A stretch of DNA of 64,000 nucleotides from a virus: IMG/VR virus record IMGVR_UViG_3300044712_001906, positions 13,883-77,882 of that record, one strand, 5' to 3'. Within the stretch, counting starts at the first letter, position 1. Each line of letters opens with the position of its first letter. The position numbers were made by a program, and so were the translations under genes. This document shows, one piece after another, positions 1 through 64,000 of the stretch. The notes beneath the pieces are model-generated. The model was not told where the DNA came from and searched no databases. It saw only the letters and a program-made list of their open reading frames with translations.

Positions 1-232
1 CGTCCGCGCGTGCCTGGTCGACTTCACGCCCAAGACGCTCGTGCGAGCCGTCATGCACGACGGCACCAAGGCATCATGGCTGCGGCTCAAGGCGGGCGAC
101 CTGACGCCAGACCAGCTCGCGCGGCTCGTGAGCATTGGCCGCGACGTGCTTCCCCGCATGCGCGACGCGCTCCAGGCGCCGCCGATCGATCCGTGGGTGC
201 GTCCGTCCGACGCGCGGGAGGGGATGGTATGA
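1..232 (+). CDS. Hypothetical phage protein, 5-prime partial
   Basis: ORF 41..232 frame; its stop overlaps the ATG at 229 (ATGA coupling). Confidence 0.5.
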   Translation, partial: VRACLVDFTPKTLVRAVMHDGTKASWLRLKAGDLTPDQLARLVSIGRDVLPRMRDALQAPPIDPWVRPSDAREGMV

Positions 233-588
233 ACGACCGCGCCGAGGTGGCGTGCCCTTCGGGAGCTGCGCCTCAGGTTCTTGCCGACCAGCCCTCGGCG
301 CGGTCGGCGCTTCTGCGGGTCCTGCGGGTCCGCCCCTGCACGCTCGGCCAGCTCCGGCACCTCCTCGGCGACGCGGCGGTCGCGGCCTTCGCTGAGGCCG
401 AGGCGCGGGGCGAGGTCGCGGTGCGGGTCGACACGAGCGGCGGCGGGCTCTGGCGGGTGCCGGTGCTCGTGCTGACGGGTGCGGGCTACCGGGCCTCGGA
501 CGTGGCGAGACGAGAGGCCAGCGGCGAGCCGGTGTGGCTCGTGCGGGCGGAGAGAGCAGACGTGAAGGGGCAGGGGAGGTTGTTGTGA
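229..588 (+). CDS. Hypothetical protein, possible winged-helix
   Basis: ATG at 229 after GGAGGGG; RSALLRVLRVRPCTLGQLRHLLG resembles HTH helices; ends QGRLL. Confidence 0.55.
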   Translation: MNDRAEVACPSGAAPQVLADQPSARSALLRVLRVRPCTLGQLRHLLGDAAVAAFAEAEARGEVAVRVDTSGGGLWRVPVLVLTGAGYRASDVARREASGEPVWLVRAERADVKGQGRLL

Positions 589-782
589 CCCCCTGCCGCC
601 ACCCGACGACAGACGCCGTGGCCTACTCCTGCCGCGTCTGCGGCGCCTTCCTCTGGGACTGCCCGTCATGCGTCGCGCTAGGTGAGCGCGGCGCCGTCGT
701 CTGCCGCCGATGCGGGCAAGACCCGCACTTTGCGCCGCCCGTTGCGCCACCCGCGGACGAGCGACAAGGGAGGCTGCTGTGA
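585..782 (+). CDS. Small zinc-finger protein
   Basis: GTG at 585 coupled to the upstream stop; CRVC, CPSC and CRRC motifs; ends QGRLL. Confidence 0.65.
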   Translation: MTPCRHPTTDAVAYSCRVCGAFLWDCPSCVALGERGAVVCRRCGQDPHFAPPVAPPADERQGRLL

Positions 783-1129
783 TGCCCTCGCACCGCTCCT
801 ACCTCGTCCCCTTCCCGGTCGACGACGGCGAGCCACTGACCCTCGCCCTTCACCTGATCCCCGAGGGCTCCCACGTCTGGCTGACCTGGACCGCCGTGAG
901 CCCCGCGGGCGACCTCATGCACCGCGCCGCCAAGCGCCCGACCGACACGGAGAAGCTCAAGGCGTCGCCACTCGAGGAGACGATCGTCAGCTACCTCCTC
1001 GCCGGGCGCCTGGTAGATCCGCCCTTCGTCGTCGCGCTGCTCCTCGGTCTCGGCGAGCGCTCGCCAGACGCGCGGCGGGGGCTTGAGGACGCGCTCGGGG
1101 ACGCGGCGAGGATGCGAGGTGAGCCATGA
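782..1129 (+). CDS. Hypothetical phage protein
   Basis: ATG at 782 (TGATG coupling) after GGGAGG; protein-like composition (MPSHRSYLVPFPVDD). Confidence 0.6.
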   Translation: MPSHRSYLVPFPVDDGEPLTLALHLIPEGSHVWLTWTAVSPAGDLMHRAAKRPTDTEKLKASPLEETIVSYLLAGRLVDPPFVVALLLGLGERSPDARRGLEDALGDAARMRGEP

Positions 1130-1350
1130 CCCACGAAGACCTGCGCCACGCCATCCTCGAGGATCTCGCCGACGCCGCCTCCGAAGCTGCGAAGGCGGGC
1201 CGCACGCGACGGAGCACGAGGCTCCGGCTCCTACTCGGAGGCGCCGAGGAGGCGCTCTGCGGTCCCGTGCCGTCGACCACCGCGGCGCTCACGGTCGCCG
1301 CCGCGCTCGCGCGGGTCGTGCGGCTCCTCGCGGACGGAGGGGAACCGTGA
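1126..1350 (+). CDS. Hypothetical phage protein
   Basis: ATGA overlap with the upstream gene; GAGGTG SD-like sequence. Confidence 0.6.
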   Translation: MTHEDLRHAILEDLADAASEAAKAGRTRRSTRLRLLLGGAEEALCGPVPSTTAALTVAAALARVVRLLADGGEP

Positions 1351-1745
1351 CCCCGGCCTATCTCACCCACCGCGAGGCGTGCGAGCACCTCCGCGTCCAC
1401 CCGGAGACGCTCAAGGCCCGCATGGCCGTGACCCCCGAGCACGTCGCGCGCGCCTGGGTTGACTTCTCCGCCGGCGGGCGACCACGCTACCGCTGGCTCG
1501 CGTCCGAGATCGATCGCTGGTGGGCGGAGGTGTGCGCATGGCTACGATCGAGCAACGGGGCAGCACGTGGCGCGTCCGGTGGCGCGATCCAGACGGGCGG
1601 CAGAGGTCGCGGGCGTGCCCAGACCACCGGACCGCGAAACGGCTCGCCCTCGACGTCGCGGGCGAGGTCGCGGAGGGCCGACGGTGGTCCCCTCGCGACG
1701 CGGCGCCGGTCCCGCTCCTCGTCGACGTCCTCGACGCCTACCTGA
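1347..1745 (+). CDS. Excisionase-like HTH DNA-binding protein
   Basis: GTG at 1347; YLTHREACEHLRVHPETLK...RYRWLASEIDRWW is a MerR/Xis-type HTH; directly upstream of and overlapping the integrase. Confidence 0.6.
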   Translation: MTPAYLTHREACEHLRVHPETLKARMAVTPEHVARAWVDFSAGGRPRYRWLASEIDRWWAEVCAWLRSSNGAARGASGGAIQTGGRGRGRAQTTGPRNGSPSTSRARSRRADGGPLATRRRSRSSSTSSTPT

Positions 1746-2617
1746 CCGACGTGCGCCGACTGCGCTCGGCCGGCACAGCGCGCGTCTACGAGAGCCGCCT
1801 CGACGGCTTCCTACTCTGGGCGGGCGAGGACGCGACGGTCGACGCCCTCTCGCGCCAGCTCCTCGCCGACTATTACGCGAGCCTCGCCCCCGGCCTCGCC
1901 ACCCGCAGGCAGCTCGTGGCCGCGGTCGAGCGGGCGTGGCGCTGGGCGGCCGAGTCCGACGCCTACTGCGACGACGTGCCTCGCCCACGCCACCTCGAGG
2001 TGCCAGCGCCGCCCGGGCGCCCGACCGTGGCGCCCACGTGGGCCGAGGTCGACGCGGTCATCGCCCATGCGAAGGGAGAGCCCCACCGGCGGCTCCTCGC
2101 ACTGCTCCGCTGCACTGGGCTTCGCGTCCACCAGGCGCTCGGCCTCGCCTGGTCCGACGTCGACCTGGAGCGCGGAACGCTCCGGGTACGCGGCGAGCTC
2201 GGCAAGACCTCGGTCGAGCGTCAGGGCCGAGTCGTGCCTCTAGCCCCGGTGCTCCTCGAGGAGTTGGCCGGCTGGGGCGTGCGCGAGGGCGCGCTCGTCG
2301 CGGGCCTGAAGGACGAGCAGGCGGCGCGCCTGCGGACGGTAGCTGCGTGGCAGGCGTCAGGCCAGCGGGCCGAGCTCTGGCAGAGACGCCCGCACCACGC
2401 CTTCCGTCGGGCCTTCGTGACTGGACTACGCCGCGCGGGGGCTGACCCGGACGCCGTCGAGGTCCTGGTCGGCCACTCGCTCGGGCTCCGCGGGGTCTAC
2501 ACGGACCCGGAGGCGCTCGGTCTGCGAGATGTCGTGGCCCTCGTGCCGAAGATCGTGTCGGGGGTCGTCTCGATTGGCTCCCGTGTCCGTAGCGTGTCCG
2601 CGCGAGCGAGGCGATGA
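1538..2617 (+). CDS. int: Tyrosine recombinase (phage integrase)
   Basis: ATG at 1538 after GGAGGTG; N-terminal arm-binding-like region (WRVRWRDPDGRQRSR); catalytic set TGLR, GKT, HAFRR, GHS, GVY. Confidence 0.93.
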   Translation: MATIEQRGSTWRVRWRDPDGRQRSRACPDHRTAKRLALDVAGEVAEGRRWSPRDAAPVPLLVDVLDAYLTDVRRLRSAGTARVYESRLDGFLLWAGEDATVDALSRQLLADYYASLAPGLATRRQLVAAVERAWRWAAESDAYCDDVPRPRHLEVPAPPGRPTVAPTWAEVDAVIAHAKGEPHRRLLALLRCTGLRVHQALGLAWSDVDLERGTLRVRGELGKTSVERQGRVVPLAPVLLEELAGWGVREGALVAGLKDEQAARLRTVAAWQASGQRAELWQRRPHHAFRRAFVTGLRRAGADPDAVEVLVGHSLGLRGVYTDPEALGLRDVVALVPKIVSGVVSIGSRVRSVSARARR

Positions 2618-2810
2618 GCGTTCACCAGCATAGATGGCCGACGCGCTCGACATGGCAACAGAAACCTCAGGTTACGTCTGGCGACCGATGCAGGTCTAGG
2701 TGGAATGCGGGTGAGGCGCAAGAAACGCCGTCGAGACGGGCCTTCGCGAGATCGACGGTGAGCGGTCGAGATCGGTCGATCCTGCTGCTCGTGTGCCCGT
2801 GGTGTGTCCG
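2583..2810. other. Putative attP with paired arm-type integrase sites
   Basis: GTGTCCG at 2583 and 2594, and GTGCCCG/GTGTCCG at 2793 and 2804; each pair has an 11-bp period and together they flank about 190 bp at the int 3-prime end. Crossover core not identified. Confidence 0.55.
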
Positions 2811-3000
2811 CGTTGGCGCCGGAAGGCCGGCGCGAGACGGGTCCTCGCCGGCCCACACCAAGGCGCGCGGAGCCACTGGACGGGCATGGCTGTCATCGAC
2901 GGCACCAATGCCGGGGACGTCGTCGGTGTTTCCGGGCGGCCATCGCGCCTTGCATGACCCGCTCCCCGGCCGTAGCCTCGATCCGCAAGAGGAGGTCGCC

Positions 3001-4191
3001 ATGCGGTACGTTCTCGGGTTGGCGCTCGTCCTCGCCCTGGCCAACGTGACTGCGAGCTGCAGCTCGCCAGCTTCGTGCGTGCCAGGGCGCTCGGAGCAGT
3101 GCTTCTGCGGGTCGAAGTACGGCGCCCAGGTGTGCCGGAATGACGGAACGTGGGGCACGTGCTTCTGCGGGGCCGGAGGCGAACCCGACGCCCTGGCCAT
3201 CGGCCACGACGCCCACGGCGAGGCGGATGCTGCGCCATCGGACGACCCGGGGACGCCGCCCGGCGAGGCGGATGGCGCCGGCGGGGAGCTGCCACCCGTG
3301 GACGCGGCGAAGACCGACGCCGGGTTCCCTGACGTCCCAGCCGATCACAAGCCTCCCACGGCGATCGCCTCCGTCCTTGAGGGCCTCGAGGTCGTCCCGC
3401 AGACGAAGCTCCACTTGAAGGGGAGTTCGAGCACCGCCGACGGCGGCCCGATCGTGAGCTGGCACTGGACGGTGACGCAGCCGGCCGGGTCGAAGTCGAT
3501 CTTCATGGCGACCAACACGGCTCCGGACCCGACCTTCGAGGTCAACGTGGCCGGGCTCTACGTCTTCGTGCTGACGATCAGGGACTGGGCGGGTGCGACA
3601 TCCACCTCGGCTCCCGTCAGCGTCTCCGTCGTGCCGGACGAAGCGATCCACGTTGAGCTGCTCTGGGATACGCCGGCCGACCCAGACGAGACCGACGAGG
3701 GGCCCGAGGCCGGCGCCGACCTCGACCTCCACTTCATGCACCCCTACGCCAAGACCGGGAGCGATTGCGACGGCGACGGCGTCGGGGATCCATGGTTCGA
3801 CGGGCACTTCGACTGCTTCTGGTTCAATCCGAACCCCGACTGGGCCTCGAGCGACCAGATGGTCGACGATGACCCAGGCCTCGACCTCGCCGATACGGAC
3901 GGGGCGGGGCCAGAGATTGTGAACCTGAACGCTCCCGAGATGAGCACGACCTATCTGATCGCCGCCCACTACCCGGACGATCATGGCTTCGGACCGAGTC
4001 AGGTCGAGGTTCGCATCTACGTCTACGGCGCGCTGACCTACCAGGGTAATGCGGTCGAGTTGACGGAGGGCGACCTGTGGGAGGTCGTCACGATCGACTG
4101 GCCCACGGGCATCGTGGCCTTCATCCCCACGCCCGACGGCAAGCCAGCGATCGCGCATGGGTGCAGCAATCAGCCCTTACTCGGTCCGTAG
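3001..4191 (+). CDS. Secreted/lipoprotein with Cys-rich N-terminus, PKD-like Ig domain and acidic C-terminal domain (myxobacterial type)
   Basis: ATG at 3001 after AGGAGG; hydrophobic signal ending TASC; CVPGRSEQCFC...C...CFC; PKD-like SWHWTV...GLYVFVLTIRD; HVELLWDTP...GADLDLH. Confidence 0.75.
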   Translation: MRYVLGLALVLALANVTASCSSPASCVPGRSEQCFCGSKYGAQVCRNDGTWGTCFCGAGGEPDALAIGHDAHGEADAAPSDDPGTPPGEADGAGGELPPVDAAKTDAGFPDVPADHKPPTAIASVLEGLEVVPQTKLHLKGSSSTADGGPIVSWHWTVTQPAGSKSIFMATNTAPDPTFEVNVAGLYVFVLTIRDWAGATSTSAPVSVSVVPDEAIHVELLWDTPADPDETDEGPEAGADLDLHFMHPYAKTGSDCDGDGVGDPWFDGHFDCFWFNPNPDWASSDQMVDDDPGLDLADTDGAGPEIVNLNAPEMSTTYLIAAHYPDDHGFGPSQVEVRIYVYGALTYQGNAVELTEGDLWEVVTIDWPTGIVAFIPTPDGKPAIAHGCSNQPLLGP

Positions 4192-4366
4192 CTGGCGGTC
4201 CATCGGAACTCGAAGAGGCAGATGTGTTCGAGGGGGCTCCTTGGCGCGGCACCTCGCCATGAAGTAGCATGCGGGAGCCTCGCGGTGGTCGCCAGGAAGT
4301 TTCGTGAAGGCGGCATGCCGTAGGCAGGGCATCCATGGACGCGCGTCGTGACATCCGGAGGAGCCT

Positions 4367-4558
4367 GTGATGGTGAGAATCGTGTGCGGCAACTGTGGAG
4401 GTGCGTTCACGCGCGAACAGGTTCTGAACGGCAAGCCGCCGGATCCACCGAAGCCTCTCACGCCGGCAGGCGAGGCCGCCAAGTTCGACAACGAGACGCT
4501 TGGGGGCAAGCACCATCGATGCCCAAGCTGCGGGAATCCCACCCTGAAGGTGGGATAG
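4367..4558 (+). CDS. Small zinc-ribbon protein
   Basis: GGAGGAG SD; CGNC...CPSC. Confidence 0.6.
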   Translation: MMVRIVCGNCGGAFTREQVLNGKPPDPPKPLTPAGEAAKFDNETLGGKHHRCPSCGNPTLKVG

Positions 4559-4790
4559 CTCGGCGCGGCCGGCGTCCTCGAGGAGTCCTGCGGCGTGCGC
4601 CTCGGCGACTGCCGCATCGGTGCTCTTGCCGAGGATGGCCCCCCAGTGCGCGTCGCTGTCCTTCTCGTCGGCCCACTTCGCCCTCGAGAACTTCGCGAGG
4701 AAGAGCGCGCGGGCACGCTCCGCGACTGCAGGCGGTGGCATCGATGAGCGGCCTGATGCGCCTGGCCTGGCGTGCTCAGCGCCCGGCTCC
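4556..4790 (-). pseudogene. Possible truncated gene remnant
   Basis: Minus-frame ALFLAKFSRAKWADEKDSDAHWGAILGKSTDAAVAEAHAAGLLEDAG has coding-like GC3 but degenerates where it meets the Zn-ribbon gene. Confidence 0.25.
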
Positions 4791-4880
4791 GGAGCTCGGT
4801 CGCGTGCCAGCCAGAGGCCAAGTCCAATGGCGCGCCCATCGCGGTGACAAGCCAGCAGGGCCTTGCCGCCATGCGATAGG

Positions 4881-5444
4881 CTATGGCTCGGCGACCCCTG
4901 GACTGTCGTGGCTCGCGTTCTCGGAAGGCTCTTTCAGGAAGCCGATCCTCCGCGCCTTCTCGCCGGATTTCTTCATCGCGACCAGCAGGACGCTCAGTTG
5001 GGTCACGTGTTGGATGAGCTGAACGCGCGCGCCATCAGAGTTGACGCCGTGGAACGTAATGATGTCCGGACCCCAGAAGTCCATGTCCTCAATGTGGAAC
5101 GTGACCTCGCTTCCGAACGAGACGAGCCGCGCACCGACCTCGTGGTCTTCGTCGAGGCGCTCCTCGAAGCGATAGATGTACTCGCCGAGGCGCTCATGGG
5201 TCCACTTGGCGGGGTTGTTGGTCGGGTTGTTGACTATCGTCTGAAGGACGTCTGGCATGGGTGGCCCCATTGTCGGTCGCAGATCTGTTAGGAATCCCGG
5301 CATCTTGGCGAGTCCCGTCATGCGATCGATCTCGTCCTTGATGCGCGTCGCCGACTCGACGTTGGGCAACATGCCGTGGAACTGTCTGATTGCCTCAGAT
5401 GCCTTCTCGCGCTTGTGGATCTTCGTGATGTCGTCTTCTGACAC
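4881..5444 (-). CDS. DUF6173 family protein
   Basis: NPAKWTHERLGEYIYRFEERLDEDHEVGARLVSFG...GPDIITFHG...QLIQHVTQLSVLL...RRIGF matches the recalled DUF6173 pattern; GTG at 5444 after GAGGGG. Confidence 0.75.
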   Translation of the reverse strand: MSEDDITKIHKREKASEAIRQFHGMLPNVESATRIKDEIDRMTGLAKMPGFLTDLRPTMGPPMPDVLQTIVNNPTNNPAKWTHERLGEYIYRFEERLDEDHEVGARLVSFGSEVTFHIEDMDFWGPDIITFHGVNSDGARVQLIQHVTQLSVLLVAMKKSGEKARRIGFLKEPSENASHDSPGVAEP

Positions 5445-5857
5445 AGCGCCCCTCGCGGATCGTCGCATGGCCACCCACCGTGGACCCATCCGCTATCTGG
5501 TCCATAGAGGCGCCTCGCAGACGCCTGGTCAATGTTGGTGGGGACGGATGTTCAGCGTCAGCGCCGCATCGGCGCAATGCCTCTGCACGTGAGCGCTGCG
5601 GGACGACCGAGCGATTAGCAGCGCTTCCGACGTCTCGTACCATAGACCTCGATCAGCCGCCACTACACGAACCAGCAAGCGATCAAGCGCTGGAGCAAGC
5701 CCCGCGCTCGCATCATCCTTGGGTCCTGTGCTCCTGTCGATGTTGATGCTCGGGAAGAGCCTCAGGCGCATGGCCGGTCCCGACGTGGGAGCGGATGGGT
5801 GGGGTCTCCGCGGACTCGAGCCGTCGGAGCTCAGCGCTGGGGCGCCATGGCGATCTG

Positions 5858-6661
5858 TCACCGCCTCACAACCTCGACCGCGATCCCCGGAGGCACCATC
5901 GCCTTCAGCGCGAGCCGGAGGCCGCCGAAGACCGCGCGCCCGGACAGGTAGAGCGCGTGCGGCCCGGCGGTCGTGTCGGTCCGCTGCCACGCGTCCGTCT
6001 GAACGTGACCGCCGTAGGGCTGTCCGACCGGGCGGGCCTCGCCGCTGCTCTGCAGGTAGGTCGGCGGCGCCGAGCTGACGGCGTCCGCGAACACGACCAC
6101 GCGGAGCGTGCCCGGCTCGCCCGGTGACGTCGTCTCGGCGCCGTTCGGCCAGTCGATCGGCCCCGGGGTGGGCTCCTCGATCCAGAAGGGCAGGATCTCG
6201 GCGTCGTGCGAGGCGCTCCCCAGGAACGTCGCTCCCGTCCATGCCGGCGTCCCGAGCGCCGCGAGCTCAAGGTAGGTCCCTCCGGCCCCGGCGACGTCCT
6301 CTGGCCCCACAACGAGATGTACGACGTCGCCGAGGACCACCCAGCGTCCGACGTGCCGCTGCTCGAACGGCGTTCCGGACACGGCCGTGATGCGCTGCGG
6401 GTTCGCCGCGGCGACGGTGACGGGCACAACCTCGGACCGGTCGGAGAAGACGCCGCGCAGGAAGGCGAACATGCCGCCCGGGCGCCCTCGGTATCCGAGC
6501 GCGACCTCGCGCAGGCCCCGCCTCCATGCTGCAACCGAGAACCCGGCAGGCCTCGGCAGGCCGTAGAACCTCGCGACGCGGTCGAAGTCAGCGCCCTCGG
6601 CGCCGGCGACCATCGTCGACCGCGCCGCCTGTGCCACCTGCGAGAGAGGTTGGAGCAGCAT
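5858..6661 (-). CDS. Baseplate/tail wedge protein (gpI-like N-terminus)
   Basis: AEGADFDRVARFYGLPRP...WRRGL is typical of baseplate wedge gpI-like proteins; last gene of the tail operon. Confidence 0.6.
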   Translation of the reverse strand: MLLQPLSQVAQAARSTMVAGAEGADFDRVARFYGLPRPAGFSVAAWRRGLREVALGYRGRPGGMFAFLRGVFSDRSEVVPVTVAAANPQRITAVSGTPFEQRHVGRWVVLGDVVHLVVGPEDVAGAGGTYLELAALGTPAWTGATFLGSASHDAEILPFWIEEPTPGPIDWPNGAETTSPGEPGTLRVVVFADAVSSAPPTYLQSSGEARPVGQPYGGHVQTDAWQRTDTTAGPHALYLSGRAVFGGLRLALKAMVPPGIAVEVVRR

Positions 6662-6664
6662 CGG

Positions 6665-8221
6665 TCAGCCCTCGGCCGGCGGAAGAGCGTCGACGGACGC
6701 GTCGAGCCGCACGGGAGCCCCTCGAGGGATCCACGTGACCCGGGAGTCCTCGCCGTCGATGCCGGTCAACGCGCCGTCGGACCGACCGGAGTAGGCGAAG
6801 CGCCAGCCGCCGACGAAGAAGGCCCCCTCGTCTGGCCAGCCGAACGTGCTCTCGACGAGAGCGACGGAGGCCGACGGGTCGAGGTCTGCCACGAGACGTG
6901 TGACGATGCCGCCCATCATCACCTGCACCTCCTGGCCGACGGCGTGCGTGATGGTCTCGAGCAGGCCGATCGGGAACTCGTCGAACACGTCGCCAGCGAC
7001 CACGACGAGCGCCGAAGGCACGTCCAGATCCGCGGTGCGGACGGTGTCGCCGTCGTCGAAGGTCACGACGTAGCCGCCGCCTGCCGTGAGCCTGGGATGG
7101 ACGGTCAGGACTGCGCTCAAGCCATCGTTCGCCGCGTCGGCGCCGGTCACGACGACGTCGGCCTCCGCTCCGTCCGGGGCGAGTGACCAGGCGCCAGCGT
7201 CGCCGAGGTCCGCGGGGTCAACGTAGGCGTCGAAGGTCGCCTCGACGTGGGTGAGGTCGGCCGGCGTCACGGAGGCGAGGAGCGGCGGCCACTCGTAGGC
7301 GCCGATCGACGGTGGCGCCGCCAGGTCGGCCCCGAGGTAGTCGGATGACGCCGCGGAGGGCGTGGTGCCGGCGTGGATGCCGGGGCTCGCGGTGCCGAGG
7401 CGGAAGTCGCCGCCCGCGCCGTCGACGAAGAGCGGGTTGGCCTCGATGCAGTCGGCGGCCTCGTAGAAACCAGGCGAGTTCCGGATGCTCGACGTCGTGT
7501 GGTAGAGGCCGGCGTCGCTCGTGTAGCCGAGGCAGTTGTAGGCGTGGCCCGCCGTCAGTCCGTAGGGGTCGGCGTTGTCGACGACGATGCAGTTGCGCGC
7601 CACGGACGAGTAGGACGGCGCATAGATCCCCTGCCCACCGTTGAAGGCGGCGACGCACTGCTCGGCGGTCGCGGCGCCGGTGAGCCAGATCCCCTGCCCA
7701 GCGTTGCCGTGCGCGATGACCGCCTCGAGGCTGCCGGTGCCGGCGTACTTGATGCCCGCTCCGAGGGCGCCGGTCGCGTTGCGGACGAGCACGCGCTGAA
7801 CGGGGCCGCCCGCGTTGCAGTGGATGCCGGTCGTGCCTCCGTCGACGTCGAGGTCGCGCAGCGTGGCGCCCGAAGTCGAGAGGATGCCGTAGCTGCCGCC
7901 GCCGATGACGGACAGGCGTTCGACGGTGCCGGTCGACACGCGAACCGTGTACGACCCGAGCCCCTCGCCGTCGACCACCGTGCGCAGCCAGCCGAAGGCG
8001 CCGGCGAGGACCTGTTGACCGCGCAGAGACCATCCCGTGCCGGGCGCGGTCAAGTCGATGTCGTGCTCGACGAAGGGGCCGAAGTTCTGGAGCTCGAGCG
8101 TGACGTCGTCCTCGCCGAAGCGGTCCCCGATGGCGAAGGCGATCGTCTTGTAGGGGTTGCCCTGCGAGCCGTCGCCCGTGCCGTCGTCGCCATCGGTGGA
8201 GTGCACGTAGTAAGTGGCCAC
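6665..8221 (-). CDS. Right-handed beta-helix (pectin-lyase-like) virion protein with C-terminal baseplate-type domain
   Basis: YYVHSTDGDDGTGDGSQGNPYKTI start; GN.GQGI repeats; NPLFVD...GDFRL..ASPGIHAG...SIGAYE motif. Confidence 0.72.
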   Translation of the reverse strand: MATYYVHSTDGDDGTGDGSQGNPYKTIAFAIGDRFGEDDVTLELQNFGPFVEHDIDLTAPGTGWSLRGQQVLAGAFGWLRTVVDGEGLGSYTVRVSTGTVERLSVIGGGSYGILSTSGATLRDLDVDGGTTGIHCNAGGPVQRVLVRNATGALGAGIKYAGTGSLEAVIAHGNAGQGIWLTGAATAEQCVAAFNGGQGIYAPSYSSVARNCIVVDNADPYGLTAGHAYNCLGYTSDAGLYHTTSSIRNSPGFYEAADCIEANPLFVDGAGGDFRLGTASPGIHAGTTPSAASSDYLGADLAAPPSIGAYEWPPLLASVTPADLTHVEATFDAYVDPADLGDAGAWSLAPDGAEADVVVTGADAANDGLSAVLTVHPRLTAGGGYVVTFDDGDTVRTADLDVPSALVVVAGDVFDEFPIGLLETITHAVGQEVQVMMGGIVTRLVADLDPSASVALVESTFGWPDEGAFFVGGWRFAYSGRSDGALTGIDGEDSRVTWIPRGAPVRLDASVDALPPAEG

Positions 8222-8224
8222 GCC

Positions 8225-8794
8225 CTACCCCTCCAAGAGCGGTGCGCGCTCGTGCGAGACAGGCCCCTTGACGAAGAGCGACTGGAAGCGCCTCCGCAGC
8301 CGGTACGTCTCGTCGCAGCGCCCGCGCCGGACGACGAGGAAGGCCTCCGACACCGCCTCATCGGCGAGCTCCGGCCCCCAGCGCGCGATCAGCGTGTAGC
8401 TCCCGGGCGGTAGCGGCGGGAGAGCGCAAAGGAGCTTGCGCTTGCTGCGGTCCGTGCGGCAGTCGTCGCCTGACCCGGGGCGGCACGAGTAGAACCCGCC
8501 GCTCGCCGGCCACTCGTTGCCGTCCGCGTCGACGGCGCGCACCTGGTACGGACCGGTGACGGGCCACGAGCTCAGGAGCTCGAGCGGGACGCCGCCCTCG
8601 TCGGGGTACGGGCCGAGCTGCCCGGCGACGCCGAACACGGCCGGAGGGGACGGCGAGCCCAGACCGAGATCGAACTCGCCGGCGTCGGCGTCAGGCGCCC
8701 ACGCGGAGGGAGAGCCTAGGCCGGTGTCGGACGGACCAGCGTCAGCGTCAGGCGCCCACGTCGATGGCGAGCCAAGGCCGAGGTCGCCGGCCAT
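8225..8794 (-). CDS. Hypothetical virion protein with N-terminal 19-aa repeats
   Basis: About 2.5 copies of D(L/T)GLGSPS(T/A)WAPDADAG, then an Ig/IPT-like segment (LPPLPPGSYTL). Confidence 0.65.
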   Translation of the reverse strand: MAGDLGLGSPSTWAPDADAGPSDTGLGSPSAWAPDADAGEFDLGLGSPSPPAVFGVAGQLGPYPDEGGVPLELLSSWPVTGPYQVRAVDADGNEWPASGGFYSCRPGSGDDCRTDRSKRKLLCALPPLPPGSYTLIARWGPELADEAVSEAFLVVRRGRCDETYRLRRRFQSLFVKGPVSHERAPLLEG

Positions 8795-8797
8795 GGA

Positions 8798-9850
8798 CTA
8801 GTACGCCTTCTCGCCGTCGATGGAGATGCAGAGCCCGCCGCCTGGCGTTGGCGGCGCCCCGGTGATCCGCACGGCCAGGTACGAATTGGCCTCGGCGACG
8901 ATGGGGTTCGCCGGCACGGCGCCGTTGACGGTCGGCTTGCCGGAGTCGGACGCCACGCTGATGGTCGCCAGCTTCCGGTTGGCCGCCGTCGCCGCGGCGA
9001 AGTCGTTGGTGGCGAATTCTGCCTGCAGGAGCTGATAGAACTCCACGGTGTACGCGCCACCGCCAGCGCCACCGTCGAGGAAGGCCGCCACGAAGAGGCT
9101 GGCCGTGTAGAGCGCCGGCACGACGCGCACCCAATGGCACTCGCTCCACGCCCCGCCGGTCTGCGGCTCGATGGTGCCCGGCTTCCAGCCGTCGCTGGTC
9201 ATCGAGCCGTTGCAGACGGCCTCGATGGTGTACGGCTTTCGGGTCACGGCCCGTGGATTGCCCGCGTCGACCGGTGCGTCGGAGAGCTTCACCGTCCCGC
9301 GCGCGACCGTCGTCGCCGCCGGGACCGACGTCCCAGGATGGACGTGCAGCAAGGTCGACCCGCCACCCACAAGCTCATCGAGCTCCGCGCCGGTGGCGTT
9401 CGTGTCGTGGTCCTCGATCTTCTGGGCGATGAAGTCGCCCCGCAGATCGTCGACGTGGTCGATGAGCCCGGTGATCGCGTCGATGTAGTCCTTCTCGTGC
9501 TCCGATGGCCGCCGGAGCGCCGCATGCTCTGTCGACACCCGGCAGGCCGTGTAGGCGGACACGGGCGCGAGCTGTCGCGTCGTCTCGCTCTTCACCGCGG
9601 CGTTGTCGGTCACGGCGAGGAAGAGGAGGTACGTGCCGGCGCGGTCGACGTTGAGCAGCTTCGGGTTCTGGAGGGTGCTGTCGTCCAGGGCGGCCGCCGA
9701 GCCTGACGGCTTGCCGATCAGGTGCCACTTCCAGGACGAGTAGACGCCGGTGCCGCCGGTCGCGGACCCTGCGAGCTGAACCTCGGCGATCGGAAGGTCG
9801 CCGAAGACGTAGGAGCTGCTGGCGCCGGCGTTGGCTACGGGCTTGGCCAT
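8798..9850 (-). CDS. Tail-associated protein (PKD-like domain plus tail-fibre repeat)
   Basis: WKWHLIGKPSGSAAAL...GTYLLFLAVTD (PKD-like); VPAATTVARGTVKLSD resembles a fibre repeat. Confidence 0.65.
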   Translation of the reverse strand: MAKPVANAGASSSYVFGDLPIAEVQLAGSATGGTGVYSSWKWHLIGKPSGSAAALDDSTLQNPKLLNVDRAGTYLLFLAVTDNAAVKSETTRQLAPVSAYTACRVSTEHAALRRPSEHEKDYIDAITGLIDHVDDLRGDFIAQKIEDHDTNATGAELDELVGGGSTLLHVHPGTSVPAATTVARGTVKLSDAPVDAGNPRAVTRKPYTIEAVCNGSMTSDGWKPGTIEPQTGGAWSECHWVRVVPALYTASLFVAAFLDGGAGGGAYTVEFYQLLQAEFATNDFAAATAANRKLATISVASDSGKPTVNGAVPANPIVAEANSYLAVRITGAPPTPGGGLCISIDGEKAY

Positions 9851-9861
9851 CGTCTACCTCC

Positions 9862-11049
9862 TCATCCGAAGCTGCCGAGGAGCGTCACGAAGAAGCTCTG
9901 CTCGGCGAAGGCGCCGCCGGTGCTCTTGATGTTGACGTCCACGCGCGCGTTCTCCTGGTCGAGGCGCCCGGCGTAGATGTAGCAGGGCAGGTTGTTGCTC
10001 AGCGGCGCCTCGTTGGTGTGGGGCGTGAGCAGGACGCTCTGGATGTCGATGACCGCTCCGACGAGGGGAGCGGCCTGGAGGCGCACCACGCCGGCGGACT
10101 GTCTGGTCGCTGTGACGACGATCGGGTTGGCGCCGTCGCTCGGCTTCGCCCCGACGCCGACCCACGTGTAGGTCACGTCGCCGTCCCAGTCGACGCGCCC
10201 GGCGGCGAGCACGCGGCACGAGTCCGTCCGTCCCGCGAGGTCGGCGAGATCGCTCTCGGTGTCGTCGATGGCCTCCTCGAGCTGGACGAGCCCGCCGCGA
10301 CCAGTCGATGGCGCCGCAGTCAGCGGGTAGTTCCCGAGCTTGTCGTTCATGCGCGTCACGACGTAGACGAGCATGGACAGCACCTCGGACAGCGAGGTGA
10401 CCGGGCTGTTGCCGAGGCCGAGGTTGAAGAGCTGCGAGATGCGACCCCATTCGTGGTAGGCGCCTCCGACGAGCGGGGTCTCGAGGTCGTAGCTGTCGGG
10501 GTCCCACGCGTGCTTGGGATCGATGAGGGGCAGCCCGCCGCTCCAGTCGACGACGCGGGCGAACTTGAACCACCCCGGATCCGCGTCCGGCACGTCGACG
10601 CCGACCTCGAACGCCACGCGCTCGACGAGCTTGGTCGACGGCGTGATCGATGCCTCGACGCCTCCGCCGACGTCCCACTGCCTGCGCGTCTCGACGTCGG
10701 AGGCCACCTGGATGCGCCGCGCCCAGAGCCACGGCGTGCCAGATCCGGCGACGTAGGCGGAAAGGTCGACGACTGAGGTCTGGCTCGGCAGCGTCGGATC
10801 GTGCCGGATGACGCGCCCGTCGGCGAGCTTGCCCTCGGTGCCGGCGGCGACGCCGCGCCAGAGTAGGCACTCGCCGATGCCGACCGCGGCCGGGTTGGCG
10901 GTGTCGAAGGCGATGGAGCTCAGGGTGCCCGACGCGAAGCCCACGATGCCGCCCAGCGCTCGGGCCATGTACTCGCCAACGAGCGTCTGCATGCGGGCGA
11001 TGTCGACGAGGTCGAACCGCTCGTCGTCGAGTAGCTGGATCTCGTCCAT
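9862..11049 (-). CDS. Hypothetical tail/baseplate protein
   Basis: ATG at 11049 (TGATG coupling to baseplate J); MDEIQLLDDERFDLVD; strong GC3 bias. Confidence 0.7.
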   Translation of the reverse strand: MDEIQLLDDERFDLVDIARMQTLVGEYMARALGGIVGFASGTLSSIAFDTANPAAVGIGECLLWRGVAAGTEGKLADGRVIRHDPTLPSQTSVVDLSAYVAGSGTPWLWARRIQVASDVETRRQWDVGGGVEASITPSTKLVERVAFEVGVDVPDADPGWFKFARVVDWSGGLPLIDPKHAWDPDSYDLETPLVGGAYHEWGRISQLFNLGLGNSPVTSLSEVLSMLVYVVTRMNDKLGNYPLTAAPSTGRGGLVQLEEAIDDTESDLADLAGRTDSCRVLAAGRVDWDGDVTYTWVGVGAKPSDGANPIVVTATRQSAGVVRLQAAPLVGAVIDIQSVLLTPHTNEAPLSNNLPCYIYAGRLDQENARVDVNIKSTGGAFAEQSFFVTLLGSFG

Positions 11050-12443
11050 CAGACCACCTCGGCCAGTTCGGAGCGGGTGCGGAGCGCCGTGCGAGCGTCG
11101 ACGGGGTACACGTCGCCCGAGGGCGTCTGGAAGACGTAGTTGTAGACGCCGGGGACGCGCATGAGCGCCCGCCCCAGGTGGGTCAGCAGCAGGGGCGCTC
11201 CCGGGGAGAGCCCCTGCATGAAGGCGATGATCTCGTCGCGCACGGCGATACGCAGCGCGGCTAGGTCGTTGGTGCCGGCCTGGGCGATGATCGCCACGCG
11301 GATGGGGGTCCACTGCACTCGCGGCGGCACCACGCGGAGACGGCACCCTGAGGACCGGTAGCCCGGGAGATCGAACGAGCTGGACGCGTGGCCCTCGATA
11401 ATGGCCTGGAGCTCCCGGATGATCCCCGTGTAGACCTTGTACCCGCGGATGCGCCACTGGTCGCCGGCGGCGAACGGGTTGAGCGCCGACCGGAGGTAGA
11501 ACTGGCCGCGCTCCTCGATCACCGTCCACGGGAGGTCGGCGTCGGGGCCGTACAGGAGCGACGCCCAGCCGCCGCCAGAGTCGCGCTCGACGATGAACGG
11601 CAGGCCCACCATGGGCGACTCACACCACAGGAGCGACTGCCCGTTGGTCGGGATGGTCCCGCTCGAGGTGGCGCCGTTCGCCACGTCGGCCGTCAGGCCG
11701 GTGCCGTCGTCGACGACGAGCTCCGCGTAGGACGGCCGCTCGGGGTCCTCGAAGATGGAGACGTGCCGCAGGCGCCGACCGTCCGCGGCCTGATGGGACC
11801 GCGCCAGGAAGGCCACGGATGCGGGCATGACGCCCGCCAGCCCGGCAAGGAAGTCCTGGACGCGGCGCCCGAGCTCGTCGTCGCTCTCGCGGTCGACGCC
11901 GCCCGTGATGGGGCCCGTGTTCGAGCAGGCAACGATGGCGCTCGGGACGGACAGCGGCAGGGTGACCGTGTTGGAGGACGCGTTGCCGGCGCTCCCTCGA
12001 GTCGCGCACGCGACGGGGACGGCGGTCGCGGTCGTGAAGCCGTCGAGGATCGTGACGTCCGCGGTCTGGATGTAGACGAGCGACGGGTCATCACGGTGGC
12101 CGTAGACGGAGCCGGCCGGGACGACGAGGTTGCCCGAGGTCGTCAGCCGCTCCACCTGGAAGTCGCTGCCGGTCGCGGCCGACGCTCCGAGCCGCTTGCC
12201 GAAGCCCTTCGGCAGGTCGGTCAGGCGATCATCGAGGTCGGCCGACTTGCCGCGGAGGAAGAAGGCGTCCCGGATGGCCTTGAGGCGGAACTCGATCGCC
12301 TCGAAGTCCTCGGCGACCGAGCGCAGGATCGTCCGCGTGACTCCGCCCGGGGTGATGTCCGTGAGCCGTGGCTTCGCGCGCGCCACGGTGCGGGCCACAA
12401 GCCCGCGCTCGATCTCGTCGCGCACCCGTGGCTGATACGGCAC
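11049..12443 (-). CDS. Baseplate J-like wedge protein
   Basis: LTDITPGGVTRTILRSVA, GSAGN, TGGVDRESDDELGRR motifs of Baseplate_J. Confidence 0.92.
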   Translation of the reverse strand: MPYQPRVRDEIERGLVARTVARAKPRLTDITPGGVTRTILRSVAEDFEAIEFRLKAIRDAFFLRGKSADLDDRLTDLPKGFGKRLGASAATGSDFQVERLTTSGNLVVPAGSVYGHRDDPSLVYIQTADVTILDGFTTATAVPVACATRGSAGNASSNTVTLPLSVPSAIVACSNTGPITGGVDRESDDELGRRVQDFLAGLAGVMPASVAFLARSHQAADGRRLRHVSIFEDPERPSYAELVVDDGTGLTADVANGATSSGTIPTNGQSLLWCESPMVGLPFIVERDSGGGWASLLYGPDADLPWTVIEERGQFYLRSALNPFAAGDQWRIRGYKVYTGIIRELQAIIEGHASSSFDLPGYRSSGCRLRVVPPRVQWTPIRVAIIAQAGTNDLAALRIAVRDEIIAFMQGLSPGAPLLLTHLGRALMRVPGVYNYVFQTPSGDVYPVDARTALRTRSELAEVV

Positions 12444-12446
12444 CGG

Positions 12447-12824
12447 TCACCCCGCCAGGTCTGCATGCCGAGCGTGGGGGCGTTCCGCGGAGGCGTTAAG
12501 GCGGGCGTTAGCGTCGCACGTGGGCGGAATCCTGTACTTTGCTCGAACGACCTTCCGACTGGACGCATGGAGATTCGCTGCTCCGGTGCGGTCGGCGGGT
12601 GTGTCGGGCAAGCGTCCATGGTCGTCCAGTACGGCCAGGCGTCCGGGTGGCGTCCAGGGTGCCCCGACGGTCGTGGCGAGCACGTAGCCGGTCCCATCGG
12701 CGACCTCACACGGGACTCCGGCGCCTGTCGACGCCGCGACCACGGGAAGGCCCCTTCCATGCGTCGGAGGATCTGGAGCCCATCCCGTTAGCGTCCGGAG
12801 CAGGATGGCGACCACCCGTCCCAT
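12447..12824 (-). CDS. Hypothetical protein
   Basis: GGAGG SD before the ATG at 12824; no family recognised. Confidence 0.4.
   Translation of the reverse strand: MGRVVAILLRTLTGWAPDPPTHGRGLPVVAASTGAGVPCEVADGTGYVLATTVGAPWTPPGRLAVLDDHGRLPDTPADRTGAANLHASSRKVVRAKYRIPPTCDANARLNASAERPHARHADLAG
12471..12500 (-). promoter_or_regulatory. Putative phage late promoter, copy 1 (CTTAACGCC-N15-CACGCT)
   Basis: Same motif as at 32993, 44090 and 55156; upstream of baseplate J. Confidence 0.55.
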
Positions 12825-12895
12825 GCTCCACCTCCACCACGAAGCTACCGCCGGGGGGGGGAGGTGGGGGCAACAGTCCGTGGCGGTGACTTACC

Positions 12896-12924
12896 TTGCC
12901 GCCCGATCGAGCCGAGGCTACCTT
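12896..12924 (+). promoter_or_regulatory. Sigma-70-type promoter of the PIN moron
   Basis: TTGCCG-N17-TACCTT followed by GGAGG and GTG at 12945. Confidence 0.55.
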
Positions 12925-12944
12925 GGCCTCGGGAGGCGTACCGC

Positions 12945-13742
12945 GTGACCCAACCCATCGCGAACGTTGGACTGGCCCAGGAGGCTCCCGCCACGCCTCG
13001 ACGCGTTGCCGACCTGATCGAAGCCCTGTCGTCGGCCTCGGCGGCGGCGGCGTCTTCTCCGCTAGGCGAGGACCTCACAGTGACAGTGTCGAACCGCAAG
13101 GTCAGGGTCGAGTTGCATGCATGGTCCGAGGAGGCTGGACAGTCGTTGGCCATCGTCAACGGCCTCATGCGCGACCCGGTCGCCACGGCCGAGCGTATGC
13201 CCTATGGCGTCGTGGGCCGCGTGGCGAAGGCCCTCCGTCGTCACCTCGAAGAGGCTCTACCCGCGGGCGAGCTTCGGCTCGTCGGGTCCGATGAAGGTGA
13301 CCGCGTCATCTCGCTGCCTATTATCGAGGCGTTGCGAGGCTTCGAGAGGCTGCACGACCAACGCACCGTGCTGCGAGGGAGCACGGTCCTGCTCACGCCC
13401 GTGTTGCGCGTCGGGCGGAGCCCTTCCGGCTCAGCGCGCTGGGCGGCGCGCGTGAGGGTCTACGGCAAGCTCGCGGAGCTCCCATTGCTCGATGCAGCTG
13501 CGGCCAGGGCAATCCGTGCGCTCGAACGCAAGACCGATGTCGAGGCGTGCGTCCATGCGGTATGGACGCGCTACGGTGACGGAGGCTGGGAGCTCGACGC
13601 GCGCGCCTCGCAGATCGTCGAGGTCCGGGAGTCGGGCTATCGTCCGCTTGCGCCAGGCGAGTGGAGCACGTTGCCTTCGTCCATGTCGGCCTCGCGGGTC
13701 GGCGCCCTGCTGAACGAGGAGGCTGACGAGTGGGCCGAGTAG
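12945..13742 (+). CDS. Hypothetical partner (possible antitoxin/sensor) of the PIN protein
   Basis: Own promoter and SD; overlaps the PIN gene start; beta-rich, OB-fold-like C-terminal half. Confidence 0.7.
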   Translation: MTQPIANVGLAQEAPATPRRVADLIEALSSASAAAASSPLGEDLTVTVSNRKVRVELHAWSEEAGQSLAIVNGLMRDPVATAERMPYGVVGRVAKALRRHLEEALPAGELRLVGSDEGDRVISLPIIEALRGFERLHDQRTVLRGSTVLLTPVLRVGRSPSGSARWAARVRVYGKLAELPLLDAAAARAIRALERKTDVEACVHAVWTRYGDGGWELDARASQIVEVRESGYRPLAPGEWSTLPSSMSASRVGALLNEEADEWAE

Positions 13743-14278
13743 CCGTCGACACGAACGTCCTCATCGCATCCTTGCCAACGGTTGCCGACACGGCAGATCC
13801 CCGCTTCGCGCAGACCCGCGCTGCACAGCACCTCATGGACGAAGGTCAGGAGATCGTCGTGCCTGCGCCAGCGTGGTTCGAGATGCTGCGCAAGTGCACG
13901 AACCAGGAAGCCCAAGCCCTGGCGCCGCTTGCACAGAGGCTACGGATCGAGGCGGTCGACGCCGCCGCCGCCGAGCGCGCCGGCGAACTGGTCCGGGCGG
14001 CCGTGAAGACACCTCTCTGCGACGCCTGCTTGAACGAGATGCCGCCAGGTCTGTGCAACAAGTGCGGGGCAGCGCGTCCCAAGTCTGCGCTTCTGCTCGA
14101 CGCGCTCATTGTGGCTGTGGCGGAGGTCCAGGGATGCTCGGCCTTCTACACGTTCGACGAGACCCTGGTGCGCGTCCTATCGCCGCTCGCGCGTGTTGCA
14201 CTGCGAGTACCGAGGCCTCCTCCGCAAGGCGTGCTGCCGTTGGCTCCTCCGCGACGCGCGGCGGATGAAGCGCCGTAG
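13730..14278 (+). CDS. PIN-domain (VapC-like) ribonuclease with inserted zinc ribbon
   Basis: VDTNVLI, E in AWFEM, DALIVAVA and YTFD supply the acidic PIN residues; CDAC...CNKC insert. Confidence 0.85.
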   Translation: MGRVAVDTNVLIASLPTVADTADPRFAQTRAAQHLMDEGQEIVVPAPAWFEMLRKCTNQEAQALAPLAQRLRIEAVDAAAAERAGELVRAAVKTPLCDACLNEMPPGLCNKCGAARPKSALLLDALIVAVAEVQGCSAFYTFDETLVRVLSPLARVALRVPRPPPQGVLPLAPPRRAADEAP

Positions 14279-14289
14279 AGCCTCGCGGA

Positions 14290-15813
14290 CTACCCCACGA
14301 ACGGCACAAGCACCTGCACCGAACCGCCGACAACCTCGACCTCGGCGTCTACCTCGAGCCGCTCCCCGTCCTCGACCACGCGCACGCCGCGCACGGCGAC
14401 CACCCGGGGATCCGCTCCGAGCTGCGAGCTCGCGTGCGAAGCGACGAACCCGGCCTCCGTGGCATCGCCCGACTCTCCGACCAGGCGCGGGAGCCCGTAG
14501 TCCGACCAGACCGATTCGCCCTGCACCGTTCCGAGGCGAAGCTGGAAGGCCTGCTTGACGTTGTCCGGCCCCGAGACCGTTACGACGTCCGTGTCACCGA
14601 GCGCGACGAGGTCGCCGTCGACGAGGAACAGGTCCGAGCCGTAGGGGTCGCCGTCGAAGGTCGAGGCCGACGACGGAACGCCCGTGACCGGTACCTGGAC
14701 GACGTCGCCGGGCTCGAGGGGGCTGCCGTCCGCCTTGCGGTCGGGCGCGGCCATCCCTGACGCCGTAGCGATCTCGACCCAGCGCGCGCGGTCGCCGAGC
14801 ACGCGCCAGGCGATGTCGGTGAGGCTCTCGTTCGGGCGGATCGTGTAGGGCGCCGTGTCGACCTGCCCACCGGTGGGCGCGGTCATGGACGCGGCCCCTG
14901 GCGTGTCGTCGTCGACGCCACCGGCCACGCCATACCCGAACGATCCCAGGGCCTCGGCGACCGTCCGGCGGATCTCCGCGAGGCCCTCTAGGATGGAGTC
15001 GCGCGTGGGTCGTGCGTCCTCGGCGTTGTCGAGGCCGAGCGCGTCCCACGTGTCGAACACGGCCGTCGTGGCAGCCTCGGTCGCCTGGTAGACGTCCGCG
15101 AGGAGCTTCCCCGGGAAGGCCTTCAGGTCATCGACCTGTCCCGCCACTGCCTGCGCTTCCATGGCGATGCGCCCGACCGCTTGCACCGGCCCTCGCAGGT
15201 CGTCGAGGGTGCGGTTGATGTTGGCGAGCTCCTCCTCGGCGCGCGCGACGTAGCCCGCGACAGCGTCCACCGCCTCGGTCGCGGACCGCGCCCAGCCAGA
15301 GATCGTGTCGAGGATGCCGCCCTTGCCGGCCTTCGCCTCGCCCATGCAGAGGAGCTCGAGGCTCCACGAGTACATGACGTTCGCCGAGGTCGTGTCCCTC
15401 TCGAGGGAGATCGTCGCGGGGTCGACGTCCCACGCCATGCCGTCGTCGATGGCGCGCAGCACGAGCCGCGGCTCGGGGCTGCCCGCCGCTTCGGCGGCGG
15501 CCGCGTCCTCCTCGAACTTCCGGAGGAAGGCCTTGAACTCCCGCGCGAGCTCGGGGCCGCCGGCGAACTTCCTGGTACCGGAGCGGTCTGACCCGAGGCG
15601 GTGCGCCCACCCCGAGAGGCCCCGGAACGAGACGCGCTCCTCGCGGAGCCCGGAGTGTTCCTTGACGGGGCGCTCACCCAGCGTCCACGAGACCTGCGAG
15701 GCGGACTGGTGCTGGATGGACGCGTTGGCCGTCGGCGGGAAGGCGATGGAGCGCGACAGGGCGCCTCGGCCATCGTAGACCTCGAGGAGGTATCGGATCT
15801 TCGCGCTGGCCAT
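14290..15813 (-). CDS. LysM plus gp25-like baseplate wedge fusion protein
   Basis: YTIRPNESLTDIAWRVLGDRARWVEIA (LysM); YGSDL...DGDL...VSGPDNVKQA..LRL.T..GE...DYG...DPRV (gp25/sheath-initiator type). Confidence 0.8.
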   Translation of the reverse strand: MASAKIRYLLEVYDGRGALSRSIAFPPTANASIQHQSASQVSWTLGERPVKEHSGLREERVSFRGLSGWAHRLGSDRSGTRKFAGGPELAREFKAFLRKFEEDAAAAEAAGSPEPRLVLRAIDDGMAWDVDPATISLERDTTSANVMYSWSLELLCMGEAKAGKGGILDTISGWARSATEAVDAVAGYVARAEEELANINRTLDDLRGPVQAVGRIAMEAQAVAGQVDDLKAFPGKLLADVYQATEAATTAVFDTWDALGLDNAEDARPTRDSILEGLAEIRRTVAEALGSFGYGVAGGVDDDTPGAASMTAPTGGQVDTAPYTIRPNESLTDIAWRVLGDRARWVEIATASGMAAPDRKADGSPLEPGDVVQVPVTGVPSSASTFDGDPYGSDLFLVDGDLVALGDTDVVTVSGPDNVKQAFQLRLGTVQGESVWSDYGLPRLVGESGDATEAGFVASHASSQLGADPRVVAVRGVRVVEDGERLEVDAEVEVVGGSVQVLVPFVG

Positions 15814-15822
15814 CGTTCCCTC

Positions 15823-18483
15823 CTAGGCGTTGGACGCGTCGAGCCAGAAGGCGGGCATGCCGCCGGACAATAGACCGCTCTGCCCCCAATAGCGGAGCGT
15901 CCCCGCAGGGTCCGGCAGGACGCCGTTGGTCACAACGAACTCGAAGAAGTAGCTGTCAAGGTACGCCGAGGCCGCCGCGAGATTGCCAGGCAGCGACGTC
16001 GGGACCGTCTTGATCTGCCCGGAGGTCTGCGTCACGGTGGCGCCGCAGGCCAGGATGCAGGCGTTCCCGAGCGTGGTGTCGACCGACATGGCTACGAAGT
16101 ACGGCACGCCAGCCTCAAGCGTGCAGGAGAAGCTGCCGCTGCCCCATGTGTCGGCCGCCGTGTTGAAGTCAGCCAAGTAGGCCATCCTGGCCAGATCCGA
16201 CAGGCGGTACACGGCGACGTGGTGCGAGGTGTTCGCCGTGGTGTAGATGCCATACCAGCGGATCTTGGAGACCGTGATGGTCGTCCTGGGGATAAACAAC
16301 GAGCAGCGCGCGGTCGACGTGCCGATCTGCGTTGGCGTAGGCGAGACCACGCCGGACGCCTGGCACATGGCCATCAGCCGGCCCGGATCTCCGTCGCCCA
16401 CGCATCCGATGATCTTGTCGCCCCAGGCAGAGGATGCGAAGGGCGGCGTGGCCCACGACGGATCTGCGCCCGCTCCGCCATCCCTGAGGTAGCTCCCGGC
16501 CGCGCTCGGCGAGAGCGCCGCCCACCCCGAGGCGCCGCGGTAGAGGATTTGCCCGCGCGTCGAGCCGACGAAGTCCAGGACCGCCGATGCGCTCAGCTCC
16601 TCACCCGTGCCTGCGCCGGACGCGCGCCCGAGGACGCGAGCCCCGGCCGCGAGCCCGAAGTCCGCCGCGACGTGCGAGTGCCCCGTCGCCGCCTTCTCCG
16701 TGTCGAGCTCGTCGATCGCCGCCTGCACGTTGGTTGCGGCGATGCCGCCCGCCGGCACGTTGACGACCTGCGCCGCCGTGAGCCCAGACACCGGCGAGAT
16801 GCTCTGCTCGCGGTTCTGGAAGAGCCGCACGACCTCGCGGATACGGCTCTTGCCCGTGCCGCCGTAGGTCGACTTCGTGTCGAGGATGACCTTGAGCAGC
16901 GGCGTGAACTCGGAGAGCGGCAGCGTCGACAGGTCGAGGCTCCCGGTGGTCTCCGCGCGCGCGGCAGTCAGGCTGGTGTGCTGCGCCTGCCCCGGGATCC
17001 AGACCTGCCGGAGCGCCGTGTCGAGTGCGGGCATGCCGTAGCAGTAGTAGCAAACGAAGTTGGTCGTGTCTGCGTCGGTCAGTCCCAGGCCGGCGCCGTC
17101 GTACTGGAGCAGCGTGCCGTGCTTGTAGATGAGGCTCGCGCCCGTGCTCCAGACCCACTCGCCGGACGCGAGCCGGTAGAGGTGCGAGTAGGGGCCGCCG
17201 TCGGACTGCGCCGTGCAGGACGTCTTGAGGTCCTCGTCGTAGATGTCGACGGCCGTCACGGCCATCGTCGTCGCGGCGTCCGAGTCCGTGTCCGGCGTGT
17301 AGCCGCTCGGCACGGCGCCGGTGAGCGCGCGCATCGTGCCCAGGGTCGTGTGCAGCTCTCGGTGGGTCGCCGTGTCCATGGCGACGGTGTGCGGCTCGTG
17401 GAACCCGATCCCCGATGCGAGCGTGCCCGACCAGTACACCTCGCAGGTCGGCGCGTGGAGCATGATGTCCCACGGCGTGTTGACCGCCGACCACGTCCAC
17501 GCGCTTCCGTCCCAGTAGTAGAACCACCGCCCGGTGCTCGCGGTGTGCGCAGTCGAAACGTGCGGCGACGGCTCCGTGTGCCGCACGCCGTTCACGTAGA
17601 CGTTGAAGGTCCCGCCCGACTTCGCGGTGACGGTGACTTTCCTGGTCCCCGCATCGTAGGCCACCGTGACCGCCGGCGTGCCGTCCGTGTGCAGCTCGTA
17701 GCCGTACGCTTTCTGGCGGCCCACGAGTCGCGAATCAGTCCCCTGGACGACGTCTGACGACTCCTCGCCATCCGCGGCGAGCCGCGAGATCCCGGCGTCG
17801 GAGGTCGATGCCGCGGGGAGGTCGCCCGCCGTGTGCGCGTGCGATGCAGCGGCGGCCCCGATGTCCCCCGGCGAGAGCGCGTCGCCGCCGAGGGTCGCGT
17901 GGCTCGCCTTGTGCGCCGTCGGCGTCCGAGCGTTGCTCAAGCGGCTGTCCGTCGAGTCGACTGCCTCGCCAGACGCGCTCTCACCGTCGGTCGCCAGGCG
18001 CACAAGGCCCTTCGTCGTCGTCGAGGCGTCCGAGATCCAACCGTCGAGCTTGCCTCCCGCGTCGGCCTTCGGGATGGCGTTGGCGCCTGGCGTCGCCGTG
18101 CCGACCTCGTCCCCGCCGCCATGCTGGTGCTGCGTCGCGTGATTCCCGCCGCCGCCCGGGGCGCCGCCGTCGATGACCTGGCCGTCCTCGTTGAAGACGG
18201 CCATGTTCCCGACGCCGGCCGTCGGGACGAGCTCCATGCCTCCGCCGGCAGGCTCCGCCCACATAGCCGCGTCCTCGCCGGTCGCCGTCAGAACGTCGCC
18301 GGCCTGCGGCTTGGACGCTGTGCTGACGACGACGACGACGCCCTCTGCGGTCCGGAGGCCGCTCGCCACGCGGTCGTCGCTCAGGCGCGCATCGTCCCCG
18401 GCGCACGCCTGATTGGCGCCCTCGCCGAGGGTGTGGTGGATGGATTCCGGGCTGCGGTCGGTGTCGGGGAAGCGCGGCGCCAC
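15823..18483 (-). CDS. Tail fibre protein
   Basis: Fibre repeats ASTTTKGLVRLA, ASTSDAGISRLA, HATQHQHGGGD, HKASHATLGGD, AATNVQAAIDEL; GTG at 18483. Confidence 0.8.
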   Translation of the reverse strand: MAPRFPDTDRSPESIHHTLGEGANQACAGDDARLSDDRVASGLRTAEGVVVVVSTASKPQAGDVLTATGEDAAMWAEPAGGGMELVPTAGVGNMAVFNEDGQVIDGGAPGGGGNHATQHQHGGGDEVGTATPGANAIPKADAGGKLDGWISDASTTTKGLVRLATDGESASGEAVDSTDSRLSNARTPTAHKASHATLGGDALSPGDIGAAAASHAHTAGDLPAASTSDAGISRLAADGEESSDVVQGTDSRLVGRQKAYGYELHTDGTPAVTVAYDAGTRKVTVTAKSGGTFNVYVNGVRHTEPSPHVSTAHTASTGRWFYYWDGSAWTWSAVNTPWDIMLHAPTCEVYWSGTLASGIGFHEPHTVAMDTATHRELHTTLGTMRALTGAVPSGYTPDTDSDAATTMAVTAVDIYDEDLKTSCTAQSDGGPYSHLYRLASGEWVWSTGASLIYKHGTLLQYDGAGLGLTDADTTNFVCYYCYGMPALDTALRQVWIPGQAQHTSLTAARAETTGSLDLSTLPLSEFTPLLKVILDTKSTYGGTGKSRIREVVRLFQNREQSISPVSGLTAAQVVNVPAGGIAATNVQAAIDELDTEKAATGHSHVAADFGLAAGARVLGRASGAGTGEELSASAVLDFVGSTRGQILYRGASGWAALSPSAAGSYLRDGGAGADPSWATPPFASSAWGDKIIGCVGDGDPGRLMAMCQASGVVSPTPTQIGTSTARCSLFIPRTTITVSKIRWYGIYTTANTSHHVAVYRLSDLARMAYLADFNTAADTWGSGSFSCTLEAGVPYFVAMSVDTTLGNACILACGATVTQTSGQIKTVPTSLPGNLAAASAYLDSYFFEFVVTNGVLPDPAGTLRYWGQSGLLSGGMPAFWLDASNA

Positions 18484-18484
18484 G

Positions 18485-19231
18485 TCACACCCCCTGCTCG
18501 GCATCGGCCGAGACGTGGATCGCTGCGGCCTTGAGCGCTTCTGGCGTCAGGGAGGGGAGGGAGCCAAAGAACTCCGGTACGCCGTGGCTCGCACCGAGCG
18601 CCGGTGCTGCGACAACGAGCCACGCATGCATCGCTTCCATGTAGCTCTGCGCCTGCTGCAAGTAGGCGAGAAGCGGACCGGCGAGCACGAGCCGCTCGGC
18701 AGCCTCTCCGCCGCGGGAGACGCGCAGGACGCCATCGTCCGGCAGCTGCACGCGGGCCGTCGGGTCCTCAGCGTCGCCGAGGTCGAGGGTCCACGCGCCC
18801 CTCGAGTCGAGGATCTGTCGCGTGCCCCCGTTGACCCGCGCGAAGTCGGCAGGCCCGACGTCCCCGGGGTGGTCCTCGGCTTGATCGACGACGGGCGTCC
18901 GCTCGGCGATGGTGGCTTGGGTGTTCTGGAGCGCTCCGACGATGACGGGCGGGTACTTCCCTCGCAGGACGAGCACGACCTGCGTTCCCTCCGGGGTGTC
19001 GGCCCCAATCGGCACGCTGTCGGCGATAGTCTGCGGGTCGGGCGTCGGAGGATCGTAGCCCCACGCGCTCGCGCCCCCGCCGGCGACGACGAAGGGCAGG
19101 TCGTTCCAGCGCTGGGGGCTGTTCGGCACGAAGACGTCAACGAACACGCGCCCGTTGCGGATGCGCACGCGACGCACGTTCGCGATGACGGCGGTCGGCG
19201 GGCTCAGGATGCCGGTGCCGTGCGGTCTCAT
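18485..19231 (-). CDS. Baseplate central spike (gpV/gp45-like)
   Basis: OB-fold-like N-terminus (PEGTQVVLV...PPVIVGAL); position after the hub gene. Confidence 0.65.
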   Translation of the reverse strand: MRPHGTGILSPPTAVIANVRRVRIRNGRVFVDVFVPNSPQRWNDLPFVVAGGGASAWGYDPPTPDPQTIADSVPIGADTPEGTQVVLVLRGKYPPVIVGALQNTQATIAERTPVVDQAEDHPGDVGPADFARVNGGTRQILDSRGAWTLDLGDAEDPTARVQLPDDGVLRVSRGGEAAERLVLAGPLLAYLQQAQSYMEAMHAWLVVAAPALGASHGVPEFFGSLPSLTPEALKAAAIHVSADAEQGV

Positions 19232-21132
19232 CCGATGTTCCAGGCCGGGCGGCGGAGGTTGAAGTCGCCCATCTCCGCGTCCTCGCGCGCGGTCCGCACG
19301 CCGCCGACACCGAGGCGGGGATCAGAGCGCGCCGACTCGTCGAAGAGCCCGCGCGAGTAGCTGACGGTGGTCGTCGAATGGATGGCCGACCCGACGACCG
19401 AGAACTGGTGGGTGACCTCCTCGACGTAGCAGGTCAGCTCCGGGCCCGGAGCGCCGGCAGGCATGCCAACGCGCAGCGGCTCGCCGTGCCGCACCTCCGG
19501 CGAGAAGCCCTTGATGACGATGGTGCCCGACTCGAAGCGCTCGTTGGCGTACATGAACTGGTGCGCCTGAAGCGCGATGGTGCGGATGCCGGTGATGATG
19601 TCGGCGATGTCGCTCGCCTCGGGAGGCATGAAGGGCCACTGCGGCTGGAACATCCGGCAGCCGCGCGTCCAGAGCTGGTTGCCGCCGAAGATGGGCAGTC
19701 CGGCCTCCTTCAGGAAGCGGATCTCCGACTGCGGATCGGTCGGCAGCCCCATCGTGACGAGGGTCACCGAGTCGTCTTCCGACGAGCTGTAGGAGACCTC
19801 GGTGACGCGGTCGGCGACGACGCGGGTCGCCCTGTCGATGTTCCAGGTGGGCTGCTCGAAGAGCGTCAGGTCGAGGTCGGTCGCGGACACGTTCCAGCGA
19901 TGGGATCCGTCCTCGCGGAAGATGTTCATCCGGTCGCGGACCCACCGCGACAGCGGCATCGTCCGCCAGGGGCGCATCCGGTAGACGAGCACGGGGTTGC
20001 GCCCGAGCGCCGAGCCGAGCTTGGACGAGAAGGCCGCCCCGGCCGGCTGGCTCCGCAGCGCCTGCAGCCGCCGCTCACGCTCCTGTGCGACCTCGAGCTC
20101 CGACGGCTCGAGGAGGTCGCGAAGCGACGCGGCGAGGTCCGTGCTTGTTGCCGCCGTGCCAGCGAGGTTGGCGCCAGCGGTGGCGCCCACCGTCTCGGCC
20201 TGCCGCTTCTTCCGGAGCTCATCGCGCACCTGGGCCTCGAGACCGAGGGGCGACGCCTGCGACGGCACGCCGGGGGCCTCGAGGGATGCGAAGAGCTCCA
20301 CCATGTTCGGATCGGCCCCGAAGGTGCCCATGATGATGCTCAGCGCCGTGGCACCGACGGGCCTCACGGCGTGCATGCCCGGGACGCCCCAGCCCGGCAC
20401 CGCTTCGGCCGAGCGGTTCGCGGCGAAGGCCGTCGCCGTCGTCGGGTCGTGGACGACGGACACGGCGTGCCCGAGCTCCTCCTCGCCGAGCGACTTCGGC
20501 AGGACGATCGCGGCGAGGTGCGGTAGGATCTCGCGCAGCGACTCGCCGATGTCCCGGCGCTGGTAGGACGGGAGCGCCGGAACGCTCGCCAACGCCTCTC
20601 GCGGCTGGTCCTGGAACGGGTCAAGGTCGCCCAGGCGGCTCGCGAGCTGCGAGCCCGTCTGCTTGGCGATGGTCGGCATGAGCCGCTTCGTGTCGGCGAC
20701 GGAGAGCAGCGCGTCGAGCCCTCCCTCCCACGCCTCGAGGCCCATCACGCCGCCGAAGCGCGTAGCGCCGAGCTGCGAGAGCACGTAGAGCTCGAGGCTC
20801 CCGAGCACCGCGAGCCACGGCACGGCCTCGACCGTCGTCGGGCGCGAGACGATGGCGCCGGCGGGCCCGGACGCCGTGATGCCTCCGCCCCTGCGCTTCA
20901 CGTACCCGAAGGCGAGCGCATCGCGGGTCACGCCGTCGCGCACGACGATCCAGTCGCCGTGACGCGGCCACACCTCGCGCTGCTGGCTCCGAGGCACCTG
21001 GAGCGTCAGGGAGATCTTGCCCCACGGCTGAGCCACCGCGTGCGACCAGCTGACCGACGTGCACCAGTCCGTCAACTGGATGACGCCGCGGGTGTGCGTG
21101 TGGAGCTCGATGGTCGGAGGCGTGGCGGCCAT
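19228..21132 (-). CDS. Baseplate hub protein (gp27/gpD-like)
   Basis: ATG at 21132 coupled to the TMP stop; SGTIVIKGFSPEVRHG...YVEEVTHQF...TTTVSYSRG hub C-terminus. Confidence 0.72.
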   Translation of the reverse strand: MAATPPTIELHTHTRGVIQLTDWCTSVSWSHAVAQPWGKISLTLQVPRSQQREVWPRHGDWIVVRDGVTRDALAFGYVKRRGGGITASGPAGAIVSRPTTVEAVPWLAVLGSLELYVLSQLGATRFGGVMGLEAWEGGLDALLSVADTKRLMPTIAKQTGSQLASRLGDLDPFQDQPREALASVPALPSYQRRDIGESLREILPHLAAIVLPKSLGEEELGHAVSVVHDPTTATAFAANRSAEAVPGWGVPGMHAVRPVGATALSIIMGTFGADPNMVELFASLEAPGVPSQASPLGLEAQVRDELRKKRQAETVGATAGANLAGTAATSTDLAASLRDLLEPSELEVAQERERRLQALRSQPAGAAFSSKLGSALGRNPVLVYRMRPWRTMPLSRWVRDRMNIFREDGSHRWNVSATDLDLTLFEQPTWNIDRATRVVADRVTEVSYSSSEDDSVTLVTMGLPTDPQSEIRFLKEAGLPIFGGNQLWTRGCRMFQPQWPFMPPEASDIADIITGIRTIALQAHQFMYANERFESGTIVIKGFSPEVRHGEPLRVGMPAGAPGPELTCYVEEVTHQFSVVGSAIHSTTTVSYSRGLFDESARSDPRLGVGGVRTAREDAEMGDFNLRRPAWNIG

Positions 21133-22634
21133 CAGTGCACCGCTCCCTTCACCGCGTCGATGACCGTGTCGAACCCGCTCTTGATGGAGTCGCGGACGCT
21201 GCCGACCGTGTCCTTCACCGCATCGACCGCGATGGTCGAGACGAAGTCCGAGAGCTTCCCGCTCCGGATGGCGTCCGCGAGCTTGTTGACCGCATCGACC
21301 GATGCCGCGCCCAGAGCGGTCATCGCTCGGTTGACGCCGGCCTCGGCGACCACGACGTCGCCCCACTGCTTGTCGGAGGCGCTGTTGATCTTCGACCACT
21401 CGGCGGCTGCGATGGTGGTCGACAGGCCGTAGTTGGCGCCCGTGAACCGAGCCGACTTGCCGGCCGACGCCTCGCTCCCGGAGAGGTTGACGACGCCGCG
21501 AGCCGCGTCCGACCCGATGCCGAGCGACGCCATCGCGGCGAACTGTCCGGCCGAGCCCGTGCCGGCGTAGGCCCCGAGCGCCAGGTTCGGGTCGGTCATC
21601 ATCCGCTCGTAGCCCTGCATGAGCCCGCCGAAGCCTGGCCCGCCGAGTCTCGCGGCGTTGCGGAGCATGTAGGCCTCGCTCAGGCTGCCGAAGCCGGCCA
21701 AGAGCCCCGCGCGGCCCTGCCCTGCAAGCCCGGTGGCGCGTGCTGCAAGCTGCGGCTGCAGCGTGCCCATGCCGGCGAGGCCCGGCGTGTTCTCCATGCG
21801 TCCGGTCGCCCGGTTGAAGGCGTCGAGGTCCATCTTGAGGCCCTGGGACGCCATCTGGGACGTGGCGCCAGCGATGGTGGCAAGCCATCGATCCAGCGAC
21901 GAGCCGCGAAGCCCCTGCGAGAAGGCCTGACGCAGCGCGGCCTGCGCGTCTCCGTTCTTCCCGCCGCCGCCGGCGCCCATGGAGCCCGCGTAGCCAGCGA
22001 TGGCGCCCATGGACGCGCCAGAGAAGCCAGCGAGGTGGAGCGGGTTCATCCCGCCCATGCCGATGTCGGACGCGCCCACCATGCCCCGGGAGCGCGCGAA
22101 CTGGAGCTGCATCGCCGACGACTCGCCCGGCGTGAGGCCGAACTGCGTGCCGATGGCGCCCATGCCGGCGCCGCTGAGGCCCGCTACCTGGGCGTTGGCG
22201 ATGTTCTTCTGGACGCTCGCGCGGTTGACGGCGTTCTGGTAGCCGGTCGCGATGGCGTTCGGGATGAGGCCGCCGGCGAGCCCGAGGATGCCCCCGAGCC
22301 CGCGGAGAGCGGTCCCGCCAGCGCCACCCACGCGGTCGGCCAGCTTGTTCGCGCCGTAGCTGCCGGCGAGGAGAGCGCCCCCGGCGACCGCGCCGTAGGG
22401 GTTCGACGCAAGGTGACCAGCGAGATAGCCGGCGCCGGCCATCATCGCCGTGCCGATGCCTCCGCGCCCCGCCTGTCCGGCCCGTCCGCCTCCGGCCGAC
22501 CCGCCGCCTCCGAGCGCCTTCCCTGCCGCGTCCGCGGCACGGTCAAGCGACCGCTCGACGCCTTGGATCGCCTGCTGCGCCTTTCGGGTGTCGGCGTTGA
22601 CCTCGAGCGTTACCTTGTGGCGGGTCTCACCCAC
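21132..22634 (-). CDS. Tape measure protein (short, 500 aa)
   Basis: Gly/Ala-rich helical protein after the chaperones; HKVTLEVNADTRKA N-terminus. Confidence 0.8.
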   Translation of the reverse strand: MGETRHKVTLEVNADTRKAQQAIQGVERSLDRAADAAGKALGGGGSAGGGRAGQAGRGGIGTAMMAGAGYLAGHLASNPYGAVAGGALLAGSYGANKLADRVGGAGGTALRGLGGILGLAGGLIPNAIATGYQNAVNRASVQKNIANAQVAGLSGAGMGAIGTQFGLTPGESSAMQLQFARSRGMVGASDIGMGGMNPLHLAGFSGASMGAIAGYAGSMGAGGGGKNGDAQAALRQAFSQGLRGSSLDRWLATIAGATSQMASQGLKMDLDAFNRATGRMENTPGLAGMGTLQPQLAARATGLAGQGRAGLLAGFGSLSEAYMLRNAARLGGPGFGGLMQGYERMMTDPNLALGAYAGTGSAGQFAAMASLGIGSDAARGVVNLSGSEASAGKSARFTGANYGLSTTIAAAEWSKINSASDKQWGDVVVAEAGVNRAMTALGAASVDAVNKLADAIRSGKLSDFVSTIAVDAVKDTVGSVRDSIKSGFDTVIDAVKGAVH

Positions 22635-22926
22635 GGCGCTCCTCCTCCCACGCCTCGCGTTCGAGCGCGTCCCACTGCGGATCCCCGAGGAGCACCGGCC
22701 CCTTGTCGGCCTGCGACTTCGCCGCGGCCGTCATCCGGGCCTTCTCCATCGCGGACCACTCCGCGTCGGAGAGCCGCATGAGCACCGCTTCGGCCTCGTC
22801 GGCTGCGGCGAGGTCGGGCATCAAGGGGTGCGTCCGGCTACGCGGCGGCTCCGGCCAGGCCATGCGCGACCACCTCCAGCCGGCGGCCGCCCGCGCCCTC
22901 CTGACCCGCTCCTCCGTCTCTGCGAA
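22627..22926 (-). CDS. Tail assembly chaperone C-terminal (T-like) part, reached by +1 frameshift
   Basis: The +1 frame is open from TTC (22926) to 22627: FAETEERVRRARAAAGWRWSRMAWPEPP... Confidence 0.6.
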   Translation of the reverse strand, partial: FAETEERVRRARAAAGWRWSRMAWPEPPRSRTHPLMPDLAAADEAEAVLMRLSDAEWSAMEKARMTAAAKSQADKGPVLLGDPQWDALEREAWEEERRG

Positions 22927-23326
22927 AGTAGCGGGCGGTGTGCGCCTCCGTGATGGCGAAGAGCCGGCCGAGTAGCTCCTCGTCCTCGCCGATGGCCTCG
23001 AGGAGCCAGTCAGGCACTTCGCGGAGCTGCGTCGCGACCGAGACCAGCGCCCAGATCTGGGACTGCGCCGCGGGCGGGAGATGCTCCCAGGGCATGCCGG
23101 CGCACGCCGCGGCCCATCGGTCGCGCTTCACGAGCTCGTCGCGCGTCATGATGCGCGAGACGACGGTCGCGCGGTGGAGCTCTCCCGACAGCGGGTGCTC
23201 CCAGGCGACAACGACGTCGAGGTCGCGCGGCACGAGCGGCTTCGTCTCCGGCACCTGCTCCGCCGGGGGCTCCCCGCGGTTCATGCGTCGGAGGTCGACA
23301 GTCCCGAGGCTCGGAGGCTTCGTCAT
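22838..23326 (-). CDS. Tail assembly chaperone (G-like)
   Basis: Lies between tube and TMP; contains the YFR slippery site. Confidence 0.75.
   Translation of the reverse strand: MTKPPSLGTVDLRRMNRGEPPAEQVPETKPLVPRDLDVVVAWEHPLSGELHRATVVSRIMTRDELVKRDRWAAACAGMPWEHLPPAAQSQIWALVSVATQLREVPDWLLEAIGEDEELLGRLFAITEAHTARYFRRDGGAGQEGAGGRRLEVVAHGLAGAAA
22922..22930 (-). other. Putative +1 programmed ribosomal frameshift site TAC TTT CGC
   Basis: In-frame TTT (uncommon in this TTC-dominated genome) followed by C; a +1 shift joins the two chaperone ORFs. Confidence 0.65.
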
Positions 23327-23350
23327 GGTCTCGGCCCACCCCTTCCTGCG

Positions 23351-23779
23351 CTACGCCGTCTGCTCGTCGAACACGGTGATGCCGACGCCGCCGACGTCGG
23401 ACATCAGCACGCCGCCGAGGCTCAGGTTCGTGCCGACGCTCTGGATGCGCGCGCCCTCGACCTTCAGGATCGGCGCGTCCTCCTTGCGGTTCCAGAGCTC
23501 GAGCGTCATCTTCGGGAAGCGCAGCACGTCGAGCGTGCCGCCCCGAGGCATGACGCCGAGCTCGCCGAACGAGCGCTTGTAGACGCGGACGAACCCGGCC
23601 GACCACGAGACGGAGCGCGCGTTGGGCACGTGCTCGATGGGGTCGATCTCTCCGAGCTCGCGCACCTCGGCGTGGTCGATCGTCTCGTTGACCGAGACGG
23701 ACTGGCAGTGCCCGACCTTCCGGCCGTTGAACTTGAGCCAGGCGCCCGCCGAACCTACCGCACGTCCCTCGTCGGCCAT
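23351..23779 (-). CDS. Tail tube protein (phage K/SPO1-type)
   Basis: GRKVGHCQS...VRELGEIDPIEHV parallels the recalled Herelleviridae tube motif GRAQS...VYEIGSIMPQEHV. Confidence 0.88.
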   Translation of the reverse strand: MADEGRAVGSAGAWLKFNGRKVGHCQSVSVNETIDHAEVRELGEIDPIEHVPNARSVSWSAGFVRVYKRSFGELGVMPRGGTLDVLRFPKMTLELWNRKEDAPILKVEGARIQSVGTNLSLGGVLMSDVGGVGITVFDEQTA

Positions 23780-23794
23780 GGTCTGACCTCCCTG

Positions 23795-25765
23795 CTACTG
23801 GATGACCGTCGTCGCGTGGACGGCGTGGCTGTTGAGCACGACGAACTTCTTCGTGATGCGCGGCGCGTAGTCCCAGTCGCCCACGAGCACTTCGCCCTCG
23901 TCGCGGATGGTCGCGGAGCGGTCGTCGAACGAGACGATCCGCCCGTCGGCCACCTGCTGACGGAGCACCTTCTTGAGCAGCGTGAGGGCGGCCGCGGCAT
24001 CGGTGTCCTCGTCCGCCACGAGGACGCGCATGGCCTCCCGGGTCTCGCGCACGTGTGTCAGGCAGCCCTCGACGGTTGCGCCGTCGCTGAGCGCCGGGTT
24101 GTCGTCCTCCTGCCAAGTCGTGAGGTCGTCCTCGACGCGCCAGCCGACCTCGTCCTCGGTCAGGATGACGGCGCGCATCTCGAGCATCTCCTCGACCTCG
24201 GACGCCGGCGTCCAGTCGGCGCCCTGCCGCACGCCGATGACGCGCGGGCGCTTCCAGGTGAGCGACGTGCCGACGTTGACCCCGGCCTGCATGCCGCAGA
24301 GCATGAGGGCGAGCCGATTCGGCTCCACCCACGATCTGCGGCCGCGGTAGTCGACGAGCTCCACTTCCTGCGCCACGAGCTTCGCGTACTGCGAGTTGAG
24401 CCCGTTCAGGCGAGCGCGGATCTGGTCCCGGGTCTCGTCGGGCTCGGTGCCGAGCCAGGCCTGACGCTCCGAGCTGCCGGCGACGTCGACGCAGTGCGCG
24501 AGAGCCTTGGCGTGCACGGTCGAGTCCTGAGAGTCGAGCCAGAGCAGGTGGATGGGCAGGTTCTCGAGCGACGCGAGCGCGGTCTCGTAGTCGTCCGCGT
24601 CAGGAGCGGCGGCCGACCCGCCGGAAAGGTAGCTCGCCACCAGCGCCACCGGTGGCTTGGTCGCGTTCGCCGCCCGCTCCACCTCGACGAGCGAGGAGGC
24701 ACCGAGGGCCGTCTCGATCGCCCAGAGGTCAGCCTTGAGCGAGATCGTGGCGGCCTTGATGCTCCCTCCGGCCGTCTCGTCGAGCTCGTCGAGCCCGATG
24801 ACGGCGGCCTTGGCGCTGACGATGGTCGCGTCGAACCCCTTGCCGGAGTAGTGGTTGATGTGGTCGGCGGCATCCTTGGCCGTCGGGTACTGCGCGAGCT
24901 GCAGGTCGAACGCCCGGCCTTCGATGGTGAAGGTCGGCGCGGCGGCTCCTGTCTCGGCGAACACGATCGTCGTGACCGCGTTCCAGGACTTCGTCGACGT
25001 CTTGAAGACCGCGTCACCGGCAAGCCAGGTCAGCGTCTCCGTCTCCGGGGAGCCCGTGGCGCGGTTGATGCCGCTGATGACCGCCGTGAACTGCTTGTCG
25101 GCCGCGGGAGCGCCAGACGGGGTGATCTTGATGGTCCCGTCGAACGCCATCTTGCTCGGCGTGTAGGTGCCGAGCGCGATGGTCGTCTTGGTGTAGCTGA
25201 TGCGCAGGCCGGTCGAAGGCGCGTAGGTGAGCGCCATCGTCGTCGCCTCCGTCTCGTCGTAGGTGACCGACAGGACGAGGCCCGAGCCGATCTTGGTGAA
25301 GCGCTCCACCTTCGCGTCGCGCTCGAGGGTGTAGTCCCACTTCGTCGCGTCGCCGGTGTTGGCCGCGACCGTCACCTTGATGCGGTTGCCCGCGTAGCCC
25401 CATCGCTTCGCGTTGACGACCAGGGATCCGGCGCCTCCGGCGTCGAGCAACGTCCTGGTCGCCTGCGTCGTGACGCCGGCGCCGACGAGGTAGACCCGCG
25501 ACGGTGCGCCGCGCACGGCCTGGTCATTCGAGGGCGAGTAGATGATGTCGACGAGCTCCTTCAGGAGCTCGCTCCCGGGCTCGACGGCGAGGAGCGACGA
25601 CGGGCTCATCGCCATGACGGGCGCGGCCTGCTCGAGGAAGGGGAAGTCCCCCACGAGCGCCACAGACTTGCCTCCTGGCGACTGGCCGCCGAGGGCGGAG
25701 ACGTCCGAGGTGCTGTAGACGCCGGGGCGCCGGGTGACGCGACCGTTGACGTTGACCGAGCCCAT
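23795..25765 (-). CDS. Contractile tail sheath protein
   Basis: RRPGVYSTSDVSALG N-terminus; LSGGS, SLTWK, VEDDLTTWQ; 656 aa directly upstream of the tube gene. Confidence 0.92.
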   Translation of the reverse strand: MGSVNVNGRVTRRPGVYSTSDVSALGGQSPGGKSVALVGDFPFLEQAAPVMAMSPSSLLAVEPGSELLKELVDIIYSPSNDQAVRGAPSRVYLVGAGVTTQATRTLLDAGGAGSLVVNAKRWGYAGNRIKVTVAANTGDATKWDYTLERDAKVERFTKIGSGLVLSVTYDETEATTMALTYAPSTGLRISYTKTTIALGTYTPSKMAFDGTIKITPSGAPAADKQFTAVISGINRATGSPETETLTWLAGDAVFKTSTKSWNAVTTIVFAETGAAAPTFTIEGRAFDLQLAQYPTAKDAADHINHYSGKGFDATIVSAKAAVIGLDELDETAGGSIKAATISLKADLWAIETALGASSLVEVERAANATKPPVALVASYLSGGSAAAPDADDYETALASLENLPIHLLWLDSQDSTVHAKALAHCVDVAGSSERQAWLGTEPDETRDQIRARLNGLNSQYAKLVAQEVELVDYRGRRSWVEPNRLALMLCGMQAGVNVGTSLTWKRPRVIGVRQGADWTPASEVEEMLEMRAVILTEDEVGWRVEDDLTTWQEDDNPALSDGATVEGCLTHVRETREAMRVLVADEDTDAAAALTLLKKVLRQQVADGRIVSFDDRSATIRDEGEVLVGDWDYAPRITKKFVVLNSHAVHATTVIQ

Positions 25766-26395
25766 CTAGCCCTCCGTGACCGGATTGGCGCCGCCCTCGA
25801 CGCCGTTGATGCGCACGCCCCTCGCGGCGATGAGGAGCGGCCTGCGAATGGTGACCGTCTGCGACGGTGACTGCTCTTTGGCCGTGGCCCGCCAGCGCTG
25901 GGTGCGCGAGAAGGGGATCTGCGCCTCGAGGTTCGCCTCGAGCGCGAGGTCTCCGCCGCCCTCGAAGTGGACGTTGTCGTAGCCCGCGGAGATGAGGCTG
26001 AGCGTCGCGCGCATCATCAGGTGCCGCACGATGGTGTGGAGCGCCCGCGCCTGCTCCTGGCTCTCGCCGATGACCATGATGACGGCCACCTGGTCGATGA
26101 GCATGGAGAGCCACGTCCGGCCGTCGTCGTCCTCCTCCTCTTCGGAGAAGCCGAGGGCCTGCGACCGGTCGGTGTCCTCTTGGAGCAGCACGAGGACCTT
26201 GGGCGGCCCCTCGGGGTCGAGCTGGAAGCCCGAGGAGAAGTTCAGGCGGCCGGAGAGCGACGCGTGCCACTCCGCGATGACGTCGTCTGGCACGCGGCCT
26301 GAGAAGAGCCGTGCGAGGTCGTCGACGTTCCGCGACACGTCCGCCCACTCCTGTTGGAGCGCGGTCAGCACGTGCAGGTCGAAGAAGGCCGACAT
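25766..26395 (-). CDS. Tail completion/terminator-like protein
   Basis: Position before the sheath; coding-like composition. Confidence 0.65.
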   Translation of the reverse strand: MSAFFDLHVLTALQQEWADVSRNVDDLARLFSGRVPDDVIAEWHASLSGRLNFSSGFQLDPEGPPKVLVLLQEDTDRSQALGFSEEEEDDDGRTWLSMLIDQVAVIMVIGESQEQARALHTIVRHLMMRATLSLISAGYDNVHFEGGGDLALEANLEAQIPFSRTQRWRATAKEQSPSQTVTIRRPLLIAARGVRINGVEGGANPVTEG

Positions 26396-27058
26396 CTACG
26401 GGATCTCCGACAGGATCTGCGGGATCTTCGCCAAGACCGCGGCGGCGATGTTCCGCGCCTTCACGCCCTTGACGATCCAGGGCTTGCCGCCCTGGGACAT
26501 CGTCCGCCAATTGCGGTAGGTCGACTGCGTGGCGCCGGCGTAGGTCTTCTGCATCCGGACGAGACCGGCGAGCTTGCCTCCGCCGCCGAGCCGCCCGCCC
26601 CAGATCGTAGGACTACCCGGGGCCGACGTGGACGGCTTGAGCGCCTGCGCCGCCTTCACGGCGCCCTTGCCGCCGACCGCCGCGATGGACTGCTCGGTGA
26701 AGCCCTGCGGGATGTTCACGTAGAACCACCCGCCCTTGGACATCTTGAGCGACTTCGTCCCGGGCTTGAGCACGAACTTGCGCAGGTCGAACTGCCCCTG
26801 CGTACCGATGCCGCCGGGTCCCATGCCGAGCTCGACGAGGCTCGGGAGCATCCCGGTGAGCGCGATCACGGCCTTGCTGCCCTTGATCGACTCGATGTTG
26901 ATGCCGCGCTGGTAGGCCGCCAGCGTCGTGCCGAGGACGCGCGCCGCCTCGCGCTGCCAGAGGCCCACGACGGCGTGGGCGAGAGTGCTGATGCGCGACT
27001 TCTGCCCGGACTGGTCGAGGCCGAGGATCTTCGCGAGGTCGATGCGGGGGACGCCCAC
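26396..27058 (-). CDS. Neck/tail completion protein (basic)
   Basis: GGWFYVNIP...GLVRMQK...STYRNWRTMS...WI, similar to recalled Herelleviridae neck-region proteins. Confidence 0.7.
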   Translation of the reverse strand: MGVPRIDLAKILGLDQSGQKSRISTLAHAVVGLWQREAARVLGTTLAAYQRGINIESIKGSKAVIALTGMLPSLVELGMGPGGIGTQGQFDLRKFVLKPGTKSLKMSKGGWFYVNIPQGFTEQSIAAVGGKGAVKAAQALKPSTSAPGSPTIWGGRLGGGGKLAGLVRMQKTYAGATQSTYRNWRTMSQGGKPWIVKGVKARNIAAAVLAKIPQILSEIP

Positions 27059-27060
27059 GG

Positions 27061-27867
27061 CTACGCCCTCCCCGAGAAGTAGAAGTCGAGGCGCGCGTCG
27101 ACCTGAACGGGGAGCATCGTCAGGAGGGGCTCAGGCGCCTTCGCGGCCACGCGCGTGACTCGCGTCACATGCGGGATGCTCTCGACGACGTACCTCGGAT
27201 TCGTGAAGTAGGACGCGGCGAACCATCCGCCCACGGGAGGCGCGGTCCCGAGCGCGTCGCCCTTCGTCCAGTCGAGCTTGCCGTCGACGGTGACCTCGAA
27301 GTCCGTGCCGTCGGAGAGCTCTCCCGGCATCAGGACGCCGTCCTCGCCCGAGCGCCGGCAGTAGAGCACGGCGACGTCGAGGTTCTCCGGGACGGTCGGA
27401 TCTGCCTCGGTCCCAACCTGGACGGTGTGCCGCACGATGGGCGCCCGCACCGCGTCGACGGTGCCCACGCGCTGGCGCACCTCGCGGTAGACCATGAAGT
27501 AGTCGAGGACCGTGAACCGGTCCTGGAAGCTCGGCAGATGCTCGCCGAGGAGCGTGATGCGCACCATCCCGTTCGCGTTGACGCCGTACTGCTCGATCTT
27601 GTCGTGCGTCTCCGCGCCCAGGACGACCGCGCGCACCTCGTTCGGCGAGTGGTAGATGAGGCCGCTCCCCTGGCACTCGATGCAGCCCTCGCGCGGCTCC
27701 GAGGTGGCCGCAGACCGTCCGGCCGACGAGAAGATGCGGCGGCAGGGGCACGCGGCGGCCTGCTCCCAGACGACGCGGAGCCCCTTCATCCAGATCTCGT
27801 CGCGGATCATCTTCGGATCGATGTCGACCCGCATGGACTTGATGGGCTTGAGGCCGCGGAAGATCAC
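27061..27867 (-). CDS. Head-tail connector (stopper/neck) protein
   Basis: VWEQAAACPC...CIECQGSG motif of phage K-like neck proteins. Confidence 0.78.
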   Translation of the reverse strand: MIFRGLKPIKSMRVDIDPKMIRDEIWMKGLRVVWEQAAACPCRRIFSSAGRSAATSEPREGCIECQGSGLIYHSPNEVRAVVLGAETHDKIEQYGVNANGMVRITLLGEHLPSFQDRFTVLDYFMVYREVRQRVGTVDAVRAPIVRHTVQVGTEADPTVPENLDVAVLYCRRSGEDGVLMPGELSDGTDFEVTVDGKLDWTKGDALGTAPPVGGWFAASYFTNPRYVVESIPHVTRVTRVAAKAPEPLLTMLPVQVDARLDFYFSGRA

Positions 27868-28622
27868 AGGATGCAGACCTCCATGCCGGTGTACTTGGCG
27901 CGGAGGGCGACGAGGACGTCCTCGAGGTGCTTGGCCTCCTGGATCATGCGGGCGCCGAAGCCCGCGTTGGTGCTGGAGTTGGCCGTCGTGATGTTCGTGC
28001 TCAGGCCGTCCATGCTGACGGAGTAGGCCTGCAGTCCGGAGCCGGCCACGAGGTCGCCGGCGGTGTTCAGCACGAGGATGGAGGCCTTGATGCCGATGGC
28101 CCGCAGGATGAGCTCGTCGCGCTGCGCTGGGTCGTCCCAGTCGATGCCGGCGCGGTACTCGAACCCGACGAACTGCGGCGCGTAGCTCCGGCTCGTGAGG
28201 AAGGGTCCTGGACCGTAGGAGCTGAACCCGACGGCGGCCCCGGAGAACGACTGCTGTCCGGGGATGATCTGGAGCTGGCCCGCGATCGGGAACTGGACGT
28301 GGATCCAGCTGAGCGGCAGCTCCTGAGGCGCGGTGTCGCCGATCTGCAGGTACGCCCGGGTAACCTCGCGGACGGGCCGGTTGCGGAGCCTCGTGAGGTG
28401 GTAGGAGAGCTCGTCGCCGGCGAGGAGGTCGACGCGTTCGGTGAAGGCGTGGACGTCGTCGAGCACGATGCCGAGCCGGCTACCAACCTCGCTGATGGCC
28501 GACTCGATGCAGTGCGTGTAGTGGACGTCCGGATACTCCGTGCCGTCGTCGAGCGTCAGGTCGATGCCGACGAGGTGGGTGGCCTTCAGCCAGTCTGGCG
28601 TGACGATGTCGCGCAGGGCCAT
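27864..28622 (-). CDS. Head-tail adaptor protein
   Basis: LVGIDL..DDG...EYRAG...GDLVAGSGL...SVSMDGLS...FGARM, typical of phage K-like adaptors. Confidence 0.78.
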   Translation of the reverse strand: MALRDIVTPDWLKATHLVGIDLTLDDGTEYPDVHYTHCIESAISEVGSRLGIVLDDVHAFTERVDLLAGDELSYHLTRLRNRPVREVTRAYLQIGDTAPQELPLSWIHVQFPIAGQLQIIPGQQSFSGAAVGFSSYGPGPFLTSRSYAPQFVGFEYRAGIDWDDPAQRDELILRAIGIKASILVLNTAGDLVAGSGLQAYSVSMDGLSTNITTANSSTNAGFGARMIQEAKHLEDVLVALRAKYTGMEVCIL

Positions 28623-28647
28623 CGGGCCACCCCCTCCACGGTCAGAC

Positions 28648-29556
28648 CTAGGCGGGCATCACTTCGGCGGTGAAGTCGGTCAGGGTCAGGGTGTTGCCGG
28701 CGTTGTTGCTCGAGGCGAGCGCCGTCACGACGACGTCCACCGTGCCGGTGGTGTCGATGGCCCCGGCGACGTTGAAGGTCGAGATGGGCGTGGCGCCATC
28801 GGGCACGGTGAGCCCGTAGCTGTTGAACTTGCCCCCGGCGCCGACGTCGGTGATCTGGGCGTCCGCCTCGAAGTAGATGGCCTCGCCCACGCCGGCGTTC
28901 GCCAGGGCGCCCGAGTCGACGATCACCTCGCCCAGGAGGCCGCCGACGCGCACGCGGACGCGCCAGGTGTCGACTGCGTTGAAGCCGAGCGCGCCCACGT
29001 AGCCCTTGACCCGCACCTTCCGGCGGGCGGTGCCGACGGAGGCCGCCGTCAGCGTGAGCGTGGCGAGCACCTTCTCGGCGTCGAACCCGTCGTCGCCAGC
29101 GGCGTCCGCGTCCTCGGCCATCGCCAGCTTGAGGAGCGGCGTGTTGGTCGCGTAGACGGTGGAGTCCTTGCACTGCACGCCGTCTGCCGTCACGCCGGCG
29201 CCCGGCGTCTTCTCGATGAGCGTGTCGGTCTTGACCGTCGAGTCCTTGAGGAGCACGCCGTCGACGGTGACGCCCGCGGCGGGGGTGTGCTCGCCGATGG
29301 TGTCGGCCTTGACCGTCCCGGCGGAGTCGATGTTGCCGACGTCGTCGACGTTCTGCCCGTTCAGGTCGAGGGCCTCGTCGAGGGCCGCGAACACGGCCAG
29401 GATGGAGGCCTTCGTGACGCCGGCGACGAGGGTGTCCATCTCCGCGCGGAGCTGCCGGACGCGCTCGAAGATGCGGAAGCGGCCGAAGAGGCCGTTGCTC
29501 CGGTCGAGCTCTTCCACCTGGTCGACGGTGAGGTTGGTTCCGGTGGGATCGGCCAT
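28648..29556 (-). CDS. Putative head decoration/fibre protein with 26-aa tandem repeat
   Basis: TVKADTIGEHTPAAGVTVDGVLLKDS / TVKTDTLIEKTPGAGVTADGVQCKDS; lies after the capsid genes. Confidence 0.7.
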   Translation of the reverse strand: MADPTGTNLTVDQVEELDRSNGLFGRFRIFERVRQLRAEMDTLVAGVTKASILAVFAALDEALDLNGQNVDDVGNIDSAGTVKADTIGEHTPAAGVTVDGVLLKDSTVKTDTLIEKTPGAGVTADGVQCKDSTVYATNTPLLKLAMAEDADAAGDDGFDAEKVLATLTLTAASVGTARRKVRVKGYVGALGFNAVDTWRVRVRVGGLLGEVIVDSGALANAGVGEAIYFEADAQITDVGAGGKFNSYGLTVPDGATPISTFNVAGAIDTTGTVDVVVTALASSNNAGNTLTLTDFTAEVMPA

Positions 29557-29571
29557 GTTCGTCGTCTCCTG

Positions 29572-29874
29572 CTACTGACGCCGCTTGCCGCGGCCTTGCT
29601 TGTGCGTGTTCGGGCTGAGGTGTGCGGAAGCGGAAAGGGGTGCCGCCACGGCCGCCGCCGGGGTGGGGGCGGAGGCGTTGCCGACGGCGGCATCCCGCTC
29701 GGTGTGGCTCGGCGCAGAGTCGACGAGCCGATAGTTGCGGTGCTCGGCGAGCTTCGCCCGCGTCGCCGCGTCGGGCTGCGGATCCAGGGTGCCGTCCGCA
29801 CCGACGGAGTAGAGGAGCGAGCCGATCGTGATCGACCCGCTCCTCATCCTCACGTGCTGGACCAGCGTGGCCAC
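29572..29874 (-). CDS. Small hypothetical protein downstream of the MCP
   Basis: GTG at 29874 after GAGGAG; equivalent small genes follow the MCP in this virion type. Confidence 0.55.
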   Translation of the reverse strand: MATLVQHVRMRSGSITIGSLLYSVGADGTLDPQPDAATRAKLAEHRNYRLVDSAPSHTERDAAVGNASAPTPAAAVAAPLSASAHLSPNTHKQGRGKRRQ

Positions 29875-29885
29875 CCGGTCACTCC

Positions 29886-31370
29886 TCAGAGGGTGAGCGA
29901 GACGTTCGTCCAGACCTTGTGCTTGCGCGGCGCGCGGACGTGCGGCGCCTTGAAGAGCATGGTCATGAACGGCTTGCTCGTGGCGACCTCCGCCAGCGGG
30001 CGGCGGATGACCGGGAGCAGGTTCGCGACGTAGAGCGAGTCGGGGTTCGTCTCGAGCGCGTAGACGTCGCTCGTGCCCGGGATGGACCGGTTCTCGTCGT
30101 AGAAGCCCGTCGAGTCGCCGCCCGTGCCGAGGAGGTTGCGCGCGAAGCGGCCGATGTACTTGCACGTGCTCGCGTCGCCGTCCTTGGCCGACCGGTAGAC
30201 CTCGTAGAAGCGGACCGAGTAGTCGCCCGAGGTCGGCGCGTCCGAGTCCTCGATGTCGATGAACACGCGGTCGCCGCTGGCCACCGTGACCGGACCCTTC
30301 GTGATGGGCGCCGCGCTGCCCTTGTCGCCCACGGCCACGATCTTGTAGTAGTAGTCGCCCAGGTCGGCGGCCTTGAAGTTCGTGTCCCCGCCCGCGTTCG
30401 GGCTGGTCAGCGTGATGTCCCCGCCGGCGACCACGGTCGGCGCCTTGCCGGAGGCGGTGGCCTTCGGGGTCTGCGCGTGGCGGATCATGGGGGTGGGCAT
30501 GAGCGGGATGGCCTCGCCCGTCGGACCGACGATGGAGAGCCGCCCGGCGTTGAAGGTCAGCATCGTGCCCGGGCCGAGGTCCATGGTCTGGAGCCGCGCC
30601 GAGGACTGCGAGAAGAGGCCGAGCAGGTTGCCGATGAGGGTCGTCGGCATGAGGATGGTGTCGACGTGCCCGTAGTACGGGTCGTCGGCGAGCTCGAAGA
30701 TGCCCGAGACGAAGTCCGCGAGCTGGAGCTTGCCGCCGTCGGCGTCCACGACGTTGCCGCCCGCCACGATCTGCTTGCGGATGCCGTCGAACTCGAGGGG
30801 GCTCATGGCGGTGTCGCCGTCGAAGAGCGACCGCTCGTACTTGCGCGAGAGGGACTGGACTGCCGCGCTCGTCTGGAAGTCGAGACCCGACTTGCTCACC
30901 TGCCCGCGGCCGAGGATGTCGGTGACCGCCGCGACGTCGGTGATGGACCGCTGGACGCCCAGGTACTTGATGCGGGCGATCTTGCGGTTGATCTCCGACT
31001 CCTCCTGCTCGGTCGTGCCGCCCTCGGCGAACGCCGCCGGGATGCCGTCGTCGCCGAACTGGGTCACGGTCGCGACCTCGTAGAGGGGCGAGCCGACGGC
31101 CTTCTCCTTCAGGAGCTTCTGCAGGACGAGGTCCTTGTCCTGGAAGGTCTCCGAGGTCCACTGCGTGTCGATCGCCTGCGTGACGAGCGGGGTGAAGGCG
31201 TCCGTGAACTCCTGACCCTGCAGGATGTTCGACACGTCGGCCTTGTAGAGCGGCTCGAGCTGCGGCAGCGCCTTCAGGAGCTGCTGCTGCGTCGGAGACG
31301 CCTTCGCCATGGCGACCGCGGCGCGGATCGCCTGGAACTCCTCGAAGCTGATGGTTCCGTGCCCTTCCAT
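29886..31370 (-). CDS. Major capsid protein (Herelleviridae-type)
   Basis: LFDGD...LEFDGI, NVVDADG, ILMP, YRS, DENRSIPGTSDV, LLPVIRRPLA, RAPRK match the recalled phage K/A511 Cps pattern; N-terminal propeptide with KA sites. Confidence 0.93.
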   Translation of the reverse strand: MEGHGTISFEEFQAIRAAVAMAKASPTQQQLLKALPQLEPLYKADVSNILQGQEFTDAFTPLVTQAIDTQWTSETFQDKDLVLQKLLKEKAVGSPLYEVATVTQFGDDGIPAAFAEGGTTEQEESEINRKIARIKYLGVQRSITDVAAVTDILGRGQVSKSGLDFQTSAAVQSLSRKYERSLFDGDTAMSPLEFDGIRKQIVAGGNVVDADGGKLQLADFVSGIFELADDPYYGHVDTILMPTTLIGNLLGLFSQSSARLQTMDLGPGTMLTFNAGRLSIVGPTGEAIPLMPTPMIRHAQTPKATASGKAPTVVAGGDITLTSPNAGGDTNFKAADLGDYYYKIVAVGDKGSAAPITKGPVTVASGDRVFIDIEDSDAPTSGDYSVRFYEVYRSAKDGDASTCKYIGRFARNLLGTGGDSTGFYDENRSIPGTSDVYALETNPDSLYVANLLPVIRRPLAEVATSKPFMTMLFKAPHVRAPRKHKVWTNVSLTL

Positions 31371-31394
31371 GTTCCTGCGCTCCTTCTGCTCGGC

Positions 31395-32135
31395 CTAGAG
31401 GCCGTACTTGGTGATGACGGCCGCCGGGTCCGAGCCCGGGCGATCGATGTCTCGCGCTGCCTTCTTGAGCTCCTCACGGCGCTCGCTGGTCGTGTCGCTC
31501 GCCTTGATGAGCGCCACGATCTTGCTGGCCACCTTGTCGCGGTCCTCGTTGGTCGGGACCGTCTGGGCGGACGGAGCGGCCGGCGTCCCCTTCGCGATCT
31601 GCTCGCCCGGTGGCGGCTGGATGACGACGTCGGCGACGTTCACGACGGCCTTGCCCGGGCGGGGCTCGGCCACGGCCTTCTCGAGCTCCCCGACCTTCGC
31701 GTGCAGCGAAGTGACGGTCTGGATGCTCGTCGCGACGGCCTTCACGAGCTCGCGGTGCGTGGCGCCGACGATCTCGAGGGCCTTGAAGAGCCCGGCGGCG
31801 CGGAGCATGGACGCGCCCTTGGCGGCCTGCTCCTCTTCGTCCTCGTCGCCGTCGTCGTCGGACGTGGCCTTGCCGTCCTCGTCGACCTTGCCGCCGCACT
31901 TGCCGCAGCACTTCTCCTCGGCCTTGGCGAGGCGCGCGGCCTCGTTGGTCGAGTCGAGGGCCTTGGCGACCTCCTCGAGGTGCCGGTCGAGCGCGGCCGG
32001 GTCGAGGTCGTTGAGCGGGTCGGTCTCCGCCTTGCACAGCCCGGCGGTGATCTGGGTCTGGACGATGGAGTCGATGAGGTCGGCTGCGAGGCCGCCCTTG
32101 GCCAGCGACTCGCGAAGCTCCTTCTCGGTCGGCAT
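31395..32135 (-). CDS. Capsid scaffold protein
   Basis: Between protease and MCP; helical with an acidic stretch; about ten hydrophobic-x-K-[A/G] sites. Confidence 0.8.
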   Translation of the reverse strand: MPTEKELRESLAKGGLAADLIDSIVQTQITAGLCKAETDPLNDLDPAALDRHLEEVAKALDSTNEAARLAKAEEKCCGKCGGKVDEDGKATSDDDGDEDEEEQAAKGASMLRAAGLFKALEIVGATHRELVKAVATSIQTVTSLHAKVGELEKAVAEPRPGKAVVNVADVVIQPPPGEQIAKGTPAAPSAQTVPTNEDRDKVASKIVALIKASDTTSERREELKKAARDIDRPGSDPAAVITKYGL

Positions 32136-32962
32136 CAGCGGTACTCCTGCGCGTCGCGCAGCAACTGGATTGCCGCCTCGCGGTTGAATTCCTCCGGGAG
32201 CCGGCGGACCACGCGGGCGATGAGCACGTCGACCGGTTCGAGCCCCTTGCAGAGGCGCGCCCAGTCGATGCCTGCCCTGGCGGCCGCGGCCTTCGCGATC
32301 GCGTCAGCGGCAGGCGACTCCTCGCGGAGCTGCGGCAGCGGACAGCCCGCCTTGGCCCACTCCTCGAGGCTCTGGTGACCCGTGCGCGCGAGGTGGGCCG
32401 TCATGCCGGCGGCCATCACGTCGAGCCACGAGTCGAAGTTGCGCGGCGCGGGGTCCACGGCGACCGTCAGGACACGCGCCTTCGTGATGCGCTTGCGGTC
32501 CGATGGGTCGCGCTCGAGGATCTCGCCCTCGACGGAGAAGCCCAGGCGCGTCCTCGCGCCCGACTTCGCCATGCCCTTGGCCGTCTCCCAGGCCTTACGC
32601 CCGAGCGGGTTCCAGAGGAACAGCTGCCCGCGCATCTTCATCGCGGCGACGCCGTCGTCGGTCAGAGTCGGGCTGATGTCGAGGGGCTCGCCGCAGATGT
32701 TGTCGTTGCGGGCGGGGTGGCCGTAGGAGATCTTCCCGAACGACTTGAAGAACGACCAGTCGATCCCGGACTGCACGACGACCTCGTCGTCGGCGTCGCG
32801 GCGCTCCGAGGTGATGATCCCCGACACGCGGCCGTGGTCCTCGTCACCGAGCGGCGACTGTGTGCCAGCCTTCTCGATGGGATCGCCGGCCTTCTCGAAC
32901 GGCTCCGCGTCGAACGGGAGCCACGAGTAGAAGCGATCGGGCTGGGTGCGGAGGGTCGCCAT
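32135..32962 (-). CDS. Prohead maturation protease
   Basis: GIITSERRDADDEVVVQSGIDW...YGH, LGFSVEG (Ser nucleophile region), VAVDPAPRN. Confidence 0.9.
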   Translation of the reverse strand: MATLRTQPDRFYSWLPFDAEPFEKAGDPIEKAGTQSPLGDEDHGRVSGIITSERRDADDEVVVQSGIDWSFFKSFGKISYGHPARNDNICGEPLDISPTLTDDGVAAMKMRGQLFLWNPLGRKAWETAKGMAKSGARTRLGFSVEGEILERDPSDRKRITKARVLTVAVDPAPRNFDSWLDVMAAGMTAHLARTGHQSLEEWAKAGCPLPQLREESPAADAIAKAAAARAGIDWARLCKGLEPVDVLIARVVRRLPEEFNREAAIQLLRDAQEYR

Positions 32963-32992
32963 GCCCCCCGATTCAGGGGGCACGTTTCAGGG

Positions 32993-33001
32993 GGCGTTAA
33001 G
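32993..33001 (-). promoter_or_regulatory. Putative late promoter -35 element, copy 2 (CTTAACGCC)
   Basis: 30 nt upstream of the protease ATG; -10 element less conserved than in the other copies. Confidence 0.5.
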
Positions 33002-33022
33002 TCGACCCATCACCACCCGACG

Positions 33023-36000
33023 TCACGGGTACCAGTAGTCGTACTTCGCGCCGTTCTTCTTCCGCATGCCGCCCTTCGTGCCGCCCGGGATGGCCTGCCA
33101 GCCGGCGCCAGTCGGACGCTCGCCTCCGTGCGTCGTTGATGCGGCATCGGTCGCCTTCGCGTGCTCCGCCTCGAAGGCCTTGACCTGTTCGTGGATGCCC
33201 TGCGCGCGGGCGATCTCCTGAGCCGCGATCTTGGGCTTGATGCCCCACGACTCGAGGTGCTCCGCCGTGATGCTCCCGTCGGCGACGCCCCTGACGAACT
33301 CGAGGTACGCGGCGCGGCGCGCTTCCTTCGTCGCCGTCTTGTCGCCCAGGGTCGCCCGCAGCCTGTCGAACGTCGCCCGGCTCGTCTTCGCCGCGTCCGC
33401 CCGGCGACGGAGGAGGCCCATGCCGACCTCGCCAGCCTTGCGATCTGGAGCGGACACGGTCTCAGGCTTCGCGCGATCTTCCTCGGGAGCGGCTTCCTCG
33501 TTCGGCGTCGGGGCGTCTGGCTCCGCCGCTGGGGCCTTCTCGTCGCGCTCCTCCGGGGCCTTCGTCGGCTGCTCGCTCTTGGGCTCGGACTTCTCGGGCT
33601 CGGGCTCGGGTTCGGACTTCGGTGGCTCTGCCGACTTGGGCGTCCGCTTCTTCTTCGCCCTGGCCGGCTTGGTCTTCTCGGGCTCGGGCTTGCCCTTGCC
33701 CTTGGGCGCCTTCGCGCCGTCAGGGTTGGGGGCGGCACCCGCCTTGCCCTTGCGCGGCTTCCTGGGTGTCCTCTCCGGCGCTCCCTTCGGGGCGGGCTCG
33801 GGCGCCTTCGATCCCCCGGAGGTCTCATCGATGGCGGGGTGCGGGGCGGGCGCCGGACGTGGCTTGCCCTTCGGCTTGGGCGCCACCGCGGCCGGCGAGA
33901 CCGGAGCGATCGGGTCGGCGCTGGGCGACACGAACGACGCGTCCGGCTTCTGGTAGCGCGCCTGATGCTCCGCGAGCGCGTCGACGAAGCCCTGATGCGA
34001 CTCCGCGACCTCGCGCTTGACGTCCCCCACGCGACGCTTCTCTCCCCCGAGCTCGATCTCCGCGTCGTCGGGGAGCTTGGCGAGCTTCTCGTGGGTGCGC
34101 GCGGTCGCGTCGACGTAGGTGGCGAGGGCCTCGTGCCGCTGGTAGTGCTTGGGGTCGTTGTAGCCCGAGGCCTCGGACGCAGCCCTGAGGTCGGCCGCGC
34201 GCTTGCGTGCCTTCTTCGACGCCGCCTTGATGAGGTCCGCGGCCCCGGCGCTCGCGCCAGCGAATAGGCCCGTCTGGCGCTTCCCGGCGTCTTTCTCGGA
34301 CCCGAGCATGTCTGCGAGGACGTCGGCTGTGCTCTTCGCTGGCCCCATGAGCGTCGACTGTCCGGCCGGGTTGCGCTGGGCGTGCTGGGCGATCTTGCGG
34401 AAGGCGTCGCTCATCTGGACGTGCCCAGTGCGTGTCGTGATGAGGTTCAGGACGTGCTTGCCCTCGGGCGAGAGCTTGGGCTTTGACCCGAAGCCGCCCG
34501 AGTCGCCTCCGAGGAGGTCGCCGAAGCCCTGATCGCGATCGAACTCGCTCACGCTCTTGATGTTGTGCTTGCGCATGTAGGCATGCGCCTGCACCGCCTC
34601 GACGAGCGGCGCCGAGAGGTCGTGCCCGGCCGAGCCCGACCGGACGATGTGCGGGACCGAGCGCGCGATCGCCTGGATCTGGCTCTGCGGCATGTCGCTC
34701 AGCGTGTCCGCGTGCGGGACGACCTTGCCGACGAGGAGGCGCTCGACGAAGGTCTTGCCGTCCTCGTTCAGCGCCCCGTCCTTGCCGAGGTACTGCGAGC
34801 GGTTGCGCCGATCGATGATGCCCGCGCGCTGCATCGCGTCGACGAAAGGCCGCGCGTCGGCCGACGACAGGTACGCGTTGAGCGTCGCGTGCTTGTCCTC
34901 GCCGTTGTCGGCCTTGGCCTCCATGCCCGTGGCGAGGGTCTGGAGCATCGCCGGGGTCACGAGGCGCGCCCGGGCGACCTGGTCCGTCCGCGGGTCCATC
35001 GACTGCGTGAAGGCCTCGTTGTAGCGGCGGACGAGCACGCCGAGGTTCTGCTTGCCCTGGTCCTCGACGTCGACCTGTCGCACCAGGACCGGCTGCTTGA
35101 ACTGCGACACGTCCTCGGGCGCGAGACCCCACTGGTGGGCGTTGTCCTTCAGGTGCTTGACGTAGGCCGCCCTCGCGTCGCCTCCCTTCTCGTGCGCGAG
35201 CTGGATCGACATCGTGCGCGAGTTGCCGCCGAGCACGATGCCCTTGTCGGTCACGAGCGGAGGCCCGTTGACGGCGTCGGGGTTGGTGTTCGCCACGAGG
35301 TCGGGCTTGAGCTTCTGCGCGTTCCTGAGCACCTTCTCCTGCTCTGCCTTGTCGCGATGGTAGACGCGCTCCTGAACTCCCTCCGGGTACTCCTCGCGCT
35401 GCTTGAAGCCCTTGGTGGGATCGTGCGACGCGATGAGGTCGGACGCCTCCATGAGCTTGTACCGCGCCGCCTGAGGGGTCGGAGAGCCGTCGGCGTCGGC
35501 GACGTAGACGGTCGTGCTCGAACCCGTCCCGGGCGCGGTCTCATCGCCGGCGTGCTTGGTGAGCGCGTGCCACTTCCCTTGCAGCTCGCGGTAGCGCTCG
35601 AGCTCGTCGAGCTTGCCGAGGTCCGGGTAGGCCTCAGCGGCGGCCTGGAGGCGCGCGAGCGCTGGCGACTCGACGGACTGCTTGGCGTAGGCGAGGAGCT
35701 GCTTGACGGCGCTCTCGTTGCCCTTGACCGCTTCGACGGCGCCGAGGAGCCCTTCGAGCTTCCCGAGGTCTGCGGCTGCGGCTGGGCGAAGCTCGTCGAT
35801 CGCCCGTCGCGACGACGCGGCCTCGACGACGTGGGCGGGTTCGACCTGCTTGGCGCCCGAGGTGCGCCGCAGGTTCTCCGCGCCGCGGGCGATCTGCCGC
35901 CCGGCTCCCGTGACCTCGCGCCCGGTCGCCTTGTGCGTGGCCAGCGCGAGGAGGACACCCTTCGCGTCGCCGGACCATCCGGGGCGCTGCGCGAGGAAGT

Positions 36001-39000
36001 CGACGAGGGCCTTGGCGTGCTTGAGGTCCACGCCCGCGGCCTGGAAGCGATCGCCGTAGGCCTTCCACATGGCGTCGGCGGTGTCGTGGGCGCCATCGGG
36101 GAGTTTGCCGACGGACGCGAGGAGCTGGCGCGCGATGGTCTCGGCGCCGCGCTCCATCCGCGCGCGGTAGACCGCGTGGAGCTCGTCATGGAGCGCCGAC
36201 AGGGGCAGCGTGCGCTCCTTGCCGGTCTTGGGGTCGCGGAGCGTCACCGAGCCGTCCTCGCCGACCTTCACGACGTCGGCGACGCCGTGACGGCGGAGGT
36301 TGATGCGCTCGCCCTCGCGCGCTTCGTGGGCGGTGGCCGCGTCGTGGTAGTAGTAGCGCCAGCCTCCCCCGGGCTTGGGCACGCGGCGGATGTACTTGTG
36401 GGAGCCGGCCTTCCAGAGCGCCTTTCCGATCTGGGCCGGGAGCTCGTGGCCGTGGGCGATGGCGGCGGAGACGGCCTTGATCAGCGAGGCATGGCGGGTG
36501 CTCGTGTCCGATGTAGCGAAGGCTTTGGCGAGGTGCCCGCCGTTCTTGAGGACGTCCATGAGCTTGCCCATGGCCGCAACGATGCGCGTGCGCTCGTCGC
36601 CGCTCGGGTAGGGCTGCGCCTCGGCCACGGCGCCGTCGGACCGCATGACGGTGACGCCGGTCCCGAAGACCTTGTCGGTGCCCGCGACCAGGTAGCCGTT
36701 CTCGCGCCCTCCCGCCTTGAGCGTGTCGTGGACGTAGGTCTCGAAGGCGCGCGCGAACAGCTCATGTGGCGACGCCCAATAGCCCTCGCCGAGCCGGACC
36801 GCCGATTTCACGAAGTCGGTCGCGGTGGCGGGCGTGTCGCGCCAAATCTTCTCCAGGCTCTTCGCGCGGTTGATGCTCAGGCGCAGGCTCTCGACGTCGC
36901 GCTCCAGCTTCGCCATGCGGGCGGCGTCCTCTGGCGTTCGGACCCGCTTGCTCTTGACCGCCTCCTCCTCGCGCTGGATCCAGTAGCTCCGCGCCTGCGC
37001 GGCCATGAGGAAGTCCTGCACCCGCTTCGGCGCCAGGCCCGGCTCGGCCGCCATGCCCTGATACTTGTCGCGCTCGGCGGCCCACTTCGTCGTGTTGAGC
37101 GCGAGGATCTCGTGGGCGCGCTTGAGCGCCGCCTCGTCGGCGACGGTCGAGCCCTTGATCTTCTCGTGCTCGCTCACGAGGTCGTTGGACTGCTGGATGA
37201 GGGCGTTGGTGTTGTCGGCCAGCGTGCGCGCGTGCTTCCGATGCGACTCTCTGGCCGCGTCGGGGTTGGGGTGCGCGGTGATCGCGTGCATCGCGGCGGA
37301 GACGGCTGCGTTGACGTCCGGCGGCAGGTTCGATCGCCCGCTGGCGTGCGACAGGAACGTGCCCTGCAGCGAGGTCGCGCTCCCGAGGTAGTGCTCCGCG
37401 ATCACGTTGTCGAGCGCGTGGCCCCACTCGTGAGCTACGGACCCGCCGCCGTTCAAGCGGGTGATGTTGATCTGCTTGCGCGACGGGGCGTAATGCGCCG
37501 CGGCCGCGCCTCGCCCGTCGGCGCCCAGCGCGATTCCGAGGCGCCCCTTGAACGAGACGACCGACGGGTCGATGCCCGTCACGTCGACGAAGTCGTGCAT
37601 GGCCGCTTCGAGCGCCCTGGTGTGATAGGCGCGGTCGGCCTGCGTCATGTAGCCGTCCTTCCCGTAGTCGACCTCGCGCAGCCCGAAGGCCTCGCGCATC
37701 CGCTCGGGGGAGACCCCCTCGGGCATGGGGCGCCCGCCGACGCGCTTGAACTCGCCGTCGCTGCGCTTGGCGCCGCGCCACGAGAGGGCCTCTTGTGCCG
37801 ACTGGCGCCCGGAGACCTTCGGCGCCTTCTCGCCTGCCTCCTTCGGCTTCTGGCTGTCCTCCATCCACGCCCAGCCCCTCGCCTGCGCGGCCTGCGCTTC
37901 GGCGGGCGGGAGCGGGGCGCCGCGAACGAGCCCGTCCAGCTCCTTCGCCTTCTCGGTCGTGGCGTACAGGTGGCGCCCCTTGTCGAGTAGGCGTGTGAAG
38001 TTGGCCCCCAGGGCGTCGTAGGGCCGCGGGACCTTGTGAACGATGGTGAAGGCGTAGACGTGGTGGTCGTAGACGAGGCGGTACTCCTCGCCCTTGTTCG
38101 CTGCCGCCAGCGCCCGCGCCTTGTCGGACGCCTCGCGGCTCGACGCGTACTCGCCAGTCCCCGGTACGCGGGCGTACTTGCTCGCGCTCTCGCGCCGGTG
38201 CTTCATCTCCAAGAGCAGACGGCCAATGTCCCCGAGGTCGCGGACGTTCTTGAGCGCGCCGTGAAGCTGCCGTAGGTCTTCGGCATAGGCCATTTGCTCG
38301 GCCTTGTTCGCGCCCGGCTTCTCGCGCACGGCCGAGAGGATGGCGATCGCGCAGTAGGCCGTGCCAGGCGTCATCCCGGCCGCCTTCGCGTGCGCCAGAT
38401 CGATCGGCTCGACGAGGCGGCTCTTGCGGACGATGTGCGCCGCGTCGTCGTATCCGAGGCGGCTGATGTCATCCAGGCTGACGGTCGCCAGCGCCGCGAG
38501 ATCCTTGCGCGAGCCCCAGACGTGATCGCCCGTGGCTTCGATCTTGCCGTCGAGGCCCTTGACCCCCTCTGGCTTCTGCCGCGGCTTGCGGGGCATTTTC
38601 TCCACCGGAGGGGTAGGCGCCGGAGCCGGAGCGGGGTCGGGAGCCGGAGCAGGCGCCGGTGGCGGGGGCGCCGGGGCGGGCTTGGCCTCGGGGGCGTCGT
38701 CGCCCTCGGGGGCATCGTCGAGCTTCCGGAGGTGGCCTTCCATCCACTCGGCCGCGGAGAGCCACGCGTCGGCGTGGTAGGTGTTGCCGGGGAGGCGCCG
38801 TTCGATCTCGGTGAACAGGTCCTTCCGGGCGCGGATCTCGGCGATGGCGGCCTGCAGCTTGCCGCGCTCCGCCGCCGCCATGGGCGCCACGGTGTCGCGG
38901 GTCAAGGCGAGGAGGTGCTCCAGGCCTTCGACCTTCTGCCGCCAGATTTCCGTCGGCGTGTGCGGGTGCTCGGCGCCGTAGTAGCCGGCGAGGTCGTCGG

Positions 39001-40633
39001 TGCGCCCGTCGAAGAGCTGCTGCAGCTCCCTCTTCGCCGCGGTCATGCTCTGCGGCACGGTGCTCTTTGGCGCGTGCCCGCGCTCCCACATGAGGAGGGC
39101 CGTCGCCGAGCGGAGGCCTGGCATCCAGGCCTGCTTGTGGAGCGCCGAGAAGTCGTCCGCGATCTGGGCGCCGGTGCGCTCGGGGGCGGGCTCGGGCGCT
39201 GGGGCTACCGGAGGAGGCAGGGCCGGTTCCTTCGCCTTCCGGTTCTTCGCAGCCGCCTCCCTCCGCTGCTTCAGCTCCGCCTCCGAGAGCCCCGCGCGCT
39301 TGGCGAGCCCTTCGGCACGCTCGACCTGCTTCAGCGTCCCGTGCGCGTGGGCCTCGTCGAGCACGGCGCTGGCCTTCTTCTTCGCCTCGTCCATCGCGGC
39401 CGCATGCTCGCTTCGGAGGAGCTCGGCGAGCCTCTGTTTCGTGATGACCTGTGTGGCGCCCGTCTCGTCGTGTTTGACGGTGACGTGGTCGCCCGGCGAC
39501 GCCCCGATGATGTGGTAGTGGCCCTCGCCGACACGGAACGCTGCGCCCACGACGAAGTGCTTCTCGTCCGCGACGCCTCCGCCATGGTGGACGGCGTAGA
39601 AGTACCTGTACCCGCCACCGCTCTTCGGGACGCGCTTGATGTACTTGTGCCCCGCGCCCTTGAAGAGCCGCTCGCCGACGTCAGCCGGTAGGGGAACCCA
39701 GAAGCTCACGCCGCGGCGCCCGGACATCGAAGCGGCCATGGGCTCGCGGCGGAAGATGTCGACCTGGCCAGTGCCCTGCCCGTGCATGGTGACCTCGTTG
39801 GCGTGATGGACCTTCGGCCCCTGCGGCGTGTGGACGAGGACAGCCATGCGTCCCGTCCGCTCGTGGACCCCGACCGCCTTGACCTCGTGGAGGTTGCCTT
39901 CGCGGTCTCGGATGATGGCTCCGCGCTGGAGCGCCCGGCCGTGCGGGTTCTCGTGGCGCCAGGCTATGTGGTGTGCCGGGTCGACGTACCTGCCGCCCTT
40001 CGGACCGATGAAGACCGCCTGCGGGCGCGGCTTCGCCGGTGCGGCGCCCGACTTCGCGGGCTCGCCGTCTGGCACGTGCTTCGGGGCCCCGAAGAGGTCG
40101 GCCTGCGCGGCCTTCTCGACGGAGCTCGGCCCGCCAGTCATCGCTCGAGCGCGCTCACGCCCGTCCTCGGCGACGATCTCCTGCGGGTAAACGACGGCGG
40201 CGGCGTACTGGTAGCGCTTGGCGAAGCCGTCGACCTCGTCCTCGTCTGGGCGCAGCCGGTCGCCGGAGATCGACACCGTGAGGATGACAGGCCTGCCGCC
40301 GTGCTTGGCGACGGCGCCGAGGGCGTAGGACTCGGCCGATGCCGGGCCGGTTGGCTTGGCCGTCAAGTAGACGACTGGAGCGCGCTCGGAGTCCTCGCCC
40401 GTCAGGTTGGATCGCGCGTGACAAGCGCCCAGGCCTTCCTCGAGGATGCGCGGCAGCAGGGCGGAGCTCGTGCCGTGGAAGAGGCGCACGCCCGGTTGCC
40501 CGCGGAGCTCCTCGAACGGTGGCGGGGCCATCCAGTCGATGGTGCCGCGCCAGTCGAGGTCGCCGACGTTGCGGCCGTCCTGAGGAACGAGCGTCATGCC
40601 CATCTTCTCGGGCAGGTCGATGGGCAGCGTCAT
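33023..40633 (-). CDS. Large polyvalent head protein: ART-like, SH3-like, LPD5/LPD1 zincin and DdrB-like ParB domains
   Basis: LFHGTS...ILEEGL...VYLT (ART); GDHVWGSRKDL (LPD5-like); HEWGHALD, YWASPHELFARAFE, PYPSGDER (LPD1); ARYKLMEASDLIASH...GPPLV...VLGGNSRTM (ddrB-ParB). Confidence 0.88.
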   Translation of the reverse strand: MTLPIDLPEKMGMTLVPQDGRNVGDLDWRGTIDWMAPPPFEELRGQPGVRLFHGTSSALLPRILEEGLGACHARSNLTGEDSERAPVVYLTAKPTGPASAESYALGAVAKHGGRPVILTVSISGDRLRPDEDEVDGFAKRYQYAAAVVYPQEIVAEDGRERARAMTGGPSSVEKAAQADLFGAPKHVPDGEPAKSGAAPAKPRPQAVFIGPKGGRYVDPAHHIAWRHENPHGRALQRGAIIRDREGNLHEVKAVGVHERTGRMAVLVHTPQGPKVHHANEVTMHGQGTGQVDIFRREPMAASMSGRRGVSFWVPLPADVGERLFKGAGHKYIKRVPKSGGGYRYFYAVHHGGGVADEKHFVVGAAFRVGEGHYHIIGASPGDHVTVKHDETGATQVITKQRLAELLRSEHAAAMDEAKKKASAVLDEAHAHGTLKQVERAEGLAKRAGLSEAELKQRREAAAKNRKAKEPALPPPVAPAPEPAPERTGAQIADDFSALHKQAWMPGLRSATALLMWERGHAPKSTVPQSMTAAKRELQQLFDGRTDDLAGYYGAEHPHTPTEIWRQKVEGLEHLLALTRDTVAPMAAAERGKLQAAIAEIRARKDLFTEIERRLPGNTYHADAWLSAAEWMEGHLRKLDDAPEGDDAPEAKPAPAPPPPAPAPAPDPAPAPAPTPPVEKMPRKPRQKPEGVKGLDGKIEATGDHVWGSRKDLAALATVSLDDISRLGYDDAAHIVRKSRLVEPIDLAHAKAAGMTPGTAYCAIAILSAVREKPGANKAEQMAYAEDLRQLHGALKNVRDLGDIGRLLLEMKHRRESASKYARVPGTGEYASSREASDKARALAAANKGEEYRLVYDHHVYAFTIVHKVPRPYDALGANFTRLLDKGRHLYATTEKAKELDGLVRGAPLPPAEAQAAQARGWAWMEDSQKPKEAGEKAPKVSGRQSAQEALSWRGAKRSDGEFKRVGGRPMPEGVSPERMREAFGLREVDYGKDGYMTQADRAYHTRALEAAMHDFVDVTGIDPSVVSFKGRLGIALGADGRGAAAAHYAPSRKQINITRLNGGGSVAHEWGHALDNVIAEHYLGSATSLQGTFLSHASGRSNLPPDVNAAVSAAMHAITAHPNPDAARESHRKHARTLADNTNALIQQSNDLVSEHEKIKGSTVADEAALKRAHEILALNTTKWAAERDKYQGMAAEPGLAPKRVQDFLMAAQARSYWIQREEEAVKSKRVRTPEDAARMAKLERDVESLRLSINRAKSLEKIWRDTPATATDFVKSAVRLGEGYWASPHELFARAFETYVHDTLKAGGRENGYLVAGTDKVFGTGVTVMRSDGAVAEAQPYPSGDERTRIVAAMGKLMDVLKNGGHLAKAFATSDTSTRHASLIKAVSAAIAHGHELPAQIGKALWKAGSHKYIRRVPKPGGGWRYYYHDAATAHEAREGERINLRRHGVADVVKVGEDGSVTLRDPKTGKERTLPLSALHDELHAVYRARMERGAETIARQLLASVGKLPDGAHDTADAMWKAYGDRFQAAGVDLKHAKALVDFLAQRPGWSGDAKGVLLALATHKATGREVTGAGRQIARGAENLRRTSGAKQVEPAHVVEAASSRRAIDELRPAAAADLGKLEGLLGAVEAVKGNESAVKQLLAYAKQSVESPALARLQAAAEAYPDLGKLDELERYRELQGKWHALTKHAGDETAPGTGSSTTVYVADADGSPTPQAARYKLMEASDLIASHDPTKGFKQREEYPEGVQERVYHRDKAEQEKVLRNAQKLKPDLVANTNPDAVNGPPLVTDKGIVLGGNSRTMSIQLAHEKGGDARAAYVKHLKDNAHQWGLAPEDVSQFKQPVLVRQVDVEDQGKQNLGVLVRRYNEAFTQSMDPRTDQVARARLVTPAMLQTLATGMEAKADNGEDKHATLNAYLSSADARPFVDAMQRAGIIDRRNRSQYLGKDGALNEDGKTFVERLLVGKVVPHADTLSDMPQSQIQAIARSVPHIVRSGSAGHDLSAPLVEAVQAHAYMRKHNIKSVSEFDRDQGFGDLLGGDSGGFGSKPKLSPEGKHVLNLITTRTGHVQMSDAFRKIAQHAQRNPAGQSTLMGPAKSTADVLADMLGSEKDAGKRQTGLFAGASAGAADLIKAASKKARKRAADLRAASEASGYNDPKHYQRHEALATYVDATARTHEKLAKLPDDAEIELGGEKRRVGDVKREVAESHQGFVDALAEHQARYQKPDASFVSPSADPIAPVSPAAVAPKPKGKPRPAPAPHPAIDETSGGSKAPEPAPKGAPERTPRKPRKGKAGAAPNPDGAKAPKGKGKPEPEKTKPARAKKKRTPKSAEPPKSEPEPEPEKSEPKSEQPTKAPEERDEKAPAAEPDAPTPNEEAAPEEDRAKPETVSAPDRKAGEVGMGLLRRRADAAKTSRATFDRLRATLGDKTATKEARRAAYLEFVRGVADGSITAEHLESWGIKPKIAAQEIARAQGIHEQVKAFEAEHAKATDAASTTHGGERPTGAGWQAIPGGTKGGMRKKNGAKYDYWYP

Positions 40634-41809
40634 CTAGTCCTCCGCGTCGACGGCGTGCGACGGACGCATGTTCCAGTGCTTGTCGAAGGCGAAGCCTGGC
40701 GGGACGACTTGCGTGGAGCAGCGACAGTTCGGGTGCCCGGGCCACAGCCCCGCCTGCTTGTCCTCGTCCTTCACGCCCACGCCCGTCCCGTTCTCGACGA
40801 GCCGCGCCACCGTCCAGACCTTCGGCCGCCCGCCGCCGTCGAGGTAGAGCCTCCGGCAGAGCGCGCACGCCCCCGACTCGGGGATGCGTGCGACCTGGGC
40901 GTCCGGCCCGAAGTCCCTGACCGCGGTGATCGCCACGCCCTCGTTGTGCGTCGCCTGGAGCTCCGTGCGGGCGATGCGGAGCCAGTTGCGCGTCCAGTCG
41001 CCCGTTCGGTGCCCGAGGTCGCTCGCGAGGTCCTCGGCGGTCTGCCCGGTGGCGATGGCGTCGGCCACCTCCTCGCGGATGGCCTCGCGCGTGGCGATGC
41101 GCTGGTCCTGGTCGACCTCGCTCTGGATGTCCTCGCCCTGCCAGACCTCGCGCTCGCGCGTCGCCCACTCGGTCACGTCGTTCTCGACGCGGTTGCCGAG
41201 GCCGCGCACGTACTCGGCGCCGCGCGTCCGCGCCTGGATCCACGACTCCCGTTCCTGGGGCGTCAGGTACTCCGGGGGCGCGGGGATGGGCGGCTCTCCG
41301 CCTCCTCCTCCCCCGCTCCCCCCCGGAGGGGTAGGCGGCGCAGGCGCCGATGGTCCGCCACCGTCTGCGGCCGCTGCGGGACCTCCGAGCTCCGGCGGCG
41401 CTTGCACGCGCTCGCGTAGCGCTGCCTCCGTTTGCACGGCCTGCAGCTCGTCTTCCTCGCGCCGCCGCGCGATCTCGGCGCCGACGGCCGGGAGCCAGCG
41501 CGAGAGCGGCCAAGCCCGCATCTGCTTCACGAGCGACGGGGCCGCACCGGCCATGAGCGCGCCCATGAGCAGGGCGAGCGCCCACGGGTCCATCGCAAGC
41601 TGGCTCTTCGGACCGCCTGCGCGCGCGCCACGCGAAGGTGCCGGGGCTGGCACGGCAACGGCAACGTCCACGGGCGCCTCGAGGACGCCGGCGTCGATGA
41701 GCTCGCTCATGCGCTCGGGCGTGACCGCTGACGGCCCGAAGGCCTGCACGAGCCACGCGTCGTTGTGCGCCCTGGCGATGGCTGCGGGGTCGGTGAGGGG
41801 CTCGGCCAT
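40634..41809 (-). CDS. MuF-like minor head (head morphogenesis) protein
   Basis: RIARTE, ACALC and HPNCRC motifs; ATG at 41809. Confidence 0.88.
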   Translation of the reverse strand: MAEPLTDPAAIARAHNDAWLVQAFGPSAVTPERMSELIDAGVLEAPVDVAVAVPAPAPSRGARAGGPKSQLAMDPWALALLMGALMAGAAPSLVKQMRAWPLSRWLPAVGAEIARRREEDELQAVQTEAALRERVQAPPELGGPAAAADGGGPSAPAPPTPPGGSGGGGGGEPPIPAPPEYLTPQERESWIQARTRGAEYVRGLGNRVENDVTEWATREREVWQGEDIQSEVDQDQRIATREAIREEVADAIATGQTAEDLASDLGHRTGDWTRNWLRIARTELQATHNEGVAITAVRDFGPDAQVARIPESGACALCRRLYLDGGGRPKVWTVARLVENGTGVGVKDEDKQAGLWPGHPNCRCSTQVVPPGFAFDKHWNMRPSHAVDAED

Positions 41810-42063
41810 CACGGCCTCCCCGAGCACGCCTGCCTCGTCGCCAGGATGTCCGCGCGGAGCCGCTCGGCTCTGCGCTGGTAGGCTCGCGTCATCATCGCTG
41901 CGAGCTCGTCGAGGGCGGTCACTTCGCCGCCGGCAGGCGCGCCGACGCCCTTGGCGATCGCCTCGCGCGCCGTGTAGAACGCCTCGTCGAGACGCGCGGC
42001 GACCTCGGCGGCCGTCAGGCCGTCAAGCTCGCCAGGCCTCGACTCGACGATGGCGACGCGCAT
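41809..42063 (-). CDS. Small hypothetical head-region protein
   Basis: Coupled to the MuF start; contains IAKG. Confidence 0.6.
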   Translation of the reverse strand: MRVAIVESRPGELDGLTAAEVAARLDEAFYTAREAIAKGVGAPAGGEVTALDELAAMMTRAYQRRAERLRADILATRQACSGRP

Positions 42064-42066
42064 GGG

Positions 42067-42462
42067 TCACGGCGCCGGCGGGGGCTCGGGGGCGTCGCCG
42101 AGCATGAGGATCGTGACCGCCGCGGCGGAGTCCTGCGTCGGGTTCTCGACGGTCAGCGCCTCGAAGTAGGTGGCCTCGAGGACCATCGTCGCGACGCCGC
42201 TCGCCGAGGGTCGGAGCCGGACGAGCCCTGCGTCCATGACCAGGTCGACGGCGCTGTCCGCCTCGACGAAGATCGCCTTGCAGACGCCGATGCCGCCGAG
42301 GTCGATGGTCTTGACGCCGTCCGTATCGGCGAGGTCGAGGCGCACCATCGTCGCCTCATCCCAGTCCGTGCCGGCGACGACGTCCTTGACCCGGTGGAAG
42401 ATGAGGTCCTGGAAGTTCGCGTCCTGGGCGACCTTGAGGACGAGCTCGCGCCGGTAGTACAC
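42067..42462 (-). CDS. Hypothetical beta-rich protein
   Basis: GGAGG SD; immediately after the portal. Confidence 0.65.
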   Translation of the reverse strand: MYYRRELVLKVAQDANFQDLIFHRVKDVVAGTDWDEATMVRLDLADTDGVKTIDLGGIGVCKAIFVEADSAVDLVMDAGLVRLRPSASGVATMVLEATYFEALTVENPTQDSAAAVTILMLGDAPEPPPAP

Positions 42463-42463
42463 G

Positions 42464-44083
42464 TCAGACCTCCACCATCCACGCTCGCGCCTGCGGGCGC
42501 GTCACGGGCACGCGCCTGGCGGTTGCTCCCTTGCCGAACGCAGCAGCGAAGGCGTCCGCCGCGTCGTCCACCTGTCCGCCCGTCTCGTCGTCGAGCTGCG
42601 GCGCGCCGTCAGGCCCCTGCGGCCCGGCACCTTCCGCGTCGCCACCGTCGCCCGGCTGCCCGCCACCGTCCTGCGGCGCTGCGGCCGCCTGTGCCGCCTG
42701 GAGCCACGTGGCGTTCAGAATGACCTGCCCCTTGCCGTCCGGAAGGGGCTTCATGTCGTGCTCGGCGCGGATCTCGTCGACCATCATGAAGTGCTGGCAG
42801 CGCTTGACGTCGTTCTCGAGCTTCTCCGTCTCGCTCATCGAGTCCATGCCGGCGAACTCGAGCTCGAAGTCCTCGTTGATCGGCCAGACGATGTGCTCGT
42901 TCAGCGCGTTCTGCGCCGAGCGCACGAACGGGCGGATGCCGCCTTCCTTGGAGTTGGCAATCCGGTCGCGCGGGTTCGCGCTCGCCAGCGCGTTGGTCTG
43001 GTTCTCGTTGCCGTAGACGTACCCGCTCTCGCTCGGGTCCATCAGGAACAAGGCGTGGATGATCTTGTTCAGGAAGCCGATCCAGACCGAGAACTCCATC
43101 TCGCGGTTGTTCGACGAGAGGTTGACGGCCTTCAGCTCCTCGTCCTTGCTCGGGTCGAGGCGGAGGATCGGGGTCTTCTTGGCGTTGCGCGGCCCCGAGA
43201 GCATCGCGCGCACGTACTGCGTGAACGCGGCGAAGTTCTTGGGATCCATCGCGCTCTTGAGCGTGAGGATCGTGCTGACGTGGACACCATTCGTGAAGTT
43301 CGCGTCGTTGTAGGCCGCCGCGTTCAGGTAGCTCTGGAGGACCTGCACGGCCTCGTCGAGCTCGGGGAAGCCGTAGCCGCAGACGTTGACGTCGGTCCGC
43401 GGGCGACGGACGCAGAACGCGAGCTCGTCGCCGTCGAACTGCTGGACGATGCGCCCCTGGATGACCTGCGCGAACTGGCGCTCGGACGGCGGACGGCCCG
43501 TGCTCAGGTCCTTGGGCCGAGCGATCCGAATCGTCGACCCGTCCACGGCGCGGAAGCCAGCGGGGCGGTTGCCCTTGCTGTAGAGCTTCTCGAAGCAGGC
43601 CTGGTCGTAGATGAGCGCGTCACGGCCCCAGAGCCGGAGGAAGGTCTCGAGCGAGCCGTTGCCGTGCTTGCCGCCCGTCGTCAGGACGAGCTTCGTCAGG
43701 TCTCGGATGACCTTCTGCGCCGCCCGCGTCGGATGCGCCTTGGGGTCGCGCATCTTGATGACCGTGCCGATGCCGTACCGGTTGGGCTGCGGAACGGCGA
43801 ACTCGGCGAGCTGATTGATGCGCCTGGAGATGATCGGCGCGACGACCGGCACCCGGGCCATGCGGGCGAGCGCATCGTAGGTCAGACCGATCGTGCCGTG
43901 ATGGGTCGGGTCCTGCGCGCCGAACCAGAACGCCATCTGCAGCGGGTCGAACGCCCATGCCTCGCCAGGCACGGTGGGCGGCGGCGGGACTGATGCGGAT
44001 GCGGGCGCCACGTCGCCCGGGTCCTGCCTCCGTCTGGCCTTGCCGAGGCCGAAGGCCCGCTTCGTCGCGTCCCAGAAGCCCAC
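42464..44083 (-). CDS. Portal protein (Herelleviridae-type)
   Basis: DQACFEK, AVDGSTIR, GYGFPEL, MEFSVWIGFL...LFLMDPSE; likely GTG start at 44083. Confidence 0.92.
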   Translation of the reverse strand: MGFWDATKRAFGLGKARRRQDPGDVAPASASVPPPPTVPGEAWAFDPLQMAFWFGAQDPTHHGTIGLTYDALARMARVPVVAPIISRRINQLAEFAVPQPNRYGIGTVIKMRDPKAHPTRAAQKVIRDLTKLVLTTGGKHGNGSLETFLRLWGRDALIYDQACFEKLYSKGNRPAGFRAVDGSTIRIARPKDLSTGRPPSERQFAQVIQGRIVQQFDGDELAFCVRRPRTDVNVCGYGFPELDEAVQVLQSYLNAAAYNDANFTNGVHVSTILTLKSAMDPKNFAAFTQYVRAMLSGPRNAKKTPILRLDPSKDEELKAVNLSSNNREMEFSVWIGFLNKIIHALFLMDPSESGYVYGNENQTNALASANPRDRIANSKEGGIRPFVRSAQNALNEHIVWPINEDFELEFAGMDSMSETEKLENDVKRCQHFMMVDEIRAEHDMKPLPDGKGQVILNATWLQAAQAAAAPQDGGGQPGDGGDAEGAGPQGPDGAPQLDDETGGQVDDAADAFAAAFGKGATARRVPVTRPQARAWMVEV

Positions 44084-44089
44084 GCTACA

Positions 44090-44119
44090 ACGGTGGGGCC
44101 GATGCGGCAGGGCGTTAAG
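44090..44119 (-). promoter_or_regulatory. Putative late promoter, copy 3 (CTTAACGCC-N15-CACCGT)
   Basis: Motif ends 27 nt before the portal GTG; no SD, suggesting a leaderless transcript. Confidence 0.6.
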
Positions 44120-44255
44120 GCGGCCGGGGCCGCCGCGGTCGAGCTCGTTGCTGGTCTGCTTGCCGATGCCGACCGCTATGGATGGCCCGTGGACCTCCGA
44201 GAAGCAGTCACGTTGGACGCCCGGAAGTCGTCTCGCGACGTTCCGGCTCCCGTCA

Positions 44256-47200
44256 TCACGTGGCGAAGCGCCCGTCGTCGAGCTGGCGGACCTGGCCGTT
44301 GTCGACAAGGACCGCCAGGATGTCGCCGACGTCGGCTGCGGGCGCCTGCGCGAAGGTGGCGGCCAGCGCTTCGAGCGTGAGCGGCGCGGCCGCCGTAGCT
44401 AGGACCGCTCGAACTGCGCGGACGCGCTCGAGGACGGACGACGGCCACGGTGCCGAGGACGCAGGGCTCGGTGCCGGCGCGGCCTCGTCGTCCTGGGTCT
44501 CTTCCTCAGCCGCGGGCGCTGCGTCCTCGGTGGCCGCGGCGCCGCGCTGGAAGTCGGGGCGCAGCCAGCGGACGAGGCCGCGCTTCTCCTCCTCGACCCG
44601 CTCGGCGTTCAGTGCCACGAGGCGCTCGAGGATCTCCTCGCCGGTGAGCGTGGTCGGCCAGCCGTAGGCGTCGAAGACTGCGGCGTCGAGATCGTCGTGG
44701 AGCTTCAGCAGGATCGAGCAGAGGCCCTGCTCGTGGACCTTCTTCTCCTTGGCCGTCAGGGCTTCGCCGCTCCGGAGCTTCTCGAGCACGTTGTACATGT
44801 TGGTGAGGGTCAGGTCCGGGTGCGCGGCCTGCTGGCGCTTGCGGTGGGCGTCGAGGGCCTCGGCGAGCTCGCGGATTCGGGCCTGCTGGGGCTCGGTCGC
44901 GGCGGGGAAGGGGAAGGGGTCGAAGCAACGACTCTTGGCGTAGACAGGATCGTCGCCGACTCCCAGTCGGCCGCCTGCGGCGATCGACCAGAGTATGTGT
45001 GGTCGGCCGCACAGGTTGCCCAGCACGAAGGCGTCGTCGGAGGCGACGACAACGTTCTTGTGCACACAGAGATAGGCAGACTCAATGAACTGAAAGATGC
45101 GGTGCTTCGCGGTCTCGGTCGTGGCCATGTACCGCCGGAGGCCGGAGAGTGCCCGTCGGAGTTCGGGTCGTTCCCATCCAAAGCGCCACCATAACTCGCG
45201 AATCGTCTTGCGACGGTTCTCCTTGCGCTCCGGCAGGACGTGATCCACAAGATGCTGGAGTGCACTCGCGTTCGCCTGCCGCGCCGCGTTTTCGGACATC
45301 CCCGAGAAGTCGATCACATACTGCTCGCGGCACTTCTGGAGGAGGTCCCGACCGCCAAGGAACGGTCGTATCACCCGGCCATCGCCCGCCGCTCGGAGGG
45401 CGCTGGCAACGCCAGGTTCAACGATGAATCCGGCGCCGTGCAACGCGACGCCGTTCGCCGCGCATCCCGAGTTGGCGCGAAGGGGCATCGCGGCAGCCAC
45501 GTTGGCCCCCGCCGAGAGATCAGCGTGGACGCAGTCGACCGCGCGCGGCTGAAGGATCACTGTGGATGCCCCTGCCTCGTCATGCTGTCTGCCCTCCGAG
45601 ACGACCCGCAGCAGCATTGCTGGCCCGGTGTTGGCGTCGGCGCATGTCATGGCGACGCGCACATCGGCACCATCGGTGCTGTCGACCCAAGGATGGTTCG
45701 GGACGGCCCACGCAATCCTGACCCCTGCCTCGATCTGCCGCACCAACACGCGCCGGTTGAACGTCTGCGTGATGCTGTTGGTGGTGATGAAGCCGAACCG
45801 GCGGAGCTTGCCGGCCGAGACCAGGTTGCCGGCCTCGTTCCACCAGTACATGACGAAGTCGGCGTTGTCCTCGACCTCGCCTGACCACGCCCGACGGAGG
45901 GCGTCCACGTAGCCGTCCCCGAGCGCTGCTCGCATGCGCTTCGTGCCCAGGAACGGCGGGTTGCTGACGACGTAGGCCGCGTCTGGCCACTCCGCCTTTC
46001 TCGCGTTGACGTACCTGTAGAGCGGCTTCCGCGCCGTCTCGTCCGGCACCTGCTTGCCGGTCACGGGATGGGTCTTGGTGGTCTCGCCATCCCACACCGT
46101 GACCGGCTTCCCATCCTCCCCAACCACCACCTCCTCCGCGTCGTAGGCCAGCACGGCGTCCCTGCACTCGATGTTCTTGAAGTCTCGCAGCACCGGCTCG
46201 GTGACCTGGACGCGGCCGAGCGTGCGGAAGTGCCACTGCAGGTAGCCGATCCAGAGCACGAGCTCGGCGATCGCCGCCGCGCGGGGGTTCTTCTCGATGC
46301 CGAGGAACTGGTGCGGGTCGACCGTCTGGCCCCGCAGCTCAAGCGTCTCCTGGGCCGCATCGAGGTCAGCGAGCGCCTCGAGCACCTCGCCCTCGAGCCG
46401 CTTCATGTGCTCGAGGGTGACGTAGAGGAAGTTCCCCGTCCCGCAGGCCGGGTCGAGGACGCGGAGGCTCGTGAGCTCCCGGCGGAAGTCGGAGATGAGC
46501 TTGACCGCCTCCTCCTGCTTCTTCCCGGCGGCGCGAAACGTCTTAGCCTTCGTGCCCTTGAGCGCGAGCGCCGCCGCCTTGACGGACTGCCACTCCTCGC
46601 GCAGCGGCTCGATGACGGTCGGGAAGACGAGTCGCTCCACATACGCGCGCGGGGTGAAGTGGGCGCCGAGGGCGTGGCGCTCGGCCGGGTCGAGGGCGCG
46701 CTCGAGGAGCGTCCCGAAAATGGCCGGCTCGACATGGCTCCAGTCGGTCCGGGCCGCGTCGATGAGTAGATCGATCTGTGGGGTCGAGAGCTGGATGGCC
46801 GTCGCATCCTTGAAGAAGCGCCCGTTGAACCGCAGGAGCTTCGTCCGGAGGGACGGCGAGAAGCCGCCGCGATCCATCTCGTGCCAGAGCGACTCGAGCA
46901 TGCTCGCGAGGGCCGCGGGCTCCGAGCGCATGTCCGTCAGGAGCTTGGTGAAGCTGTCCTTCGGGATGAGCCCGACGTCCTCGGCGAACATCGTGAAGAG
47001 GCACCGCATGAGGAAGTCGGCCACGAGCTGCGGGTGATGCCGCGCCGCCTCGAGCGACTTGGCGAGGGCCGCGAGGCGTGCGGCGATCTTCTGGGTCACC
47101 TCGGCGGCGTAGCGGCCCGGGTCGAGCGTCATCGGCTCGGTCCAGACGCGTCGCAGTCGGTTCGCGATGGCGGGGTCGGCGAGATCCTCGAGGGCGAAGC

Positions 47201-47762
47201 GGTGCGAGCGGGCGTCGGGGAAGGGGAGGTAGGCCTTCCCGTCGCGCGCGAAGTTCGCAAAGAGGGCGAACGAGTGCCCGACGTCGACGACGATCAAGAA
47301 CGGCGGCCACTCCGGCAGCGCGCGGGCGTAGCGCTCGGCCTGGGCGCGGGCGCGGTCCATCGCGGCCGTCCACCACGCGGTGCCACGCACCGCGGTGCCG
47401 ATGCGGCGGGTGCCTGCGGCCGGCGATGAGCCGCCGAGGAGATCGAGCTGCTCGGCGTCCTCGGCCTGGCCGGCCTGGGTCCCTTGCTTCGCCTCGAGCA
47501 CGAAGCAGTCCGCCTTGTAGAGGTCGATCCAACCGCGGCTAGTGGTTCCGTCGCCGTTCTGGAAGGTCACCGCCTTCTCGAAGACGTACCGGTTCTTCGC
47601 CTCGTCCTGCTTGGTCGCGTCGGGGTGCGCGATGTCGAGGAGCGTGCAGAGCTCCGTGAGAAACGACACGTAGTTGGCCCGCTCGGCGCCGCCTGAGGCT
47701 CGCCATTTGGCGATGAAGGCGTCGATGGTCGCGCGTTGCCCTGCGGTGTCTGCCTCCGACAT
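44256..47762 (-). CDS. MmeI-like type IIL/IIG restriction-modification enzyme (endonuclease, m6A MTase, TRD)
   Basis: IDLYKADCFVLEAK (PD-ExK), FNGRFF, GAHFTP, VLDPACGTGNFL, SNPPFLG, FDPFPFP, LDAAVFDAYGW. Confidence 0.92.
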   Translation of the reverse strand: MSEADTAGQRATIDAFIAKWRASGGAERANYVSFLTELCTLLDIAHPDATKQDEAKNRYVFEKAVTFQNGDGTTSRGWIDLYKADCFVLEAKQGTQAGQAEDAEQLDLLGGSSPAAGTRRIGTAVRGTAWWTAAMDRARAQAERYARALPEWPPFLIVVDVGHSFALFANFARDGKAYLPFPDARSHRFALEDLADPAIANRLRRVWTEPMTLDPGRYAAEVTQKIAARLAALAKSLEAARHHPQLVADFLMRCLFTMFAEDVGLIPKDSFTKLLTDMRSEPAALASMLESLWHEMDRGGFSPSLRTKLLRFNGRFFKDATAIQLSTPQIDLLIDAARTDWSHVEPAIFGTLLERALDPAERHALGAHFTPRAYVERLVFPTVIEPLREEWQSVKAAALALKGTKAKTFRAAGKKQEEAVKLISDFRRELTSLRVLDPACGTGNFLYVTLEHMKRLEGEVLEALADLDAAQETLELRGQTVDPHQFLGIEKNPRAAAIAELVLWIGYLQWHFRTLGRVQVTEPVLRDFKNIECRDAVLAYDAEEVVVGEDGKPVTVWDGETTKTHPVTGKQVPDETARKPLYRYVNARKAEWPDAAYVVSNPPFLGTKRMRAALGDGYVDALRRAWSGEVEDNADFVMYWWNEAGNLVSAGKLRRFGFITTNSITQTFNRRVLVRQIEAGVRIAWAVPNHPWVDSTDGADVRVAMTCADANTGPAMLLRVVSEGRQHDEAGASTVILQPRAVDCVHADLSAGANVAAAMPLRANSGCAANGVALHGAGFIVEPGVASALRAAGDGRVIRPFLGGRDLLQKCREQYVIDFSGMSENAARQANASALQHLVDHVLPERKENRRKTIRELWWRFGWERPELRRALSGLRRYMATTETAKHRIFQFIESAYLCVHKNVVVASDDAFVLGNLCGRPHILWSIAAGGRLGVGDDPVYAKSRCFDPFPFPAATEPQQARIRELAEALDAHRKRQQAAHPDLTLTNMYNVLEKLRSGEALTAKEKKVHEQGLCSILLKLHDDLDAAVFDAYGWPTTLTGEEILERLVALNAERVEEEKRGLVRWLRPDFQRGAAATEDAAPAAEEETQDDEAAPAPSPASSAPWPSSVLERVRAVRAVLATAAAPLTLEALAATFAQAPAADVGDILAVLVDNGQVRQLDDGRFAT

Positions 47763-47786
47763 GTAGCGTCCTCCTGAGAGCGGAGA

Positions 47787-47816
47787 ACGCTAACCCGGCG
47801 TTCGATCGCCGCGCAA
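47787..47816 (-). promoter_or_regulatory. Sigma-70-type promoter of the RM gene
   Basis: TTGCGC-N18-TAGCGT, then AGGAGG SD and ATG at 47762. Confidence 0.45.
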
Positions 47817-47845
47817 GGGCTTGCAGGACTATCCCCCCAAGGCCG

Positions 47846-49294
47846 CTACGCCTCGAGCGGCGCGGCCAACGTGCCGACGTGCCCACGCGCGAGCGAGATA
47901 CGCTCGGCCTGGAGTCCTCGCCAGCTACCCGCGAACCCGCGCGCCTTCGTCCACGCGCACGGAGCGACAGCGGTCGCCCAGCGGATGACGCGCAGCCCGC
48001 TCTTCGACGGAAGGTCGGCTGGGCTGTGCTGATGCCCGGTGCAGCAGAGGCGGTGCGTGGCCGCACCCCACTCGACCGGCCACTGCTTCGGCACGATGAG
48101 CCCGAGGTCCTTCACGGTGTGCTCGTCGCCATGGTGGAGGCAGAGGAGCGTGGAACCGACGAGGCCGCCGGGAAGGCGATCGTCGTCGAACCGATGCACG
48201 GTCACATCGTCGGCGTTGCGGTACCACGCGGCGAGCACCTCGCCGGCCCACGCCGTCGAGTGCCGGTCGTGGTTGCCCTCCCAGAGCCAGACGTCGACGG
48301 GGGCGACTTGGCGCGCGAGGTCGATCTGCTCGACCTTGTACGCGACCCATGAGCTCACTCCCTCGGCTGGCGGCGCCTCCGTGAAGAGCTGCGTGCCGGA
48401 GGTGGTAGTGCTGCCCGCCGAGTCGACGTGGATGCCATCGGAGCCGACGGGGAAGATGATGCGCTCGGGACGTCCGAAGAGCACGGCCTCGCTGAAGATC
48501 TGCCCCAGTAGGTCGAGGTAGACCCGCCGCTGAATGGCGCGGGACCACCCCGCGGCCTGCAGGTTCCAGTGCTCGTCGGTCAGCCCGAGAAGAAGTGCCC
48601 ACGGGTCACGCGCCTCCCGGACCTGTAACTGCGGAGGCGCGTAGGTTGGCGCGTGCTCGGCGAGCCAGCCCAGAAGAGGCCGCACAAGCTCCTCGTGCGC
48701 GCGTCGCCACTTGTCCGCGTCCGCCTTGATCTGGTTCCACTTCTGGCGCTCGATCTGGGAGTAGATCCTGAGCTGCCTGAGCTGCCCCGCCTCCTCCAGA
48801 AGCTCCTCGTCGCCCTTCTCCGCGAGCGTCTCGGCCGACCACGGCAGCGCCTTGTGCGTGAGCCCCAGCGCGCGGCGGACGCCGTCCATGATCGCGTGCG
48901 GTAGGCCGAGCGTGCGCCCGACCTCCGTCAGCGTCGCGCCCTTCTCGGCGGCGACCTCCGAGTAGTCTCGGAAGACCTGATCCACCTGCGCGCGCGAGAG
49001 GTTGAAGGCCTTGGACACGCCTGGCAAGCGGAAGGTGTAGGTGCCGGTGTCGGGGTCGTAGACGTAGTGCGGCGTCTCCTCGAGCACCGGAGGCGCCTCG
49101 GTGGGAGCTCCGCTTTCCCTTGTGCCGGCGCTTTGGTCACCCGGCTTTCCAGCCCCCCTGAGCTGCGGCGCGAGCGAGCGCGCCTCCTCGTAGCTGCACC
49201 CGAGCTCCCGCGCGACCTCAGCGACCCGGCGAGACCGGGCGTGACGGGCCGCCACTGCCGCTCGAGGGTGGGCGAGGGCCTCGTCGAGGGTCAC
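47846..49294 (-). CDS. HTH plus calcineurin-like metallophosphoesterase
   Basis: TDEH, GSDGIHVD, GNHD, HHGD and TGHQH motifs; N-terminal HTH-like segments; GTG at 49294 coupled to the upstream stop. Confidence 0.82.
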   Translation of the reverse strand: MTLDEALAHPRAAVAARHARSRRVAEVARELGCSYEEARSLAPQLRGAGKPGDQSAGTRESGAPTEAPPVLEETPHYVYDPDTGTYTFRLPGVSKAFNLSRAQVDQVFRDYSEVAAEKGATLTEVGRTLGLPHAIMDGVRRALGLTHKALPWSAETLAEKGDEELLEEAGQLRQLRIYSQIERQKWNQIKADADKWRRAHEELVRPLLGWLAEHAPTYAPPQLQVREARDPWALLLGLTDEHWNLQAAGWSRAIQRRVYLDLLGQIFSEAVLFGRPERIIFPVGSDGIHVDSAGSTTTSGTQLFTEAPPAEGVSSWVAYKVEQIDLARQVAPVDVWLWEGNHDRHSTAWAGEVLAAWYRNADDVTVHRFDDDRLPGGLVGSTLLCLHHGDEHTVKDLGLIVPKQWPVEWGAATHRLCCTGHQHSPADLPSKSGLRVIRWATAVAPCAWTKARGFAGSWRGLQAERISLARGHVGTLAAPLEA

Positions 49295-49641
49295 TCGCGC
49301 CGCTCCCACGCCTCGAGCACCGCCTCGGTGATCTTCGCGGCCGCATCGGTGACGGCGCCCCTCGGCAGGCGGCCTCCGTGCGCGGTGAGCAGCGGCGCGA
49401 GCTCTGCTTCGGCTGCTCCGATCGCCGCGTCGAGTCGCTCCGCTCGGTCGCTTGCGGCCGCCGCGGCGTGCCGCGCGTCTTCCTCGGCGTCGGCCACGTA
49501 GGTCACCGGGCCGATGAGCCACTCCTCGCCGTCCATCGCTTCGACGCCATCGAAGTAGACCTGATCGTACCGTGGAGGGTGGCGCGTTCCTGCCGCTCGC
49601 TTGGCCGCTGGCGCGTACTTCTCAGGGAAGCCGGGCTTCAT
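49291..49641 (-). CDS. Hypothetical protein
   Basis: ATGA-coupled; starts MKPGFPEKY. Confidence 0.55.
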   Translation of the reverse strand: MKPGFPEKYAPAAKRAAGTRHPPRYDQVYFDGVEAMDGEEWLIGPVTYVADAEEDARHAAAAASDRAERLDAAIGAAEAELAPLLTAHGGRLPRGAVTDAAAKITEAVLEAWERRE

Positions 49642-50135
49642 GGCGCCACCGCGTCCCGGACAGCGACAACGACGACAGCCACAGCCCCGGTGACGACGAC
49701 GGACAGCGTCGCCACGAACCACGGCCTCTCGACGAGCGGGACCTTCCTCGCCGGCGGCGCCTGTACCGTCCCGGGCAGCTTGAGCAGCTCGGCGATGGTG
49801 TCGTCGCGGGCCTCGAGCAGCGAGGCGCAGGTCTTGCGCTCGGCCGCCAGTTCGTCGCGGGCCACGCCCAGGTCGATGCGGCACCGCGGGAGCTCGGTGC
49901 GGACGCAGAACCCGCCGCGCACGGCCTCGGGGACGGGCACGAGGAGCCCATCGCAGACCGCGGGCTCGCCCATGCGAAGCTCGTGGGACTTCTGGCACGG
50001 CAGAGGTGCCGCCGACGGCTCCGCGGCCGATGCGCGCTTTGCCGACAGGACGATGACGAGGACGGCGAGGAGCACGGCCAGAAGCAGGAGCGCCTCGACG
50101 GCCGCGCCGTTCCGTCTCGGGTCCTGGTAGCTCAT
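49638..50135 (-). CDS. Exported protein with C-terminal TM helix (possible spanin component)
   Basis: Signal peptide ending ASA; four Cys; coiled segment; C-terminal hydrophobic helix. Confidence 0.5.
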   Translation of the reverse strand: MSYQDPRRNGAAVEALLLLAVLLAVLVIVLSAKRASAAEPSAAPLPCQKSHELRMGEPAVCDGLLVPVPEAVRGGFCVRTELPRCRIDLGVARDELAAERKTCASLLEARDDTIAELLKLPGTVQAPPARKVPLVERPWFVATLSVVVTGAVAVVVVAVRDAVAP

Positions 50136-50332
50136 GGCGCCTTCCACAGAGACCTGTCGGCGAGGCGCACCCTGAAGTCGGAGTGCCTCCACCTCGATTG
50201 CTCGGCTACTCCCGCGTGGAGCAGCTCGCCGTAGTACCTCGCGAGGGCGTGCGAGAGGCACGACCCGCGTCGGAGCACTTGCTCGCCGCCGCGGAACGAA
50301 ATCCACCAGGCGCGCGTGCGTCCGGAGCTCAT
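50132..50332 (-). CDS. Hypothetical protein
   Basis: ATGA-coupled on both sides. Confidence 0.45.
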   Translation of the reverse strand: MSSGRTRAWWISFRGGEQVLRRGSCLSHALARYYGELLHAGVAEQSRWRHSDFRVRLADRSLWKAP

Positions 50333-50745
50333 GGCGCCTTGCCCCGCTCGTGCTCCTCCGACGTGATGCCCATGGCCTCGTCCCAGAACTCCGCCACCTT
50401 GCCGGCGCCGAGCTTCTCCGTGAGGCGTCCGTGGACGAGGTCGATGCGCGCGATGTCCTGCGCGGCCTGCTCGTGGATCCTGGCGAGCTCGAGGTCCCGC
50501 TCCCGGAGCGCCGCCTGCGCCTTCCTGGTCGCCGCGGCATGCGCCTCCATGGCCAGACGCCAAGCCTTCGAGCGCTCGCGCTCGCTCTTGAAGTCGGCCT
50601 CCGCGCGCTGCCTGGAGGCGCGCTCGCCCCACCAGAGGAGGAGCGCGAAGCCGACGACGGGCAGCGCGATGAGGAGCGAGAGCACCCACGAGCCAGCGCC
50701 GCGCAGCCAGAGCCAGAGACGGCCGAACCAGGTCACCGATGGCAT
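50329..50745 (-). CDS. Putative inner-membrane spanin (Rz-like)
   Basis: N-terminal TM (WVLSLLIALPVVGFALLLWW) then a coiled coil; in the lysis cassette. Confidence 0.55.
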   Translation of the reverse strand: MPSVTWFGRLWLWLRGAGSWVLSLLIALPVVGFALLLWWGERASRQRAEADFKSERERSKAWRLAMEAHAAATRKAQAALRERDLELARIHEQAAQDIARIDLVHGRLTEKLGAGKVAEFWDEAMGITSEEHERGKAP

Positions 50746-50749
50746 TGCG

Positions 50750-50974
50750 TCACCTCCACGGAGGCATCGGCATGGATGCGATGAGCGGACCATCCCGGTG
50801 CGCCCTCGGCCACGGGTCATTGCCGCAGACGAGGGCCGCGAACTGGTCGGGAGTCATCTCGTGCTCGTCGAGATCGTCCGAGTCGACGCCCTCGCCCGCG
50901 AAGTCCTCGAGGTCCTGCCTGATGGTGTCCTCGGCGAGGTTCAGGTCGTCGCGGATGGCGGTCTCGGCAGTCAC
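50750..50974 (-). CDS. Small acidic hypothetical protein
   Basis: GTGA coupling; Asp/Glu-rich. Confidence 0.5.
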   Translation of the reverse strand: MTAETAIRDDLNLAEDTIRQDLEDFAGEGVDSDDLDEHEMTPDQFAALVCGNDPWPRAHRDGPLIASMPMPPWR

Positions 50975-51159
50975 GCGAGCGGCCTCCAACCGCTGAACGC
51001 GTCGCCAGCCTCGCGGATCGCAGGCGGGATGGGCGTCGCGTCGTCGACGAACTGGCGGACTGGCGCCGTCGGAGGATCGTACCGGACCGACAGCATCGGC
51101 GACGCCGTCAGCCCGCCCAGGTAGACGAGCCCTGCGGACGTGTCGCCGTAGGGGCTCAC
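50971..51159 (-). CDS. Hypothetical protein
   Basis: GTGA coupling to the DUF2829 stop. Confidence 0.4.
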   Translation of the reverse strand: MSPYGDTSAGLVYLGGLTASPMLSVRYDPPTAPVRQFVDDATPIPPAIREAGDAFSGWRPLA

Positions 51160-51419
51160 GCCAGTTCCCAGTCCTCTGCCAGCACGTCGGACTGAGAGGC
51201 GAGCCACGGCACGACGGTGCCCTGCGCCGTCATCATGTCGACGTGCGGTTGGTAGGTCACTTCGGACCCGACGGGCATGTGCGCCGCCATCGGACGACCC
51301 GCGGTGACCCTGAAGACGGACCCGGGCACCAGGAAGACGAACATGCCCTTGCCGTTCCATCCTTGGCGCCGCACGCGCCCTCCACCCTTGAGCACCTCGA
51401 GCGCATGGCCGAACGTCAT
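51156..51419 (-). CDS. tad2: DUF2829 / Tad2-like anti-Thoeris signal sponge
   Basis: FGHALEVLK.G.RV.R.GWNGKGMF...W..SQSDVLAEDW closely follows the recalled SPO1 Tad2 pattern. Confidence 0.85.
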   Translation of the reverse strand: MTFGHALEVLKGGGRVRRQGWNGKGMFVFLVPGSVFRVTAGRPMAAHMPVGSEVTYQPHVDMMTAQGTVVPWLASQSDVLAEDWELA

Positions 51420-51760
51420 CGCCCACCCCCACCTTCATCGTCAGCGCGTGGCACGTCGCCTTCTGACCGCCCGCCCATGGCCTGCAGCCGCGCCTTCGCG
51501 GCGGCGACCGTCGACGTCGACAGGAACCCCCCGCCGAGGCCGGCGGCGACTCCCCACGGCCAGCCCGGGTCACCCAGCGCGAGGCCCCAGAGGCCCCCGA
51601 CCACGATGGCCAGCGGGCGCCAGATCCAGCGCATCCCCGATGGCACCGGCCTCTTGCGCCAGGCGCAGACGGCGCCGAAGGCGAACTTGAGCCCGTGGAC
51701 GATCGCCGCGACGGCGATCCCGGAGACGAAGATGATGCCGATGACGGCCTCGATGCTCAT
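51416..51760 (-). CDS. Putative holin
   Basis: Two to three TM segments and a charged C-terminus; near the endolysin. Confidence 0.65.
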   Translation of the reverse strand: MSIEAVIGIIFVSGIAVAAIVHGLKFAFGAVCAWRKRPVPSGMRWIWRPLAIVVGGLWGLALGDPGWPWGVAAGLGGGFLSTSTVAAAKARLQAMGGRSEGDVPRADDEGGGGR

Positions 51761-52119
51761 GCAACCTCCCGGGGCTCAGTGGAGCCGGAGCACGCTTCGC
51801 CGCGCAGGCGCGGGCAGAGCGTCTTGTTGACCTCGGCGTGGCTCTCGACGTGCCGGAGCCTCTCGTCGTGGTCGCGCAAGCGCTCCTCGACCTCGTCCGC
51901 GTGAGCCTGCGACCGGTGCTCGTTCGCCTGGACGGCCTCGATGAAGTTGTCCAGGCGCTCGACGAGCACGTCCACGCGCGCGCCAACGCCGGCGGCGATG
52001 ACGCCGATCTGCGTCTTCAGGTCGGCGAAGCTCTTGATGAGCCAGTGCGCGATGGCCCAGAGCGTCCCGAGCACGCTCAGCACGCCAAGGACGATGCCGA
52101 TCACGGCCTCGAGGCTCAT
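51757..52119 (-). CDS. Single-TM coiled-coil membrane protein (holin/antiholin-like)
   Basis: ATG at 52119 coupled to the endolysin stop; N-terminal TM. Confidence 0.6.
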   Translation of the reverse strand: MSLEAVIGIVLGVLSVLGTLWAIAHWLIKSFADLKTQIGVIAAGVGARVDVLVERLDNFIEAVQANEHRSQAHADEVEERLRDHDERLRHVESHAEVNKTLCPRLRGEACSGSTEPREVA

Positions 52120-52898
52120 GCGGCCCTCCCAAGCGCGGCGAGCTCGGCATCGGTGCCGAGGAAGAGGTTGCAGTCGACGCGTACCGGGTTTCCGTTGGCG
52201 CCTGGGAGCGATCCCTTGCCGGTCGTCTGCCAGAGCGTCGCCTTGACGTCGCCGAGGGCCGGCGCCTTGGCAGGGTCGGGCCAGGGCTTCGCCTGGTACT
52301 TCGGGATCCAGAGGGGCATGCGCTGCAGAAGGTTGGCGCCGAGGCCAGACTTCTCCCACCGCCAGCGGTAGTAGCTCGGGGCCAGGTAGAGCGGCGCCGC
52401 CAAGCCCGTGGCCACCTCGACCTCCGCGCGCCACGCGTCGACGAAGCAGGCGAGCAGCGTCGGGGAGGGGCGATTGCCGGCCTTCTCGCACTCCCATTCG
52501 AGGTCGAGCACGGGGGCGGTGAGGAGCGACGGCTGCCCGGGCGCGGCGCAGACCTCGAGGCAGGCGCTCGCTTGCGCGATGCCGGCGGAGCGCGCGTCGG
52601 CCTCGGTCCGCCACTTGGCGAGCCGCGCGAAGTGGTAGGCACCGAGGCGCATCCCGGCGTCGGCCGACGGGCGCGCGTGGCGCTTCCATCCGGGGCTGAC
52701 GTGTCCGAGGCCCTCGGAGGCCTTGACGAAGTTGAAGCGCACGCCGGAGGTGTAGGCCGCACGCCAGTTGATCGGATCCTGCCACCCGGAGACGTCGACG
52801 CCCCGGACGCATGGCGCCTGGGCGTTGACCGGCGAGGCGTCACGGGAGCCGAACCAGGCTCCGAGCCACTCCGCCAGCGGGGCTACGAGGCGGCTCAC
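52116..52898 (-). CDS. Endolysin, glycoside hydrolase family 25 muramidase
   Basis: GVDVSGWQ, FVKASEG, GAYHF, PVLDLE, LWQ.T, VDCN. Confidence 0.93.
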   Translation of the reverse strand: MSRLVAPLAEWLGAWFGSRDASPVNAQAPCVRGVDVSGWQDPINWRAAYTSGVRFNFVKASEGLGHVSPGWKRHARPSADAGMRLGAYHFARLAKWRTEADARSAGIAQASACLEVCAAPGQPSLLTAPVLDLEWECEKAGNRPSPTLLACFVDAWRAEVEVATGLAAPLYLAPSYYRWRWEKSGLGANLLQRMPLWIPKYQAKPWPDPAKAPALGDVKATLWQTTGKGSLPGANGNPVRVDCNLFLGTDAELAALGRAA

Positions 52899-53437
52899 GG
52901 GGCGTAGCCCAGCTCGCGCGAGACGAGCGCGACCGCGTCATCTTTCGTCGGGACGCCGACGACATCGATGCCATGCGCCGCAGCCCACCGGACGAGGCCC
53001 TGCAACGGCATGGCATCCAGACTGGCGACGGACTCCGCGCGTCCAGCGGCCGGAGCCGGCCGCTCCGTGGCGCCGGCGCCCTTGCCACCTACCTCGACGT
53101 ACTCGACGCCACCGGGCGCGCCAGGCGCGAGAAGCGCGCCCTCTGCGTCGAGGTCGAGAGAGCGAACGAAGAGCGCCCGATCGTGGTCGCGCCACGTCGA
53201 CGAGGCGACCGCGGCGACCTCGGGAGGGAGCACTCGGCGACGCAGGGTGACGCCGCCGCCGAGGTCGACGGTCTCCTCAGGCAGGCCACGGAGGCAGAGC
53301 AGGAAGGCGCCGTTGGGCTGGGGCTTGATGCTCGTCGGGCTCGTAATGTCCGAGCCAGCGAGCGCCCCGGCGCACAGGTGCGCCCCCCAGGCCTCGGCCG
53401 GGATCTCGACGTAGGTGCGCGAGCGCTGGCGCCTCAC
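52895..53437 (-). CDS. Hypothetical protein with C-terminal HeH/Rho-N-like domain
   Basis: SLDAMPLQGLVRWAAAHGIDV....TKDDAV helix-extension-helix pattern. Confidence 0.55.
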   Translation of the reverse strand: MRRQRSRTYVEIPAEAWGAHLCAGALAGSDITSPTSIKPQPNGAFLLCLRGLPEETVDLGGGVTLRRRVLPPEVAAVASSTWRDHDRALFVRSLDLDAEGALLAPGAPGGVEYVEVGGKGAGATERPAPAAGRAESVASLDAMPLQGLVRWAAAHGIDVVGVPTKDDAVALVSRELGYAP

Positions 53438-54216
53438 GGGTGATCCTCGACGAGGTCGTCTGCCGCCATGTTCTGCGCCTCCAGGCGAGTCATCGCGGGG
53501 CTGCGCCCGGTGTTCGCGTCGGCCCTGTTGAAGACGTAGCCGCCGGCCGCGGTCGAGTCGCCCGGCGTGTTGCCCGGCCAGTAGTCGAGGAGGCACGACG
53601 GCATCGCCGCCCAGTCAACCTTGCGCGGGCGAGCGACGAAGTTGGCGAAGTCCGGCGCCCCCAGCGCCACGTCCCAAACGCCGAAGCGCGCGATGCGGCA
53701 AGCGACGTTTCCGCCGTAGGCCGGATGAGCGCCGAGCGCGATGTTCTCGACCGCCATGCCAGGGTGCGCGTAGACCCGCGTCTGCGTGTCGACGCCGTTG
53801 ATCCACGCCTTCCACGTCCCGGCACCGTCGTAGGTGAGGCCGAGCAGGTCCCAATCCACGCCCGAGCGCGGCAGCTCGCCCATATCCATGACGTCGCCCG
53901 CGCCCCAGCCGCCGAGGATGGGCCGGAACACCGGCCCGCCGCCCGTGCCGGAGAATACGCGGAGGCTGAACCCGACGCCGAGGAAGCCCGCCAGGTATCG
54001 GCTCGCACCATCAGCACTCTTGAACCACCACGCCGTCGTGAAGGCGCCCGCGGGCCAGTCGTTTCCGGCGCCGAAATCGGCCAAGGGGGTGCCGTAGAGC
54101 TGGTCATCGAGGCCGTCGAGGTCGACCGAGAGGAACTTCGCCTTCTTGCCCCCCTGCTGACACATGCCCATCGCCGCGAAGCGCAGCGCCGTCAGCGGGT
54201 TGCACCGGATGATCAC
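53434..54216 (-). CDS. LamG/concanavalin-A-like domain protein
   Basis: AFTTAWWFK, WDLLGLTYDG, AWING, IARFGVWDVAL. Confidence 0.75.
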   Translation of the reverse strand: MIIRCNPLTALRFAAMGMCQQGGKKAKFLSVDLDGLDDQLYGTPLADFGAGNDWPAGAFTTAWWFKSADGASRYLAGFLGVGFSLRVFSGTGGGPVFRPILGGWGAGDVMDMGELPRSGVDWDLLGLTYDGAGTWKAWINGVDTQTRVYAHPGMAVENIALGAHPAYGGNVACRIARFGVWDVALGAPDFANFVARPRKVDWAAMPSCLLDYWPGNTPGDSTAAGGYVFNRADANTGRSPAMTRLEAQNMAADDLVEDHP

Positions 54217-54611
54217 GCGACCCTCGCGGACGCGTGGCTCTCGATGCCGTCGAAGCCCTCGGCCTCGCTCGGTGTCGGCCAGGTCGCGGCCTTGATCTGC
54301 GAGAGCGACGGCAGGACGCCGATGAAGCCGGAGCCGCCAGAGTCGTTGCGGATCCACGCCTCCTTGCACTGGAGGAAGAGCGCCACCGGGCTCCCGGCGA
54401 GGATCGGGTAGTACGCCTTCGTCCCGATGGCGGCCTCGCTGAAGTAGAGCTTCGCGTCGACCTCGGACGTGATGTGGACGAGCTGCGCGACGTTGTGCAG
54501 CTCGACGACGAGGCTCTTGCCGTCGTCGACGGTGTCCGTGTAGGCGTAGGGCGGCGCGACGACTTCGTGCTGGGGCTTGGAGGCGTTGTACGGTCCGGTC
54601 ACAGGCGGCAT
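54213..54611 (-). CDS. Hypothetical beta-rich (possible structural) protein
   Basis: Coding-like composition within the late unit. Confidence 0.65.
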   Translation of the reverse strand: MPPVTGPYNASKPQHEVVAPPYAYTDTVDDGKSLVVELHNVAQLVHITSEVDAKLYFSEAAIGTKAYYPILAGSPVALFLQCKEAWIRNDSGGSGFIGVLPSLSQIKAATWPTPSEAEGFDGIESHASARVA

Positions 54612-54615
54612 GGGG

Positions 54616-55149
54616 TCACCCCGTCGGCATCACGAAGTGGGACACGAAGATGTCGACGTAGCCGGCGCTCAGGGCGTCCAGCGTGTCGCCCACGGCGTTG
54701 AACGTCGCGGTCAGCTTGCCGCCGCTGGGCAGGATGGCTGGGCGGTAGTCGGTGAGCGCCGCGCCCATGGCCGAGATCTCGTGCCCGTGGTAGCCGGTGG
54801 CCGTGATGTCGATGGCCCCCGCGATGTAGGCGTCGGCATCGGGCGTCGCATCCTCTCCGACGATGAGGCCGACCGAGGCAACGGTGCCGCCCGAGAAGGC
54901 CTGGCCCGTCTTGGCCCACACGGCGTGGATCGCGCCATCGTCGCCAGGCGTGAGTTCGCCAAGGTCGACGAGCAGCGATGCGCCGCCGCCGGCCAGGTCG
55001 GCGTGCGTCACGCGGAAGCGCTCGGTCCTGTAGACGCCTGGCGCCTGGACGTCCTTGAAGACCCCGACGCCATCGGATCCGCGCACGTCGGCCTGCTGCA
55101 GGCCCTTGACGAGCAGATCCTTGGCCGCGATCTTCGTCCGGTCGACCAT
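54616..55149 (-). CDS. Hypothetical protein, possible capsid decoration
   Basis: Beta-rich; first gene after late-promoter copy 4; LVKG motif near the N-terminus. Confidence 0.65.
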   Translation of the reverse strand: MVDRTKIAAKDLLVKGLQQADVRGSDGVGVFKDVQAPGVYRTERFRVTHADLAGGGASLLVDLGELTPGDDGAIHAVWAKTGQAFSGGTVASVGLIVGEDATPDADAYIAGAIDITATGYHGHEISAMGAALTDYRPAILPSGGKLTATFNAVGDTLDALSAGYVDIFVSHFVMPTG

Positions 55150-55155
55150 GCCCAG

Positions 55156-55185
55156 AGCCTGCAGGCTCTATGCCGTGGCGTTAAG
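55156..55185 (-). promoter_or_regulatory. Putative late promoter, copy 4 (CTTAACGCC-N15-CAGGCT)
   Basis: Motif ends 27 nt before the ATG at 55149; the -10 lies in a 16-bp perfect palindrome, AGAGCCTGCAGGCTCT (55154-55169). Confidence 0.6.
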
Positions 55186-55197
55186 GCGCGGAGCGGT

Positions 55198-55452
55198 CTA
55201 CGGGCGCGCTCCGCCAGAGCCCTCGCGGAATCCGTCGAGCCATGCGGCGAGGATGCGCAGGCGCTCCGGGGTCGAGCGTCCGGACCCGAGGTCCCACCGC
55301 ACCGCGTCCGCGCCGAAGCGCCGCCAGTAGCGGCGGTCGATGGCATCGATGACGCCTCCGCGCGCCTCGGCGTTGTCGCGCGCCGTCCTTCCGTCGACTC
55401 GCCCGCATGCGCGCGCTTCGGCGATGCGCTGGTCGCCTCCGAGGAAGCTCAT
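55198..55452 (-). CDS. Hypothetical protein
   Basis: ATGA-coupled to the upstream ORF. Confidence 0.5.
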   Translation of the reverse strand: MSFLGGDQRIAEARACGRVDGRTARDNAEARGGVIDAIDRRYWRRFGADAVRWDLGSGRSTPERLRILAAWLDGFREGSGGARP

Positions 55453-55829
55453 GCCTCACCCCCCTGCCCGCGATGGAACTCCTCGGCGAACGCCTGCTCC
55501 GCTGCGTGCCTGGCCACCTCGAACGTCTCGGCCACGCCTCCGTACCCGAAGTCGCTCAGCCTGCGCTGGCATGACCATCCCCAGGCCGCATGCGTTCGGA
55601 ACGCCTGCAGGACGAACCCGGCGACCTCGCGCTCGTACATCTCCACGCGTCCCCAACCGAAGGGCAGTGCGGCGGCCGCCGTCTCCGGCACCTCGACCTC
55701 GCAGACGTCCAGGTCGCCCTCGCGGTGCCAGGCGCCTCGAAGGCCTCGCTTGTTCTCGTCCTCGACCTCGACGAGCGACGGGTGCGGACCATCGCCAGCG
55801 GTGCCCTGCATCAGGATGCGGACCTTCAT
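55449..55829 (-). CDS. Hypothetical protein
   Basis: GAGGTG SD after the terminase stop. Confidence 0.55.
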   Translation of the reverse strand: MKVRILMQGTAGDGPHPSLVEVEDENKRGLRGAWHREGDLDVCEVEVPETAAAALPFGWGRVEMYEREVAGFVLQAFRTHAAWGWSCQRRLSDFGYGGVAETFEVARHAAEQAFAEEFHRGQGGEA

Positions 55830-55839
55830 CACAGCCACC

Positions 55840-57588
55840 TCACCAGTTGAAGTACGTCCCGTCGCCCTTGTCCTCGCCCACCTGCGCGCGCTCGAGGCCA
55901 TCCCAGAGCGACTTGGCCTGCAGCTTCCTCGCCTCGTCCTCGGTCATGCTCTGCACCTTCGGCCGCTCCGTCGGGATGGGCAGCGGCCCCGTCTGCCCGG
56001 CAAGCTCGCGCATGACCGCCGCCTCCTCGTCCTCGCTCATCGCCGTCCGCACGTCGTAGGTGAAGAAGCGGCGCACGCCCTCGCGCATGAACCAGCTGGC
56101 CATCGTCCGGTCGCCGGTGTGGGCCGCCGGGTCGTAGGCGAGGAGCTCTCCGATCCACGCCTGGAGCTCGTCCTCGCACTCGAGGAGCCCCGAGGAGCCA
56201 ACGAACGACGGGAGCACCCACTCGCCCATGCTCAGCTCGGCTGCGATGCCCTCGATGCCGTAGTCCGGATGCCACTTGGTCGCGGTCGTCGTGAAGGGCT
56301 CGACGCGGATGTCGGGCCTGGCAAGGTGCAGGTCCTGCACGATGTAGATCTGGGCGGCCGCGTCCTCGACGAGGAACTGGCAGCCGTAGCGCTCGTGCAG
56401 CGTCGCCACCATGCCCTTGATCTCGGGCGAGGTCATGCGCGCCGCGTGGATCCAGAGCGGGCGGATGAGCAGCTCGTTGTGGTCTACGCGTCCGGCGAGC
56501 CCGAAGGCCTCCGCAGGCCCGGCCATCGCGACGAAGAACACCGTGCGGTCGGACTGCTTGTGCTTCCGGCTGGCGAGGTCGACGCCGCAGACCGTGAAGC
56601 ACCCGGGCGGCATCCTGTCGAGCGCGCGAACGAGCGTCAGGCCCTTGCCGAGCTCCTTGCAGCGCTCGATCCACGCCGCGTTGAAGCGCCGCTCCCCGGG
56701 AGCCCGGGCGATGCAGTGGACCTTGCGCGCAACCGTCGCAGGCGGGTGCGCATCGATTCGCTCCTGGGGCCACACCTTCGGCCAGCGCGTCAGGCCGTTG
56801 GGGTGCGCAGGTGTCGCCGTCTCTGGCAGGGCGATGGGCGTCTTGCAGAGGTGCCAGCCGTGCTCTCTGGCGAGCTTGTGCCCGGCGTCGTACTCCTCCC
56901 AGGCGTTGCAGACGAAGACGATCTTGCCGTCGGAGCCCGATCCATCGCCGCGCCGCTTCATCATGCGGTCGTCGAGCTGGTTCAGGAGCCAGAACACGAC
57001 CTTGTCCGACCGCGCCTCAGTCCGCGTGTTCTCGGCGTCGATCATGTCGTCGCAGGGCGCGAAGCTCAGGCGCGACCCGAGGATGGACCCCTCCGCGCCG
57101 CAGGTCTGCGCGCTCGGGTCCTTGGCGTAGTCCATCGTCCCGGCGCCGTCGCGCGCGACCGTGAAGCGGTCGGTTGACCAGAGCGGCCCAGGCCGAACGC
57201 CCGGGAAGACCTGCGCGAAGTGCTTGCTCTGCGCGATGTAGCGCATGGCGATGCTCGAGAACTTGGCCGCGTTCGGCTGCGTCTTCGACGCGAAGCAACC
57301 CCGGAAGTGCTTCGGGTCGCGCCCGAGGAGCCAGAGGAACCAGCCGATCGTGAGCTGCTGGGACTTGCCGCTCTCGGGGCTCGTCATGATGACGACACGG
57401 TCGTGCGCGAGCAGAGCCTCGTGCCACTCCTCCTGGAAGGGCGCCACGTCGATGCACTTCCCCGTCGTCTCGTCGCGGAGCACGAGCTCGCAGAACACGA
57501 CGGGGTCCTCGCGGGCGAGGACGTTGCAGCTCGGCAGCGCAGCCCAGGCAGCTTGACGGATGAGGCTCTGCTCGTGCGGGCTCGTCAT
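55840..57588 (-). CDS. terL: Terminase large subunit
   Basis: SPESGKS (Walker A), CDDMID (Walker B region), CGVDLAS (nuclease Asp), HTGDRTMASWF. Confidence 0.9.
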   Translation of the reverse strand: MTSPHEQSLIRQAAWAALPSCNVLAREDPVVFCELVLRDETTGKCIDVAPFQEEWHEALLAHDRVVIMTSPESGKSQQLTIGWFLWLLGRDPKHFRGCFASKTQPNAAKFSSIAMRYIAQSKHFAQVFPGVRPGPLWSTDRFTVARDGAGTMDYAKDPSAQTCGAEGSILGSRLSFAPCDDMIDAENTRTEARSDKVVFWLLNQLDDRMMKRRGDGSGSDGKIVFVCNAWEEYDAGHKLAREHGWHLCKTPIALPETATPAHPNGLTRWPKVWPQERIDAHPPATVARKVHCIARAPGERRFNAAWIERCKELGKGLTLVRALDRMPPGCFTVCGVDLASRKHKQSDRTVFFVAMAGPAEAFGLAGRVDHNELLIRPLWIHAARMTSPEIKGMVATLHERYGCQFLVEDAAAQIYIVQDLHLARPDIRVEPFTTTATKWHPDYGIEGIAAELSMGEWVLPSFVGSSGLLECEDELQAWIGELLAYDPAAHTGDRTMASWFMREGVRRFFTYDVRTAMSEDEEAAVMRELAGQTGPLPIPTERPKVQSMTEDEARKLQAKSLWDGLERAQVGEDKGDGTYFNW

Positions 57589-57597
57589 GCGCGGCCC

Positions 57598-58056
57598 CTA
57601 GAACGGGATGTCGTCGTCGACGAGCGGAGGCGCATCGTTCGGCGGAGGTGCGCCGGCGTCGCCTCGCGGGCGATCGTAGCCCTCGGGGACGGCGGTTCGG
57701 GGAGCGCCGCTCCGGCCGTGGTCGTCTCCATCGTCCGAGGAGCTCCCGCCGGACAGGAAGAGGACGCGCTCGGCAACGACCGTCGTCGTCCAGCGCTCGA
57801 TGCCCTCCTTGTCGGTCCACTTGCGCGTCTGGAGTCGACCGCGCACGTGGATGAGCTTGCCCTTGGAGCAGTACCGCTCGACGAGCTCGGCGGTCTTGCC
57901 CCAGCACGTGACCTTGTGCCACTCCGTCTGCTTCTCGCCCGACTTCGCCTTGAAGTCGGTGGCGATGGAGAGGCTGCAGACGCGGCCCCCGTCGTCGGTG
58001 TTGCGGCCTTCGGGATCCTTGCCCAGGCGGCCGATGAGGTTGACCTCGTTCAGCAT
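57598..58056 (-). CDS. ssb: Single-stranded DNA-binding protein
   Basis: NEVNLIGRLGKDPE, TEWH, GRLQTRKW, C-terminal DDDIPF. Confidence 0.97.
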   Translation of the reverse strand: MLNEVNLIGRLGKDPEGRNTDDGGRVCSLSIATDFKAKSGEKQTEWHKVTCWGKTAELVERYCSKGKLIHVRGRLQTRKWTDKEGIERWTTTVVAERVLFLSGGSSSDDGDDHGRSGAPRTAVPEGYDRPRGDAGAPPPNDAPPLVDDDIPF

Positions 58057-59081
58057 GACTCACCTCCCTTCTTCTTCCGGAGCAGATAGCCCTCACCGTG
58101 ACGCTTGAGGATCACGCGCCCCAAGCGCTCGTGCCACCGCTCCCGCAGCGGCTTGACCACGAAGCCCTCGCGGACGTGCTTGGCGCCGTTCATGGTCGCG
58201 AGGAAACTGTCGCCCTCCGCGAACGTCGCCGGGTCGACGTCGCCCCAGCGTCCGCGATGGAGCTCGGGCACCCACGCGACACCGACGTCGCCCGCTGCCT
58301 CGCGAGCGTCCTCGTGGTCGAGGTATCGGCCGTTGCGCACGTCGAAGACGTCGAAGCACCGGAACGCACAGCCCTTCGTGATGCCGTACTTCAGGTCCTG
58401 CACCTGGCCGAAGACCTCGCCGAAGAACACCAGGCCAGGCAGCCGCGCGAGCTTCTCCGCGAGACCCTCGACCTCCGCGGCCATCCACCACAGGTTCGCC
58501 GGGTCGTAGCGCTTGATCTGCGTGCGCGAGCCCACCCAGAGACGCTCGCCATCGTGGCAGAAGCGCGCGTTGGCGCCGTGGATCTTCTCGGTGATGACGA
58601 CCCGATCGTCGGCCTCGAGGACACGAGGCCATCGCCGGAGGCTCTCGAGGTCCGTGTACGTCGGAAACCTCCACCCCTGCGGAGCGGCTTCGCACTCGCC
58701 TCCGGTGGAGAGCCCGCCGCGCTCCTCGGCGTCGTCGGCCTTGGTGATGCCGAGGAACTCGGCGACGTCGTCGCCCTCGTGGAAGCCCCAAGGTGCCGGG
58801 ACGAGCAGACCTTGCGAGAAGATGCCGCGCAAGCGCTTCGCCTGAACGAGGCGCCGCGACGTCGGCGCTGACCCGACGGGCCGCCCGTGAAGGAAGGCCC
58901 AGGCCTCGGTGTCCGGCACGACGGCGTCCACCGGCACGTAGACCGCGAGGTCGCCCTCGCGGAAGGCGCCGCGCTTCGTGATGACGGGGTAGTCGAAGAC
59001 CTTCGTGAGGTCGAGGGTGTCGGCGTCCGGGTGCGGGGTGAGCGCCCCGACGCGCACGACGTTGACATGGAAGTCGGTCAT
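58050..59081 (-). CDS. ATP-dependent RNA ligase (DRB0094/Rnl2-like family)
   Basis: HPDADTL N-terminal OB-like region, RLRGIFSQGL, TEKIHGAN (motif I), FGEVFG, EGFVVK, LK....YL. Confidence 0.9.
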   Translation of the reverse strand: MTDFHVNVVRVGALTPHPDADTLDLTKVFDYPVITKRGAFREGDLAVYVPVDAVVPDTEAWAFLHGRPVGSAPTSRRLVQAKRLRGIFSQGLLVPAPWGFHEGDDVAEFLGITKADDAEERGGLSTGGECEAAPQGWRFPTYTDLESLRRWPRVLEADDRVVITEKIHGANARFCHDGERLWVGSRTQIKRYDPANLWWMAAEVEGLAEKLARLPGLVFFGEVFGQVQDLKYGITKGCAFRCFDVFDVRNGRYLDHEDAREAAGDVGVAWVPELHRGRWGDVDPATFAEGDSFLATMNGAKHVREGFVVKPLRERWHERLGRVILKRHGEGYLLRKKKGGESC

Positions 59082-59662
59082 GCGGTCCTCCCTGTCGGCA
59101 CGACGAACGTCGGCGGTCCATCAGGCTTGCGCCCGGTTCCTTTCGTCTCACGCGCGAACGATGCCGCTCGCTCCATGGCTGCCTCCGAGAAGCCCGCGAT
59201 GTGCATGGGCGCCCGCTTCTCGAACCACCGCCGCATCCACGCCTTCGGCCACGGCCAGGCGTACCGGCGCCAGAGCTTCTCCGCGAGCTCCGCAGGCGTC
59301 GCGCCCGCGCTGAGCTGCACGAGGTAGGCCTCGCGCTCCCAGCGCCAGCGGAACCACGCGAGGAGGACCGGGACCGGGAAGAACAGGTAGGAGAGCTGCC
59401 ACAGCACCGGCCAGCGCCTCGCCTGCCGGACGTGCACGGACTCGTGCTCGAGGACGAGCCCATCCGCCGGCGAGCGCCCGACCCAGAAGCTGTCGCGCGT
59501 CGTCGGGAAGTAGATGCGCCAGGGGCTAATGGTCGTCCAGGCGTGCTCCATGAACCAGGCCCCGAGGAAGAGGCCGATGAGCCTCATGAGCCAGGACTGG
59601 TCCTTGCGGACGAGGGCGACCCGTCGGCCGTCGACTTCGATGTACCAGGCGGGGTCGCTCAT
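59078..59662 (-). CDS. HExxH zincin-like protein
   Basis: HESVHVRQ plus downstream WEREAY; hydrophobic segments. Confidence 0.65.
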   Translation of the reverse strand: MSDPAWYIEVDGRRVALVRKDQSWLMRLIGLFLGAWFMEHAWTTISPWRIYFPTTRDSFWVGRSPADGLVLEHESVHVRQARRWPVLWQLSYLFFPVPVLLAWFRWRWEREAYLVQLSAGATPAELAEKLWRRYAWPWPKAWMRRWFEKRAPMHIAGFSEAAMERAASFARETKGTGRKPDGPPTFVVPTGRTA

Positions 59663-59874
59663 ACGCCTTCGCCTCCGATGCCGAGGACGTTGAGCCGGGT
59701 GATCTCCTCGGCCATCGCGATGACTGCGGGCTCGCAGATGTAGCTGGGGCGTACGCCTATCACGCGGCACCGCTTGCCGTCGTAGCTGGGGCATTCGCCG
59801 GTCTGGAGGCACATTGGGATGCCGTCCTTGGACCATTCTGGCTGCGCGTTGGGATCGAGCTTGGAGAGCTTCAC
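59659..59874 (-). CDS. Small Cys-rich protein
   Basis: GTGA coupling; C...CPSYDGKRC...C. Confidence 0.55.
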   Translation of the reverse strand: MKLSKLDPNAQPEWSKDGIPMCLQTGECPSYDGKRCRVIGVRPSYICEPAVIAMAEEITRLNVLGIGGEGV

Positions 59875-60233
59875 GGCTCGCACCTCCGCCACGTCGGCGT
59901 GCTCTTCCCCTTGCTCGTGTCCCGGCACGGCTCGGCGAGGCCGGCCTTGCGCAGGAGACGGAGGATGCAGTCGACGGCGCGCACGAAGCGATGGGTGATG
60001 CCCGTAGCCGTCACGGACTGAGACCCGAACACCGCGGAGCACGCGCGCCAGGTCGACCCGGCCGTGCCGTCGAGGTACGAATGGAACGCGGCCACCTGCT
60101 CGCGCTCAATGACCACGCCTCCCTCGCCGGTGTAGCGATCGGCGCCGGACAGCCACGGCCCCGGACCGATCGCGCCCCATCCCGTCTCCGCCCTGACCTG
60201 CCTCTTTGGCTTCGCGTCGCTCCAGCGCTTCAT
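59871..60233 (-). CDS. Hypothetical protein
   Basis: ATGA coupling to the GroES stop. Confidence 0.55.
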   Translation of the reverse strand: MKRWSDAKPKRQVRAETGWGAIGPGPWLSGADRYTGEGGVVIEREQVAAFHSYLDGTAGSTWRACSAVFGSQSVTATGITHRFVRAVDCILRLLRKAGLAEPCRDTSKGKSTPTWRRCEP

Positions 60234-60589
60234 GCCGCGTCCTCCTGCGTCGTCTCGTCCACCTCCACCGGCCCACCGGCGAAGACCTTGCGCTCGCAGG
60301 TCCCGACCACGGCGAGGATCTCCGCGTACTTCACGAGCCGCTCGTCCTCGTCGTCGGCGATGCGCGTCCCGGCGCGCCACTCGGTCAGCACGACGTCGCC
60401 GATCCCGACCTCCATCGGGATGACCCTGCCCGCGCTGGTCACGCGCCCCGGGCCGACGGCCTCGACGCGGCAGTGCGACCACCGCTCGAGCCCGCGACTC
60501 GTCTCCGGGATGAGGATCCCGCCCTTTGTCTGGCTCTCTCCCGGGAGCACGCGCACGAGCACGTCATCGCGTAGCGGCTGCAGCTTCAT
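60230..60589 (-). CDS. groES: Co-chaperonin GroES (Cpn10)
   Basis: MKLQPLRDDVLV, TKGGILIP, AVGPG, GDVVL, EILAVV. Confidence 0.92.
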   Translation of the reverse strand: MKLQPLRDDVLVRVLPGESQTKGGILIPETSRGLERWSHCRVEAVGPGRVTSAGRVIPMEVGIGDVVLTEWRAGTRIADDEDERLVKYAEILAVVGTCERKVFAGGPVEVDETTQEDAA

Positions 60590-60855
60590 CGGGCACCTCC
60601 GCCGAGGCCGGCCATCGTGGCGAGGCGCTTCATCGCCTCGTGGAACGTCCGGTTCCAGGCGTCCGTGCGCTCCTCGGCCATGCCGTCGCGCACCTTGCCG
60701 TGCTCGTTGTTGGCCTCGTCGGCCGCGGCCTTGATCAGCGCGTTCCGCTGGTCCACGTACCGGCAGTCGTGCCAGGCCCCGTCCGTGTGCTCGCATCGCT
60801 TGTGCATCGCGCCCAACGTCCACCCCCTCAGCCGCCCAATGGCGGCATCCGTCAC
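60586..60855 (-). CDS. Hypothetical protein
   Basis: Coupled on both sides. Confidence 0.55.
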   Translation of the reverse strand: MTDAAIGRLRGWTLGAMHKRCEHTDGAWHDCRYVDQRNALIKAAADEANNEHGKVRDGMAEERTDAWNRTFHEAMKRLATMAGLGGGAR

Positions 60856-61586
60856 GCGTCGTCCTGTCCGGACTGCCCGGGCAGGTCGATCACCACTCCT
60901 CGGTTGCGGAGCCGCACCGTCGCGCGGTGCCCGATCTCGAGGATCCTGACCGCGTCCTCGAGCTCCATCTCCTCGGCTGCAGGCATCCCCGCGGTTGCCC
61001 TCGGGTCGCCGAAGTAGAGGCGCTCGAGCTCCATGAGCTTGCTCGTCGTGTCGACTGCGATGGCTTGCGCCTTGACGAGCTTCTCCGCCGTCCTGGCGGC
61101 GCTCTCCGCGTCAACGCCGAACTCGCTTCCCAGCGCCCTCTCAAGCGCGCCCGGGATCGCCCCGACGAGCTTCGCCACCGTCTCGGAGACGTCTTCCAGC
61201 GCTCGGAGCTGCCGCAGGTTTCCCGTCATCGCCACGCGCAGCGCAGCGCCCTCGTGAGCGCGGGTCTCGATGGCGTCCAGGCGCGCAGCGTCGCTCAGAG
61301 CCACAGGCAGGGCCGGAGGCGCAGCGGCGGGCGCAAGCTTCGGCCTCGGGGCGGGCTTGCCCGCGGCCTCGGCCTCCTGACGCTTCGCCCGGGCCGCGGG
61401 CTGCTCCTGTTCGACCACTTCGCGGATGGGGGGCGCCCAGTCGACGCCCTTCCAGCCGTGGTGCCAGAGCTTGTGCGCCATTCCGACGGAGCACCCGGCC
61501 CGCTCGGCGGCGTGACGTGCATTGCCTGGGCGTTCACGGAACGCCTCGGCACAGCGATCGTAGGCCTCGCGGTCACGGACGGCCAT
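60852..61586 (-). CDS. HTH protein, possible terminase small subunit
   Basis: N-terminal HTH (NARHAAERAGCSVGMAHKLW) then helical oligomerisation-like segments. Confidence 0.5.
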   Translation of the reverse strand: MAVRDREAYDRCAEAFRERPGNARHAAERAGCSVGMAHKLWHHGWKGVDWAPPIREVVEQEQPAARAKRQEAEAAGKPAPRPKLAPAAAPPALPVALSDAARLDAIETRAHEGAALRVAMTGNLRQLRALEDVSETVAKLVGAIPGALERALGSEFGVDAESAARTAEKLVKAQAIAVDTTSKLMELERLYFGDPRATAGMPAAEEMELEDAVRILEIGHRATVRLRNRGVVIDLPGQSGQDDA

Positions 61587-62109
61587 CGTCGCCCCGGTCG
61601 CCGTCGTTCACGTTCACGTTCACGCTCACGTTCACGATTCGCGAACCCCGAACGCGCCCCTCCACCCCCTCGGCCCAAACGAGCATCCGCGCCCGGTACG
61701 CGTCTTCGATGTACTTCACGGCGACGCGGCTCATGTTCAGCAGCGCGCCCACCTCGTCGAGCGAGAGCCCCTCGGGGTGCTCGTCGACGACGTCGAGTGC
61801 GCAGGTGGCCATCCCGGACTCCACGAGCTCTTCGGCCTGGTCCTCGAGGGCGTCGAAGAACGGGTTGTGCCCGCCGGTGCGGAGCTGGAGCTCGCCGCGT
61901 TCCGTGATGTCGACGGCCAGGTGGAAGCGACACCCGACCCACGGGCATGGCCTGACAGGCCGGCCCTCGTCGTCCTGCGGGCACTGCCCACGCGTGCGAG
62001 GCGCCTCGGGGTCGCGCGGCCGCTGCGGACCGTACGGCCTCCTGGCATCGTTGCCAGGACCCTGGCGCTTCGCGCGCCAGCGCAGCTTGCCTCGCGCTAC
62101 GTCAGGCAT
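61573..62109 (-). CDS. Zn-finger plus sigma-70 region-4-like transcription regulator
   Basis: RPCPWVGCRFHL, TCALDV, GLSLDEVGALLNMSRVAVKYIE. Confidence 0.75.
   Translation of the reverse strand: MPDVARGKLRWRAKRQGPGNDARRPYGPQRPRDPEAPRTRGQCPQDDEGRPVRPCPWVGCRFHLAVDITERGELQLRTGGHNPFFDALEDQAEELVESGMATCALDVVDEHPEGLSLDEVGALLNMSRVAVKYIEDAYRARMLVWAEGVEGRVRGSRIVNVSVNVNVNDGDRGDDGRP
61605..61636. repeat. (CGTTCA)5 hexanucleotide tandem repeat
   Basis: cgttca x3, cgctca, cgttca; encodes VNVSVNVNVN at the regulator C-terminus. Confidence 0.9.
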
Positions 62110-62929
62110 CGACGCCTCGCCCCAACGCGTCGAGACCGCGGTCGACGACCAGCCTCAGCGCCTCTGCCACGCTGGCCGCTCGGTCCGGCACGAGCGATTG
62201 CAGCCGCTCGACGAGGTCATCGGGCACGAGGAGCTTCACGGGCGCCGCCGGCGCGTCCTGGTGCATCGCCTCGCGGATGGCGGCGCGCAGGGTCGTTTTC
62301 GCGCCTCCGGACGCCTGCAGGATCCTGGTCTGCTCCTGACTGCAGAGCTCGCGAGCCGCGGCGGCTGCCACGGACACGGCCAGCCGGCCGTCCTGGACGG
62401 CGGCCACGAGCTCGGGGACGCCGCACTCGACGACCACCTTGGCATAGCCGACCGAGCGCGAGGACACGTTGACGGTCTTGGCGGCCTCGTCACGCGCCCT
62501 GGCCGTAGGAGGACGCGGCTCCTCCGGTGTGGGCAAACTTGCCCGAACCGGACCGCGATGCTGCGTCGCAGCCTGCCGCTTCTTCGCCTCGCACGCGTAG
62601 ATCTCCTCGATTCTGGCCGCCGCGAGTGCGCGCTGCGACTCGGTCAGGTGGCGTCGATGGAGGTTCGTCGAGACGACATAGGCCACGGGGTCCGGCCCGG
62701 TGTACTTCCTCCACCGCGGCTCGAACCGACCCTGTCCCCCGAGCTGCAGGCACGCACGGAGGCGGTTGCGGCCGTCCAGAACGAGGGTCTCGCCGTCGAC
62801 GTCGACGGCGATGCACGGCTCGGTCAGGCCGTGCTTCTCGATGTCGGCGACGAGGAGCGCGAACGTCCCGTCGTCCATCAGCGGGAAGATGTCGGCCGCC
62901 GGGTGGGTCGTGTAGTTCCCGATCTTCAA
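62102..62929 (-). CDS. ParB/Srx-domain protein with HTH
   Basis: HPAADIFPLM, DIEKHGL.EP, LDGRNRLRAC, NLHRRHLTESQRA; TTG at 62929 coupled to the MT-A70 stop. Confidence 0.88.
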   Translation of the reverse strand: MKIGNYTTHPAADIFPLMDDGTFALLVADIEKHGLTEPCIAVDVDGETLVLDGRNRLRACLQLGGQGRFEPRWRKYTGPDPVAYVVSTNLHRRHLTESQRALAAARIEEIYACEAKKRQAATQHRGPVRASLPTPEEPRPPTARARDEAAKTVNVSSRSVGYAKVVVECGVPELVAAVQDGRLAVSVAAAAARELCSQEQTRILQASGGAKTTLRAAIREAMHQDAPAAPVKLLVPDDLVERLQSLVPDRAASVAEALRLVVDRGLDALGRGVDA

Positions 62930-63591
62930 GCGCTCACCTCCGCTCGTCGCCAGTGCGCCAGTTCGAGGGTCACGTCGCTCTGCACCTCGTTGCCCCACAC
63001 GTGCCACCCGTCGTGCCGCTCGCGCGCGAAGAGCTCGATGCGAGGCCGGTCGCCGCAGAGCTTCACGAGGCGCCTGCGCACCTCCGCGGGCTTCGCCGAG
63101 TGCCTCCCTGGGGCCTCGAGCACGACCTGCCGAACGCCGGCGTTGAGTCGCTTGGGACTGCCGCGCACGCCGAGCAGGCAGAACTCGGCGTTGGCCCGAG
63201 TCCAGTGACCCATGCCCATGCGGGTGACGTCGTCCGGGATGGGACCTTCGTGGCGCCCGGCGAGCAGCGCCTCTCCGTCGAGCGTCAGCTTGACCCAGAC
63301 GAAGCCGAGCGTGAGGTAGGTGAAGCCCCACGACTCGATGACCTCGAAGGCCTCGCGGAAGATGGGAGGCACCGCCCACATGCAGAGCACCGCGTCCTCG
63401 GCAGCGAGCTCGGCGACGGGGAGCTTCCGAAGCGCCGCCAGGTCCATGGTCGGGTACTTGTGCGCGGCCCCACGCTCCCCAGCGTCGCAGGTGTCGCGGT
63501 AGCGCCACGGCGGGTCGGCGTAGATGAGCGAGTACGGTCCTGCCTGGCGCGGTCCGTGGCCCCCGAGCAGGAGCTGCGTCCCGGCGTTCAC
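62926..63591 (-). CDS. MT-A70 family N6-adenine methyltransferase
   Basis: IYADPPW, YPTM, WGF.Y, GMGHWTRANAE, HSAKP, IELFAR, WGNE. Confidence 0.95.
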   Translation of the reverse strand: MNAGTQLLLGGHGPRQAGPYSLIYADPPWRYRDTCDAGERGAAHKYPTMDLAALRKLPVAELAAEDAVLCMWAVPPIFREAFEVIESWGFTYLTLGFVWVKLTLDGEALLAGRHEGPIPDDVTRMGMGHWTRANAEFCLLGVRGSPKRLNAGVRQVVLEAPGRHSAKPAEVRRRLVKLCGDRPRIELFARERHDGWHVWGNEVQSDVTLELAHWRRAEVSA

Positions 63592-63767
63592 TGGTCACCA
63601 TCCGGCGAGGCCGTGGCACGCACGCGCTCGTGCTGCAGTCGCTGGACACGCCCTTCGAGCTCGTCGATGGCCTCGAGGCACCGGACACCGAGCTCCCAGT
63701 GCACCGGCCGCTTGCGCTCGGCGCACTCCTCGATCCGCGACCGGTCCTCGACGCTCAGGCCTGGCAT
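63588..63767 (-). CDS. Small hypothetical protein
   Basis: ATG at 63767 after GAGGAGG; GTGA coupling to MT-A70. Confidence 0.55.
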   Translation of the reverse strand: MPGLSVEDRSRIEECAERKRPVHWELGVRCLEAIDELEGRVQRLQHERVRATASPDGDQ

Positions 63768-64000
63768 GCTGCGCCCTCCTCGTCGGCCTGTGCCGCCTGA
63801 CGCGGCTTCACGAGCGCCCAGAGCGTCGCCGCGGCGGCCACGAGCGCGTCGACCACGCCAGGGCTCTTGAGCGCCTCGGCCTCCTCGGCCTCGTCCCCTT
63901 CGCACGGGTCGAGGGCGATGGAACCGGCATCGTCGACGACACGCAGCCAGCACACCGCTCCGTCCTCGGCCTCGATTTCGTCACGGAGCACGTTCCGGTG
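63755..64000 (-). CDS. Hypothetical protein, probably 5-prime partial
   Basis: Acidic, protein-like ORF running to the window edge. Confidence 0.45.
   Translation of the reverse strand, partial: HRNVLRDEIEAEDGAVCWLRVVDDAGSIALDPCEGDEAEEAEALKSPGVVDALVAAAATLWALVKPRQAAQADEEGAACQA

Follow-up and report, generated by a model that had tools for sequence, protein, structure and literature searches.

Polyvalent proteins of phages join many unrelated domains in one late-gene polypeptide (Iyer, Burroughs, Anand, de Souza, Aravind 2017, PMC5512222), and the sole published proposal for how they become working effectors is self-processing by a zincin. The window analysed here, 64,000 nucleotides of an uncultured phage (IMG/VR record IMGVR_UViG_3300044712_001906, positions 13,883 to 77,882), contains a gene of this kind, P0001, which encodes a protein of 272 kDa and lies next to the gene for a prohead protease. 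The locus raises the question whether such a protein could be matured by the head protease instead. From the observed domain content, gene context, motif statistics and site conservation we infer packaging, cleavage and co-ejection with the DNA, and we see an even chance that the head protease cuts P0001 into separate injected proteins, P0001 being in that case a lysine-cut cargo polyprotein.

The head block starts with the portal gene; MuF, the polyvalent protein, the prohead protease, the scaffold and the major capsid protein (MCP) come next, followed by tail sheath and baseplate genes (Table 1). The initial annotation had described P0001 as a 2536-aa polyvalent protein encoded between MuF and the prohead protease; the ORF proved to be intact, and Pfam and PHROG searches bore out the neighbours. 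The ATG of the polyvalent gene directly follows the TAG stop of the MuF gene, in frame, as read from the DNA, and 39 nt separate the polyvalent gene from the protease gene. This gene order gives P0001 the late/virion-gene location described for polyvalent proteins by Iyer et al. (2017). Polyvalent proteins have been encountered in virions: phi24B gp47 was found there by proteomics (10.64898/2026.04.10.717836), and P1 DdrB undergoes processing and becomes part of the phage head (PMC5512222).

Table 1. Features of the head-gene block and of the polyvalent protein P0001 (positions in the window; an arrow marks the candidate scissile bond)
Feature	Position	Strand	Basis or remark
Portal protein	42464..44308	(-)	Pfam Phage_portal, phrog_12
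MuF-like minor head protein	40634..41827	(-)	PHROG 115; Pfam Phage_Mu_F 26 bits, below cut-off
Polyvalent cargo gene P0001	33023..40633	(-)	Intact ORF, 2536 aa
ART-fold domain, aa 38-173	40115..40522	(-)	Structure match from low-confidence AF2 model
Candidate site VEK↓A, K174	40109..40120	(-)	Low-pLDDT stretch aa 155-204 of model
Small Tudor/SH3-like beta-barrel, aa ~206-285	39779..40018	(-)	VIA-align, low-confidence model
Candidate site LFK↓G, K325, opens cassette 1	39656..39667	(-)	End of low-pLDDT linker
HKY cassette (module) 1, aa 326-470	39224..39658	(-)	G-A-G-H-K-Y-I-K-R...Y-R-Y-F-Y hairpin, beta-barrel, helices
Zincin metallopeptidase core, aa ~960-1137, HEWGH at 1068-1072	37223..37756	(-)	Motif and partial matches
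LPD1, aa 1281-1364	36542..36793	(-)	Pfam PF18796, E=6e-18, 65 bits vs cut-off 27
Candidate cluster LAK↓A K1370, LIK↓A K1386, IGK↓A K1404, LWK↓A K1408	36407..36532	(-)	Four sites
HKY cassette (module) 2, aa 1409-1550	35984..36409	(-)	Second copy; starts after K1408
DdrB-like ParB, aa 1722-1854	35072..35470	(-)	Pfam PF18763, E=1.8e-18, 67 bits vs cut-off 27.6
Candidate site LIK↓A, K2136	34223..34234	(-)	30-40 aa past end of ParB-block homology
Pro/Lys/Glu-rich tail and C-terminal helical part	33026..34225	(-)	Sequence
Prohead protease, GFSVEG motif	32135..32983, likely start ATG 32962	(-)	phrog_1028, E=1e-20
Scaffold-position protein, 10 hxK[AG] sites	31395..32135	(-)	10 vs 1.0 expected
Major capsid protein	29886..31370	(-)	phrog_752, E=7e-48

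P0001 combines LPD1, ddrB-ParB, a HEWGH zincin and an ART fold, where at least two disparate domains, hub or LPD domains among them, are asked of a polyvalent protein, and its 123 homologs are domain-shuffled. The ART-like domain that had been proposed for the N-terminus was supported at the level of the fold, on an AF2 model of low confidence (mean pLDDT 48, core 60-79). The best VIA-align match of this model (Z 10.2) was 9ld3_A, a chain complexed with ADP-ribose; tRNA 2'-phosphotransferases, Arr, pertussis S1 and Scabin followed (range Z 6.6-10.2), and the ESM Atlas led to Arr and DarT/PARP clusters. Pfam returned no ART family for this domain, even at E<=1. Reading of the sequence, not residue alignment to a solved ART, shows H-G-T at aa 53-55 together with a VVYL strand and a PDEDE stretch, and P0268, a stand-alone homolog of the domain, terminates at about aa 166. 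The small SH3-like module was likewise recovered, as a Tudor/SH3-like barrel at aa 215-285 (low-confidence model; VIA-align matches among Tudor, KOW and SH3 barrels at Z 5-6.4). Pfam searches on eight separate segments of P0001 returned only LPD1 and the ParB domain. The DdrB-like ParB was thereby confirmed; of the claimed LPD5/LPD1 HExxH zincin, LPD1 and the HEWGH motif were confirmed, and LPD5 was not detected by Pfam. The zincin core is the segment most widely common to the homologs; it gave partial matches to PHROG and NCBIfam CLCA_X, and H1068, E1069, W1070 and H1072 are invariant (alignment A1). The tail is common to P0001 and P0006. Its end, aa 2510-2536 (…GGERP…KYDYWYP), is a third hairpin in degenerate form, and these final 27 aa match P0022 too.

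The cleavage specificity of the head protease can be read from the scaffold. Among 24 scaffold-position proteins the motif [LIVMF]-x-K-[S/G/A] was about 7-fold enriched with sharp P3, P1 and P1' preferences: K alone was enriched at P1 (222 vs 32; R 0.84x), enrichment at P1' was limited to S, G and A (5-11x), and L, I, M and V were enriched 5-8x at P3. A larger scaffold set yielded 225 sites vs 35 expected, with p<=0.01 in 24 of 26 proteins. The abundance of the motif that had been noticed in the window was confirmed not only for the scaffold (10 vs 1.0) but also for the protease (6 vs 0.68 expected, shuffle) and the MCP (5 vs 1.3, shuffle). The MCP propeptide contains MAK↓A, LLK↓A and, with K43 at nt 31242-31244, LYK↓A. 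Wherever the N-terminus of a lineage MCP is on record, the L045 ORF excepted, an L-x-K↓A is kept at aa 25-35, at a similar distance upstream of a shared …L..ES/QS.E stretch.

The experimental anchor for this specificity is Cps of phage A511, cut at K23↓S24: according to the mat_peptide feature of GenBank X91069.1 the mature protein begins at S24, after …DALK23. Comparison of the printed N-termini by eye suggests that the L-x-K↓A of the lineage MCPs corresponds to this position. In tblastn the window protease aligned with annotated Herelleviridae prohead proteases at 25-33% identity (E down to 7e-17) and with A511 ORF1 (E=1e-8), a homology that assigns it to the Herelleviridae-type prohead proteases; it had no Pfam match, and neither it nor the window's MCP, each used as a single-protein query, retrieved close relatives from IMG/VR. 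The scaffold statistics and the A511 anchor thus support well, by comparison, the specificity proposed at the outset, hydrophobic-x-K↓small residue, and, as far as sequences can tell, [LIVMF]-x-K-[S/G/A] is almost certainly the head-protease site of this lineage. As a counterpoint, the scaffold-position ORF2 of A511 is not enriched (2 vs 1.5 expected), which indicates that the multi-site scaffold is a trait of this lineage and not of the whole protease family.

For P0001 itself, counted as [LIVMFW]xK[AG], all nine sites were confirmed at their coordinates, but the claim that they mark all module borders beyond chance found no statistical support: nine sites is what chance predicts (8.65 expected, p=0.5, shuffle), and in an automatic permutation test 2 of 6 site clusters coincided with module borders defined by homology (p=0.47, not significant). 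The borders at about aa 450 and aa 695 are without a site. Conservation, in contrast, separates boundary sites from internal ones. Three sites are conserved across distant homologs: in the aligned segments the figures are 15 of 17 for K325, 19 of 21 for K1408 and 14 of 22 for K1370, K1370 and A1371 being invariant in alignment A1; K885 and K1524, which lie inside modules, are not conserved (6/31 and 6/26). Comparable site clusters follow LPD1 in distant relatives. Between these extremes, K174 and K2136 are conserved in a single close relative only (P0006, 64-72% identical); the homology of the ParB block terminates at aa ~2097-2126. K325, K1370 and K1408 carry the consensus that is used in scaffold, capsid propeptide and protease. 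Processing of P0001 is thus plausible on the grounds of site conservation, not of motif frequency.

The unremarkable count would suit sites that are chance matches in Ala/Gly/Lys-rich sequence, in a protein that is not capsid cargo. We consider this very improbable, as three of the sites have stayed conserved in homologs of 30-45% identity, in contrast to the decaying internal sites, MuF and protease flank the gene and its homologs occupy the same block, and ddrB-ParB is a phage-type polyvalent domain that is usually found beside virion genes (PMC5512222).

K325 and K1408 each belong to a copy of one element, the HKY cassette, which consists of L-x-K-[G/A]-x-G-H-K-Y...R-Y-x-Y and a small beta-barrel. 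In the AF2 model of cassette 1 the barrel and helices have pLDDT >90, and the segment with site and hairpin has only moderate confidence. The module has no family in Pfam or PHROG, Foldseek of the model against the PDB gave nothing at E<=0.001 (weak SH3/KOW-like rows only), and single-sequence tblastn with the cassette matched none of 50,697 phage records and no cultured phage. The cassette was found in >1,100 protein clusters (1,138 at 50% identity), almost always within this head-gene block and often as the N-terminal leader of separate cargo genes. Homologs contain 1-4 copies, and about 20 homolog alignments of the ParB block start at cassette 2. In the IMG/VR loci from which the gene contexts of relatives were taken, this head module lies within 10 kb in 58 of the 66 loci retrieved with the cassette.

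Across 24 aligned modules, with a mean column identity of 24%, the lysine of the site does not vary, and a site is present at most 16 aa upstream in 194 of 199 cassette instances (143 representative proteins) vs 8% of control windows. In split-gene relatives the cassette is preceded by an N-terminal leader of 10-40 aa. Leaders ending in a site are typical of head-block genes, including cassette-less ones: a site occurs in aa 6-48 of 32/47 head-block ORFs vs 17/108 other ORFs (p=5.6e-10). It is quite possible, though we would put it somewhat short of evens, that the cassette, found in a large lineage of uncultured phages whose heads resemble those of Herelleviridae, is an undescribed "cut-and-tag" element, at whose invariant Lys the head protease cuts. 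If so, the cut would be made both where the cassette follows a leader at the N-terminus and where it follows a linker within the chain, all units of capsid cargo would start with the same basic hairpin, for capsid retention or for co-ejection with the DNA, and the giant polyvalent proteins of the lineage would be true polyproteins, matured by the head protease and not by their own zincin.

In 167 of 194 cases the spacing between the site K and H-K-Y is fixed at 5 residues, and the K could therefore have a structural or binding role in the cassette and not be scissile. P0001 might then be packaged and ejected uncut, L-x-K-[G/A]-x-G-H-K-Y being a structural or docking element (e.g. for DNA, portal or capsid interior) that resembles the protease site by coincidence or mimicry. 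The lack of overall motif enrichment and the non-significant border test agree with this, and N4 vRNAP is a giant virion protein that is packaged unprocessed (PMC5512222). We nevertheless regard it as somewhat unlikely. The P3/P1/P1' preferences of the cassettes (L/V/I/M, K, G/A/S) match the specificity derived from scaffolds; a minority of cassettes have the site 8-13 residues upstream, separated by unrelated spacers, and still keep h-x-K-[AG]; the moderate model confidence of the site segment, and the leaders of cassette-less head-block genes, also speak against a purely structural role. No clear co-variation was seen across loci between scaffold P1' (A, G and S mixed) and cassette P1' (G or A), and this comparison therefore provides no co-evolution argument; its single hint is a mostly K↓S lineage (L029-L042), in which K↓S/A-W-R-E leaders are found in place of the cassette. 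An extended recognition element beyond P3/P1/P1' was considered as well and rejected, protease N-termini and cassette linkers having no common profile.

Cleavage by the zincin of P0001 itself (HEWGH with LPD1), before packaging or after injection, would make the lysine motif irrelevant. Such self-processing has been proposed for polyvalent proteins and P1 DdrB (Iyer et al., PMC5512222), the HEWGH motif is intact and invariant, and the best-conserved site cluster directly follows the zincin/LPD1 unit. It appears distinctly unlikely all the same: a zincin is encoded within 10 kb in only 7 of the 66 cassette loci and the invariant K is still present in the other 59, several cassette-bearing homologs are without LPD1, and the same tetrapeptide fills scaffolds, for whose cutting by a cargo zincin no reason is known. 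P0001 shares LPD1, zincin, DdrB-ParB and a place beside virion genes with phage-type polyvalent proteins. P1 DdrB, found proteolytically processed in heads, has a DdrB-ParB and a C-terminal zincin (PMC5512222); P0001 differs from it in the proposed cutter, a trans-acting prohead protease acting at h-x-K↓small, in its two copies of a cassette absent from Pfam and PHROGs, and in its Herelleviridae-like head module.

Processing of ejected proteins by a head protease is established for T4, phiKZ and SPN3US (PMC10052503, PMC7411985). T4 IPI-III and Alt and the ejection proteins of phiKZ and SPN3US have the consensus site of scaffold and capsid propeptide and are trimmed by the head protease during maturation (PMC9026906, PMC10052503, PMC7411985). 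The candidate sites of P0001 equally conform to the scaffold and capsid-propeptide consensus, and it would likewise be packaged. The proteases of those phages belong to a different family and cut after Glu (L/I-x-E or S/A/G-x-E), whereas cleavage here would be after Lys; and T4 cargo loses a short N-terminal targeting peptide, whereas cuts at several internal joints of a giant chain, giving several products, are proposed here. A511 (X91069.1) has a homologous protease and an MCP whose cut lies between Lys and a small residue (…ALK↓SFTTGYG), but its scaffold-position ORF is without motif enrichment, and single-sequence tblastn found no such cassette or polyvalent cargo gene in cultured Herelleviridae. 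Cargo modules and head protease are also linked in polyvalent proteins with a C-terminal assemblin-like prohead peptidase, for which a processing role in virion assembly has been suggested (Iyer et al. 2017, PMC5512222); there cargo and protease are fused and no cleavage motif is described, whereas here they are separate adjacent genes with a site readable from scaffold statistics. In the literature we found neither lysine-site processing of polyvalent proteins nor proteomics on a phage of this lineage. The novelty originally claimed has to be qualified in view of related precedents (PMC5512222, PMC10052503, PMC7411985). It is plausible that P0001 represents a variant of T4/phiKZ-type cargo processing, in competition with the published self-processing by zincins.

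According to the head-protease scheme, P0001 would be a late product that enters the prohead along with MuF, scaffold and protease. From the N-terminus it is predicted to consist of ART fold, small beta-barrel, HKY cassette 1, zincin with LPD1, HKY cassette 2, DdrB-type ParB and basic tail. The Herelleviridae-type protease would recognise [L/I/M/V/F]-x-K↓[S/G/A] and cut behind the Lys, using many such sites in the scaffold, one at the capsid propeptide and further ones at the termini of the protease; the same site lies in flexible linkers of the cargo protein. The most secure of the predicted cuts are those before each HKY cassette (K325, K1408) and after LPD1 (K1370); K174, which follows the ART domain, and K2136, which precedes the tail, are less secure. 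Products of ~19, 16, 113, 79 and 43 kDa would result, two of which would start with the G/A-x-G-H-K-Y hairpin, and the fragments would be ejected along with the DNA.

This locus and its relatives therefore offer a testable alternative to self-processing, with a named protease, a four-residue site of measurable P3/P1/P1' and predicted neo-N-termini. The conserved cassette could serve to load foreign proteins into capsids, and membership in its uncatalogued family (>1,100 clusters at 50% identity) singles out genes of metagenomic phages as candidates for capsid cargo.

Counts of [LIVMFW]-x-K-[AG] in the proteins of the window were compared with those in shuffled sequences. The motif was present 10 times in the scaffold (1.0 expected), which bears out the abundance claimed in the initial annotation, six times in the prohead protease (0.68 expected) and five times in the major capsid protein (MCP; 1.3 expected), and no enrichment over shuffles was detected in MuF, the portal or the MmeI-like enzyme. 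The same head module was found in many of the 145 IMG/VR loci used for comparison. When Ser was allowed at P1', the 26 distinct scaffold-position ORFs displayed 225 motifs versus 35 expected, with enrichment at p<=0.01 in 24 of them. A residue scan of 24 scaffolds shows that this is a sharp linear motif: enrichment was confined to Lys at P1 (6.9x, versus 0.84x for Arg and 1.08x for Glu) and to Ser, Gly and Ala at P1' (5-11x), and Leu, Ile, Met and Val were enriched at P3 (5-8x). The lineage proteases have sites close to both termini, and all lineage MCPs with the N-terminus on record, the L045 ORF excepted, contain L-x-K↓A (the arrow marks the proposed cut) at aa 25-35. In GenBank entry X91069.1 the mature capsid protein of phage A511 is annotated from S24, after …DALK23; by eye, K23↓S24 corresponds to the conserved L-x-K↓A of the lineage MCPs, the two lying about equally far upstream of a …L..ES/QS.E stretch that both proteins share. 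Because of the scaffold statistics, the L-x-K↓A of the MCPs and the S24 annotation of A511, we consider it quite likely that h-x-K↓S/G/A is the site cut by this lineage's head protease, although the scaffold-position ORF of A511 itself is not enriched for the motif, which limits the site inference.

The sequence that surrounds the MCP cut site recurs in the C-terminal part of the prohead protease, both in A511 (TFMK↓SWTTGHGTTPDTQVNAGALRRE in ORF1, 2-670, versus ALK↓SFTTGYGITPDTQTDAGALRRE in Cps, 1726-3129) and in locus L007 (LRK↓ALSVGYQTAAG in the protease, 16411-17076, versus LRK↓AASVGYQTGA in the MCP, 17829-19265).

The phage is of the myovirus type, as shown by genes for tail sheath, baseplate and terminase in other parts of the window, and its capsid protein and protease are distantly related to those of Herelleviridae (about 25-33% identity). 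The polyvalent gene is preceded by portal and MuF-like genes, and followed by the prohead protease (phrog_1028), a gene in the scaffold position and the MCP (phrog_752). The TAG stop codon of MuF is directly followed by the in-frame ATG of the polyvalent gene (…GAG GAC TAG ATG ACG…); read-through would generate a MuF-polyvalent fusion, and such a fusion is a single ORF in some relatives (L005, L015). The immediate upstream neighbour of the portal gene, which overlaps it by about 50 nt, encodes an MmeI-like Type IIL restriction-modification enzyme that is complete (Pfam MmeI_N, MmeI_hel, MmeI_Mtase, MmeI_TRD).

The giant protein was divided into modules by BLAST against 123 domain-shuffled homologs. 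LPD1 and the DdrB-like ParB score far over the Pfam cut-off, and the HEWGH zincin motif is invariant across homologs. The AlphaFold model of aa 1-330 is of low confidence (mean pLDDT 48, core 60-79). Its top structural matches are ADP-ribosyltransferase folds (best Z 10.2, 9ld3_A, an ADP-ribose complex), followed by Arr, tRNA 2'-phosphotransferases, pertussis S1 and Scabin; ESM Atlas leads agree with this fold for the N-terminal part, for which Pfam gave no support. Structure comparison of a low-confidence model related residues 215-285 to Tudor/SH3/KOW barrels. Apart from LPD5, which was not detected, the domain map proposed at the outset holds in its essentials.

Features of the window and of the giant protein (aa, giant-protein residues)
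Feature	Position	Strand	Remarks
Polyvalent gene	33023..40633	-	intact ORF, 2536 aa
Last 27 residues of giant protein	33026-33106	-	
MuF stop/polyvalent start	40631-40636	-	
84-aa ORF	41809-42063	-	between portal and MuF
MmeI-like gene	44256-47762	-	
DNA repair exonuclease homolog (phrog_704)	47846-49522	-	between MmeI-like gene and terminase region
Large terminase	55840-57588		8 kb beyond MmeI-like gene
N-terminal module	aa 3-177		common to close relative P0006 only
Unique stretch	aa 178-306		
Mobile module, about 130 aa	starts aa ~322		one to four copies in relatives
Helical and Pro/Ala-rich stretch	between mobile module and zincin region		unique
Zincin region	aa ~695-1137		followed by LPD1
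HEWGH motif	aa 1068-1072		
LPD1	aa 1281-1364		
ParB block	from aa ~1400-1413 to aa ~2100-2126		contains mobile module copy 2 and ParB
DdrB-like ParB	aa 1722-1854		
Basic tail	C-terminal to ParB block		
LFK↓G	K325		module border; conserved in 15/17 aligned homolog segments
LDK↓G	K885		within a module; 6/31
LAK↓A	K1370		just past LPD1; 14/22
LWK↓A	K1408		module border; 19/21
MWK↓A	K1524		within a module; 6/26

The claim that sites lie at the module boundaries of this protein draws support from the conservation of K325, K1408 and K1370, but not from the motif count, which is about that expected by chance (9 versus 8.65 in shuffles), nor from the automatically called homology borders, with which two of six site clusters coincided (permutation test, p=0.47). 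Conservation does separate border sites from intra-module sites. P0006 retains both VEK↓A (K174) and the last LIK↓A (K2136), but this tells little, because the relative is so close (64-72% identical). A border at K174 fits with the stand-alone ART homolog P0268, which ends at about aa 166, and with the low-pLDDT stretch in which K174 is located.

K325 and K1408 each precede G/A-x-G/S-H-K-Y-I-[KR]-R-V-P-K-x-G-G-G-[YW]-R-Y-x-Y, the start of a cassette that is absent from Pfam and PHROGs, and for whose fold no clear PDB match was found. Across 24 aligned cassette modules, whose columns average 24% identity, neither the site Lys nor the core Y, R, Y and Y varies. In the AlphaFold model of cassette 1, the linker is of low confidence as far as K325 (pLDDT 45-60) and leads into the hairpin, after which come a confident small beta-barrel and helices (pLDDT above 90). 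When 1.84 billion representatives were searched with a profile, 1,138 clusters matched at E<=0.001. The 143 best new representatives contained 199 instances, of which 194 had [LIVMFW]-x-K-[AGS] at most 16 residues upstream (control windows, 8%), with Leu at P3 in 74% and Gly/Ala at P1' in 96% of the sites; 84 instances were located within 60 aa of the N-terminus. The spacing between the site Lys and H-K-Y was five residues in 167 cases, and this fixed distance favours the main rival explanation, in which the invariant Lys has a structural or docking role within the cassette. Portal, MuF, protease or MCP homologs of the head module were present within 10 kb in 58 of the 66 cassette-retrieved loci, and a zincin in only seven. 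The published alternative, self-processing of the giant protein by its zincin (PMC5512222), fits poorly with cassettes in proteins and loci that lack a zincin.

Leaders were counted on the ORFs that lie between portal and protease/MCP in these loci, with MuF left out: 32 of 47 have a site within aa 6-48, versus 17 of 108 in other positions (Fisher p=5.6e-10). This pattern would be expected for propeptide-bearing capsid cargo such as the T4 internal proteins. A distant sub-lineage whose protease and scaffold sites are mostly K↓S (L029, L030, L038, L040, L042) is without the cassette; its giant proteins open with …IDLxK↓[S/A]-W-R-E leaders (…IDLxK↓[SA]WRE..HPRD) and have site clusters past LPD1. 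In these loci the protease ORF is extended by a long, acidic C-terminal region, in which 11-15 l-x-K↓S sites occur, and may be a protease-scaffold fusion. The 84-aa ORF starts MRVAIVESRPGEL…, with AIAK↓G following at aa 36-39; head-block proteins of L014, L050, L118 and L143, both large and small ones, begin with a similar leader, M-[RK]-h-x-LEA-[TS]-P-x-EL…h-x-K↓A.

The most economical reading of these sequence data would be trimming of cargo by the head protease at h-x-K↓S/G/A sites, with the giant protein as a fusion of parts encoded separately in relatives. Cuts at K174, K325, K1370-1408 and K2136 would release fragments of about 19, 16, 113, 79 and 43 kDa. We give head-protease processing at the three conserved sites (K325, K1370 and K1408) an even chance, and rate it as less probable at K174 and K2136. 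Processing of ejected proteins by head proteases is established for T4, phiKZ and SPN3US (PMC9026906, PMC10052503, PMC7411985), where cleavage occurs after Glu, whereas the site proposed here is Lys-specific; prohead peptidases fused to polyvalent proteins had already been reported by Iyer et al. (PMC5512222). New are the Lys-specific site deduced from scaffold statistics, its conserved placement within polyvalent proteins and the uncatalogued cassette.

With its final 27 residues (…GGERPTGAGW…KKNGAKYDYWYP), the giant protein seems to carry a third, degenerate hairpin copy. This end resembles a hairpin variant, K-[GS]-T-W-G-A-E-R-P-G-H-K-Y…G-G-G-Y-D-Y-E-Y, that is N-terminal in proteins of loci L003 and L050.

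Follow-up and report, generated by a model that had tools for sequence, protein, structure and literature searches.

The stretch of viral DNA analysed here (the window, 64,000 nucleotides from an IMG/VR virus record of 77,882 bp) carries a block of head genes on its minus strand, in which the genes for the portal protein, a MuF-like minor head protein, a 2536-aa polyvalent protein, the prohead protease and the major capsid protein follow one another in this order. The ATG of the polyvalent ORF lies immediately after the TAG stop of the MuF gene, with GGAGGA upstream. A recoding of TAG or a readthrough fusion with MuF was considered, 10 of the 11 same-frame junctions being TAG, and was rejected because a ribosome-binding site and a start codon accompany every junction. 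Within the polyvalent protein, Pfam placed LPD1 at aa 1281-1364 (E 6e-18) and ddrB-ParB at aa 1722-1854 (E 2e-18), and a HEWGH zincin motif was also present, so that several effector-type domains are joined in one polypeptide. In addition, the gene lies among the virion late genes, together with MuF and with the portal, protease and capsid protein nearby. In both respects it is a polyvalent protein of the phage type. The features are collected in Table 1.

Table 1 Features of the head-gene block and of the two cassettes, in window coordinates. A slash within a motif marks the predicted cut.
Feature	Position	Strand	Basis or remark
Portal protein	42464..44398	(-)	
MuF-like minor head protein	40634..42022	(-)	directly upstream of the polyvalent gene
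Polyvalent protein gene, 2536-aa ORF, both cassettes	33023..40633	(-)	translation; Pfam LPD1 and ddrB-ParB
Second kind of tag, FIGPKGGRYVDPAHHIAW, aa 208-225, IGP[RK]GGKW family	39959..40012	(-)	without adjacent lysine site
Leader 1, ending in predicted cut site, aa 311-325	39659..39703	(-)	FWVPLP...LFK
Tag 1, HKYIKRVPKSGGGYRYFY, beta hairpin, aa 329-346	39596..39649	(-)	LFKGAG before it
Rest of module 1, aa 347-445	39299..39595	(-)	Tudor/SH3-like barrel, subtype A, and helices
Zincin cargo behind tag 1	36542..37432	(-)	HEWGH (37418-37432) to Pfam LPD1 (36542-36793)
Leader 2, ending in predicted cut site, aa 1396-1408	36410..36448	(-)	HELPAQIGKALWK
Tag 2, HKYIRRVPKPGGGWRYYY, beta hairpin, aa 1412-1429	36347..36400	(-)	LWKAGS before it
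Rest of module 2, aa 1430-1509	36107..36346	(-)	small barrel, subtype B, and long helix
ddrB-like ParB cargo behind tag 2	35072..35470	(-)	Pfam
C-terminal Gly/basic/aromatic motif, aa 2511-2536	33026..33103	(-)	
Prohead protease, predicted cutter	32135..32986	(-)	PHROG head maturation protease
Protease N-terminal leader	32864-32932	(-)	FYSWLPF..FEK/AG..IEK/AG
Major capsid protein	29886..31394	(-)	
Predicted maturation site of capsid protein, LYK/A	within 31167-31253	(-)	about 24 residues before the N-arm

The polyvalent protein contains two copies of one arrangement, in which a Trp/Pro-rich leader is followed by an [LVI]-x-K-[GA] site, an HKY...YRYFY hairpin (the tag), a Tudor/SH3-like barrel and helices. 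A preliminary description of this DNA had reported two nearly identical tags, unrelated cargo behind them and a beta module after each, and all of this was confirmed. Specifically, tag 1 and tag 2 have 14 of 18 residues in common, the first stands before the HEWGH zincin and LPD1 and the second before ddrB-ParB, and four strands were modelled by AlphaFold2 after the tag in both copies, with a pLDDT of about 90. The likeness extends beyond the tags, with 33% identity between aa 313-423 and aa 1396-1503 (pairwise E value of 7e-16), and is therefore due to an internal domain duplication, not to chance. The portable tag of 20 aa described there is no free-standing peptide; in this window it opens, as the first hairpin, a folded module of ~110-150 aa.

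In the AlphaFold2 models, the strands of hairpin 1 run over model residues 33-37 and 43-49, and hairpin 2 has a pLDDT of about 80. The segment aa 324-329 (FKGAGH), which includes K325, the conserved lysine of leader 1, and the GAG that follows it, was modelled with a pLDDT below 50 and is therefore regarded as a flexible linker. Behind the hairpin, both copies show, at the level of the fold only, a small barrel of the Tudor/SH3/KOW-like kind (about 50-60 residues, 4-5 strands). The best structural matches were Tudor, CarD, EF-P KOW and SH3 domains (Z 5-6.7, rmsd 1.7-3 Å, 48-65 residues), and a Foldseek search of the PDB yielded nothing beyond weak matches to SH3 domains (E about 0.2). Since the VIA-align matches are generic small barrels, the assignment of the barrel to a specific family was rejected. 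Two subtypes can be told apart. Barrels of subtype A have conserved GHxH, HDE[TS]G and EHA residues, with GHYH and HDETG in module 1, a hint that the barrel may have its own activity or bind a metal and not be purely a handle. In subtype B, the His, Asp and Glu of subtype A are missing, yet the lysine site is kept.

The preliminary description had further counted two other hairpins of this protein as relatives of the tag, a claim that we grade as only partly right. The first of them, FIGPKGGRYVDP (aa 208-225), does recur, as a member of a separate family with the pattern [YF]IGP[RK]GGKWAD..HT..W; this family has 36 distinct instances, 27 of which follow the same lysine site as the HKY tags do. 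For the C-terminal motif, GW..IPGG..KYDYWYP, no instance was found outside this protein and a single close homologue.

A K-[AGS] site had been proposed upstream of each tag, and it proved to be nearly universal, with h-x-K-[AGS] present within 16 residues upstream of 237 of the 238 distinct tags, compared with 5.7% of random windows. Relative to the tag, K stands at -4 in 190, G/A at -3 in 188 and L/V/I at -6 in 181 of 206 tags. As its distance to the tag ranges between -4 and -10, the lysine site is a separate element, and its lysine is one of only four residues that are invariant in 66 aligned proteins. Within the 2536-aa protein itself the motif is not enriched (12 observed, 11.7 in shuffles), and the label "cleavage site" therefore rests on conservation across genomes. 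The same lysine motif was found ~20-24 residues before the conserved N-arm in roughly 50 of 58 capsid proteins, as read by eye from a listing, and h-x-K-[AGS] was found at the N-termini of 45 of 47 protease homologues. From conservation alone, we infer a head protease that cuts after the lysine.

The same observations bear on the view that nothing is cut here, and that the module is an ordinary duplicated polyvalent domain, possibly of an unpublished LPD family, with K-G-A-G as a hinge or a ligand-contacting loop and with a merely coincidental likeness to capsid protein and protease. The motif is indeed short and, in this protein, no more frequent than expected by chance; the conserved His, Asp and Glu of subtype A look enzyme-like, and there are polyvalent proteins that are packaged without being cut, among them the N4 virion RNA polymerase. 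Polyvalent proteins are also known to duplicate and shuffle their domains (PMC5512222). However, a chance motif would hardly precede almost every tag against so low a background and at variable spacing, nor would it precede an unrelated tag as well and occupy fixed places in the propeptides of capsid proteins and at the N-termini of proteases. Moreover, the invariant lysine lies in a segment modelled as disordered, and in related phages the same units are separate genes, each of which opens with a short leader ending in the lysine motif. We consider the absence of cleavage quite unlikely.

If the protein is cut, the agent might be its own zincin (HEWGH/LPD1) or the His, Asp and Glu of the module, with the prohead protease uninvolved. 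Zincin domains, not head proteases, were proposed to process polyvalent proteins by Iyer, Burroughs, Anand, de Souza and Aravind in 2017 (PMC5512222), a hypothesis derived from P1 DdrB, and here the zincin lies between the two cassettes, and subtype A has a conserved GHxH and HDE[TS]G. Nevertheless, most cassette proteins have no zincin, LPD1 being found in only 6 of 66, subtype B keeps the site without the His, Asp and Glu, and the presence of this site in both capsid protein and protease speaks for the head protease. Self-processing is very improbable in our estimate.

The leader in front of the lysine site also has features in common with the protease. A Trp lies 6-16 residues upstream in 58% of the cassette leaders and 68% of the protease leaders, against an expectation of 12%. 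As a candidate for the address, the removable leader, which resembles the N-terminal leader of the protease itself, equals or surpasses the tag. The motif of the capsid N-arm was also considered as an address and rejected; it is common to capsid protein and protease and absent from all 177 cassette proteins.

An exhaustive profile search of 1.84 billion proteins (E <= 1e-3) gave 865 cluster representatives of the module family, and a word search gave 51 proteins with the tag. One to four modules were found per protein, and 117 of 206 tags (57%) start within the first 70 residues. The cargo headed by the module includes zincin/LPD1, ddrB-ParB, InPase, helicases, methylases, RNA ligase and others. 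The portability ascribed to the tag is borne out by these unrelated enzymes, which often carry it at the N-terminus of separate genes. Natural fusions of MuF with the cassette exist, and so do short stand-alone proteins consisting of the module alone.

The tag had been expected mainly in head-region genes, which is right for most loci, where homologous portal, MuF, protease and capsid protein genes are found, and wrong for a minority located elsewhere. Homologues of the portal, MuF, protease or capsid protein were present in 34 of the 52 tag-anchored loci. In loci L001-L015, the portal and protease genes enclose the cassette genes, and the same is true of most of the capsid-anchored loci with enough upstream DNA. 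The exceptions comprise an RNA-ligase fusion among genes for a homing endonuclease, glycosyltransferase and tail fibre, and tagged genes located after baseplate genes.

Neither copy of the module nor its relatives matched anything in Pfam (including the LPD1-40 subset), PHROGs, NCBIfam or the PDB sequences; the ESM Atlas gave no usable match, and the papers retrieved with the motif string had no bearing on it. By tblastn, nothing significant was found for the module among 50,697 GenBank phage records or among the plasmids of PLSDB. When the domain downstream of a tag-only gene was used as the query, two GenBank phage records were obtained, matched only in this downstream part. No cultured isolate is therefore at hand, as no GenBank phage record matches the module family. 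A scan of the bacterial and archaeal genomes of GTDB yielded two MAG contigs, one of which (L103) shows cassette protein, protease and capsid protein arranged as in the phages, and the other (L104) no detectable head-gene match. Judged by sequence comparison, the module is a real, widespread and unnamed family of uncultivated phages. Between phages with 27-36% identity in their capsid proteins, the tag core retains an identity of about 75%, which argues for a conserved partner.

The placement of the tag, behind a lysine site and before many head-region enzymes, suggests a reusable handle for cargo carried in the capsid. With moderate confidence, we take the two tags to be the opening hairpins of a conserved cassette by which capsid cargo is marked in a lineage of uncultivated HK97-type phages. 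The cassette runs from a hydrophobic leader, often with Trp/Pro, through a flexible [LVI]-x-K-[GA]-A-G to the HKYI[KR]RVP...[YW]RY[FY]Y hairpin, the barrel and the helices. The polyprotein would enter the procapsid along with MuF, portal and scaffold, and the prohead protease would cut after K325 and K1408, releasing GAG-HKY... (the zincin fragment) and AGS-HKY... (the ParB fragment). More speculatively, the leader and site may work as a targeting and processing signal of the T4 type, and the retained hairpin and barrel may be a common handle that holds the fragments on a universal partner in the head. The favoured partner would be the packaged DNA or the portal/MuF vertex, from which the fragment could leave with the genome.

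Going further, the HKY and IGP[RK]GGKW hairpins might be interchangeable elements of a cargo code common to a large group of HK97-type phages, in which the leader and lysine site load and free the cargo and the retained basic and aromatic hairpin docks on the DNA or on the portal/MuF vertex. Docking on a universal partner would then mean that the cargo is kept and delivered with the genome. We put this forward as a possible but doubtful reading; were it true, the cassette would be a portable and programmable means of loading foreign proteins into phage heads and delivering them.

The partner might also be met only after ejection, with the leader and lysine site responsible for all capsid targeting and processing, as in T4, and the hairpin and barrel tethering each enzyme to nucleic acid or to conserved host machinery, for example RNA polymerase. 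The resemblance of the leader to that of the protease and the position of the tag on the retained side of the site are consistent with this, as are the short module-only proteins, and a tag far more conserved than the capsid proteins is what a universal target would lead one to expect. The structural neighbours of the barrel, moreover, include the RNA-polymerase-binding CarD and UvrD/PcrA Tudor domains and the nucleic-acid-binding KOW and PWWP domains (Z 4.5-5.7), but these Z-scores are in the range that the structure-alignment tool calls a common arrangement. The GC content of the cassette-bearing phages ranges from about 30 to 73%, and a host range of this breadth makes a single host protein a less likely target than DNA. 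Binding to the host would also leave unexplained why the unrelated IGP[RK]GGKW tag occupies the same position after the site. On balance, we find this alternative unlikely.

It is known that enzymes are carried in the capsid and injected, but how such cargo is selected, cut and held is understood for only a few model phages. The proposed capsid-cargo cassette offers a concrete, searchable sequence grammar across hundreds of protein clusters from uncultivated phages. This grammar would connect giant polyvalent proteins with the head protease, not with the zincin that they contain, and it predicts exact cut positions and fragment ends. If it is right, unknown genes in the head modules of phages would be better annotated, and engineered phages would gain a handle for loading proteins.

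Among the known systems, gp21, the prohead protease of phage T4, cuts after L/I-x-E and thereby strips internal proteins of a targeting leader of 10 residues; a site of this kind is also found close to the N-terminus of gp21 itself (PMC9026906). The cassette resembles the T4 capsid-targeting sequence (CTS) of IPI-III and Alt in its N-terminal leader, which ends in a three-residue motif, hydrophobic at P3 and charged at P1, that is here a predicted protease site, and which is placed on diverse cargo carried in the head (here predicted); in both systems the protease has such a motif near its own N-terminus. The differences are that P1 is Glu in T4 (L/I-x-E) and Lys here (L/V/I-x-K), that the cassette also occurs internally in polyproteins, that the phage lineages are unrelated and that the cassette is known from sequence alone. 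The preliminary description had given a CTS-like role to the tag itself. However, the best-conserved element, the hairpin with its barrel, is on the C-terminal side of the predicted cut and would stay on the fragment, so the tag cannot work exactly like the T4 leader. The leader of the cassette, unlike the HKY tag, might still correspond to the removed N-terminal propeptide of T4.

In the giant phages, the prohead protease (phiKZ gp175, SPN3US gp245) cuts many internal and ejection proteins at a short motif; with a single exception, what is cleaved off is an N-terminal propeptide, 20-254 residues long, and the protease itself loses a C-terminal one (PMC10052503). The prohead protease, the short motif and the removal of N-terminal propeptides have their counterparts here, as predictions, whereas the giant-phage proteins share no retained tag and their cleavages are backed by mass spectrometry instead of sequence. 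The cleavage motif of the giant phages ends in Glu. Encapsulins are alike in that a short portable peptide directs unrelated enzymes into a shell of the HK97 fold. The sequences of the cargo-loading peptides and of the HKY tag are unrelated, and the former are not known to be coupled to a protease site. The SH3-like TraI TSA domain of conjugative relaxases was among the top neighbours of both models (Z 5.4-5.7, 55-65 residues, 18-22% identity), with scores within the range of generic small barrels. Like the proposed handle, this small barrel labels a protein for transfer together with DNA, although the two have no sequence relationship and the transport machinery differs.

Finally, the protein shares with the polyvalent proteins of Iyer et al. 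its giant multi-enzyme build beside MuF, portal and late genes, the LPD1/zincin and ddrB-ParB domains with an ART-like N-terminus, and the predicted packaging and injection. In contrast, the units are often separate genes here, each headed by a cassette. The main text of that 2017 paper describes neither this module nor the site grammar of a head protease (PMC5512222). The strategy itself is known from the T4 CTS and the polyvalent proteins, and the cassette would be a variation on it.

The two copies of the HKY...YRYFY hairpin, here called the tag, had been described as near-identical; they share 14 of 18 residues and lie in one open reading frame, that of the giant protein. The likeness reaches past the tag, residues 313-423 and 1396-1503 aligning at 33% identity (pairwise E = 7e-16), so that what was duplicated is a module of ~110-150 residues. 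AlphaFold2 models of copies 1 and 2 (pLDDT 78 and 75) agree in layout: a short leader strand or helix, a low-confidence linker, the tag hairpin, a small four-strand barrel (pLDDT ~90 in both copies) and one to three helices. A lysine ahead of the tag sits in the low-confidence linker, where residues 324-329 of copy 1 (FKGAGH) have pLDDT < 50. The preliminary description of an SH3/KOW-like beta module was correct at the level of the fold, with no specific family assignable: the structural neighbours were all generic Tudor, SH3 and KOW-type barrels (Foldseek E ~0.2; VIA-align Z 5-6.7). The SH3-like translocation-signal domain of F-plasmid TraI was among the top neighbours of both models (Z 5.4-5.7), a suggestive analogy whose score falls inside the noise range.

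The source record (IMG/VR, 77,882 bp) is rated complete by CheckV, and the window has a GC content of 70%. The giant protein is a phage-type polyvalent protein as defined by Iyer et al. 2017 (PMC5512222), with LPD1 at residues 1281-1364 and a ddrB-like ParB domain at 1722-1854 (both Pfam), and a HEWGH zincin motif at 1068-1072. Its N-terminal domain (residues 1-177; 40101-40633, minus strand) has an ART-like look (FHGTS...) and no Pfam match at E <= 10. The minus-strand genes run in the order MmeI-like restriction-modification enzyme, portal, 144-aa ORF, MuF, giant gene, prohead protease, 302-aa ORF and major capsid protein. The ATG of the giant gene abuts the TAG stop of MuF and shares its frame; GGAGGA lies shortly before it. 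TAG readthrough was rejected: every same-frame TAG junction in the window has its own ribosome-binding site and start codon, and these are therefore ordinary coupled genes with no recoding. There is nevertheless an odd bias, TAG standing at 10 of 11 same-frame gene junctions (40631-40636, minus strand, and ten others) and TGA junctions being almost never same-frame.

Features of the window discussed in the text
Feature	Position	Strand	Remarks
Tag 1	39596-39649	-	aa 329-346 of giant protein
Tag 2	36347-36400	-	aa 1412-1429 of giant protein
Second tag, window copy	39959-40012	-	aa 208-225 of giant protein; without adjacent lysine site
Subtype A conserved residues (GHxH, RHDE[TS]G)	39512-39523 and 39458-39472	-	EHA further on
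Giant polyvalent protein gene	33023-40633	-	single 2536-aa ORF holding both peptides
MmeI-type restriction-modification enzyme, complete	44256-47789	-	N-terminal, helicase-spacer, methyltransferase and TRD domains; directly upstream of portal gene
N-arm motif copies ([PAS][LM]xx[EQ]S[LI][EDA])	protease 32309-32338; capsid protein near 31167-31190	-	

Within the window protein alone, the lysine motif occurs at chance level (12 observed, 11.7 expected from shuffles) and is not enriched there; the evidence for the site is therefore comparative. The consensus upstream of the tag is [LVI]-x-K-[GA]-A-G, with L, V or I at position -6 in 181, K at -4 in 190 and G or A at -3 in 188 of 206 instances. 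A preceding K-[AGS] had been named as a feature that would support the proposal, and [LIVMFWY]-x-K-[AGS] lies within 16 residues upstream in 237/238 distinct instances, against 5.7% of random windows from the same proteins. Since the spacing varies (11 of the 238 have the site 8-10 residues off instead of 4), the site and the hairpin are distinct elements. The lysine of the site is among just four residues that are invariant in 66 aligned family members, even though its segment is modelled as disordered. The rival that the module is an ordinary domain, left uncut, has to be weighed against these counts.

The same motif recurs, at fixed places, in further head proteins of the lineage. In most of the 58 capsid-protein sequences listed (roughly 50, counted by eye) it precedes the conserved N-arm (PLVPQSIE-type) by ~20-24 residues, as LRK/SA, LRK/AL or LNK/AL and, in the window, LYK/A (slash, predicted cut). 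It also stands just ahead of the catalytic domain in 45/47 protease N-termini, for example FEK/A and LSK/A. In its C-terminal part the prohead protease repeats the capsid N-arm motif, which was counted in 79/83 capsid-protein ORFs, 37/70 protease ORFs, 4/5330 other ORFs and 0/177 cassette proteins; this copy may be a means of building the protease into the shell.

Many related phages have the units as separate genes, each opening with a leader of 10-35 residues that ends in the lysine site, such as M-P-F-K-L-G-R-F-V-R-A-L-F-K/G-A-G-HKY, directly after the MuF stop, and M-F-T-Y-S-Q-W-L-V-D-F-L-A-K/A-A-G-HKY. Trp occurs 6-16 residues ahead of the lysine in 58% of cassette leaders and 68% of protease leaders (12% expected), and the leader must therefore be taken seriously as the possible element of targeting and recognition. 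Another short motif, [YF]IGP[RK]GGKWAD..HT..W, was found in 36 distinct instances, with no conserved domain following it; loci L001, L002, L005, L012, L015, L099 and L101 have copies. Because 27 of the 36 follow the same kind of site (h-x-K-[AGS]-G-G-P), the position after the predicted cut appears to accept interchangeable tags. This second tag is present inside MuF ORFs too.

Module profiles matched nothing in Pfam, PHROG, NCBIfam or PDB sequences, nor were there matches among GenBank phages or PLSDB plasmids. The module is common in metagenome-derived proteins: a word-based search gave 51, and an exhaustive profile search 865 cluster representatives at E <= 1e-3, including 673 at E <= 1e-10. 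Proteins carry one to four copies, and the His of HKY falls inside the first 70 residues in 117/206 tag instances (median position 36). In twenty IMG/VR loci with the module, the cassette genes lie on one or the other side of MuF within the stretch from portal to prohead protease, and the window has homologues of their portal, MuF, protease and capsid proteins; natural MuF-cassette fusions exist. Among 80 loci anchored on the capsid protein, cassette genes occur in nearly all closer relatives with enough upstream DNA and in none of the more distant ones. An unbiased DNA-pattern scan for G-HKYI[KR]R[VI]P returned 56 stretches (45 distinct), all genuine hairpins by inspection, a strict pattern fitting 42 of the 45. 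The expected concentration in head regions was borne out, 34 of the 52 newly obtained loci having portal, MuF, protease or capsid-protein homologues. The exceptional contexts, all viral, are cassette genes that follow baseplate genes, two loci in which they lie ~4 kb downstream of the capsid gene, and an RNA-ligase fusion family whose neighbours are homing endonuclease, glycosyltransferase and tail-fibre genes. In the low-GC phage loci L117 (3008-4873, minus strand) and L126, a T4 Rnl1-like RNA ligase (PHROG 562) has an N-terminal hairpin (MNIVLVKTVKGSERPG-HKY...), and the neighbours are not head genes. L103, the only bacterial-genome-bin match with recognisable head genes, has the phage order cassette protein, protease, capsid protein.

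The barrel has two subtypes, A (as copy 1) with conserved GHxH, RHDE[TS]G and EHA, and B (as copy 2) without them; some hairpins of low-GC phages lack the barrel. The subtype A residues could form a metal or catalytic site, and processing by the module itself, or by the giant protein's own zincin, is a rival to cleavage by the head protease. As proposed, the tag heads diverse cargo: LPD1/zincin, ddrB-ParB, InPase, Sno-type and SNF2 helicases, methyltransferases including a C5 DNA methylase, ferritin-like proteins, PAPS reductase, 2H phosphoesterase, ART-PolyVal and RNA ligase, and many module proteins have no Pfam match at all. In a further rival account, the module would act in the host after ejection.

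The best-supported reading, which we favour by a little, is a cargo cassette: a leader would be removed at a head-protease site, and the hairpin and barrel would be retained ahead of the cargo. The narrower claim of the preliminary description, that the tag itself is a packaging or ejection signal, we rate lower and regard as rather doubtful. Among phages with capsid proteins 27-36% identical, the tag core keeps ~75% identity, which suggests a conserved partner, perhaps DNA or the well-conserved portal. The logic matches that of T4 gp21, which cuts after L/I-x-E, strips 10-residue targeting leaders off internal proteins and bears a site of this kind close to its own N-terminus (PMC9026906); here the predicted sites lie in cargo, capsid protein and protease N-terminus.
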